Source of the DNA: Raillietiella orientalis
Lineage: Eukaryota
DNA: 40,420 nucleotides
Assembly: GCA_036172245.1 (NCBI GenBank)
Contig: JAYWIR010000005.1
Location: 6,200,001 to 6,240,420, forward strand
Reading direction: 5' to 3'
Positions 1 through 40,420 of this stretch are shown piece by piece (positions within the stretch are counted from its first letter, which is position 1; each line of letters begins with the position of its first letter). Position numbers and translations under genes: made by a program. Under the pieces are notes generated by a model, which did no database searches, was not told the DNA's origin, and worked only from the letters and a program-made list of their open reading frames with translations.

Positions 1-619
1 TCATCTTCCACGAAAAGCTCGGCCTCTGCAAGTAGACGAGGCAGGACCTCTCCTCCTCGTTGGCGCACCGGAAGTTGGCCCTCAGCGAGTAAGTGGGCTC
101 GAAGGAGTTCAGCCTTTTGACTTCGTTTATTTTCTGGATGACGCACGACCTTGAGTTGTCGTCGAAGAGGTTCTGCATGAACTGCAGGAACTCCATGAAG
201 AAGGACACCAGGGACTGGATCGCGTCGATCTGGAAGTGGCGCTCTTCGTTAGTTGAGGGCGAGGGCCCCCTTCCCACCACACCCACCCCCTCCGGCGCCC
301 AGGTGGCTCTCGGAGCGCGGCTGGATGGGTCACCATCTCCGAGAAGGGGGGTAGAAGCGGCGGAAGCACCCGGGACCCGGAAGGAAGAGAGCGATCGAGG
401 AGGAGCCTGCCAAGCTGGACCACCCTTCCTCTTCCCCACGAGGAGCGACCGGGGCGAATCGCGGGATTCATGGAATGCAATGGGGAGAATTCCGCAGGAT
501 CGCACTAAAGATGGACAGCGCGAGGGCCACTCTTCCGCTGTCCAAGTGGCCACTTCCGGTGCGGGAGCGTTTCCAGCAGGGGGAGTCCGGGAGAGCAGAG
601 CACCATCTCTGTCATCCAT
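1..619 (-). CDS. Open frame running off the left edge; possibly ORF1 of another non-LTR element (unidentified)
   Basis: No stop from 706 to position 1 in this frame; ATG at 619. Low-complexity N-terminus (MDDRDGALL...EEWPS) then a globular-looking part (ERHFQIDAIQSLVSFFMEFLQFMQNLFDD...SFSWKM) with mostly G/C third positions. Absent from the ORF track because it has no stop. Confidence 0.45.
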   Translation of the reverse strand, partial: MDDRDGALLSRTPPAGNAPAPEVATWTAEEWPSRCPSLVRSCGILPIAFHESRDSPRSLLVGKRKGGPAWQAPPRSLSSFRVPGASAASTPLLGDGDPSSRAPRATWAPEGVGVVGRGPSPSTNEERHFQIDAIQSLVSFFMEFLQFMQNLFDDNSRSCVIQKINEVKRLNSFEPTYSLRANFRCANEEERSCLVYLQRPSFSWKM

Positions 620-1924
620 CGAACTAACGAATGAGCGGACCGTTCCTCCCTGGGATGAGGAGCGTCTTGGGTAGGGAGCGCATTCCGCAGCATTCCCTTG
701 TGACGTCTACACTTGCGCGAGTAATCAGGCGCCCCGCCGCTGCAGAGCGTGCCCGGCATCCCCGGATTTTTCGCCGCATGCCGCGGCGTGGCGCAGCTGA
801 CGCGCGGCGGAGAGGATTCTCGCCGAGAGTGGCGCCCAGGGGGTAGTGAAGGGGAGGGGGAAACCCGTGAAGAGGTTTTGGGGTGTTCTGAGGAAGGGGG
901 GGAAGGGGCAGACGCGATGGTTCGGGAGGGTTGCTCTGAGACCTCGGGCCGCCGTGGGACTTCGCGTGCCGGGAGTGGGGACGATCGCGAGGCAGAGGAG
1001 CAGACTGCATGGAGCAAACGAGCGTTGCCCCGCCTTCCCTCCCTGCCCGGCAGCTCCTGGCAAGAATGCGCCGCGCGGGACCGAGTCCTGGCTACCTTGA
1101 TTCAAAACGGACCGCAGAGGGAGCAATAGAGACGAGCAGGAGCGTTGGGGAGGGGCTGGGAAGCTCCGCCTCTGGACGTGCAATCCGTGGCCGTCGGCGG
1201 CCGAAAATCTGCAGGGAGTCGAGCGGAGGACGGAGGCAGGTCGAAGAGAAGGCCGGAACTCGGAGACGAACCTGTGCAGCTTCTCCAGACCGGGAGACCT
1301 CCCCCGGAAGCGGCCTCTGGGAGCTTCCGCTGCCCGCGGGAGCCGTCCACGGAGCCGCGGAGGTCCTCTCGGAGAACGCGGAAGGGAAGGAAGGTGGAGG
1401 AGCAGCGAGTCAAGCCGAACGCGGAAGCCGATTCGGGTTCTCCTTTTTTTTTTCATCCGGCCCTTGGGAGCGCCTGAGGTCGCGTCTTCTTCCTCTTCCC
1501 TAGCGCGGAAGCCCAGAGTCGCTGCAGCGTTTCGAGTACTACGCGGGGGGGGGGCACTCACCGGATCTCCGCGGAGTTGCTTCCCCCCCATCAAGACCAA
1601 GAGGATCACGGCGCAGGTAGACGACATCTTCCTCATCTCTTAGAGCGCAGCTTCCGTTCCTGGGTTCCAGTTCGCCTCCTTCCGAGCGGATGAGGGACGG
1701 GCCGGAGAGATCCGTGGTCTCGAGGAAGCGACTCGGCCTTCGATTGCTCCTCCGCCACAGCCCGCGCCTTCTCATAAAGCGTCCGGGGATCGGGAGATCA
1801 ATTGGGCAAGCTGTTTTCCATCCTCCTGGTCCCTGGAAACCGTCCTTGGGATGGATGCTGTCCTTATTGCCTTAGAGATTACTCCTCAGCTTCGTTTATC
1901 TTCGTCCCGAGAACTTTATCGTCC

Positions 1925-1941
1925 AAAAAAAAAAAAAAAAA
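1925..1941 (+). repeat. poly(A) run (17 nt), possible retro-insertion tail
   Basis: A17 seen directly; no TSD found. Confidence 0.5.
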
Positions 1942-3479
1942 TCTTACCGAGTCGTCGATTTCTTCTTCGAAGCGACAGCGGCTCCTCTGAGTGGGGTTTT
2001 CACGGAAACCGTAGGTGAGCAGGGTTGCTCCGAAATCGAGCTCACCCGGGGTTTCCCACGTCTCCTTGCAGCTCTGTCGGAGGAGTCTCGGGGACGAGGC
2101 GGCCTCTTCTGCGAGAAGCCTGATCCTATCCGCGAGCTCGCATCCGAGAGCCCTGGAGACGCGAATGCTGCTGATCCTGAATGAACAGCCACAGGATCAC
2201 TCCCTGCCGAACGTCAGCATGCTGACCCATTTCCTGCCGGCGGTCAGATTCAGCGGTCCGGAGTCAGTCAGGACGGCTGGATGTATGAGAGACACCACTC
2301 CCTGTCCTCCGGGAGCCATTCGACCCCTTTTCACGTCTTCCCCTTCATACCCGGGACGTTTCGCGTTGGGCGAGAAGCTTCTCCACTTCCCTGTCTCGAG
2401 TGCCATGGGCGCGGTGGCGGCCCTCCCCTGCACATCGACCGGTCTTCGCGGGCGCTCCACACCCTCTGCGGATCTGCTGGCCGGCACTCCGCAGCTCAGG
2501 ATTTTGGGCTCGTCAGGCTGCTGAGTCTTCGCACGCGCGGCCCACCGCACGAGATCCCGAATGCTCGTGACCGGAGGGTCTGGAGCGGCGCGACCGTCGT
2601 CCACGTCCGCGATCCGTGCTCGAGAAGTGTCGGCAGTGGCGGTACCAACGACAGCCGAGGGACTCCATTCTTTCACAGACACTGCCGCCTGCGCGGCTCC
2701 GACCGGTGCCTTTTCGGAGGCTGACATCGCCCTGGAGGGATTCCAGAGCACGGTGGGTTCCCATCAGCCATAACCCAAGGTGCCTCCTGGAAGGAAAACG
2801 GCAGCAGCAGCAGGCGGCACCGCCTTCTCCAGTGCTGTGGAGGTACTCAGCACGCTGCGCGTTGAGGACGGACTTCCTCGATGACCTCACCAAAGTCTTC
2901 GGAGAGTTGTTCCGAGAGAACAGAACAAGCCCGCATCGGCGGCAATGTATCTACGCGCTTCACGGGCGGCACCGAGCGTCGAGGGATCGAATCCCACCTG
3001 GAAACGGATCGCGCCAGATACATGAGCGCGTCGTGGGTTCAAGCTCTCTCTCAAGATGACGCTGGTTGGACTCTATTCGGGTTAGGCGCTGGCAGCTGAA
3101 TGCTTCCGTTAACTGGCCGGGATTGGAAACGACTCTCCGGGGTCCTTCCAGGGAGCGAGGAGCCGGTTCCTTCCAGGATTCTCCTCCGGTTGTGCAAAGG
3201 AGTGGATCCCCACTTAGGAGGGACCCTCCGTCCGTACCAAGGAGTAGGTGTAGTACCTCTCCAGAGTGTCAAAAGCGCGCTGCTCCCTTCGGCGAGCTCT
3301 CCTCGGAGAAAATTGGACCCTCCCCCTTTTCAGGATTCTCGTCAGAGGAGAAAACGAGGAGAGGATCCTTCGAGGGGGATCCCTCCGGAGAAGAAATGAG
3401 AAGCGTCCCCATCAGAAACCCTTCCAGAGAGAACGAGGAAGTGGTTTTCCCTTCGGGGTTCCCTACCGGGCGTCGGAGG

Positions 3480-4020
3480 TTTGAACCCGGTCGCTCCGGG
3501 ACGTTTATTCAGAGAGCAAACCACAAACTTGAGGGATATTATCCCCCCCAAGACACAAGAACGCCCATAGAAAAAGTTCAACACGGAAAACCACCGGCAC
3601 GCAGGCAAGCTTCAAAAAAGAAGGGAACGGAGGGAGGGGACACAAAATAAACAAAAAAAACAGGAGAGGGTGGGGACAGGGATCTTTGGTATCGTATGTT
3701 CCTCTTTTTCTAGAAGCGGCGCTTGACGATGGCGACTTCCCTGGCGACTTTTCTGGGAAGATGAGGCCACCTTGCAGCTGTCTCCATAAGGTTGGCGGCT
3801 ATCCTGGTGGCGTCCTTTCGCTGCGAACTCCCTGCGAGCTTACGGCGAGCCGTCGCGATGGCGCGGATGGTGTTGCCATCACAGCGCCCTTCCTCAGTCC
3901 GCCTTCGCTGAAGGAGCAGCAGGCTGATGGCAGTGTCCTGGGGACGACGGAGTGCCGAAGCAACTCTTTGCCATCACTCCCGCAAAACACTGCAGTCCAG
4001 AAGTAGGTGTGGAAGGATGC
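3480..4020 (-). mobile_element. L1/Tx1-type LINE 3' fragment (ORF2 zinc-finger tail + 3'UTR)
   Basis: Minus strand LPHLLLDC...AARWPHL; pyrimidine-rich UTR; ends AATAAACGTCCCGGAGCGACCGGGTTCAAA. Confidence 0.85.
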
Positions 4021-4057
4021 AAAGTTTTTTTCGAGTACGACGTACTCTAGGCTAGGT

Positions 4058-4429
4058 ACCGATTGACTACATAAAGTGCTGATCAAAGTTACTATAATAA
4101 TTGTTTATTTATTCCACATTAAATAAAATATTTTACGTTTTTCCCAAACAGATACTGTCTATTTAAAAATTATGCTTGTAATTCCAATGAAATCAATGAT
4201 TCATTCAGAGTTTTAAGATATCACAAGGATGAAAAGCAAAATAAATTCTATACGACACCGAGAAAACCCGCGAATAGTTAGTCGGTATAAATCGAATTTT
4301 GTTTGCTGTCGTCGCTAAGGTAACTATGGGAACGTAAGTGTATGCGTCCACCCCAAACATGGATGGTGTTAACTTATGTCGCGTGTATAAGGTAAAAACA
4401 TTTGCCAGGCGCATGTATGCGGCCATAGC
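4058..4429 (+). repeat. Left arm of AT-rich inverted repeat (partner 5694-5998); possible DNA-transposon TIR
   Basis: ACCGATTGACTACATAAAGTGCTGATCAAAGTTACT... aligns to the reverse complement of 5694-5998, with one non-aligning internal block. Confidence 0.85.
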
Positions 4430-4489
4430 ACTCAAAGGGTTAGAATGAGCACCTTTAAGAACCTCCGGATACAAAGAACAGCTTTTCGT

Positions 4490-5305
4490 CAAATCTCATG
4501 TCTTGAGAGGCGTTTGGAATTCTCCGTCTGAGAGCTTGGATGGAGGAGGAGACCATCGCTTTCAGAGCTGCCATGCCGCAGTAGCAGGTTGGAAGCCTCC
4601 CTGAATCTCTGTTCTTGAACTTCATCCTCTGACCGAGGCGCTCCCACCATCTTGGTCATAGTTCTCCCTCCCTGTCTCCTCCTTCCGGGATGGCACGTAG
4701 CCGAGTGGGAGTGCTTTCCTGGACTGCATGAGATGCGGACTGAAGCGATTCCTCACCTCTCTCCTCAGTATGAAGCTTTCCTGTCGGGATGGAAAGGGGT
4801 CGTTGCAGCTCTTCCGCACCCAACCGATACATCGCTTGACCCGGAGACGCTCTTCCTCTTCCCGCAACGGCTCTCCCAAGACTCAGTAACGGCGATGCTG
4901 TGCTACGTCCGTGACTGCTACTGCATTCATAAAGGCACTCGCGAAGGCAGGATGCTTGCCAGGAAGACTAGGAGGTTCTTCTGGTAACTGTCATGGTGAG
5001 AAGGTGGCAGCAGGTAGTCTCACCTCAGGCAAGCGACAGAGACGAACTCGCACGCGCATTCCGACGATTATTTAGAAGTGGTAGGAACTTGACTGCATAC
5101 ATCCTGATGACCTTCTTTCCTTCCTACATTAATCATATGCGCACTTTTTACATATTTATTGCCCTTTCCCTTTTGTCCACCCTGAACGGAGTTTTGCCTG
5201 GACGATTCGCCTGTCCGTGCATGCCGAGGCGATGCACCCTGCCCCCTCCCTCCCATCTGGATGCTCGCTGCTCTTCTTAACAAACGTCCTGGTGCAACGA
5301 GGTTC
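4490..5305 (+). mobile_element. Decayed L1/Tx1-type LINE 3' fragment between the inverted-repeat arms
   Basis: DCMRCG/TEAIPHL zinc-finger remnant (frameshifted), MLCYVR; ends AACAAACGTCCTGGTGCAACGAGG (degenerate family terminus). Left boundary approximate. Confidence 0.75.
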
Positions 5306-5693
5306 CGCATGGCGGCACGGTCCACGCGCGCCATCTCTACCCTCCTCAATCCATACCCTCCAGCCTCGAATGCGCAATGCCCATGGGGCTCTCCTCAGCT
5401 GCTCGTCTTCCGAAAGCATTCGGTTCCCGATTCCGATCCCGCGGAGTCCGTTGGGAATCCTGTTCTGGAGTCCTTGCCTTCTTTCGACCGCCGCGGATAA
5501 CTCCCGGGCCTGCACGTGTCTTCTTCTCCCGACGTGAAAGTTCGTTCTCTCCATGGGCTTCTTGAGGGAGGCTTGTGGCTGGCCCGTGGTCGTAGCCGCG
5601 TGGAATGTTGATCAATCATATGAAGCATCCATCATTACATTCTGAATATTCCTTATAGTATTTAATTCCGTTCGGCGAAAATTATCGGCGTGG

Positions 5694-5998
5694 GCTATGG
5701 ACTCATATGTGCATCTGGCAAATGTTTTCACCTTATACATGCGACATAAGTTGGCACTATCAATGTTTGAGATGGACACATCCATTTATGTTATTATAAT
5801 TACCTTAGCAACGACAGCAGACAAAATTCTATTTACATCGGCTGACTATTCGCAGTTTTTCTCGATGTCGTATAGAATTTATCATATTGTTTTTTATCTT
5901 TCTGATATTTTAAAAATGGCGAATAAGTTTAAAGAGATTCTTAATAAATAAACAATCATAACAGTAACTTTGATCAGCACTTTCTGTAGTCAATCGGT
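5694..5998 (-). repeat. Right arm of AT-rich inverted repeat (partner 4058-4429)
   Basis: Ends AGTAACTTTGATCAGCACTTTCTGTAGTCAATCGGT, the reverse complement of the left-arm start. Confidence 0.85.
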
Positions 5999-8900
5999 GG
6001 CATCTCTGACAGAGCGCGCGGTACGCGAAGAAGCACTCCGTCCACAGAGGTCGCAGCTGCCACTCGCGTGCCGTCAACACGGAACGTTTCAATCTGATGG
6101 GCTCCGCACCCAAAGGGTTAAACGAGTTGTCCACTTTTGAACAACGGCACTGCCTTCTGTATTACCAACAAGACCCACCTCACCATTCAGGGAGTCGTCG
6201 GAGAGGGAGCTGCGGGCATCATCGACCAGTATAATAGAATAAGCAGGTCAACCGATAGTCCATGACCACTGAGATGAGAAGTACACAAGTATCTTCTTTT
6301 GGTCACTACTCCGACTACGCACTTTATGAATCGATAACTCACCCGTTGAAGCTCTTCATGTTTCTGCAAACGGTAGATTCCGTGGAGTAGGCACCAATCC
6401 ATTCCAATCCAGCGGTGTCGTGACTGATGATGAAATAAGGATGAGTGGAATGAAGATCCTCATAAAGTCTGATGCTCACTAGCATGCCACTAGCACGATT
6501 GCGTGCAATCATGGTGGTGACACTCTTCTATAAGAGGCCAGGATCAGAGAGGATTCACACACACAGCTGTGGCCCATCCGGAGGCTGTTCGATACAGGTG
6601 CATCCGCACTGGACTTCAGCGTGCCTGGCCTGCAAGGGAAAGATTGGTGCTCCTCCAAGTGGGTCTCCTGCCCATCGGGAAAACTCAAGGCGAACGTCAT
6701 CATTCAAGAAAGAGCGTCTCTTCCTTGAATGATGCAGTCTCGTGCGAATCCGTGTTACGTGGACAGCTCCACACGCGATTGAGGGATGCAAAGGTGTGGA
6801 GATGTCGCCAATAAAACCGCAATGATGGAATGAAAGCTTTTCCGTATTCCCTTGCCAGTAGAATCAGAAAGGGTCGTAAGAAAGTTCTCGAGCGAGCACC
6901 AAGGGATGACAAGCGAGAGCAGGTTGTTCAATACTTGAGGCTCCGCAGCTCAGTGAAACAAAAGGTCTCCCTTCCTCTTCAACTGCTTTCTCTTTCTGCG
7001 CAATCCCATGAGTTCAGTCCAGGTGGCAATTAGACAGAGGACAGTAATGATACCAGGACGTTAGAGAACAGAGATGTTCAATATTTGCCTATTGAGAGAA
7101 AAAACTCAAATGTTTTAGATTGGAATTGGAAAAAGAGCGAGGATCATTAAGGAGAGACTAGCTATACTAGGACGATCCAATCTTCCTGATAATCTAGCAG
7201 AGATGAGTGAAATCTGTCTGAATTGCCATCGGAGTCCGCAATTTCTCAAACAGACCTTTGCTTCGACCGTTCCATGGGTCCTGACTCTACACCTCAAGGC
7301 TCACGAAACGCTTGTTCTCCTCATAACTGCCGAGTTGTTGACCTTACCCTTTCTATGCAGTTCGCCGCTCGTACTGTCAACAGGGTGATGCAGGCTTCAA
7401 GTCCTGCTGAGACATTCCTCGTCCACAGGAAATCCTCAAGAAGCGGGTAGATAATAACCTTGGACCAAGAACAGCAGCAGCAATATGTTACTGTTCTTGG
7501 TTCCTCTCACCCATGTACAAAGACTGAGCATTCCTTCTTCCGTAGATTTCTCTATGTTCTGTCAACCATAAGAATTGTCGACGTCTGCGGACATGCTCAG
7601 CGGCTCCGACTTGCAGTCATGGTATTTGAAATTCTTTGGTCTCAGTGACTGCGCATTTGGTTTTCTTCGAAGCAACCAAACTTCGATTCCCTTCGATTCA
7701 TCTCGATGTTTTCGACCACGGTTTCTGAATGAGGAAATTCCCCTTTCTCATTCATCGCTAATTCCTTAGCATAACTTCAAGGAGGTTTAAGGCAGTCTAC
7801 GACCAGCTGTTTATATTCAGTGGAATAGGCATTTTTTTCTTTTGTCTCCCTTATCGCCACCAGAATTTTGCTCCACCTCCTTTAACCGTTCGCTATCTCC
7901 TGATCTTTTTCTCGGATGTCGAAACCTTCTTAGATAGCTTGGAGAGCCTTGTTTCATTAACATTTGCAGTATCAGCTTCATCATCGTCCTGTGACTCTTG
8001 AGTCACAGTGTGCCAGGTCCATCTTTCCATTCTTTTCATGTACTTCTCCACTGATTTTCTCCAAAACCGTTGCTCTAAGACGATCTCAATCTGACAGTCA
8101 TCCACGAGAGCAAAGTATTAATTCAGCAGTCCGTCAAGTCTCTTAGTCTCCCGCAGAGGACCTTCTTATCCAATTGATGCTTGAAGGTTGCAATCACTAG
8201 CATCGGTCTGCTACGAAGTTCTGGGCGGTGTTCATCATTGCAATCCATTTGTTTATACGAGCTGGGTGTGGGGACCGCTTCAGATCTGTGCGTGGACCGA
8301 ACCTAATTCGTGGCGTTCATCCCATTCCTCATTTTCCACATCGCCGATTTCGGCCTCCATAACTGATGACCAGCCCGATGCTCAAAATTTTCATTTTTCT
8401 AATCTCCATCCACTGCATGCAAACGTGCTGAAATAGCTAGGAATACAAACCTACTAAAGTGTCAGTCTCAAGGGGGTACAAGACCATGGTTCAGTGGCAT
8501 CAAGTTGCAAGCATAATTATCAACGAGGAGTTCCCATTTTGTGGGATTGTGGAACATGGAAGTTTTGGTCACTATTAGAACCACGAATCTCCTTAAGAAT
8601 TTAACTTTCAATGCTACTTGATAGGAAATTTAACAAATTCATTACATACAAGCCAAATTCTGGTTGGTTCTCATTTAAGAGTTCGCACAGAAAGAAACGT
8701 TTCAAATTTATTTCGGGAGCATATCGGAAGTAATTGAGACCGCATTTTGAGGACAGCTGTCTAGACGTTAAAGACGCGAAGCGAAGAAGTACTTGCCTGC
8801 CTCTGGCTGCACCAATAGGTCACGGCGCTTTGAAACGGGGGGATTTGAATCAGTTCCGACTGCATTCAACCGTATCCATGTTCCTGGAGTGTCCTTAGTT

Positions 8901-11900
8901 TATTTAGCTTTGCACGATCTCCTGCAGTATCCAGCGAGCGTGCCTTTTCAGGCAAGCGTTTTTTGTACCGCTCGGGGCGTCGATCTTTTGGGACCTTTTG
9001 AAGTTGTTTCATTCACATCGGAACTTTAAGCATCGAGCTGGTCATCAGTTATGGAAGTCGAAATTGCTTTGCATCGCTTTCTGAGATCTCGGGTGCAGCA
9101 GCAGTTTTTACTGGTGCACTTTCCCTCTCTGGCTACACAGTACAATGGTGGTGATGTTTAGTAGCATATTTCAGGCTGCGGTAATAAATGTAGTAAAATA
9201 TGAGTTGAAAATCGCAGGTGACTAGTGCCCTTTGCTGTGATCAGGGATGGCAAAAGCCTTCTTCACGGTTCTCTTCCTTATGCGATTCGAACCAGTTATC
9301 CAACCCAGGTATTCCAGAAAGAGGAATGGCTGCTGGATGTGGATGTTGAACAAACCATCCTCAAGACAGCTTCCTGTCACCCACCTTGCATGTCCCGTAT
9401 GCTCGACAAGATCGATGAGCAGCTACCAAAGTCAGTTGGTATTCTCTAGTTGCGCACATCGAGATAAGAAACTACCCTTAAGATAACCAGGGTATCCATG
9501 TATCCACATGGTACTTATTTTGATGTCACACAAGGTGCTTGTTTCGCCTTTTTCGATTTCGTTTTGTATTGATATGTACATCACATGCTGAGGCATAAAG
9601 CAGATTCCAAACCAGGCTGGTTGCCGTTTTTCTTGCTGAGACGAACTACTTGAAAATGGAATGAGGAAGTGCCACACCTATCCAAAGGCTACATGAAAGC
9701 AGCGATGAAAGCGTATTGCAGGAAAAATCAATCCAGAATTTCGTCACAAGATTCATACTTATAGACAGCACAGGAAACAAAGCAGAAAACCAGAAAGTAG
9801 GAAATATCCAAGATCCGAATGGATTTGAGATACATGACTTAGTATGTGGAAGATTTCCTTGCTCTACACATGTATTTGTAGTGATGGACCAATTCCTGGA
9901 TAATTGGAGGTAAGTGGATGAATGTTATCATAATGGATAGCCAGGACTTATCGAATAGAAAAATTCCGAATGTATTTTCTTACTGATTTGGTTAGACCAG
10001 CGATCGTTTGGAAGTGGGTGTAAATTTGAAAGAGAAAACCGTTGCCTTGAATACCCCTGAGAAGATTCTTTGACTCCTTTTCAATAGTCCTCGCATATTT
10101 TTGACAAGATCAATAGTAGTTCTTCATCCATCCTTCTTCATTGGAAGTTATTACTATTGCGAATGGTTCTCATGATTAGAGCGACAACACTAATCACAAT
10201 ACCGGATATTTCATTTCAGAAAGCGATAGATTATTTCCGGTTCCGAACGTTCTGTCGATGGAAAGAATGTAGTTCGATCACAACTTTCATTCACGTGAAA
10301 CTTCCACCTTTGCTGAATCTGATGCGGAGCAACTGGCAAAGCACAGCGAGTCTCGCTGGCTCCTGCCAATCTGTGAGATGAAATTCCACACAGCAGCACA
10401 GACTCCCACCACGCAGGATGGGAGATTGCAGGTTGAAGTGTTCGGCATCCGTACCATTAGCGCTCTTCTCAAGACACGTGAGCCTTGATTTCGTCTTCCT
10501 ATCGCATCCGACAAGCTTTCGTTTATGCATCTCTATCATCTCTATAGATTCTCATGTTTCCTTTTCATAAGGTATGATCCGTAAAGTGCCATCTACTTTA
10601 CAAATCATGTACTTCTTTCGACTTTGCCTCTCCTGCGATTGTGTGTCTGAATGGCACAATAATTTCCTAATTTTCGTCTTCAGCTGGAATCAACTCGCTG
10701 TTTTTTCTATGAATTTATTCTTGTAAAGTGACTGAATAAAGCTCGGAACCTTCAAAGAATAAAACTCTTATGCTGAGTTGTTTGAAGTTTTAGGACTCCG
10801 AGCACCTAATTGTCCATTCGTAGGATTTTTCCAATTATTGCCTCTCACATCTTATGCAAAAATTATTGGAAATCAGAACCATGCAGCGGTGAAAATTCAG
10901 AAGAAATGTGATAGAAAGGTCGGACAGCTCCATTAATTCATGAAGCATCTTTTACTTCTATCCGAATCTATTTATGTTCGTAATCTCAGTGAGAAGATCT
11001 GTTATCTCATCTCTGACGTCTCTGTCATTGCTGAACAATGCTTGCAACAGGTTGATTGAAAGATCATTTGAACTCTCATGCATATTTGAGGTCATTTGTA
11101 TGGACTATGTTTAGAGAATGTATACAATGTCATGTTAGTTAAATTACAGCAATCAGTTTTCAAGTTCATTCTGCCTCATGATTAATTTTATTCTGAATCC
11201 CTTTCATCAAGGATGAAAAGTTACTTTGCAGTTGTTTAGCAAACGAAACTGGGAAACCTGGTAACATCGTATTCTTGCAAATCAGGGATGGCGGCGCCAA
11301 GAACAGTCCGAGATGAAAATGCGTTTCAGGTGGGAAGTGCTACATGGCAGCTAAGCTCAGGGGTTGTATAAGGATTGCAGAAAAAAGGAAAGAAAGAAAG
11401 GAAAAAAAGAGGACTCATGAAACTACACCCATTTCACTGAAGTAGCATACATTTCCCAAAGTAAGAGACTATGCATAATTGAAAAAATGCTTTCTGTACT
11501 TAAATAAATTTACTTTGAAGAAATTTGAACTTAATTTTTTTTAAATAATACGGAAGTGCTCTTGAAGGTCGAGGTTGATGGTTTTGCGTGACCGAAAGGT
11601 AATAGAAAGAGATTATGTATCAGAGTAAGAGTATGCATCAAAATTTGCTTGAAACATGCAAATTGTGGTAATCTAGTTTTTCCAAATTAACTGATGCTCC
11701 AATTTTGTCCCAAGAATGGATCCCTTGTGTTGAAATCAATGCTTAACAAAGTGGTATTTTTTATAGTTAACCTATTGGTTTGTGAAGTCATTAAACAAAA
11801 AGCCTGTGTTGTCTTGCATAGCAAGAAAGAGAATTTAAGTAGTAACAGGATAAACTGACCTGAGCAAGTACGTCCTTCAAATATATGTATGAAAGCTTTC

Positions 11901-12652
11901 AAGTGAACATAAATTGAAGTTCATATAATGTTCTGCTATAAATAGATAGGTTTATTTATTGCTTCAGGATCTTTTACTGTTTATTTCTTCACCTTGTTTA
12001 ATTAAGTGTTTGAGTTTTTGCTGTTAATTTCTTTTTGTGATGCTTTACAGTTGCATATGTGACTTGAAACTTTCAATAGCTATATGTAAGTATTGCTCAG
12101 TATGAGCAATGGCTTACTCAGGTGTGGTGTTTCAATTCTTGAAGTACCTACTTCAAATTAGTATTGCAAAACTAGTGTATGAACTCTATTTTACAAACAT
12201 GAGGTCGCTAATCTGGAGCATCTCGTAAAATTGGAAAATTTTTCATTTTGGCTCAAGAAGGATGAATGTGGCCTCATGGTTTATCGAGGACACTCAGGGT
12301 AGTGATTGAAAGCTCTGCATCTCCTGTCCTGAGCAACCAGCGAATACCTATATGGAGAAAGGAGGAAGGGCTACCTGGGATTGGTGAAGATGGCCGATGA
12401 ATTGGCCACGTTCATTAGGGACAACTGTCTTCAATTACTCGGCTCCCCGGACAATGAGGTCAAGAAGTTGGGCCAGAAGATGCTTCAAGAGGTGTCTGAA
12501 TGAGATTCCTCGAGCCATCATCAGATGGGGATCTCGGAGAACTTATGACGATTACTTCCTCTGGAAAATTCCCGAAACGCAGCAGGGTCATCGAGAGCTT
12601 GGGGTCAAAAGACAGAAAGGCTTCGAGGAGAGCAAGTGTACTGGAATTTCAG

Positions 12653-13075
12653 TTTTCACACCCAGGTGCGCCGGGGCGTGTATTATAAAAATAATAAACA
12701 ATCTTGTGTGGGGCCATCAGTCCTACAACGTGCTAAAATGTTCTTGAATATTCGGGATCTGCCGAGGAACCGGACCGCAGGCCGGCGATGTTCGCCTCGG
12801 CAGCAGAGGGGGAAGGGACAAACAAAAAGGAAAAAATAAAGAAGACACTATTTACAAAAAATGGGAGGGCTAGAGAAGGGATCGCTGTCTGCTGGAGGGC
12901 GTCCTTTGCATCCTTTGCAGGATGCCGCCAAGTTTTACCCGAGTATGCCCCAGGTGGGGCCGTCTTGCCGTCGTCCGCAGGAAGCGCAGGGCGAAGCAGA
13001 TGGCGTCCCCATCGCGCCATCCTCTTCTCGTGTAGCTCGAGGCCGCCACAACCCCACGTAGGCAGCAAAGAGCTT
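12653..13075 (-). mobile_element. 5'-truncated L1/Tx1-type insertion, antisense within the Utopia-like element
   Basis: ALCCLRGVVAA...PHLG tail; end AATACACGCCCCGGCGCACCTGGGTGTGAAAA; degenerate TSD GGAATTTCAG/GGAAGTTCAC; the Utopia-like reading resumes on the right. Confidence 0.85.
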
Positions 13076-13580
13076 CTAGGGGGAAGTTCACTGGTAGAGA
13101 GCCCAGCACAACAGTCGACGGCGTCAAATTCAGTAGCAATATGAGAAGAAAACTGACCTTTGGCTGAAAGCATACACGGAGAGAGCACACTTGGCAATCC
13201 CTCGTAGAAAAGCAGCCCAGTCAGGCGAGGGACACGCAGTATGTGGGTATGCACCACGCTCCAAGCATCTTCCTTACAAATGGAGAGTACCTGAGGTTCC
13301 AGGATTAGAACTTAATCCACGCGAATCGGCTGAATCTCCTTCCGACCGGGGCTGCAACTAGGTGGAAAGAAGCGAATTGCACATGTCGGTGCTGCCAGGT
13401 ACGGGACGAGACATTGCTTCCTGTCGTAAATCACTGCAAGAGGCGCCATCTCCTGCTCACTGCGCAACACGACACGATTCTAGGAATGATGAGGATGGCT
13501 ACGGTAGCTGGGCGAAGTGGACCCTGGTGTCAATACTCCTGAGAGCTTTAGGAGTAGACACCCCCTTGTGACCAGACCTA

Positions 13581-13688
13581 ATACTTACCTGGTTTCGAGG
13601 CGATCATGGTCGGCATGGAGATCCCTCCAGAGTGAGGCTCGATCATTGCACTGCGGTTGGGCCGATCTCTGTGATAACCCCAAACGTG
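13581..13688 (+). pseudogene. U1: 3'-truncated U1 snRNA copy (nt 1 to ~108)
   Basis: Starts ATACTTACCTGG; stem I GAGG-GATC/GATC-CCTC; stem II CAGAG..GGCTCGATC-ATTGCACTGC-GGTTGGGCC..CTCTG with the U1A loop; ends in the SL III loop CAAACGTG. No stem IV. Confidence 0.9.
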
Positions 13689-14479
13689 AAGATTAATCGC
13701 ATAATAATTCTGGACGTCTGCGGTCCGTTCGAGGGTGGAAGGAGGTGTTCAGCACAGCCAGGAGAAGCAAGGTGAGAAAACACGAAGAGGCCCTCCGTCT
13801 AAACAATGAAGGGAAGCAGTGCAGGGTGCGTGCTTAGGTCCACCAGGAGCCTGGGATGCAGAAAACCAAGAGCTGCTGTACGATCCTGGTATCCCCAGGA
13901 AACGCTCGGAGAGCATGAGGCACCGTAAGGTGACCCCGTGCATTCGATACTCTAGGGGCATCTATGCGACACACATCAAAGGTAGAATACCGAAGGAAAC
14001 CGAAATCTACTTGCAGCCCGGAAAAGCCAGTGAACTTGAATTGGAGAACGTGATGCTGAAAACAGCAGAATGAGGGTCAATAAGCACCGCAGATGGATAA
14101 CTCAAGAAGAACAAAGGTTCCATGTCCTTCTCTAAGTGCCCCCGCAGCTCCGCGCACAGTCCGCTCGTATGGACTCATTCGCGCGATCTAGCAAGGCTAC
14201 CACCTGCGCGCAATCGCACTCCGTGTAAGGAAGTAGCGTACTTTGTACGGGATGTGCCCGTCTGTCTTCGAAAGGTACGTCTGACGTTGCGAGCCGTGGG
14301 TCCGAGGATGCAGATGGGATTCCACGAAGGCGGGATGTGCGTGCTGCCCGGATTCAACTTCCACAGGATTTTGCAAGAGAAAAACGTTCAGCTGGACCGC
14401 ATAAGTGAACGCTATCCAACCTGCCGCTGATTTGTCGAAATTTCTTTGAAAGCAGTGTACCGAATGAAGGAAAAACAAC

Positions 14480-15241
14480 TCCTTGCATACTTCTAGCTAG
14501 AAGAGTCGACATGACCTTGTGTTGGAAGATTTTGCACTCTCTGATGTTGCATGGGATCGAAGGACAAACCTGTGCAAGAGGCGCAGCCACCATACTTTTA
14601 GGGGTTAGGTAGCGCTGGCTCAAAGTGTAGTGCTGTCTCAATTTGCCTGTGGCAATCTGCGGATAGCCGGCGGCTGAAGACAACGTGCTACTGTGCGTGC
14701 TGATTAGAAGCAGCTCGTGGGGAAAAGCACATTTAGTTAGAAGGTAAGGAAAGATTTCCGTTTCATCGCAAGCTGCACAACGGGCATCCACACTCCCAAG
14801 CGTCTATTCAAAAAACGCGTTCTCGGCGTAGAATTCCTCAACGGCAGAAAGGCAGCTCAGCCCTCTGCCACTCCTAGGTGACGGTGTCTCTCTTTGTCCC
14901 AACACGCTGAGGGACACTTCGTCTCCTCCGGTAGTTGAATTTTCTTCAGCTTCTCCTGCACTACATTCTTCGGCATTCGAAGCCTGATTCCCATGAGGTG
15001 GACCGGTACGGGGTGGTCCTCCGTCAGGGCGAAGCTCTAGCGCCAATCCATCGAAATTATGGTATTCGGCCTAAGCTGGGCCAGAATTGCATCCTTGCAA
15101 GTGAGCTCAGTGCATCGTCCTTCCCACAGGATAGAGGGACCTTCCAGGTGTTGCTCGTTAACGTTCATCTTCTTCAGCTCTCTCCCTAAGAAGCGCGCAG
15201 TGTTACTTACGAGAAGACCACCTACCTTGTAAATCAAGGAA
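14480..15241 (-). mobile_element. Old L1/Tx1-type remnant: ORF1 piece (15241-14930) joined to the ORF2 zinc finger
   Basis: SLIYKVGG...ELTCKDAILAQ...VPVHLMGI (ORF1 homolog); VDARCAACDETEIFPYLLTKC (zinc finger). Boundaries approximate. Confidence 0.7.
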
Positions 15242-15390
15242 GCTCTACGCCCGTCTCTTTTCCAGAAATGCGGCCATTCATCGACTGGATGAATACAAAG
15301 CCAGGGCTGAGACGCAGGCTTGACAATCCGAGTCTTTTAGTTTGCTGGACACCGAGGACCAAGGGCACTCGTCCACACTGGCATGCTCCG
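15242..15390 (+). mobile_element. L1/Tx1-type ORF2 fragment (APE-RT linker)
   Basis: LYARLFSRNAAIHRLDEYKARAETQA*QSES aligns to LYARRYARTPNVRRLAEYRAGAERQVWQSG of the 35-37 kb ORF2. Confidence 0.8.
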
Positions 15391-15539
15391 CGAAAGACGG
15401 CGACGCAATATTCAGGGTAGGTGCCCGGCAGATGAAAAAGCGCAGGCGATCGTATCCCAGTGCGAAAGCCACCCTGAATCCAGGTGCTGCGTAGGCGAAA
15501 GCCTTCGAGGACAGGAAAAACCTCACAGGAGCTAGACTC

Positions 15540-16010
15540 CCGAGGAATAGTCTATAGTTTCAACGGAGAAGGAATGCCGGCGTCCATGGGCAGCAACGCG
15601 ATGGCCATGTCGCAAATCGAAACCAGTAGCACTTGACTCCATTCTCCTTGCCTTTGAACTTCTCCCTCTTGGAGGAGGTCCACCAATGCTCTCACAAGGT
15701 GGTGAGAGACAACGAAAGGAAGCAAACTGTGCTGGAGGACAGACTCCTTACTCTCAAGGGGAGTAACCGTTATGCTGTAACACAGGTAGTCGAGAGAGCG
15801 GGGAAGTACGAGTTGAGGAATCACTTGGGTGGGATCGGAAGGGTCATCCTCAAATGGTCTTGCTATACAGAGCTTGCGATGACGGACCTGTATGTGCAAA
15901 CATACAACATGTCCTCGCGAGTCTTTCTTTCGACGCTGAAGAAAGCTGAGCAAAACCTTCGTGGACCACGGACGACTCAACTTGTAGCGAAAGATTTCAA
16001 CTCTTCCGGT
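15540..16010 (+). mobile_element. Decayed APE endonuclease remnant
   Basis: LLEEVH, IGRVILKWS, TDLYV and QLVAKDFN correspond to LLQEIH, IGQLILRWS, TNVYAP and LIAGDFN. Confidence 0.75.
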
Positions 16011-16399
16011 GATTCCACAAGCAGCGAAGTGATGGACCCTGGTCGTCATCATCCTCTCCGAAATGCTGTCTGCCCTGAGCGAAAGAGACGACGAGTAGCC
16101 TACCGGCGAGGTGGGAGCTTTCCAGCTACTTCCCAATGGGAGTTTGCTTTTTTCACGGGAAAAAGCAACCTCCTTGGCACCTGAACGACAGTCGGGTTGC
16201 AGAATGCTGGTACTCCACGAGCACTAGCGAGAGGACTCCTACGGTGATGTGAACTATAGGGTGTTGCTCCCGAAGTACCAGTGGTCTCACTAAACTGCAT
16301 GAATGATTCAGTGTTACTGCTCATGAGAAATGCTGACGTGCTGCTTTTCATCTGAGCGGTAACACTAAACGATTCTTCCATCTCTTAATCGTTCTCAGA

Positions 16400-17250
16400 G
16401 CGACCCCTGCCTCGTAACGAAGATCCACCCAATTCGTTGCCCATGCGACAGGACGGAATTTCCAACATACTCGCAGAACAGTCTTTTATTACGAGCATGC
16501 ATCAGCTGCCATTTGAGGGATCGAGCGTCAAATCTCGTTTCCGTGGTTTCTGCTAGCAAGGAAATCTTCCCGTGTTCGGATGCCCAGCCCAGTGTTCTTC
16601 TGTTCTCCTGTGCAGTACCGAGCAGTTTACCGCAAGAAGAAGAGAGCATTGCGCGGGCAAAGGCTCATGTTGTGCCCTCAACGCTTCGCGCGCAAGCGAA
16701 TCGGATGGCCACAAGCACTCGAGGAAATCGCGTGACTCCTCAACGAACGTGCCTCGAGCTAGATGCAGAATGTATGGCTCGAGCGCATCGCCGTTTGACG
16801 TCTCGCAGGAGAGAGGACGTTGGCCAGCGGGAGAGGTCCACCCGCCAAGAGTGTTCTTCCTGGTGGAATGCTGCCCGAACTGTGAGCAGGCAAGAGTGGA
16901 CGCCCAGTGGAAGTGGCAGGACGTTACCAGCCAAAAGGCACTCAACCGGAGGGTGTTGCAGGGTCAAGTACATCCTGACGACCGCCAGCAGCTGCCGGGG
17001 AGGGTCGAGCTGTCGCAACTTCCGCCGCCGTCGGAGGATGCTCAACGCGCAGAAGACATCGGCCTTGGTTGAGTTCGAAGCCGCCGCCTGACGGCGGCCG
17101 TCAGCAGTTTCGACTTGCTTGTCAGCGCGGAATCAAGCTCGCCAGCTGACTCTCAGCATGAGGAGAGCGCCCCAAGATCTGGGAAGACGAAAGCCCGGAG
17201 CAGAAGAATCGTGCGGTTCTTCCGCAGGCCGATGGGATGCATTCCGTCAG
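16400..17250 (-). mobile_element. Heavily decayed RT of a different LINE clade (I/R1/Jockey-like)
   Basis: Ordered weak motifs PIGLRKNRT (Q-GFR), KLRQLDPPRQLLAVVRMYL, TVRA/IPPG (GVPQG), LGWASEHG..ETT; frameshifted. Confidence 0.45.
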
Positions 17251-17289
17251 TTACGGACAGCTCTGGCCGTATAAATTCCCTGCTGATTG

Positions 17290-19168
17290 GTTTACTTGGA
17301 TTGCATCCCCGGCTGTTGCTACAGGTTTGACTGGTTGGCTTGGGTGCTGAGGACGTACAGGCTGACTCTGGCCAACCTGCCGAGCTCCTGCCCGGGAACA
17401 CCGGAAGAGGCCGCCTACATACTTCTGTTGCTGCCCATGTTCACCCAGGCGTCCAGGCTCGAGGACTTCCTCGAGCTCATTCGTCGGAGGGCGGGCCTGT
17501 GCGTCAACAGGACGAAATCAACCGTTGTACCGGTTGGCTCTACGTGGGAGGGGCAGTCCGACTGGATCCGCCTGGGGATCCCCACGGGCAGGTGCTTTAA
17601 GTACCTTGGCGTTCCCTTGGGCGCCTTCTGTCCATCAGAAGCGTGGTCGGACTGCCTTCACAAGGCCGAGACTGCTCTGGGCCCGTTCCAAGGCGGCAGG
17701 TTCCTCCTGTCGGAACGGGCCTTCCTGTGGAACATTTTCGTTGCCCCTCTCCTCCGTCATCTCTTTTTTGTTGGTCCCGCTGCCTGCTCGGCTAAGCGTC
17801 GGGCGCAACGCCTGTTGCGAAACGCCTTGTGGGGACCGGCGAGGTCTAGGATACGCCTCAAGGACTTGGCGGCTCCTCGGCGGGATGCAGGATTGGGCAT
17901 CCTGACTCTGGAGCGGATCGGACTGCTAGTGCAGTTCCGCACTTTGCGCCCAGCTATGGACTACTCCCTGGTGTGCTCCAGCGCGGCTGCTGCTGCGGCG
18001 CTGCACGGGTGGCGACGGACTGCGTTCGTTGCACCTGCTCACGGGGTGCGCCCAGAGAGGATTCGGCTTCCCACTAAAGCAGCTCTCCTCGCTTCTGGGA
18101 AAGCATGCGTGGATCTCCTGCCGGCCGACGAACTTCAACGCCTGGAGGCAGGAAGCCTTATCGTCCTGGGCAGCGCAACAGGATGTGTCCCGTTTGGAAC
18201 TCCGTTGCGTGAACCTTTCCCCATACTGTCCAGTGGAAGAGGTGCTTGAAGACCAGGACCGGTGGACACGCCTAGCCGCTACGCCCCTCGCCGAAGCACT
18301 GTGTGCACTGATGGTGCGAGATGACAGTGACCTGCCGGCGAGGTGGGAGGTCGCTTGCGAAATCGCAGGCGAAACCCGACTGCTGGGCGGCTGGAGGACT
18401 TGCGAGCTGGCAGACGCTGCCACGCCTCGCTTTCGTGCCAAGGGACTTTTCCGGTGGAGCGAGCTCCTCGGGGTGCCCACCGAAGAACTTGTGGTCCCTT
18501 ATGCGTGCTTGGACGCGACTGTGTTCCCCCTTCGGTAAAAACAGGACGCTTTTCTGCTGATGCATTGGGGTTTGTACTGCAACCAGCGCGCGCACCTGGT
18601 TTCCGGGGGAGCTGCGTCCCCGAACTGCGGAGCGGTGGAATCGCTTCCGCATTTGCTATTTGAATGCGGTGCCCTCCAGGAGCTGTGGCGGCGGCTGTCT
18701 TCAGCGCTCCTGCATCCCGGACACACCGCAAAGGACTGGATGGGCCGCTTCTTCACGCGTGACGGTCTTTCTCTTGGAGCGGTCGTCGCAATCGTCTGCT
18801 GCGTCCGCGCCATTGTCAGGGCCCGCCAAGTACTACAGATGCGAACGATCCCAACATCGGTCCCCGACACTGCAGCCTGCAACCTGGAAATGGCTGCCGG
18901 GTGGCCACATCTTGGAGCGGAAGTGAGGACGGAGATCGGCGGCATTCACCGCCGGTTCTGAGAATAGGAACGCTTAAACTGCATACCCCTGTCCCCGCCC
19001 TCCTTCCCAGTTTATTTATTTATTTTCTCCTCCCCCCCCGTTCCGAACTCTCAGTGTGCCCTGCCTGCGTGCCGGGAACCCTCCTCCCCATCTTCTGTTC
19101 CCCTTACCTGGGAACACAGTTCCCAGAAGACATTATTAATAAACGTCCCGGCGCAACCGGGTAATAAA
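17290..19168 (+). mobile_element. L1/Tx1-type element C: 3' half of ORF2 + 3'UTR
   Basis: VNRTKS, FKYLGVPL, APRRDAGLG, CGAVESLPHLLFEC; terminus AATAAACGTCCCGGCGCAACCGGGTAATAAA. Confidence 0.92.
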
Positions 19169-20299
19169 CGACGACGCTGCACTCTTTAATTATCGCGCTA
19201 CCCTGCTCTTTCTTCTTCTGTTGGTTGGCGATATTTTTCTCCAACCTTCTCTCCTTTGATTTTTTGGCCGTTGCCACCTGCCACCCAGGCTCCTGGGCAA
19301 ATCCCTCGACTTTTTCGGCGTTGTTCGCCGGGGTCTCGGGTGCGGCCTGGGCCTTGGGCGCGGGTGGCACTGCCTTCGCGGCAGCTTTCGCCGCCAGCCT
19401 TTTCTGCAGCAGCCGGGCGCGTTTTTTAAGGTTTCTCTTGGAAACCACCCGCACTGCTGCTTTTGGGCACACCTCCCTCGTGTGACCCATTGTGCCGCAT
19501 ACTTGGCACTGCACGTTAAGAGACCTCTTCTTGAGGTGGCCCGACGTATTGCAGAAGCCGCAGTATTTCGGCTTATCCACATACCATAGGTCGACGGTTT
19601 CGCCACCGACCACCAGTTTGTGAGGAAGAGTGCAGCCCTCTCGAACGGTGACGCGTGCAGCCGTGAGGCCATGTTGCAGCCCCGTGTAGTCCTCAAAAGG
19701 ACTAACTTTCGACCACTGCGCGTGGACCGTTCCATATTCCTCCAGCGCGGCGCGAAACTGTTCCTTCCGCATCCGCGCGGTCACGCCTTACAGGTGGACC
19801 ACGAAGCTGCGGTCCACCGTAATGGGGAGGAGCCTGCGTGTCCCCATCACCACGGGGGTTTTTAGCAGTCGTTGGGCCAGCTCTTCTTGTTTACAGATGA
19901 CCTCATCGTACTGACCCCCGCTGCGGATGGTCATAGCGCTGAGCTCCTCCTCTTTAACATCGAGAGCGTCCATCCCCTTCGAAAAGGCGCGCGCACTCTC
20001 TGGAGAATATAAATTGCCTACCCTATAGAGTGATGAAAGGTTGTACCCCTCCTCCGTCTGCCGCGGCTGCAGGCGATGGCGCCGACACAACGGCGCACCA
20101 CTCACGCGCTGCAGCGGGGACCGATTCTGTGGGGGCGGATGCCCTCACCTCCATCGCCTCTGGGGGCGGCGTTGCCGCTGCCCTTTGGCCTTTCCTGGTG
20201 GTCGCGTCATGCATCTCTGCCTGATCTACCACCGAACCACAGGAAGGAGGGGGACTTCCTGGCACAAGGAGCACCGAGAAAACACGTCCGTCCTCGAGC
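19169..20299 (-). mobile_element. L1/Tx1-type element D: 5' end and frameshifted ORF1 with CCHC knuckles
   Basis: 5' motif CGGACGTGTTTT (20290 leftwards); LPHKLVVGGETVDLWYVDKPKYCGFCNTSGH..CQVCGTMGHTREVC; cut by the 3' end of C. Confidence 0.92.
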
Positions 20300-22407
20300 G
20301 CATAAAGCGTTCGACAGCGTCTACCAGAATCTGCTGCTGGAGCTTCTGAAACGCTTGGGCTTTCCGGTTTCATTGTAGGCCTATCTGCGCTCCAGCTGGC
20401 GCGACGCGCTGATCAATCTTTCTTTCAGCGGGCAGACCGTGCACGGCGTGCCGGTGCGGCGTGGGATACGGCAGGGAGACAGCCTGAGTCCCTTGCTCTT
20501 CAGTACCTACTTTGAGTTAGTACTGAGAGCGTACAGGGAAACTCTGGCGCACCTGCCGCACGACTGCGCCGGTACGCCTGCGGTTTCAGCGTACGCGGAC
20601 GACCTTCTGCTGCTGCTCCCTATGTTTACCCCGGCTTCGGCGGTAGAGGAGTTCTTCGACCTCCAGAATCGAGGAACCGGACTTACGGTGAACAGGGCGA
20701 AGTCGTCCGTAATGCCAGTTGGTGCGGCGTGGGCAGGCAGCAGGACTGGGTCCGTTTGGGGATCCCCACGGTGAGGTACTTCAAGTACCTTGGTGTGCCA
20801 TTGGGGAACTACTCCCCTGCGGAAGCGTGGTCCGGCTGCCTCCAGAAAGTAGAGATGGCGATCGGCCCGTTCCGAGGCGGTAGGTTTCTCCTGCCTTAAC
20901 AGGCCGCGGTTTGGTACACGTTCGCGGATCCTCTCCTCCGCTCCCTGCTTTTTGTTTGTCCCCCCACAGAGAGGATAAAAAAGCGGACGAAGGACCTCCT
21001 CCGTATCGCGCTTTGGGGCAACGGGAGGGCCCGAGTCCGCTTAAAGGACTTGTGCGCTCCGCGTCGGGACGGTGGTCTCGGTCTCCTGACATTGGAGCGG
21101 CTGGAGCTTCAGCTCCAGTTCCGAATGTTGACACTTGTTCCGGAGTTGTGGTGCACCTGTTGGTGCGTCCCTGCACGTCTCTTTCTCCAGCAAGCCACCG
21201 GCAAGACGGGACTCACGTCCTTTCTAGCACTCCGTCGCCGCGTTAACCGATGCGGATTCCAGCTACGGAGGGTGGCTGCGCTGAAAAGGAAAAATCAAGG
21301 ATGGATCACCTGTCGCCCCGCGAACGGTAGTGCCTGGTTGCAGGAAACCGTTCTCACGTGGGGAGAGTTTGGCATGCTACGCTTCCAACAGGAACGACGG
21401 TTCCTTTTTGGGGGTTACAGAAGTTGCACGCTTCTTGAGATCCTGGAGGATCCAAAGAAGAGAGCGTGGGCAGGAAGAACCCCCCTCGCTGCTGCGCTGG
21501 ACTCCCTCATGGAAGATCAGGACAGCGATGGTGCGGCGAAGTGGAAGGTTAACATGTTAATCTCCGGGAAGGAGAAGAAGATAGGAGAGTGAAAGACGGG
21601 TCAGCTGACTGACGCTGCCACCCCGAGTGCGCCTCCACATGGACTTCTGCGCTGGAACGCGCTGCTCGACGTTCCCATTGAACGTCTGAAGTGGCCCCCG
21701 GTACTAATGAACACCTCCGCCCTCCCCTTAAAATGACAGGAGTCGGCTCTCCTGTTGCAGCACTGGGGACTCCCCTGCAACGCCCGCCGACACCACTGGT
21801 CCTGGGGAGCGGTGGATCCCAATTGTGTTAGGTGTGGGGAACGGGAATCCCTCCCCCACCTGCTTGTGGATTGTGTTGCCCTTCGTCCCTTTGGTTCCGC
21901 TTTGCCGCGGCCATCGGAATCCCCTGCGGCAACCTCAGGGACGCTCTGAAAGCCCTCTTCGTTGCCGACGCCCTTCGGCCAGCGGCCTCGTTAGCAGCTC
22001 TGTGCTGCCTACGCGGGATCGTCGCCGCCCGGAGCAAGGCTACGGGAGGACCACACGACCAGGGTGCCATCCAGCCAGCCTCCTAATTCTTGAGGAGAGC
22101 ATCGCGATGGCCCCACCTGGATCCAAGCATCAGCAAGGGCTTGCCGACATCCTAAAAAGGATGCAAAGGCCCCAGCAGCAACTGTGATCCCTTCCCGTAC
22201 CCTCCCAGTTTTTCTTTTCTTTTTGTTTTGTTTTGTTTTTTTTTCCTTCTTCCCCCAGCTGCCGTGGTGGACCGTACCGGTCTGCGAACCAGTGACCCGG
22301 CAGGCTCTGTGTTTCTTCGTGCGTGGCTGGAGCAATGGTCCAGCCACTGCACGTCTTTTTTAAAGTTTATTGTTTCAGTAAACGCCCCGGCGAAATCCGG
22401 GTGAAAA
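20300..22407 (+). mobile_element. L1/Tx1-type element B ('GAAAT-loop' subfamily): RT from HKAFDSV to the 3' end
   Basis: HKAFDSV, RGIRQGDSLSPLLF, AYADD, KYLGVP, CVRCGERESLPHLLVDC; end AGTAAACGCCCCGGCGAAATCCGGGTGAAAA. Confidence 0.95.
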
Positions 22408-24140
22408 TCGAACGCCTTGCGGAGATCGACCGCGACCGCCAAGGCACCCGGCGCTTCCTCATTCCGATTGCAGCGACGCTTAGCCTCGGCAGCCGCAGAT
22501 GCGGTTACCTGGCTGTCGTGCGCCACGCACCGCTGCAGCTCGAGCCACGTGCGCGCGAAGAACAGGTTCGCCTCCATGGACCGACCGGTAACAGCGTAGG
22601 ACTGCTCCGGACTTACCACGGATCCAGCGATCTTCTCGATCTCCTGGACTTTCTTCTTGGACTGCGGTCTTCACGTGGATCTTCTGCAGAAGCGACACGT
22701 GGAAATCACGCAGAGTGTCGGGCGTATCTCGCCTGTTGTAGTCGTCGCACAGCCCGTTGAAGAACCAGCAGGTTTTGCGGATCATACGGCGACAGGCGAG
22801 CCCAGTTGCTAATTTTGGGAAAGTGGCAATGAACCTCCCTCCACCTGTTCAGGCGGGACCCTAGGATGAGGAAGTGAGTCGCGCACCGCTTGTCCTTCTT
22901 CCATGGGTCCCGAATCTTCGGCAGGGATTTGCAGAGGAAGAAGAGATTCACCCACCTGCTCTTGCTCCTCCATGGGGTTCACCATCTGCACGGTGTCGGG
23001 GAATGAGTGATTCTCATCCTTTTCTACCACGCTGCCGGCTTCCTCCTCGGATGTTGGTTCATCCCTCTCCTTGTTGGTCTGGATGTGCCTCCAGGGATTC
23101 TGGAACTTGGGTCCCGTCTCCTTGGGTGTGCTCTCCGCGGAGGACGCACTTCACGCATGCGGATCTGCCTCACCTGTTTCCAGAGCCTTCCACGCGGCCT
23201 GCCTTCCTAAGGATTTTCGGGAGTTCTTCTCACGGCCTCGCATCTCAGCCGTGAGTTCTCCCACCGTTTCCTGGAATGCGGCTTCCTCGATCGCGTCGAG
23301 GGCGTCGCGCGGTTTCCCCTCTGTTTCCCCAGAGGGTTCGGCATCGTGCGTCGCGGCTTTGGCTAACGTGAGGTGGAAGAAAGCTCTCCCGGTGGCGTCA
23401 TCGACTGCCTCCACACTCTCCAAAGTCACCGAAGACGCGCCGAGTTTTACGCGGCACGGTTTTTCGCGTGGCGTTTTTTTCTACGCGTTCCGTTTGGGAC
23501 TCACCGGTCTTCTTGGCAGCTGTATCGTCTGCCAGCCTACACAATTACCAGCGTCGTCAAGTGTTTTCTCAACTGACGTTTACTAGAACGGTTTATGGAC
23601 TGGCTTCTTTGCTCAAACAGGCAAAGGCTGTAGCCTTTGCCTGTTTGAAGGCATTCTCTACTCCCGCCGATTTCCCCTTTGCCTTTTTGGCATCAGGTAA
23701 GATAGGGATGTCTCTCCTCGGGCACACTTAACCAATGCGGCCCTTATTTCCGCATAAGTGGCATTCGATGTTGGGGCACCGGATTTCGAAGTGCCATGTT
23801 GTATCGCAATGGCCAAAGTACTTATGCGTTCCAACGTAACAAACATCGACTTCTTCGCCGATGTTTAGTTTGTGGGGAAGCCACCATTCTCTGGTAATGT
23901 GACACGGGCAGCGGCCAACCCACTAAATAGCCTTTCGTACGTCCGGAAGACATCAACTTTGGCCCAATACGCGTGCACTTTACCTTGTTTTGCCAAATCC
24001 TCATGGACTCCAGTTTTCCTTATTCCGAGTGTCACGCCTGTGAGGTAGACTACGGCGAAGCGGTCCTCCGTCACAGGGAAGATCCTACGGTCTTCCACCG
24101 TATTGGGGTGTTCAGCAGGCGCTGGGCAATTCGACAATTT
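22408..24140 (-). mobile_element. L1/Tx1-type element G: ORF1, APE start, internal deletion, RT up to KAFD
   Basis: IFPVTEDRFAVVYLTGV (ORF1); CWFFNGL..LLQKIH (APE); VSPEQSYAVTGRS..VDLRKAFD (RT). Confidence 0.9.
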
Positions 24141-25544
24141 TCTGCGACTGTTGGATCTCAGTGGCCAATTGCATCTCCCAAATATTACTGTGAAGAATGT
24201 CTTGAAGAAGTTATGGAGAAGACGTGCTAACCTCCGGGAATTTTCATCCTTAGCTTACCTTATGGTTCTGAGATGCTGTGTCTTATCCATGGCTAACGCT
24301 TCTTGAAAAAATGCGGTGAATTTATTCTTGTATGTCTTTTGAGTATCAATCATGTTTGACAATCCACGTTTCAAGCGTCCCGCTTTGCAAACCTTAATGT
24401 GCAAGATGAATGCTAGCATAAATTGCATCTCCCAAAACAGCGAAGTGTCCACGATTAAAATGGTGGACATGTGATATCTGGAAATCCAGATCGCCAACTC
24501 TTTCTCCCACAACCTGTGTTCCTGCAACAAGCTGAAGGCCATTGAAGTGACCGCCTGCAGCCGACTTACCAGAATCTTCTCCTTTAAGCAAACAACTCAT
24601 ACTGTTCTGCCTTAACGTTAGAGATTTCCGAGATTTTCTTCAGCAAGCCGCTGTAAGCAACGTTCAGATCCACCTCTACCTAAAGCACTCGAGAGAGATT
24701 CCCCGCGCATGCCAAGCGCTTCTCTTGCAACTCATGGAGGTTACTCTCGTACTCTGCCACGACCACACTTCTGAAAAACAACGACAGAAACTTGCAACCG
24801 CCACCTTCTAGCCTCCAGATATTCACGTTGCCTCCACCAGTTTGTCCTCGATCATGCGTAGACATCGCTGCCTCCAGTCCTTCTCGCTCGGTGTGGCGCG
24901 GGCATCCTCTGTCGTCTTTCTGTGGTTTGTTCCCTGCCCCAAAGGGGCTTCCATCCTTTATTGCAAACCCCTGGAACATCCTCATTTACGAGTGAGAGCA
25001 ACCGCCGCAACGCTCCTTCGTCTCACATCCGGCGGCAGTCCACATGCCGATCTGACTTCCTGCTTTCTCACCGCCCTTCTTGATGGCATGTGCAGCAACT
25101 TCGAGCTTCTCTGCAGTCCATCGATGTCCGCTTGCCTCTTTCTGTGCTGCGCAGACGAGCTGCGGATGGTTCTCTTTAACGAGCACAGTAAAGGGAAATC
25201 GGCATGGGCTTGGATTCTCATGGAAGTCTCTGTTCTCCCTTGCTAAAAATCAGTCGCTAGTTGTACGAGCAGAGATCACTGTCACCCACCTCCAATGCCA
25301 TCACAACCATGAGGCCTGAGGGCGGGATCTAGGCGATGAACGCGCACTCCGGTGGGCTTGTAAGCAAGGCGACAAGTCTTTGCACTTAAGGATTTGTGCT
25401 TCCGTCTTGGGAGCGGCAAAAAACGGGGCCAAAAAACGGCCTAGGGAGAGGAAGCGACACGCTCGGAAAGGCCAACAATCGTGACCTCGCCATTGCAACA
25501 AAACTCGAAACTGGGTGCAAAAAAACGTGGTTTCGGCTATCGGC

Positions 25545-27028
25545 CCGTTCCTGGAAGGCAAGTTTCACTTGCAGGAACGAGTAGCGGTGTAGAATGCGTT
25601 CCCGGGCCCCTTAAATCGCCCCCTGCTTTTTGTTTGCGCGTACCCCATGAGATGAAAAAGAGAACAAAGAACCTCCTGCGCATCGTTCTGTGGGGTGGCG
25701 GGAGGCCTGGTGTGCTTCTGGAGGATTTGTGAGCTCCCCGTCGGGACGGAGGTTTTAGCGTCCTGACGCAAGAGCGCGTGGCAAAACAGCTGCGATGGCG
25801 CACCCTCGCCATCGCAGCAAAAATGTGGAGCACCCCTTGGTGCGTTCCGGCCCACCTCATTGCCAGACGTGTGTCCGGGAGTAATGGACTAGCGTCTCTT
25901 CTGTGCCCCAGCCGGAAAATAAGAAGATGCGGCCTTCTCCGTGACCCGTGACCACCCTGGCAAACGAGAACGGGTGGATGGCCTGCAGCCGCGCCAACTC
26001 CAGCGCATGGATGGAAGAAACAGTTGGCTCGTGGGCTAAGTTAAACCAGCCTAGTGAAGAATCCTGCAACTGCCTTTGTCCCGGCATCTACATCGACTGT
26101 GCGCTGCGGAACATGACCGGGTGTCCCTCCAGAAGCACTTGGAAGGAGACGACCCTACTGACCACGGCGCTGCCCTTCCTGAGAATGGCGCTTCATAACG
26201 GCCGGAAACCGAGGAGGCAAGTTATCTGCCGGATAGCGGGCAAGGAGAAGGGGTTAAGTGGGTAGACCATGAAGGAACTGTCTGACGCCGCGACTCCAAG
26301 CGTTCTCCCGCTCGGAATCCAGAGATGGGCGAGCTGCTTGACATCCTGCTAGATGACCTAAAGTGGTCTTTGTGATTTAGATGCGCAACCACCCTCCCCC
26401 TCAAGTGGCAGGAAACGGCTCTACTATTGTTGCACTGGGGATTTCCCTGCAACGCGCGCCGACACCACTGGACGTTGGGAACGTGGGAGAGAACTGTGCA
26501 GTGTGTCCCTCTGGACCCTGTGGGAACATTTTGCTAGAAACCTTCGGATACCGTTCGGCAGTACCCCCAAAGACGTTGTGAGACTCCACTTCGTGCTAAA
26601 CGCCCTGCAACCAGCATCAACCCTGGCAGCGCTCTGCTGCCTCCGAGGGATTGTGACCGCCTGGAGCGCAGCCAAAGGAGGAAGCAGCGACAGGGATCCC
26701 ATCGTACACGCTGGTAGCTACCTGCGAATCGCGATTGGCTGGTCCCATCTGGGAGCCATGACGAGGGAACTCGAGGGCATCCTGGAAAAGATAGTCTTTT
26801 CCACTAGCGGGCTGTGATCCCTTCCCGGCTCAATAAATAGTTTCTTTCTGTTTGTTTCATTTATTTAACTTTTTGTTTTACCCCCTATCCCCTCCGCTGC
26901 CGAGGAGAGTCAAGCCGGTCTGTGAACCGGCTTCCTGGCACGTCCCATGAACTATTGGCCGTAGCGGGACCTAGTACCGCAAATGTACAGTGTTTATTAA
27001 TGAACGCCCCGGCGTGACTAGGTGAGAA
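25545..27028 (+). mobile_element. Decayed L1/Tx1-type 3' fragment
   Basis: GPFLEGKFHLQER, APRRDGG, GWMACSRAN, ALCCLRGIV, WSHLG; end AATGAACGCCCCGGCGTGACTAGGTGAGAA. Confidence 0.88.
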
Positions 27029-27051
27029 CTTCCCCGTGTCCTTCTAGGGAG

Positions 27052-30000
27052 CGGACGTGGTTTGGCATCGCTCCGCGCTCTAGCTAGTGGGAAGCATTTT
27101 GGTGGTTTTGTCTGGTGTGTGGGAGCGCCGAGGTCCCATGGCAGAAATGACTGAGGACACCGCAATGGAATTTGGAGGAGGAGAGGCGACTTGCTCTCCT
27201 CCACCCATGAAAGTCAGAGCATCCGCCCCTACGGAATCTGGGGCACTTTTTCCATCGGAATCGGGGGCAACCGCCCCTTCGCGATCTTTGCCAGAGGCGA
27301 GGAGTTGGAGTGCCATCGTTGCTGCATCATCCCCGGCTGCAGTAGCGGAGCAGACTGCCTACAAGGACAGCGGCTACAAACCGTCGCTGATTTATAAGGT
27401 AGGCAGTGTGTTCGACGAGAAAATTGCACGCTCCTTTGAAATGGAGCTGCAAAGACTGAATGTGAGGCAGGAAGTCCTCGAGGGCCTATCCGACCTTAGT
27501 GGGGGACAGCGAGTTGAGCTGACATGCAGAGAGGCAACTCTGGCGCAGGGCCTGCTGAACACCCCCATTACGGTGGACGGCTGCAGGATCTTCCCTGTGA
27601 CGGAGGACTGCTCCGTCGTGGTCCACCTCACGGGCGTAACATTCCGAATGAACAAAGCCAGCGTCCATGAGGAGTTCTCAAAACATAGTAGTATTGAAGC
27701 GCGCGTATTGGGCCAAACACAATGTCTTCCGAGCGTACGGAAGGCTATTCAGTGGGATGGCCGCTGTTCGTGTCAAAATACCACAGAATGGTGGGCTTCC
27801 CCACAAACTAAACATCGGCGACAAAAAAGTCGATGTTTGGTACGTAGGAAAGCACAAGTACTGTGGCCATTGTGATGCCACAGGGCACTTCAAAAATCGG
27901 TGCCCTAACATCGAATGCTAATTATGCGGAAATAAGGGCCACATTTGTTAAGTGTGCCCGAGGAGAGACATCTCGGTCTCACCTGCTGCCAAAAGGGGAA
28001 AGGGGAAACCGGCGGGAGAAGCGAATGCTTTGAAACAGGCAAAGGCTGTAAAAAGCAAGAAGCCAGTCCATAAACCGTTCTAGTAAACGACAGTTGAGAA
28101 AACACTTGACGACGCTGGTAATTGTGTAGGCTGGCAGACGATACAGCTGCCAAGAAGACCGGTGAGTCCCGAACGAAACGCGTAGAAATAAACGCCAAGC
28201 GAAAAACCGTGCCGCAAAATACTCGGCGTGTTCGGTGACTTTAGAGTTTGTGGAGTTATTCGATGCCGCCACCGGGAGAGCTTTCTCCCACCTCGCGTTT
28301 GCCAAAGCCGCGACGGAAGAAGGCAAACCTTCTGGAGAAAAAGTGAGGGAACCGCGCGACGCGCTCGAGGCTATCGTGGAGTCCACCTTCCAGCAGGCGG
28401 TGCGAGAACTCGCGGTCAAACTACATGGCCGTGAAAAAAACTCTCGATAGGCCTTGCGAAGGCCAAAGGAGAATCACGTTTCGTAGGCTCATGAGGCCGA
28501 TCTGGATGCCCAAAGTGCTTCTTCCTCAGCGGAGGCGCCTCCTAGGAAGACGGGGCGCAAGTATCAGAATCCCAAGAGGGGCAATCGGAGCATCAAGAAG
28601 GGGGATAAATCGGCACCCAAGGGGTAAGCCTGCAGCGGGAACCAAGGGTGAGAATCTCTCACTCCCCAACACCGTGCAGCTGGCGATCTCATGGAGGAGG
28701 AAGTGCAGGTGGGTTAAACTCCCCTTTCTCCGCATGGCCTGATGAACTGGCAGCGAATGATTTCTCCCATTCGGAGAAACAGAAGAAACGCCTAGCAAGC
28801 TCTCGACTGTCGGATTCCGATCCAGAGTCCGACAGAATGAGCACACAGCGCGACACCCGCTCGAAGCTGCGAAATCGCCTCCTGAAGACTCGCAAGCACG
28901 TGGTTGCTAACGAGGAACTGTTGCCGGGGAGCAAAGGGAAGGCTATGGACCGAACAAGTGAGCTGCTGGCAACAAACATTCCCGATTCGAAATTAGATGA
29001 CCAGTATTCGAGACCTGCTGCTCTGTCTCGGGTCCACTAGCCCGACGGGGCGTGAAAATCATTTTCACCTTCCCAGTTTTAATGCGGGAAGTCGCCTCTC
29101 TTCGTCGATTCAGCGTAGCATGCTGGAAGTTCAACGGGCTGCGCAGGGACGGAAAGAGGGGCAGCGTGTCGGACACTGTGCCATTTCGGCGTGGCGATCC
29201 TGCAGGAGATGCATTACATCTCCGATGCGGAGGTTGCCGAAATTGAACAGCGCGCGGGTGGCAGCCTGTACTGTCGAGAAGTCTCTGCACAATCGTGCGG
29301 AGTCGGGTTTCTCCTACATAGTAGGATGGGGGGAGCGGTGCGCAGCGTTCGATTCGACCAGGAGGGGCGAATGGGCCAAGTTGTACTCAAAATGGTCAGA
29401 TTCAATCGACCACGTCGTGACCAACGTCAACGCGCCTAGCGGCTTTCATAGGCGTGCCGAAAGAATCGAGTTCTTCGACGTGCTGGGGAGTCAATGGCTC
29501 AGGAACTCCAGAGACAGAGTGGCACAGCTCGTCGCAGGGGACTTTAGCGACCCACTGCTTTCCAACGAGACGAGGTCCCTGGCGGAACGCTCGCGGGTGG
29601 AAGAGGCATGCGCGTCGGTGCACGCGCGTAACTTGAAAACAGCGAACATGGACTGAAAAGGAGTGTGGATCACGTCTATATCGATGAACATTTGCTCTCA
29701 CTAGTGTGGAGAAGAGACAGGTTGCCGTCCACGTAATCGAAAAATGACGGGCTGGAATTCGAGGTACTTCTTCCGGGCAAGGGCCCTACGAACAATGTTT
29801 GGAGGATGTCGGCGGATTATATAATTCATCCGGAGGCGGCGGAACTTCTTCGCCAGTTTCTCCGCAGCCTTGCCATCCAACAAGTCGCAGACTGGGACGA
29901 CGTTCAAAGATCGATTCTCGAGTTTTGCGACCGGTTCCCCCTGCACCTCCTACCTTGTAGCTTCGGGGAAGGCGTAGTCATTTGCAGAGAATTTCTGCAG

Positions 30001-30789
30001 GTGCGCACCTTCTCTAGACGTGCGGAAGTCCGGCAACTCGCAGAGTACAAGGCGAGGGCCGAGCGCCAGGTCTGGCAGTCTGGAGCGGCTATTCTGCTAG
30101 ACGACCAAGGCCGGGGATGCACGGCTCCGGCAGAAGTACGGCGAACACTGAGGCGTCACTTCTCCTTGCTCTACGCGAAGTACCCGACGTAGAGAGTCCT
30201 CACGGAACTACTTCTACCGCGGGGTGCACACAGCATCAGCGAGGATGAACGCGCTCGTCTCGATGACACCTCCATGTTGGAGGAAGTTTCTTCCGCCATC
30301 GCAGGACTCAAGAGACGGAAGACTCCAGGTGAGGACGGGCTTCCCGCGGAGTTCTATCAGAGCTTCGCGGTGGAACTCGTGCCCCTAGTGCTCAGCCTCT
30401 CGACGCTGATGACGGTGACGGGCGATGTCCCTTTTTCCTTCCTCTCAGCGCGGGTGCGTCTCCTTCCGAAAGTAGATCTGCGAACTCAACAGCTGCCGTG
30501 CGATCAAGTTAGTGAATACGGACGTCAAGTTGTTTTCGAAGCTGTGAGTCACATGCCTAGAGAAAGTCGCGGAGTACGTGGTATGCCCGTAGCAGACTTT
30601 CGCTGTGCTGGGTAGGTCCATGGATGCGAACCTCCTTTTGGCGCGCACCTGGTGACAGCTTCAACAGCGCCTTGCGGCGGACAGCCGAACAGCGCCAACA
30701 CCTTCTACCAAATGCGAGCGCCAGTGCGGACAAGCGGGAGAATGACCGGAAGCCCTGGCAGTCGCAGTACATTTGCATAAAGCATTTGA
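27052..30789 (+). mobile_element. L1/Tx1-type element H: 5'UTR, ORF1, APE, RT up to KAFD (pseudogenised)
   Basis: CGGACGTGGTTT; ORF1 from ~27138 (YKPSLIYKVG, CGHCDATGHFKNRC); ORF2 from TAATG at 29080 (CWKFNG, LQEMH, VAGDF, KTPGEDGLPAEFY, LHKAFD). Confidence 0.93.
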
Positions 30790-32148
30790 TTTTCACCCGG
30801 ATTTCGTCATAGCGTTTATTTAAAAATAAACTTTAACAAAGACGTCATTAGTAGGAGCATTGCTCCAGCCACGCAAGAAGAAACACAGAGTCTTCCGGAA
30901 CACCGGTTGTAAGACCGGTACGGCCCACCACAGCCAAAGAAGGGAAAGGGGAAGAGCAAAAAAAAATAAACAAAAAAAAAATAAAGAGTGGGAGGGTACG
31001 AGAAGGCATTAATGTTGCTGCTGGGCCGTTGCATCCTTCCCAGAATGCCGGCAATCTCTTCTTGTGTTCGCGGATCCAGGTGAGGCCATCGCGACGCCCT
31101 CCTTAAAAATTGGGGGTCGCCATGGATGGCACTCTGGTCGCGTGGACCTCCCATAGCCTTGCTCCAGGCGGCGACGATCCCGCGAAGGCAGCAGAAGGCT
31201 GCTATCGAGGCCGCTGTCCGAAGGGCGTCAAAAACGAAGATAGTTTTGAATGAGTTCCTGGGGTTGCCGCAGAAGATTCCGATTGCCGCGGCAAAGCGGA
31301 ACCAAAGAGGCCGAAGGGCAACACAAACCACAAGTTGATGGGGGAGGGACTCCCGTTCCCCACACCTTACACATTTGGGGTCCACCGCTCCCCAGGACCA
31401 GTGGTGTCGGCGGGAGTTGCAGGGGAGTCCCTCAGTGCTGCAGCAGAAGAGCCGACTCCTGCCATTTCAAGGGGAGGGTGCAAGTGTTCATGAGCACCTG
31501 GGGCTACTTCTGATGTTCAATAAGAACGTCGAGCAGCGCACTACAGCGCAAAATTCCATTGGGAGCGTACTCGGGATCGCAGCGTCTGTTACCTGGCCCG
31601 TCTTCCTCTCTTCATGCTTCTTCTCCTTACCGGAGGTTATCATTTCAACCTCCCACTTCGCCGCAACATCGCTGTACAGATCTTCCATCGTAGTTGGCAA
31701 CGCAGCAGCAAGGGGGGTTCTTCCTGCCCACGCTCTCTTCTTCGGATCCTCCAGGATCTCTCGGCGCGTGCAACTTTTGTAGCACCCAAACAGGAACCCT
31801 CGTTCCTGTTAAGCGCGATGCATGCCGCACTGTGCCTACGTGCGAACGGTTTCCTACAACCTGGCACTACCGTTAGCGGGGCGACAGGTGATCCATCCTT
31901 GATTTTTCCGAACCAAGGCAGCCAAGCTCCGCAGCTGGAGCTCACATCGGTTGATGCGGGAGCGATGGAGTGATAGGAAGGAAATAAGTCCCGTATTTTC
32001 GGGGGCTTCCTTGACAAGGAGACGTGTAGGAACGCTCCAGCAGGTGCACCACAACTCCGGCACAACGAACAACATCCGGTACTGGGGCTGAAGATCCAGC
32101 CGCTCCAATGTCAGGGGGCCGAGACCGCTGTCCCGACGCGGAGCGCAC
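30790..32148 (-). mobile_element. L1/Tx1-type element I ('GAAAT-loop' subfamily), 3' part
   Basis: Collinear with B (LCAPRRDSGLG, KNQGWITCRPANG, CVRCGERESLPH); end AATAAACGCTATGACGAAATCCGGGTGAAAA. Confidence 0.92.
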
Positions 32149-32175
32149 AACGCCCCGGCAAAATCCGGGTAAAAA
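32149..32175 (+). mobile_element. 27-nt 3'-terminal stub of a 'GAAAT-loop' element
   Basis: AACGCCCCGGCAAAATCCGGGTAAAAA; 2 differences from the end of B. Confidence 0.85.
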
Positions 32176-32372
32176 TCGAACGCCTTATGGAGATCGACCG
32201 CGATCGCTAGAGCCCCCTTTCCCGCTCGGGAGTTCTTTTCCTGTCCCACTGGCGGCCCCAAAGTGGGGTGGCAAATTTTCCCGTTCCCTTCCTTCTCACT
32301 CCGCTGCACGTGCAACCATGTGCTCGCGAAAACGAGGTTGCCCTCCATACTTCGCTCGGGAACAACGTAAGA
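32176..32372 (-). mobile_element. RT fragment ending at KAFD
   Basis: SYVVPERSMEGNLVFASTW...ALAIAVDLHKAFD. Confidence 0.9.
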
Positions 32373-32552
32373 CCAAGAATCCAAAGAGGCGCATCCTGAG
32401 GAAGAAGGAGGGGGACGCCCCGGAGCCGAGGGGGAAGCCGGCAGCGTGGGAACGGAGGAAGGGATTTTCCCACCCTCCGCTACCGAGAAGCTGGCCACCT
32501 CCATGAAGGAGGGGGAGCAGGTAGGTAATTGCCTCCCCCTGCCACCGCTGGG
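32373..32552 (+). mobile_element. ORF1 C-terminal fragment
   Basis: KNPKR..., GGAAGCCGGCAGCGTGG and SMKEGEQVG resemble the ORF1 tails of F and G. Confidence 0.7.
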
Positions 32553-34807
32553 CGGACGTGTTTTTCCTTCGCTCCCGAGAGAGTCGTAGGAAGGCTTTAT
32601 CTTAGTGGTTTTATAGTGTGGAACATCGTTGGTGTCCAATGGCAACCTTACCTGAGGACACCACGATGGAGGTAGGTGTGGGGGAGACTTGTCCACCCCC
32701 ACAGCCTACTGGAGGAGGCCGAACCAAAGACTCCTGTCCCCTGCCCTCCATATTTTTATTTTTATTTTTCATAGTAGTGTATTTGTTGTCCCCTCCCTCC
32801 CGTTCCGGACTTTTGGCATACCGACCTGCGTGTCGGGGATCCCACCCCCTTCGTCTCTTGTTTTTCCTTTGTCCAAGAACTCTGTTCCCGGATAGTTTTC
32901 AATAAACGCCCAGGCGCACCCGTGTGATAAACAGCCTACTGGATAAGGGGGATTCGCCCCGGAGTCATCCCCGGCCTCGCCGAGGACATGGAGAGCCATG
33001 GTGGCCGCGTCCAACGCGGAAGCCATGGCGGAGATGGCTGCCTACCGGGCAGCTGGGTACAAGCCCAGCTTAGTATACCAGGTAGGCAATCTTTTTGATG
33101 GGCGAACTGCACGCGCCTTTACGAAGGCGCTGCAGAACGCCAACGTACTAGAAAAGGATGTCGGCGGCCTATCTGTGCTTAACGGGGGTCAGCGCGTCGA
33201 GGTTGTCTGTAAGGACATCACCTTGGCGCAAAGTCTGATCACAACCCCGCTGATCATGGATGGGCGCAAGATCCTGCAAGTCACGATGGACCGCTCCGTA
33301 GTGGTCCATCTGACTGCCATCACCAGCCGCATGACGCGGTCTGCGGTTGGTGAAGAACTCAAGAAGTTCCGTGAGGTACACGCGCTGTGGCCAAAGGCCA
33401 CTATCTTGGAGGGCCACAATAGCCTTTTCGGGGGGAAGGCAGCCGCACGTGTAACCGTGAACGACGGTGGAGCGCTACCTCACAAGCTGGAGGTCTGCCA
33501 AGAGCCGGTAGACCTCTGGTACGTGGGGAAACCCCGCTAATGTGCGTACTGCAACACAGTAGGACACCTCAGCAAAAGGTGCCCGAATATACGGTGCCAC
33601 CTGTGCGGGGAGCGGGACCACGTTCGGCGCGTGTGCACCAAGCGCCCCACCTTGGTGCCCCCTGCCGCCAAAAAGGCGCAGGCCAAAACAGCGAAAAAGG
33701 TCGCAAGACCGACTAAAGGAAGTGGCCATCGCAAACTGCCAGCACCTCAACCCCGGCGAAGAAGTCGCAGGAAGTGGCCCTCGCAAGCTCTGGAGGGGGA
33801 AGAGGAATGGCAGCTCGTAAAGGCCCGCAAGGAGAAGAAGGTTCCCATCGTGGAACCCGCGAAAACGGAGAAAAAGAAGAGCGGTAATCCGAAAAAACCC
33901 GGTCCGCGATCTAAAACCCTCCGTGAGTGCTCAGTGGCACCAGAACGCATTGCCGTTCCTGAGGTTGCCACCCGGAGCGACGAGCCTCCCCCCGCAGTTT
34001 CCGCCGCGACCGAGATTCGCGACGGCGAACCCTCTGTTTGCTCAGAGGGTCAGCCGCGCGACGCGCAAGCCCACAGCGAGGACGCCGCTTTCGCGCAGGC
34101 GGCGGAGGAGCTCGCGGCCACGCTGGCCGAGCGTGAAAACCCTTCGCGCAAGGCTGTGCGAAGGCCGGCTCCGGCGAAGAAGGCCCCCGCAGGTGAGTGT
34201 GCACCGGGGGCCGCAAGCACATCCTCCTCCTCGGAATCACCCCCCAGAAAGTCGGGACGCAAGTCCCAGAAGCCCAGGAGGCACCTCCCCTCCACCAGCG
34301 AGGAGGAGAAAACGGAAGCCGTCGACAGCGTGGGAACCCCGGAGGGGGACTCCCATGCTCGGAAGCCGTCGATCAGGCCAGCCCCATGGAAAAGGGTGAG
34401 CAGGGGGATGAAGTCCTCCCTGCAGTCGCCGACCCTGAACAGCCCGCCCCCATGGAGGAGGGCCAACAGGTAGGCGCGACCCCACCTGAGGGTGAACCGA
34501 CCGACGCAAAGACACCAATGAAGGAGGGGGACCAGGTGCCCTCGGTACCCCCTCTTCCTCCACCTGGCGTCCCGCCCCAGCAGGTGGCGGACGCCGCATC
34601 GCCATCTTCCCAGGATTAGCACCTGGGCTCGCCAGTCGCTGTAGGATCCGGGTAGCCTGCTGGAACGTCAACGGGCTGCGCGACGACGGCAACGGGCGAG
34701 ATACAGCCGACACCCTGCGTGAGCTCGACCTGGATCTGCTTCAGGAGATCCACGTGATCTCCGCGGCAGACGTCCAGGAGACCGTGTCGATCGCGGGGGG
34801 TCGGTTG
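32553..34807 (+). mobile_element. L1/Tx1-type element F: 5'UTR, ORF1 (disrupted), start of APE
   Basis: CGGACGTGTTTTT; YKPSLVYQVG; CAYCNTVGHLSKRC / CHLCGERDHVRRVC; ORF1 stop 34617-34619; CWNVNGL, LLQEIH; cut at IAGGRL. Confidence 0.93.
32714..32930 (+). mobile_element. 217-bp 3'UTR-only insertion of subfamily A with a 13-bp TSD
   Basis: ACAGCCTACTGGA at 32701-32713 and 32931-32943; the insert matches the reverse complement of ~34808-35030. Confidence 0.95.
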
Positions 34808-37697
34808 TTTATCACCCGGGTGCGCCGGGGCGTTTATTGAAAACTATCCGGGAACAGAGTTCTTGGACAAAGGAAAAACAAGAGACGAAGGGGGTGGGAA
34901 CCCTGACACGCAGGTCGGTATGCCAAAAGTCCGGAACGGGAAGGAGGCGACCACAAATACACTACTATAAAAAATAAAAAGAAAAACATGGAGGGCAGGG
35001 GACAGGGGTCTTTGGTTTCTGCCGTTCCTTCCTTTCAGAACCGGCGATGGATAACGGCGATCTCTCTCCTCACGCTCTCTGGTAGGTGGGCTTGCTAGGC
35101 AGCCGACGACATGCTCGCGCTGGCTAATCCGGTGGGCAGACGAAGGATGGCCAGCTTCTCCAACTCTCGGTGGGCCTTGTCGATGGCGCGGGTGCAACAG
35201 ACCGTTGCAACGACAGCACCCGAAGACAGGCCGCCTGGCGTGAAGAAGCGGCGCATCAAGTCCCTCGCGGCGTCCCCCTGGTGCAGGAGAGCTGAGGCCA
35301 GCCTCCGCCACAGTCCTAGGAGGGCACCGCAGTCCAGGAGCAGGTACGGGAGCGTTTCCACTTCCCAGCACCGCTTACAGCTTGGGGAACAACTCTCCTG
35401 GAAACACGGTTCGTCCGCTGGTTGGAGTGAAAACCCCAATGCACCAGCATGATGACGTCCTGCTTCCACAAAAGGGGGAACACAGAAGTGTTCAAACAGA
35501 AGGGAGGGACCACAAGTTCTTCGGGGGCACACTCAAGTGTTCACTCCACCGAAGGAGTCCCTTCGGAACGTGGCGAGGCGTGGCGGCGTCCGCCAGCTCG
35601 CAAGTCCTCCAGCCGCCAATAGGTAGTGTTGTTCCTGCGATGGTGCAGGCGACCTCCCATCTCGCCGGTTCGCAGCTGTCATCTCTTTCCCTGAGGGCTG
35701 ACAGCGCGTCGGCGAGGGGCGTGACGGCCAGACGAGTCCACTTCTCCTGGCTGTTGCACATCTCATCCACTGTGCAGTACGGAGAGAGGTGAACGCAACG
35801 GATTTCCAGAAGAGAAACATCCTGGTGCTTTGCCCAGCCATGCAACGGTTCCTGCCGCCAGGCTTCAAAGTTCGTTGGGCGGCAGGAGATCCATTCCTGG
35901 ACTCCCAGGAGCCGGTAGAGGGGTTTCAAGGGGAAACCGAAACTTGTCGTGGGGTGCTCCGTGTGCGGACGCAGCGACAGAAGTCCGTCGCTGCCGGTGC
36001 AGCGCCGCAGAAGCAGGCACGCGGTAGCGCACCACGGAGTGGACCAAAGGTTGGCGCACACGGCCAACATCCGAAGGTGCACCTGCAGCTCGATTCTCTC
36101 CAGCGTCAGGATGCCTAAGCCGGCATCCCGACGCGGAGCCGCCAAGTCTTCGAGGCGTATCCTGGACCTCGCAGGTCCCCACAGAGCGTTCCTCAACAGG
36201 CTGTGCGCCTGGAGCTTGGCCGAGTAGGGGGGCGGGCAAACAAAAAGCAGGGGGCGCAAGAGAGGGGCAACGAAGGTGTTCCATATCGTGGCCCGCTCCG
36301 GCAGGACGAACCTGCCATGGTGGAACGGGCTCAGGGCATTCGTAGCCTTCCGAAGGCAGTACGACCACACTTCCACTGGGCTGATGTTTGCTAGCGGAAC
36401 ACCCAGATATTGCACGGACGAAGCGGTCGGGATCCCCAGGCGGATCCATTCGGACTGCCCCTCCCACGCCGCACCAATGGGTACGACCACGCTCTTGCTC
36501 CGGTTTACGCTCATGCCCGCTCCCCGGCGAATCAGCTCGAAGAAATCCTTGAGACTGGACACCAGGGTGGTCATGGGTAAGAGGAGAAGCAGGTCGTCAG
36601 CATAGGCCGCCACGGACGGCGTTCCTGGACAAAAGCTCGGCAGGTTGGCCAGCGTCAGCCTGTACGCCCTCAGCACCAACTCAAAGAAGATGCTGAAGAG
36701 CAACGGGCTTAAGCTGTCTCCCTGCCTGATACCCCGCCGTATGGGAACACCGTACACGTGGCGCCCGCTGAAAGAGATACACCATAACGCGTGGTGCCAG
36801 CAGGAGCGCAAGTAGGCGAGGAGGTGCGTCGGGAGTCCAGTGCGTCCCAGAAGCTCCAGAAGGAGGTCCTGGCTTACGCTGTCGAACGCTTTATGCAGAT
36901 CGACTGAGATCGCTAGGGCCCCCTTCTCCACCTGGCAGTCCTGTTCCTGCCCGGCTGACGCCCCCAAAGCGGGGCTGCCAATCGTTCCCTCTTCCATTTC
37001 TTCACTACTCTGCACATGAAACCATGTGCTCGCGAAGAAGAGGTTGGCCTCCATACTTCGCCCGGGAACAGCGTAAGTCTGCTCCGGGCTAATTATGGAA
37101 TTGGCCACCTGCCCCAGACGCGAAGCCCACAGTCCGACGATCAGCTTGGCGTGTGTATTCACAATTGTGATCTGACGCCAGTTGCTGAGTTTCCTGAGGT
37201 CTCCTCCTTTCGGAAGGAGCCTCACACTGGCTGACCGAAACGAGGCAGGTACATCGACTTCATCTCGGATCAGCCTTGTCAACTGAAGCACCAGGGGTGC
37301 CAACTCTGCCGCGCAGCATTGAGAAAACTCCGCGGGCAGACCGTCCTCTCCTGGTGCTTTTTGCCTCTTGAACCTTTTGATACCGGCGAGAATTTCGCCG
37401 GTGGTAAAAGGCTCGTCGAGGCTTTCCTTCTCCTCCTCCCCTATTGCCGGGACACCGTCCGGCAGCAAGCGCCGAGAGGCATCTTGTTCCGGAGGCGCCC
37501 TGGCGTAAAGGGAGGAATAATAACGCCGCACAAGGTGCCGTATTCTAGCCGGAGCCGAGTGCTCCCGGTCCTGGTCGTCCAGCAAGCTGGCCGACCCGGA
37601 TTGCCAAACTTGACGTTCGGCCCCGGCTCGGTACTCTGCCAGGCGACGGACATTGGGGGTCCTCGCGTAACGACGGGCATACAAGTACGCTCTTTCG
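34808..37697 (-). mobile_element. L1/Tx1-type element A: ORF2 (no APE) + 3'UTR
   Basis: Best-preserved RT in the window; end AATAAACGCCCCGGCGCACCCGGGTGATAAA. Confidence 0.95.
35035..37697 (-). pseudogene. Non-LTR reverse transcriptase (ORF2), 5'-truncated, frameshifted near 35.5 kb
   Basis: Track ORF 35492-37849: KAPGEDGLP, NWRQITIVN, EQTYAVPGRS, DLHKAFDSV, GIRQGDSLSPLLF, AYADD, YLGVPL. Zinc finger CKRCWEVETLPYLLLDC lies in a shifted frame. The track's first ~50 aa are antisense 5'UTR of E. Confidence 0.93.
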
Positions 37698-37792
37698 TTA
37701 CGTAAGGACGTGTTTTTCCTCCGCTCCCGAGTGAGTCGACAGGAAGCGGTTTTTTCTGTGTGTTTTTTTGTGTGGAACATCGTTGGTGTCCG

Positions 37793-39571
37793 ATGGCAGC
37801 GATGCCTGAGGACACCACGATGGAGGTAGGTGTAGGGGAGGCTTGCCATCCCCCACAGCCTACAGAATCAGGGGCGTCCGCCCCGGAATCGCCTTTGCCG
37901 CTCAAGGCGAGGAGCTGGAGCGCCATGGTGGCCGCGCCGAGCGCGGAAACCATGGCCGAGATGGCAGCCTACCGGGCAGCTGGGTAAAAGCCCAGTCTGG
38001 TATACCAGGTAAGCAATCTCTTCGACGGGCGAACTGCACGCGCTTTTTCGAAGGCGCTGCAGAACGCCAACGTATAAGAGAAGGATCTTGACGGTCTATC
38101 CGTGCTGAGCGGGGGTCAGCGCGTCGAGGTTCTCTGCTAGGACATCACCTTGGCGCAAATCTTGATTACTACCCTGCTGAACGTGGAAGGACGCAAGATC
38201 CTGCCAGTCACGATGGACCGCTCCGTAGTGGTCCATCTGACTGGCATCACCAGCCGCATGACGCGGTCTGCGGTTGGTGATCAACTGCGAAAATACGGAG
38301 AAGTTCACGCGCTATGGCCAAAGGCCACAATCTTCGATGGCTACGATAGCCTTTTCGGAGGCCAGGCTGCAGCGCGTGTCACTGTCAATGAGGGTGCTGG
38401 GTTGCCCCACAAACTGGAGATCGCGAAGGAATCCGTCGACCTCTGGTACGTGGAAAAACCCCGCTATTGGTATGCTGGCAAGCCACGGTATTGCGGCTAC
38501 TGCGATGCGGTCGGACACATCCGTAAGAGGTGCCCGAACATCGTATGCTACTTGTGCGGGGAGAAGGGACACGTCCGTCGCGTGTGCCCTAAACGCCCCA
38601 CCCCAATTTCCTCGGCCGCCAAAAAGGCGCAAGCGAAAAGCGCGGGGAAACAAAAATTAGAAAACCGTGAAACTGGCCGAGAAAAGCTGCCAATAACCCA
38701 AGCTCCAAGCGCGGCATCGGAGAAAAATCTTCCCGAAACCGCAGAGGGTGAACAGGGCTGGCAGCTAGTCAAAGCCAAAAAAGAAAAAAAGGACAAGCAT
38801 GTCCCGAAGAAAGGAGAGAAGGCGGCGGCCGGAACAAAAGCTCAATCCGTGTCGCGCGTAAAAACTCTCCGAGAATGCACGGTCACGCAGGAACGCATTG
38901 ACGTTCCCGCCGACACCACCGGAGGCGATACGGCTTCGATCGATTTTCCCGCCGCGACGAATGCGCGCGAAAACCCACCCCCCGTTTGCGAAGAGGGTCA
39001 GCCGGACGACAAAATCGCCGAAACCAAGGACGCAGCCTTCGAGAAGGCCGCCGAGGAGCTTGCGGCAACGCTTGCCGAACGCGAGAACCCCTCGCGAAAA
39101 AGGTTGCGTAGGCCGGCAGCGGCTAAAGTGGCCCCCGCAGGTGAGTCGGACCGGGAGGCCGGAAGTGCATCCTTCTCTGCGGAAGCACCACCAAGGAAAG
39201 CGGGGCGAAAATCCCAGAAACCCCGAAGGTGCATTGCGCCTCCGCGCGAGGGGGATCCAATGGTGGAGGAACCAGTGGATGGCAGCGTGGGAGCCCAAGT
39301 CGGACATCACCCACGTGCGGAAGCCGACGAGGAGGCGACTCCAATGGAGGAGGGTAACCAGGGGTCAGCAATGCCCTCTGAAACCGCCGAACCTGAACCA
39401 CCCGCACCAATGGATGTGGGCCAACAGGTACGAACAACACCCCCTTCGCACGGGCAGCCGGAGACGTCGGCACGAAAGAAGGATGGGGAGTTGGTGGGCA
39501 AGACGCCAACCCCGTCCAGCGACCCGCCCCAAAAGGTGGCGGGAGCTCCACCGCCAAGTTCCCAGGAATAA
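37793..39571 (+). pseudogene. ORF1 gag-like protein with two CCHC knuckles; three in-frame stops in the N-terminal part
   Basis: CGYCDAVGHIRKRC and CYLCGEKGHVRRVC; track ORFs 37760-37987 and 38150-39571 are in the same frame. Confidence 0.9.
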
Positions 39572-40420
39572 CACCTGGACTCGCCTGTCGCCGTCGGATC
39601 CGCGCGGCCAGTTGGAATGTTAACGGGCTGCGCGACGACGGAAACAGACGAGATACAGCCGCCACCTTGCGAGATTTCGACCTGGTACTTTTGCAGGAGA
39701 TCCACGTGATCACCGCAAAAGACGCCCAGGAGATCGAAACGATTGCGGGAGGGCGGTTGTACTGGCGATGCGGCGCCCGCAACACTTGTGGGGTCGCGTT
39801 CTTCCTAAAGCCAGCCATTAACGCGGCCGTGAAGGGCGTGCGCTTTGGGGACGACGGACGGATCGGCCAACTGATTCTCAGATGGTCCGATTCGATCGAC
39901 CTCATCGTCACCAATGTGTACGCTCCTAGCGGTAAACAGGGATACCAGCAGCGCAACGCGTTACTGGAAACCTTGAAGCGCGAATGGCTGGTGGACGCGG
40001 ACGTGCGAAAGGCGCATCTGATAGCAGGGGATTTCAACGTCCGTCTGCTCTCAGATCAGCCCGGAGCACAGGGTAACGCGATCAACAAGTTGTGCGCCGC
40101 CATGCGCGCGCGCAACCTGTTGACAGAAATAAGCGGGATGGTCAGCAGCGTGGACCACGTCTTCCTCGACGAAGACCTGTGCACACGGGTCGGAATACGA
40201 GGGACACTTGGATCGACGCTGTCGGACCATTCCCGGTTAGTTTTCGAGATGCGCCCGCGCGACAAGGGACCGCCATCCAGGGATTGGCGTATGCCAGGGG
40301 ACTGGACGCGCCTGTCAGGAGCGAAAGAACATCTTCGCGAATTCCTGCGAGGCGTCAGCCTCCAGAGTCTCGCGGATTGGGACCTATTTAAGGACTCGGT
40401 CCGGGAGTTCTGCGAACAGT
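39571..40420 (+). CDS. ORF2 APE endonuclease domain, open to the window edge, no AUG start
   Basis: SWNVNGL, LLQEIH, GVAFF, NVYAP, IAGDFN, VDHVF, SDH; no stop codon in frame. Confidence 0.92.

Follow-up and report, generated by a model that had tools for sequence, protein, structure and literature searches.

How did part of U1 small nuclear RNA (snRNA) come to lie between two catalytic motifs of a retrotransposon nuclease? The question is raised by a 40,420-nucleotide stretch of Raillietiella orientalis DNA (contig JAYWIR010000005.1, positions 6,200,001 to 6,240,420), which we analyzed as a whole and refer to as the window; all positions below are counted from its first base. The comparisons establish what the two partners are and in which order they lie, and they show an insert of 93 to 99 nt, 9 to 15 bases shared between insert and host, and no 3' half of U1. 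Our preferred answer, to which we assign a probability of roughly 0.6, is that the first 102 to 108 nt of U1 were copied from U1 RNA into the interval between the PD and D motifs of the restriction-like endonuclease (RLE) domain of a dead R2/NeSL-like element.

Identity of the host element

The frame 1 translation of 13309-13539, which lies upstream of the U1 piece, was used as the query in an exhaustive HMMER search of 1.84 billion proteins (E <= 1e-3). This recovered 18 related proteins (best E 1.5e-5), the two named ones being from the wasp Trichogramma brassicae and the sea spider Pycnogonum litorale. The relatives have in common a C-terminal domain with a C..C..H..C zinc finger, followed by RH(N/D), RPDL(V/I), (I/V)(I/V)DVxxPFE, K..KY, and G.LG.W, and an RVT_1 domain is carried by P0006, P0008, and P0009 (934-1024 aa). 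The best solved matches of P0009 are R2 retrotransposon proteins (9nl2, 9nl3, and 9dou; E about 1e-57), in which both the reverse transcriptase (RT) and the nuclease domain are aligned, RKPDL...VVDVTVRFE of the solved R2 being paired with RRPDI...IIVDVAVPFE of P0009; R2 is the sole RLE clade among the listed solved-structure matches of this protein. An RLE profile was built from 12 relatives, using their C-terminal domains (of the 18, P0005, P0007, P0010, P0013, P0015, and P0017 were excluded as cut or garbled), and was searched against all 1583 six-frame pieces of the window. The matches fall on the plus strand, collinear with the profile order, and flank the U1 piece on both sides:

13315 to 13503, plus strand, frame 1: zinc finger (C..C..H..C) and RH(D) block of the RLE (profile 7-70, 61.5 bits, E 7e-18)
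13572 to 13589, plus strand: PDLILT, the first RLE catalytic motif (PD), corresponding to RPDL(V/I)(I/V/L) of the relatives
13686 to 13742, plus strand, frame 0: second RLE catalytic motif (VKINRIIILDVCGPFEGGR; profile 95-117, 5.6 bits)
13739 to 13813, plus strand, frame 2: K..K(H/Y) block of the RLE (profile 117-142, 3.3 bits, E 0.018 among 6 local frames)
13819 to 13986, plus strand, frame 1: C-terminal RLE block (profile 147-202, 25.8 bits, E 6.6e-7 over 1583 pieces)

These matches carry different weights. The 61.5-bit match at 13315-13503 is expected, the same frame having served as the query for the relatives; the match at 13819-13986 is independent, its region having formed no part of that query. 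The second-motif match is weak alone (E 0.95 over the 1583 pieces and 0.0034 among 6 local plus-strand frames), and tblastn aligns residues 859-900 of P0009 with 13626-13739. The match of the K..K(H/Y) block is weak by itself, yet collinear. In 13315-13503 the C, C, H, and C of the zinc finger and the HD that follows are all in place just ahead of the nuclease core, and beyond them the PD ... D motifs and the later K..KY block are present (PDL at 13572, LDV at 13710, and K..KH near 13775), broken by the U1 piece, a stop, and frameshifts. We take the PD, D, and K residues to be the catalytic ones, following the R2 literature. The 18 relatives, the profile hits in collinear order, and the best solved match of P0009, which is R2, together identify the flanks as an RLE domain and the host family as an RLE non-LTR retrotransposon. 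Other searches were blank: Pfam, run on 113 stop-to-stop frames, found no family between 11690 and 20221, RVT_1 included; phmmer found nothing among the solved structures at E up to 10 for the frames of 13309-13539, 13810-14070, and 13572-13772; and a word-indexed search of longer proteins only, in which a blank is weak evidence, found 0 for the same three frames (31, 22, and 1 candidates, respectively).

The layout of the flanks also bears on the notion that the locus is an assembly artefact, i.e., a chimeric join of a U1 copy and a repeat. The region is repeat rich, and contigs from the single DNA sequencing run listed for this stretch (X1, share 0.05; no RNA run is listed) span neither junction. 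Against this, the two flanks are parts of a single protein domain, with order and register preserved, the insert has a boundary at each end, and a mis-join would not resume the same element at the adjacent base. We regard such an artefact as barely credible.

Decay of the host copy

The element around the U1 piece has the following extent and lesions:

12309 to 14073, plus strand: decayed, 5'-truncated RLE-type (R2/NeSL-like) non-LTR copy, comprising the post-RT region, zinc finger, and RLE and ending with the ORF stop at 14071-14073 (tblastn and profile)
12654 to 13083, no strand assigned: foreign interspersed repeat within the element, unrelated to the U1 event (P0010 uninterrupted across the gap; X1 contigs)
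13569 to 13571, plus strand: TGA stop at the position of the R in RPD of the relatives (PL*PDL here versus LRPDL)

In tblastn searches, residues 549-596 of P0008 match 12309-12452 (E 4e-4), and P0010 matches 12333-12653 with residues 528-635 (E 2e-5) and 13084-13515 with residues 633-775 (E 3.5e-15). The intervening gap at 12654-13083 (roughly 430 nt) costs P0010 no residues (635, then 633), and its portion 12759-13038 is covered by at least 6 contigs of run X1 with 80-90% likeness and unlike flanks; the repeat is multi-copy in this run. The RT domain is absent from the copy, which is truncated near 12309, where just the post-RT residues of the relatives align; its C-terminal reading frame ends at 14070, and the frame shifts three times across the nuclease domain. 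Since the copy starts past the RT domain and contains a foreign repeat, the TGA stop, and the frame changes, it is a dead pseudogene. The U1 insert in it is presumably functionless, and the splitting of the nuclease active site would disable the nuclease.

Extent of the U1 piece

The U1-like sequence occupies a single stretch:

13581 to 13688, plus strand: whole U1-like stretch, consisting of the 5' arm, stem-loops I and II, and the 5' arm and loop of stem-loop III (Rfam RF00003)

An exact U1 snRNA 5' end begins at 13581 of the window, where the sequence runs ...GTGACCAGACCTA ATACTTACCTGG..., and the 12-mer ATACTTACCTGG has 1 occurrence in the 40,420 bases versus 0.04 expected, with one or more matches in 4 of 100 shuffles. 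When 13540-13682 was searched alone, the Rfam U1 model (RF00003) matched 13581-13682 over model positions 1-103 with 62.1 bits (E 1.2e-15). The 5' arm and stem-loops I and II with the conserved CAUUGCAC loop are present, with posterior marks mostly '*', and the loop of stem-loop I deviates from the Rfam consensus. From there the consensus match continues to GUG at 13686-13688, which gives a U1-like run of 108 nt. Under permissive thresholds U1 is the sole credible Rfam match of the window, and it is the sole hit at E up to 0.1 over the whole of it; at gathering thresholds the whole window returns zero RNA families, the 65.8 bits of U1 lying below the cut-off of 69.5.

That score belongs to the longest Rfam alignment obtained with permissive thresholds, which covers 13581-13742 (model positions 1-166, E 3.5e-16) and brings up the possibility that a full-length U1 gene or pseudogene of 162 nt was inserted here, displacing the second RLE catalytic motif. 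Its appeal is that CAUAAU, UU.UGG, and a UUCG loop stand where expected, in an alignment that is nonetheless below the gathering cut-off and whose last 60 nt add just 3.7 bits to the 62.1, truncated and full Rfam alignments being scored slightly differently. In the 3' part helix H is deleted, several stem-loop IV pairs are broken or non-standard, and posterior marks go down to 3-6; searched alone, 13683-13800 gives no U1 match at E up to 10, with no genuine U1 3' half as a positive control. Moreover, 13695-13742, the Sm site and stem-loop IV according to Rfam, encodes IIILDVCGPFEGG, the counterpart of which in P0009 is IIIVDVAVPFENGG, and the RLE profile aligns NVKI starting at 13683. In silico excision of 13581-13742 (162 nt) abolishes the profile match, and the flanking RLE blocks would then abut minus 23 profile positions. 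An inserted full-length U1 is thus, in our estimate, highly improbable. Because 13683-13800 has no U1 match of its own, the 3' part adds so few bits, and the RLE profile matches there, the longer alignment appears to be an over-extension into RLE coding sequence.

The 3' arm of stem-loop III, helix H, the Sm site, and stem-loop IV of U1 were accordingly not recovered by Rfam, again with no genuine U1 as a control. The letters CATAAT..TTCTGG..GTC after 13688, which Rfam aligns, stand roughly where the Sm site of U1 would be; they may be due to chance or may represent imperfect extended homology favoring the switch proposed below. The minimum-free-energy fold of 13581-13745 is not better than that of shuffles (z 0.83) and is uninformative both ways. 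On balance, the extra DNA is best described as the 5' part of U1, with the U1 3' half absent, and not as a longer U1 copy. The first-pass annotation had placed a U1 snRNA fragment within an RLE domain and had named a longer U1 copy as the case against itself; the 62.1-bit Rfam match and the profile matches on both sides bear out the former, and the latter reduces to the over-extended alignment of 13581-13742. Annotators may draw a practical lesson: given a truncated snRNA, a covariance model can extend its match over adjoining coding sequence and so lead to the call of a near-full-length pseudogene.

Insert size and junctions

Comparison with the relatives divides the U1-like stretch as follows, in addition to the PDLILT motif listed above:

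13590 to 13682, plus strand: core insert, 93 nt attributable to U1 alone (31 codons, stop-free; the excess over relatives is 92-110 nt)
13683 to 13688, plus strand: AACGTG, compatible with the loop of U1 stem-loop III as well as with the element (codons N and V), a possible right microhomology (Rfam structure and profile)

In all 12 relatives RH(N/D) and the second D lie 46-52 residues apart, versus 248 nt (82.67 codons) here, an excess of 92-110 nt. Between the D of PD and the second D the 12 relatives have 13-15 residues, a spacing that was read from their alignment and the RH-to-D totals since the automated PD anchor was misplaced in 9 of the 12; the corresponding distance here is 138 nt (46 codons), which implies an insert of 93-99 nt. 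Scored against the RLE profile, the sequence with nothing excised gives 5.6 bits, excision of 13590-13682 (93 nt) gives 10.9 bits and a PD-to-D spacing of 15, the same as in relative P0012, excision of 13590-13688 (99 nt) gives 13.8 bits, the best of 126 variants, and excision of all U1-like bases (13581-13688; 108 nt) gives 8.2 bits. About 3 bits separate the 93-, 99-, and 102-nt excisions, and the junctions are not fixed to the base.

As the U1-like run is 108 nt long versus the 93 to 99 nt implied by the spacing, 9 to 15 of the 15 ambiguous junction bases (ATACTTACC plus AACGTG) must originally have been the element's own, provided that nothing was deleted. The left overlap, 13581-13589 (ATACTTACC), is at once U1 nt 1-9 and the last 9 nt of PDLILT (codons I, L, and T), and its ATACTT(ACC) encodes the hydrophobic pair typical after PDL in the relatives (V/I, then I/V/L). 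The excision scores favor ATACTTACC as element sequence and leave AACGTG undecided; the latter is probably the weaker overlap, since the profile slightly prefers the 99-nt excision to the 93-nt one. The Rfam consensus structure leaves U1 positions 1-11 unpaired and assigns 13681-13687 to the loop of stem-loop III, so that both junctions lie in single-stranded RNA. The insertion is clean, with neither poly(A) nor duplication, and the spacing leaves a target-site duplication no room.

Frame 0 is open from 13572 to 13772, its 67 codons consisting of PDLILT, 31 U1-encoded codons, and NVKINRIIILDVCGPFEGG. By our own arithmetic the chance that an insert stays open in frame is about 0.07 (1/3 for a multiple of three times about 0.2 for 31 stop-free codons), and since the host copy is a pseudogene the open frame is given no functional weight.

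These results meet most of what had been proposed for the junctions at first pass. Removal of 13590-13682 (93 nt) does restore a family-typical PD..D spacing (15 versus 13-15 in the relatives), and the right junction does fall in the U1 stem-loop III loop, in agreement with the Rfam consensus structure. The proposed dual microhomology holds better on the left, where it fits the hydrophobic pair after PDL, than on the right, where the 99-nt excision is preferred, and on both sides it depends on the spacing. The 31-codon in-frame insert is indeed open and stop-free but lacks the import that its frame might suggest, lying as it does in a dead copy with a TGA at 13569-13571 and frameshifts. Of the interpretation as a whole, the RLE flanks, the short 5' U1 piece, and the spacing stand, and the copying mechanism is something that we infer rather than observe.

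Origin of the insert

The likeness to U1 begins at the first base of the transcript, both in the Rfam alignment and in a 265-nt contig of run X1 that matches 13581-13645 with 6 differences, starts its likeness exactly at 13581, and has 200 upstream bases unlike the window. Because of this exact start, and because both junctions lie in unpaired regions of the consensus, we infer that the piece came from U1 RNA and not from a U1 gene. Either a jump of the RT or RNA-templated repair would be a plausible mechanism. In the first step, a minus-strand 3' end (the complement of AACGTG) would anneal in the single-stranded loop of stem-loop III of U1. This primer could have been supplied by target-primed reverse transcription, as the growing cDNA of the element, or by a chromosomal strand that had broken and was bridged by U1 RNA. 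Next, an RT would extend this primer to the very 5' end of the U1 RNA. Finally, the run-off end (the complement of ATACTTACC) would re-anneal to the identical 9-mer adjoining the point of departure, and synthesis or ligation would continue. The empty site, with both microhomologies, would read ...CCAGACCTAATACTTACCAACGTGAAG..., and AAGATTAATCGCATAATAATTCTGGACGTC after ..CCCCAAACGTG would be element sequence and not the continuation of the host U1. One copy cannot separate such an excursion and return from a bridged chromosomal break. We regard the event as a single-copy accident arising from known processes, most likely a one-off copying slip of an RT.

The same junctions admit a DNA-level origin, by which a U1 gene or pseudogene, or the U1 portion at the head of a LINE, served as the source in a microhomology-mediated template switch during replication or break repair, or a U1 fragment was captured at a break together with a small deletion. 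In the capture-with-deletion variant the apparent microhomologies are partly accidental. The ambiguity inherent in junction bases leaves room for it, as do the roughly 3 bits among the 93-, 99-, and 102-nt excisions; moreover, an insertion of 102 to 108 nt with a matching deletion of 9 to 15 nt would look identical to the RNA-templated event. However, the piece starts at U1 nt 1 without promoter-side flank, a start for which run-off on RNA accounts and a DNA template does not. Likewise, the spacing in the relatives demands 9 to 15 shared bases unless a deletion of exactly that size occurred, and the IL encoded by ATACTT suits the family pattern PDL(V/I)(I/V/L). We therefore consider a DNA-level origin unlikely, while granting it some weight. 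Copying from RNA, the reading that we prefer, has an ambiguity of its own as to the source, in that the RNA of a U1-headed LINE would equally give a boundary at U1 nt 1.

Two further arrangements were considered and rejected. The U1 piece is not the head of a U1-headed LINE inserted here, as RLE sequence resumes directly past it. Nor is the locus a U1 gene struck by a U1-targeting element, as U1 is contiguous through nt 22/23 and lies inside the ORF of another element.

Search for further copies

If the U1-bearing form were a family variant that had arisen in a transcribed master and multiplied as a non-autonomous or trans-mobilized lineage, other copies would carry the piece. The open frame of 31 codons is what such a lineage might retain, but it has a chance of about 0.07 anyway, and a 31-residue loop between PD and D should disable the nuclease. 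No second copy was found by the peptide search, the metagenome left-junction scan, or the thinly covering X1. Specifically, the U1-encoded peptide, searched among longer proteins, shared words with 1 candidate, which did not score at E up to 10, and metagenome contigs gave 0 hits when scanned for the left junction and 0 hits when scanned for an arthropod-type U1 pattern. Over 12300-14300, X1 contigs, whose cover is thin, neither cross either junction nor show joints (13372-13572 and 13707-14300 are uncovered), and the U1 part is represented by one contig only, which ends at 13645. Amplification of this form is accordingly very unlikely in our judgment.

A broader and more speculative idea is that retroelement RTs in this arthropod genome habitually switch templates to U1 snRNA, the locus being a raw product with both junctions legible; in a stronger form, the U1-bearing form itself may have been transcribed and amplified. 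We consider the idea of habitual switching distinctly unlikely. If the copying of U1 RNA that we favor is right, the locus records an RT that left its template, copied an abundant nuclear RNA over about 100 nt up to the cap, and returned to the adjacent base, and with both joins readable it would be a natural example of excursion and return. It has no bearing on host function, the copy being dead and the insert one that would disable its nuclease.

Comparison with known systems

We found no report in the open-access literature of a piece of snRNA that sits within a retrotransposon ORF and has the two halves of one and the same element on either side. The nearest printed counterparts are LINE chimeras. 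Template switching by the LINE RT yields chimeric retrocopies, with double template switches described (PMC2104539); chimeras of U6, U3, and 28S with L1 arise by switching or RNA ligation (PMC11838501); and there are bipartite U6/L1, U3/L1, and 28S/L1 forms, as well as tripartite double-jump forms (PMC2104539; PMC11838501; PMC4476161). The locus resembles them in having a sense snRNA with a complete 5' end and a sharp junction to a retrotransposon, and in the tripartite cases also in having two switches. In those chimeras the insertion starts, at its 5' end, with the cellular RNA, continues with a 5'-truncated LINE, and is enclosed as a whole by target-site duplications. Here, in contrast, the U1 piece is preceded by an earlier portion of the RLE domain that resumes after it, so that the snRNA is not at the 5' end of an insertion and one element flanks it in register; on its 3' side the snRNA breaks off within a loop, duplications are absent, and the host element is of the RLE type, not L1. 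The printed chimeras that we found in the open-access literature are one-way switches only, which end the insertion.

Mammalian genomes contain 3'-truncated snRNA retropseudogenes (class II/III of U1, U2, and U3), known from the literature of the early 1980s and described with flanking direct repeats. With these the U1 piece shares a complete 5' end, a missing 3' part, and the absence of flanking gene sequence, features that point to an RNA intermediate; unlike them, it has no direct repeats, for which the spacing leaves no room.

A bridging role of RNA has a precedent in break repair. An RNA that pairs with the two ends of a break can hold them together and guide their joining, the RNA being a transcript of the broken gene itself and the process being independent of DNA synthesis (PMC11390984). 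In a similar way, U1 might span the minus strand by pairing through nt 1-9 and through the loop of stem-loop III; the difference is that 93 nt would need to be copied from a foreign RNA.

Retroelements that contain U1 sequence are also on record, SINEU being an snRNA-headed retroposon (PMC4494074). There the U1 sequence is the 5' head of an amplified family, whereas here it is internal to a single dead copy of an unrelated clade. The Utopia elements invite comparison from the other side, as NeSL-clade RLE elements that target U2 snRNA genes and occur in arthropod hosts including a crustacean and wasps; many copies of some Utopia families are without a U2 flank (PMC4640811). The likeness consists in one ORF with RT, zinc finger, and a C-terminal RLE, and a wasp host is also found among the relatives recovered here. 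The locus differs in having no U2 flank: no U2 match occurs in 13743-16500 at E up to 1 or in the whole window at E up to 0.1. Rfam likewise gave no rRNA match in the window, in a search that short flanks can escape. The solved relatives of the full-length members of the family are R2 proteins only.

Bibillo and Eickbush reportedly observed, in 2004, end-to-end template jumps of the R2 RT in vitro. A return to an internal site on the same template, as our reading would require, is not equivalent to such an end-to-end jump; both the first switch and the return would lie at internal sites of the element RNA, and which enzyme acted is not evident from the sequence. In a paper that cites Bibillo and Eickbush, the R2 polymerase is credited with an 'unusual template jumping ability' and microhomology is noted at R1 and R2 5' junctions (PMC2718515). 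The resemblance lies in the RT of an RLE clade continuing its cDNA on a second template past a 5' end, the joins showing either microhomology or non-templated bases.

Retrotransposon copies at 16 to 40 kb

Between 16 and 40 kb, where the G+C content is 54 to 64%, the window looks to be composed mostly of stacked retrotransposon debris, and the following copies and frames were delineated.

Copies and frames in the window
16369-18958, + strand: LINE copy of the same family as the one at 35495-37867
21737-21946, + strand: frame with a C.RCGERESLPH.L..C zinc motif (profile E = 1e-3)
30819-31466, - strand: frame with a C.RCGERESLPH.L..C zinc motif (profile E = 0.09)
35495-37867, - strand: LINE copy with a 791-codon open frame containing RVT_1
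38141-40419, + strand: 476-codon frame encoding a CCHC zinc knuckle, followed by an overlapping Exo_endo_phos frame

The first and fourth of these entries are copies of a single LINE family. RVT_1 was recovered in the open frame of the latter with an E value of 2e-22, and the former, which is split into several broken frames, has long runs of residues in common with it; both terminate in a C..CG..E(S/T)LP..L..C zinc motif. The frames at 21737-21946 and 30819-31466 share this motif and are probably C-terminal remnants of additional LINE copies. At the window end, the Exo_endo_phos (AP-type endonuclease) frame continues past the boundary, and 38141-40419 appears to represent the 5' half of a LINE that carries both ORF1 and ORF2 and is apparently intact.

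Surroundings and interruption of the RLE element

From 4000 to 12300, the G+C content drops to 34 to 51%, with the minimum at 11 to 12 kb, and this stretch presents neither long frames nor family matches. The steep G+C increase near 12300 coincides exactly with the start of the truncated RLE element.

The element carries an insertion of about 430 nt (12654-13083), across which the alignment to its protein relative P0010 loses no residues. At least six short contigs of the DNA sequencing run X1 match the core of this insertion (12759-13038) at 80 to 90% likeness with dissimilar flanks, which makes 12654-13083 a multi-copy interspersed repeat. A search of it for tandem or inverted structure found none.

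Stem-loops of the U1 copy

Within the U1 snRNA copy lodged in the RLE domain, the X1 contig that matches 13581-13645 and the window disagree at 13612-13613, which lie in the loop of stem-loop I. The stem-loop II loop, CAUUGCAC, is unaltered, and that of stem-loop I (13600-13625) deviates from the Rfam consensus.

Follow-up and report, generated by a model that had tools for sequence, protein, structure and literature searches.

Possible site-specific insertion of an L1-like LINE subfamily at the KAFD codons of other LINEs in Raillietiella orientalis

Can a LINE use the reverse transcriptase (RT) gene of other LINEs as its insertion site? The question is raised by a stretch of 40,420 nt from the Raillietiella orientalis genome (GCA_036172245.1 JAYWIR010000005.1:6200001-6240420; the window, with positions counted from its first letter), in which the 3′ ends of one LINE subfamily, a3, adjoin the KAFD motif of oppositely oriented RT fragments. 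Site-specific target-primed reverse transcription (TPRT) at KAFD explains these junctions best, and we consider this explanation somewhat probable.

The elements of the window show the characters of the L1 superfamily of APE-type LINEs, namely an ORF2 with APE and RT, an ORF1, 5′ truncation, a defined 3′ end and a target-site duplication (TSD). Domain searches detected APE (PF03372; E 5.7e-13) at 39397-40419 on the plus strand, a zf-CCHC in ORF1 (E 4.3e-6) and RVT_1 (PF00078; E 2.1e-22) in P0001, the open 791-codon RT frame of the b-type LINE P (34807-37705, minus strand). The best solved relative of the RT is human LINE-1 ORF2p (E 8e-38; R2: E 1.4e-14), and its distant matches, at 23-31% identity below a best match of 60%, include plant and amphibian L1-like RTs, some of them with zf-RVT. 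Judged by sequence, the RT is L1-like. Several copies are 5′-truncated and a conserved hairpin precedes the tail; GGACGTG begins all four recognised 5′ termini of the family. The 3′ tails consist of the hairpin and GAAAA or GATAAAC, with a poly(A) run at 0 of the 10 3′ ends read.

Allowing up to two mismatches, the a3 terminus AAATCCGGGTRAAAA was found three times in the window, at 22393-22407 (+), 30790-30804 (-) and 32161-32175 (+); 0.12 matches are expected by chance, and three were reached in 0 of 100 shuffles. All three a3 ends adjoin the identical base (after …TTCGA) of an antisense KAFD, at 22407/8, 30789/90 and 32175/6. Read in the sense of the target, the joints show …AA(G/A)GC(G/A)TT(C/T)GA followed directly by TTTT(C/T)ACCCGGATTT, without extra bases or filler; in antisense, KAFD reads TCGAACGC…. 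A six-frame search of the window for K[AS]FD revealed five motifs, at 20304 (+), 22407 (-), 30779 (+), 32175 (-) and 36881 (-). Four lie at junctions, and only the one at 36881 is flanked left and right by RT sequence; this sole intact motif (36881-36892) belongs to P. A candidate sixth motif at 15498 was rejected: its residues are KAFE, the context of RT motif A is missing, and it is probably part of a different motif. By the hairpin CCCGG..CCGGG with GTGATAAAC-like ends behind it we recognised seven further 3′ ends of the family, at 19169 (+), 27029 (+), 32932 (+), about 5308 (+), 34807 (-), 12652 (-) and 3479 (-), and none of these seven ends in the window is placed at a KAFD motif. Thus 3/3 a3 tails in the window are at KAFD, and 0/7 tails of other types. 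The first-pass annotation is confirmed in these respects: it had described three antisense tails at one KAFD nucleotide, seven other 3′ ends away from the site, and junctions at four of five KAFD motifs with one intact near 36890.

The first junction is formed by D, an a3-type LINE (20301-22407, plus strand) that runs from KAFD (residue 325 of P0001) to the tail AAATCCGGGTGAAAA, and by L1b (22408-22640, minus strand), an RT fragment of residues 251-329 that ends at KAFD with …AAGGCGTTCGA and is of a lineage distinct from G, J and P. At a short similarity L1b is fused in frame to L1a (22623-24127, minus strand), which carries ORF1 and the start of APE and belongs to the lineage of G. G, the second target (27053-30789, plus strand), comprises the 5′ terminus GGACGTGG, ORF1, APE and the N-terminal half of RT, and ends at KAFD with …AAAGCATTTGA; the tail of F, a 5′-truncated LINE (25521-27029, plus strand), lies 23 nt upstream of its 5′ terminus. 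The KAFD of G is adjoined by the tail of H, an a3-type LINE (30790-32150, minus strand) that starts in the thumb region (about residue 573). The third target, J (32176-32553, minus strand), is an RT fragment ending at KAFD, with clear homology over residues 264-329, and is adjoined by I (32151-32175, plus strand), an a3 tail of 25 nt that shares 25 of 27 nt with the tail of D over 32149-32175. Left of I lies the 5′-truncated end of the minus-strand H, whose own tail forms the 30790 junction, and I meets this end with a 2-nt overlap. The junction previously proposed at 32175 is therefore real, but the insert assigned to it is a tail of 25-27 nt (32149/51-32175). An insert as short as I (25 nt) requires either that 735 bp were deleted or that the event had two ends, which counts against homing. 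That one minus-strand LINE simply lost an internal segment was rejected as the origin of 32175/6: the frame is open across the joint, yet the J side is b-like and the H side a3-like, and the 25 nt of inverted tail between J and H also count against it; J and H may nonetheless belong to one element.

The fourth KAFD junction, at 20301, is a 5′ junction. Here the exact 5′ terminus of L2 (19170-20289, minus strand), a LINE 5′ part with the terminus GGACGTGTTTT at 20289 and an ORF1 with a CCHC knuckle, faces the restart of D across a filler of 8-11 nt (20290-20300). The KAFD at 20304 had been rightly placed at a junction, but it marks the 5′ boundary of the copy ending at 22407 and not a 3′ junction. 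Near ORF1 residue 249, L2 is interrupted by the tail …GGGTAATAAAC of B (17343-19169, plus strand), a 5′-truncated b-type LINE with RT residues 398-785 of P0001 and the 3′UTR, so that this tail adjoins the antisense ORF1 of L2. D begins at CATAAAGCGTTCGAC, 14 nt before the nick position, and the joint at -14 fits a target-site duplication. The 14-nt segment that precedes the nick position, CATAAAGCGTTCGA (20301-20314, plus strand), may be the right-hand copy of a 14-bp TSD from an antisense insertion of L2 at KAFD; L2 is probably an a3-type element. Of two signs of a site-specific LINE, both target halves and a constant TSD, the window shows only the 20301 joint at the predicted -14 position. 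A junction with both target halves, or a second copy of the TSD, is absent from the window, which counts against homing, and searches left of B for the downstream part of L2 with the TSD, and on the left side of the window for the expected target remainders, found neither. On the right side, target remainders could lie beyond the window. Snap-back of the RNA 3′ end within the RNA itself, with subsequent RNase H action, was also considered and rejected; it accounts for the start of D at KAFD, not for targets of different lineages. Pairing through AACGCC, a 6-7-nt repeat present in the tail and in antisense KAFD, would skip the tail and mismatches the joints.

Precise, filler-free joints of tail and KAFD are thus observed in three unrelated lineages, together with one 5′ joint at -14. 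In the mechanism that we propose for them, a3 would be an L1-like LINE subfamily with the 3′ end …CCCGGCGAAATCCGGGTGAAAA, a short hairpin and GAAAA, and other LINEs would receive it by TPRT at a single fixed position. In the target RT gene, the sense strand would end in …AA(G/A)GCGTTCGA-3′ (codons K-A-F, then bases 1 and 2 of the D codon), and cDNA synthesis primed by this end would start at the final base of the a3 RNA, so that the insert would come to lie antisense to its target. A second-strand cut about 14 nt upstream would then generate the 14-bp duplication. The 3′-OH was probably provided by the element's own APE cutting resident copies; in a hypothetical variant, read-through antisense-RT RNA would pair with the target. 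Two further observations count against homing: the a3 endonuclease is absent from the window, and the a3 events number only 3-4, all inside one 40-kb LINE nest.

More tentatively, with a likelihood that we place a little below even, a3 may represent a hyperparasitic LINE lineage that homes to the most conserved stretch of LINE RTs, the K-A-F-D codons beside the catalytic aspartate. Such a target could not escape by mutation unless the host element were killed; every insertion would disable a rival or sibling copy and create a new antisense landing platform, and read-through antisense-RT RNA might guide the next event. The terms "safe haven" and "inactivates competitors", used in the first-pass annotation, are speculation.

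Could the junctions instead descend from one another? In the 196 nt that lead up to the joint, L1b and G differ by 38.8%, L1b and J by 37.8% and G and J by 46.9%; J is b-like, with 22% difference from P and 38-47% from L1b and G. The three targets belong to different LINE lineages. Differences between L1b and G fall on codon positions 1, 2 and 3 at 29/78, 18/78 and 40/77 (chi2 13.8, p 0.001), and this third-position excess indicates that the divergence arose under selection. D and H differ by 17.3% (234 of about 1355 positions), evenly over codon positions (p 0.32), and have no stop codon or disabling mutation in common; the stops in H fall at Q/W codons of D, as in ordinary decay. Divergence doubles exactly at the joint (87/233 vs 234/1355, Fisher p 4.6e-11), also when transversions alone are counted (18.9% vs 8.1%, p 3e-6). 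Because the targets are 38-47% apart and the long inserts 17%, with the change exactly at the joint, one duplicated composite is insufficient, and as sole cause of the 22407 and 30790 junctions we rejected it on the divergence and codon-position comparisons. The earlier statements that the targets differ strongly and that the loci are not copies of one composite agree with these values. A more elaborate history, in which one chimera of tail and KAFD was copied at the DNA level as an inverted segmental duplication and its target side later gave way to sequence of other LINE lineages through ectopic recombination or gene conversion in the 40 conserved nt that precede KAFD, appears quite improbable to us. 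It draws on an alignment (about 79%) that crosses the joint and pairs 21050-22637 with reversed 30560-32150, and on a second one (about 79%) that pairs 22930-24127 with reversed 27543-28734. Moreover, G and L1a, the 5′ parts beside the two long inserts, have 3 of the 6 in-frame stops of G in common (27949, 28081 and 28084), and their ORF1 divergence of 18.8% is similar to that between D and H and likewise flat over codon positions, a hint that locus 1 and locus 2 owe part of their similarity to duplication at the DNA level. An alternative genetic code for the common stops was rejected, since P0001 is open over 791 codons under the standard code. In the last 35 nt or so, J is slightly nearer to L1b than to P (2 vs 5 differences, from the alignment). 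Nevertheless, at least two exchanges would be needed, each ending within about 40 imperfectly matching nt of the joint; L1b and G are about 35% apart even in the 37 nt beside the joint, compared with about 18% on the insert side; D and H lack a common disabling mutation; and the 20301 junction is left unexplained.

Tails of other subfamilies also adjoin antisense LINEs, at 34806/7 in APE and 19169/70 in ORF1. Part of the pattern is therefore general to the LINE nest, and since these b-type tails lie at non-KAFD positions, a general process joining tails to LINE sense-strand ends may operate here. In its explicit form, LINE RNPs with RNA tails would capture internal sense-strand DNA ends (paused or broken second strands, nicks, breaks) as primers; KAFD would be a place where stops or breaks recur, and the chain of alternating sense and antisense parts would be built during retrotransposition or repair, without endonuclease recognition of resident copies. 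We judge this chimeric-cDNA origin unlikely, even though several features of the nest agree with it. Each 5′ part stops at an inverted tail instead of running on into its own 3′ half (G at H, L1b at D, J at I, R′ at P and L2 at B), 5 of the 6 LINE-adjoining tails in the window are antisense, donor points are internal while every acceptor point coincides with an exact terminus (a tail or a GGACGTG 5′ end), and the 5′-to-5′ joint of H and I with its 2-nt overlap resembles two cDNAs primed from facing ends. However, the same stop base in three lineages, the restriction to a3 tails and the restart of D exactly 14 nt upstream are left unexplained, the insertion K shows ordinary TPRT with a TSD in this family, and the missing halves on the right side are equally expected from a simple nest running off the window. 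Chance coincidence or an assembly artefact is highly improbable. The region is highly repetitive, with no specific support for an artefact. With 17-47% divergence among the copies, the joints are old and do not result from wrong assembly of nearly identical repeats; the shuffles fall far short of the observed motif count, and two further hits at the same base would have a chance of about 1e-8 (our own estimate, uniform over an element of about 5.8 kb and two strands).

Site-specific APE-type LINEs are known from the R1 and Tx1 clades, with R1 in 28S rDNA, TRAS and SART in telomeric repeats and Tx1L in the Tx1D transposon; they serve as models for the safe landing of retroelements and are being adapted as gene-insertion tools. 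The proposed homing of a3 resembles these APE-encoding elements in that one subfamily is found at one nucleotide of a multicopy target (here 3/3 tails in the window), with precise initiation without extra bases and a short fixed TSD (here putative). It differs from them in its target, the RT active-site coding sequence of LINEs, which is met across lineages and always antisense. In twin priming, the 5′ segment is inverted, the 3′ segment behind it keeps the forward orientation, and the tail lies beside the TSD. The window shares with L1 twin priming, or 5′ inversion, the inverted LINE segments joined in TPRT and, at the joint of H and I, the 2-nt microhomology. L1-type twin priming was rejected for its geometry, since here the tail adjoins an inverted internal site, and the two parts are of different lineages. 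LINE-in-LINE nesting is also described, in the part of the account available, for Zepp and ZeppL, the L1-type LINEs of green algae. That part describes tandem arrays mostly of 3′ ends and mentions neither a fixed RT-motif nucleotide nor an antisense rule, and the tails of the window differ in having the hairpin with GAAAA/GATAAAC and no poly(A). Same-orientation 3′-end arrays of the Zepp kind were not found in the window, where LINE-adjoining tails are antisense in 5/6 cases and a3 joints lie at a fixed base. Transposons are among the known targets of LINEs (PMC4640811, in the portion available). A full-text literature search gave no description of a LINE targeting the RT active-site coding sequence of LINEs.

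Searches for the junction pattern in metagenomes yielded 68 loci, with RT similarity or a relation to LINEs in 0/68, and in genome contigs 56 stretches matching the pattern, of which 0 were confirmed. Protein searches with the junction ORF gave 0 matches at near and shorter lengths. In run X1, which covered 0.06 of sampled words, none of the matches listed concerns the three joints; 269 of the 417 contigs of this run are less than 90% alike.

If site-specific insertion at KAFD is correct, it would add a new class of target that is mobile, self-renewing and without mutational escape, and would be an example from nature of retrotransposons of one lineage inactivating those of others. Dense LINE nests of alternating orientation would find an explanation in it, and it would offer an APE endonuclease with specificity on an 11-nt scale.

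An ordinary insertion of the family lies in the right part of the window. R′ (32554-34806, plus strand), a LINE 5′ part from the terminus GGACGTGTTTTT to about APE residue 122, contains K (32714-32932, plus strand), a 5′-truncated b-type insertion that is 94% like the 3′ end of P and is flanked by the 11-bp TSD AGCCTACTGGA (32703-32713 and 32933-32943); a joint 32709>32981 among the matches listed for run X1 adds to the evidence for it. R (37706-40420, plus strand) extends from its 5′ terminus through an ORF1 with two CCHC knuckles into APE and runs off the window. Between them lies P, whose tail adjoins the antisense APE of R′; its intact KAFD is unoccupied, probably because P arose only after the a3 burst.

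The window is occupied, from about 12.6 kb onwards, by a nest of L1-like LINEs. ORF1 of this family carries CCHC knuckles (PF00098, E 4.3e-6), and ORF2 an APE domain (PF03372, E 5.7e-13) and an RT domain (PF00078, E 2.1e-22). The RT resembles human LINE-1 ORF2p (E 8e-38) far more than R2 (1.4e-14); the nearest database protein, which is unnamed, showed 60% identity, and all other matches 23-31%. The 3'UTR ends with a short hairpin (CCCGG...CCGGG) followed by GTGATAAAC in 'b' ends or GTGAAAA in 'a3' ends. All four recognised full-length 5' termini (27053+, 32554+, 37706+, 20289-) begin with GGACGTG(T/G)TT, with GCTCC placed about 17-22 nt further in. Three of them adjoin a LINE fragment of opposite orientation, either immediately or across 8-11 nt of filler, and the fourth is found 23 nt past the tail of LINE piece F (25521-27029, +).

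The a3 end AAATCCGGGTRAAAA occurs in three copies in the window (0.12 expected by chance), and all three adjoin, without filler, one and the same nucleotide in a ...AA(G/A)GC(G/A)TT(C/T)GA of opposite orientation, that is, in the conserved RT catalytic motif KAFD. The inserts are D (20301-22407, +), H (30790-32150, -) and I (32151-32175, +), and their targets L1b (22408-22640, -), G (27053-30789, +) and J (32176-32553, -), respectively. The seven other family 3' ends (19169, 27029, 32932, about 5308, 34807, 12652 and 3479) are placed away from KAFD. A six-frame search of the window revealed five K[AS]FD motifs, the sole intact one at 36881-36892. These results confirm the first-pass annotation, which had claimed a shared nucleotide for the three a3 ends, its avoidance by the seven others and a single intact KAFD among five. 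The intact motif belongs to P (34807-37705, -), a b-type LINE with an RT frame open for 791 codons, which suggests that P may be younger than the a3 burst and may owe its intact KAFD to this. Among the six tails that adjoin LINE sequence, five are antisense (19169/70, 22407/8, 30789/90, 32175/6, 34806/7) and only that of K, a short LINE piece, is sense (32932/3); LINE-in-LINE insertion may have an orientation bias in this small sample (n=6).

Alignment of 21050-22637 with the reverse of 30560-32150, across the joint, and of 22930-24127 with the reverse of 27543-28734 showed about 79% identity in each case. A single duplicated composite behind the junctions was our initial reading, dropped once the alignment was split into target and insert sides. 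From thumb to tail, the inserts D and H differ at 234 of 1354 positions (17.3%), have no stop codon in common and, in the coding part, are flat over codon positions (38/216, 33/217, 45/217; p 0.32); these two long inserts are decayed copies of nearly one source. The targets L1b and G differ at 87 of the 233 nt before KAFD (37.3%), with a third-position excess (29/78, 18/78, 40/77; p 0.001). The contrast between the two sides (p 4.6e-11) persists in transversions alone (18.9% vs 8.1%, p 3e-6), so CpG decay is not its cause. Within the 196 nt that directly precede the joint, pairwise comparison of four RT parts leading up to KAFD gave divergences of 38.8% for L1b-G, 37.8% for L1b-J, 38.3% for L1b-P, 46.9% for G-J, 42.8% for G-P and 22.4% for J-P. 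Together with the codon pattern, these values place the three joints in three lineages that were still active as they diverged. The earlier claim that the targets differ strongly and are not one composite therefore holds, the three targets being 37.8-46.9% apart and the two long inserts 17.3%. One duplicated composite would leave this pattern of joints unexplained, and a single chimera spread via duplication plus recombination is quite improbable.

At the joints, a LINE sense strand whose 3' end is ...TTCGA-3' runs uninterrupted into the a3 tail complement, which implies that this strand was used as a primer or precisely ligated. We favour, as moderately likely on the evidence of this one window, that a sequence-specific a3 APE nicks resident LINE copies at KAFD. 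Artefact or chance is hardly credible. A rival by chimeric cDNA or end capture, with 3' ends of LINE sense strands caught in retrotransposition or repair, is unlikely, but several observations keep it alive. Insert I measures just 25 nt and overlaps the 5' end of H by 2 nt, so that 27-nt inverted tail repeats lie on both sides of H. The H|I joint could alternatively be the meeting of two KAFD-primed cDNAs; that J and H are one element altered by a very small a3 insertion and a deletion of 735 bp is doubtful, since J is b-like but H a3-like. Three of the six in-frame stops of G (27949 TAA; 28081 and 28084 TAG TAA) are common to L1a (22623-24127, -), with counterparts within 22930-24127(-), the TAA at 27949 falling inside the second CCHC knuckle of ORF1. 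Divergence between G and L1a is 18.8% and evenly spread across codon positions, which with the common stops indicates descent from an ORF1-defective ancestor and points to its copying by DNA duplication or by trans-mobilisation. L1a is also fused in frame, at about 20 nt of APE/RT similarity (22600-22660(-)), to L1b, which is of a foreign lineage. The fusion runs from APE ...VQEIEKIAG to RT SVVSPEQ..., and its breakpoint is about 10 nt from the position in R' (32554-34806, +, a LINE 5' part) cut by the tail of P (34806). Finally, b-type tails too adjoin antisense LINE sequence, at positions other than KAFD.

A fourth junction lies at the start of D, which opens with CATAAAGCGTTCGAC at exactly 14 nt upstream of the point nicked at the other three joints. 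Upstream follow 8-11 nt of filler (20290-20300) and the exact 5' terminus of the minus-strand piece L2 (19170-20289). This joint at 20301 has the form expected for the 5' side of an antisense KAFD insertion that produced a 14-bp target-site duplication; by our own estimate, a random 5'-truncation point falls within 15 nt of KAFD in about 0.5% of cases. Ordinary target-site duplications are produced by this family, as seen for K (32714-32932, 219 nt, within R'), a 5'-truncated b-type insertion with 94% identity to the 3' end of P and flanked by a perfect 11-bp duplication, AGCCTACTGGA (32703-32713 and 32933-32943). In the related run X1, one contig lacks 32710-32980 (joint 32709>32981), the stretch containing K, and the b-type was thus probably active recently.

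A simple succession of antisense insertions fits the right half of the window. G would have been struck at KAFD by an element whose end is H, R' would interrupt the J side of that element, P would have struck R' at about APE residue 122 with 2-nt microhomology, and R (37706 to the window end, +) would interrupt P in the linker between APE and RT (near residue 59 of P0001, the frame of P). In such a series, all missing target halves would fall past the window end. In the left half, separated by non-LINE DNA (24128-25520), the D-containing element would have struck L1b at KAFD, L2 then the element of D at KAFD, and B (17343-19169, +) then L2 in ORF1. The part of the window left of B was searched for the remainders that this nesting predicts, and none turned up.

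APE LINEs with specific targets and LINEs that target transposons are already known, according to PMC4640811, and Zepp nests into its own copies, according to PMC8226300. Among the matches listed by full-text literature searches there was no description of a LINE targeting the RT motif of LINEs. Pattern searches of metagenome loci and of genome contigs, and a protein search with the junction ORF, found no relatives with the junction.

Positions 1-3700 of the window are GC-rich (56-63%), and each strand carries many long open frames; five frames scanned gave no Pfam match, and the region is without similarity to P0001. Two of the LINE-like 3' hairpin ends listed above are in the left part, near 3479(-) and near 5308(+), and its GC-poorer stretch contains an inverted repeat roughly 220 bp long (4211-4429 vs 5694-5915, 81.5% identity).
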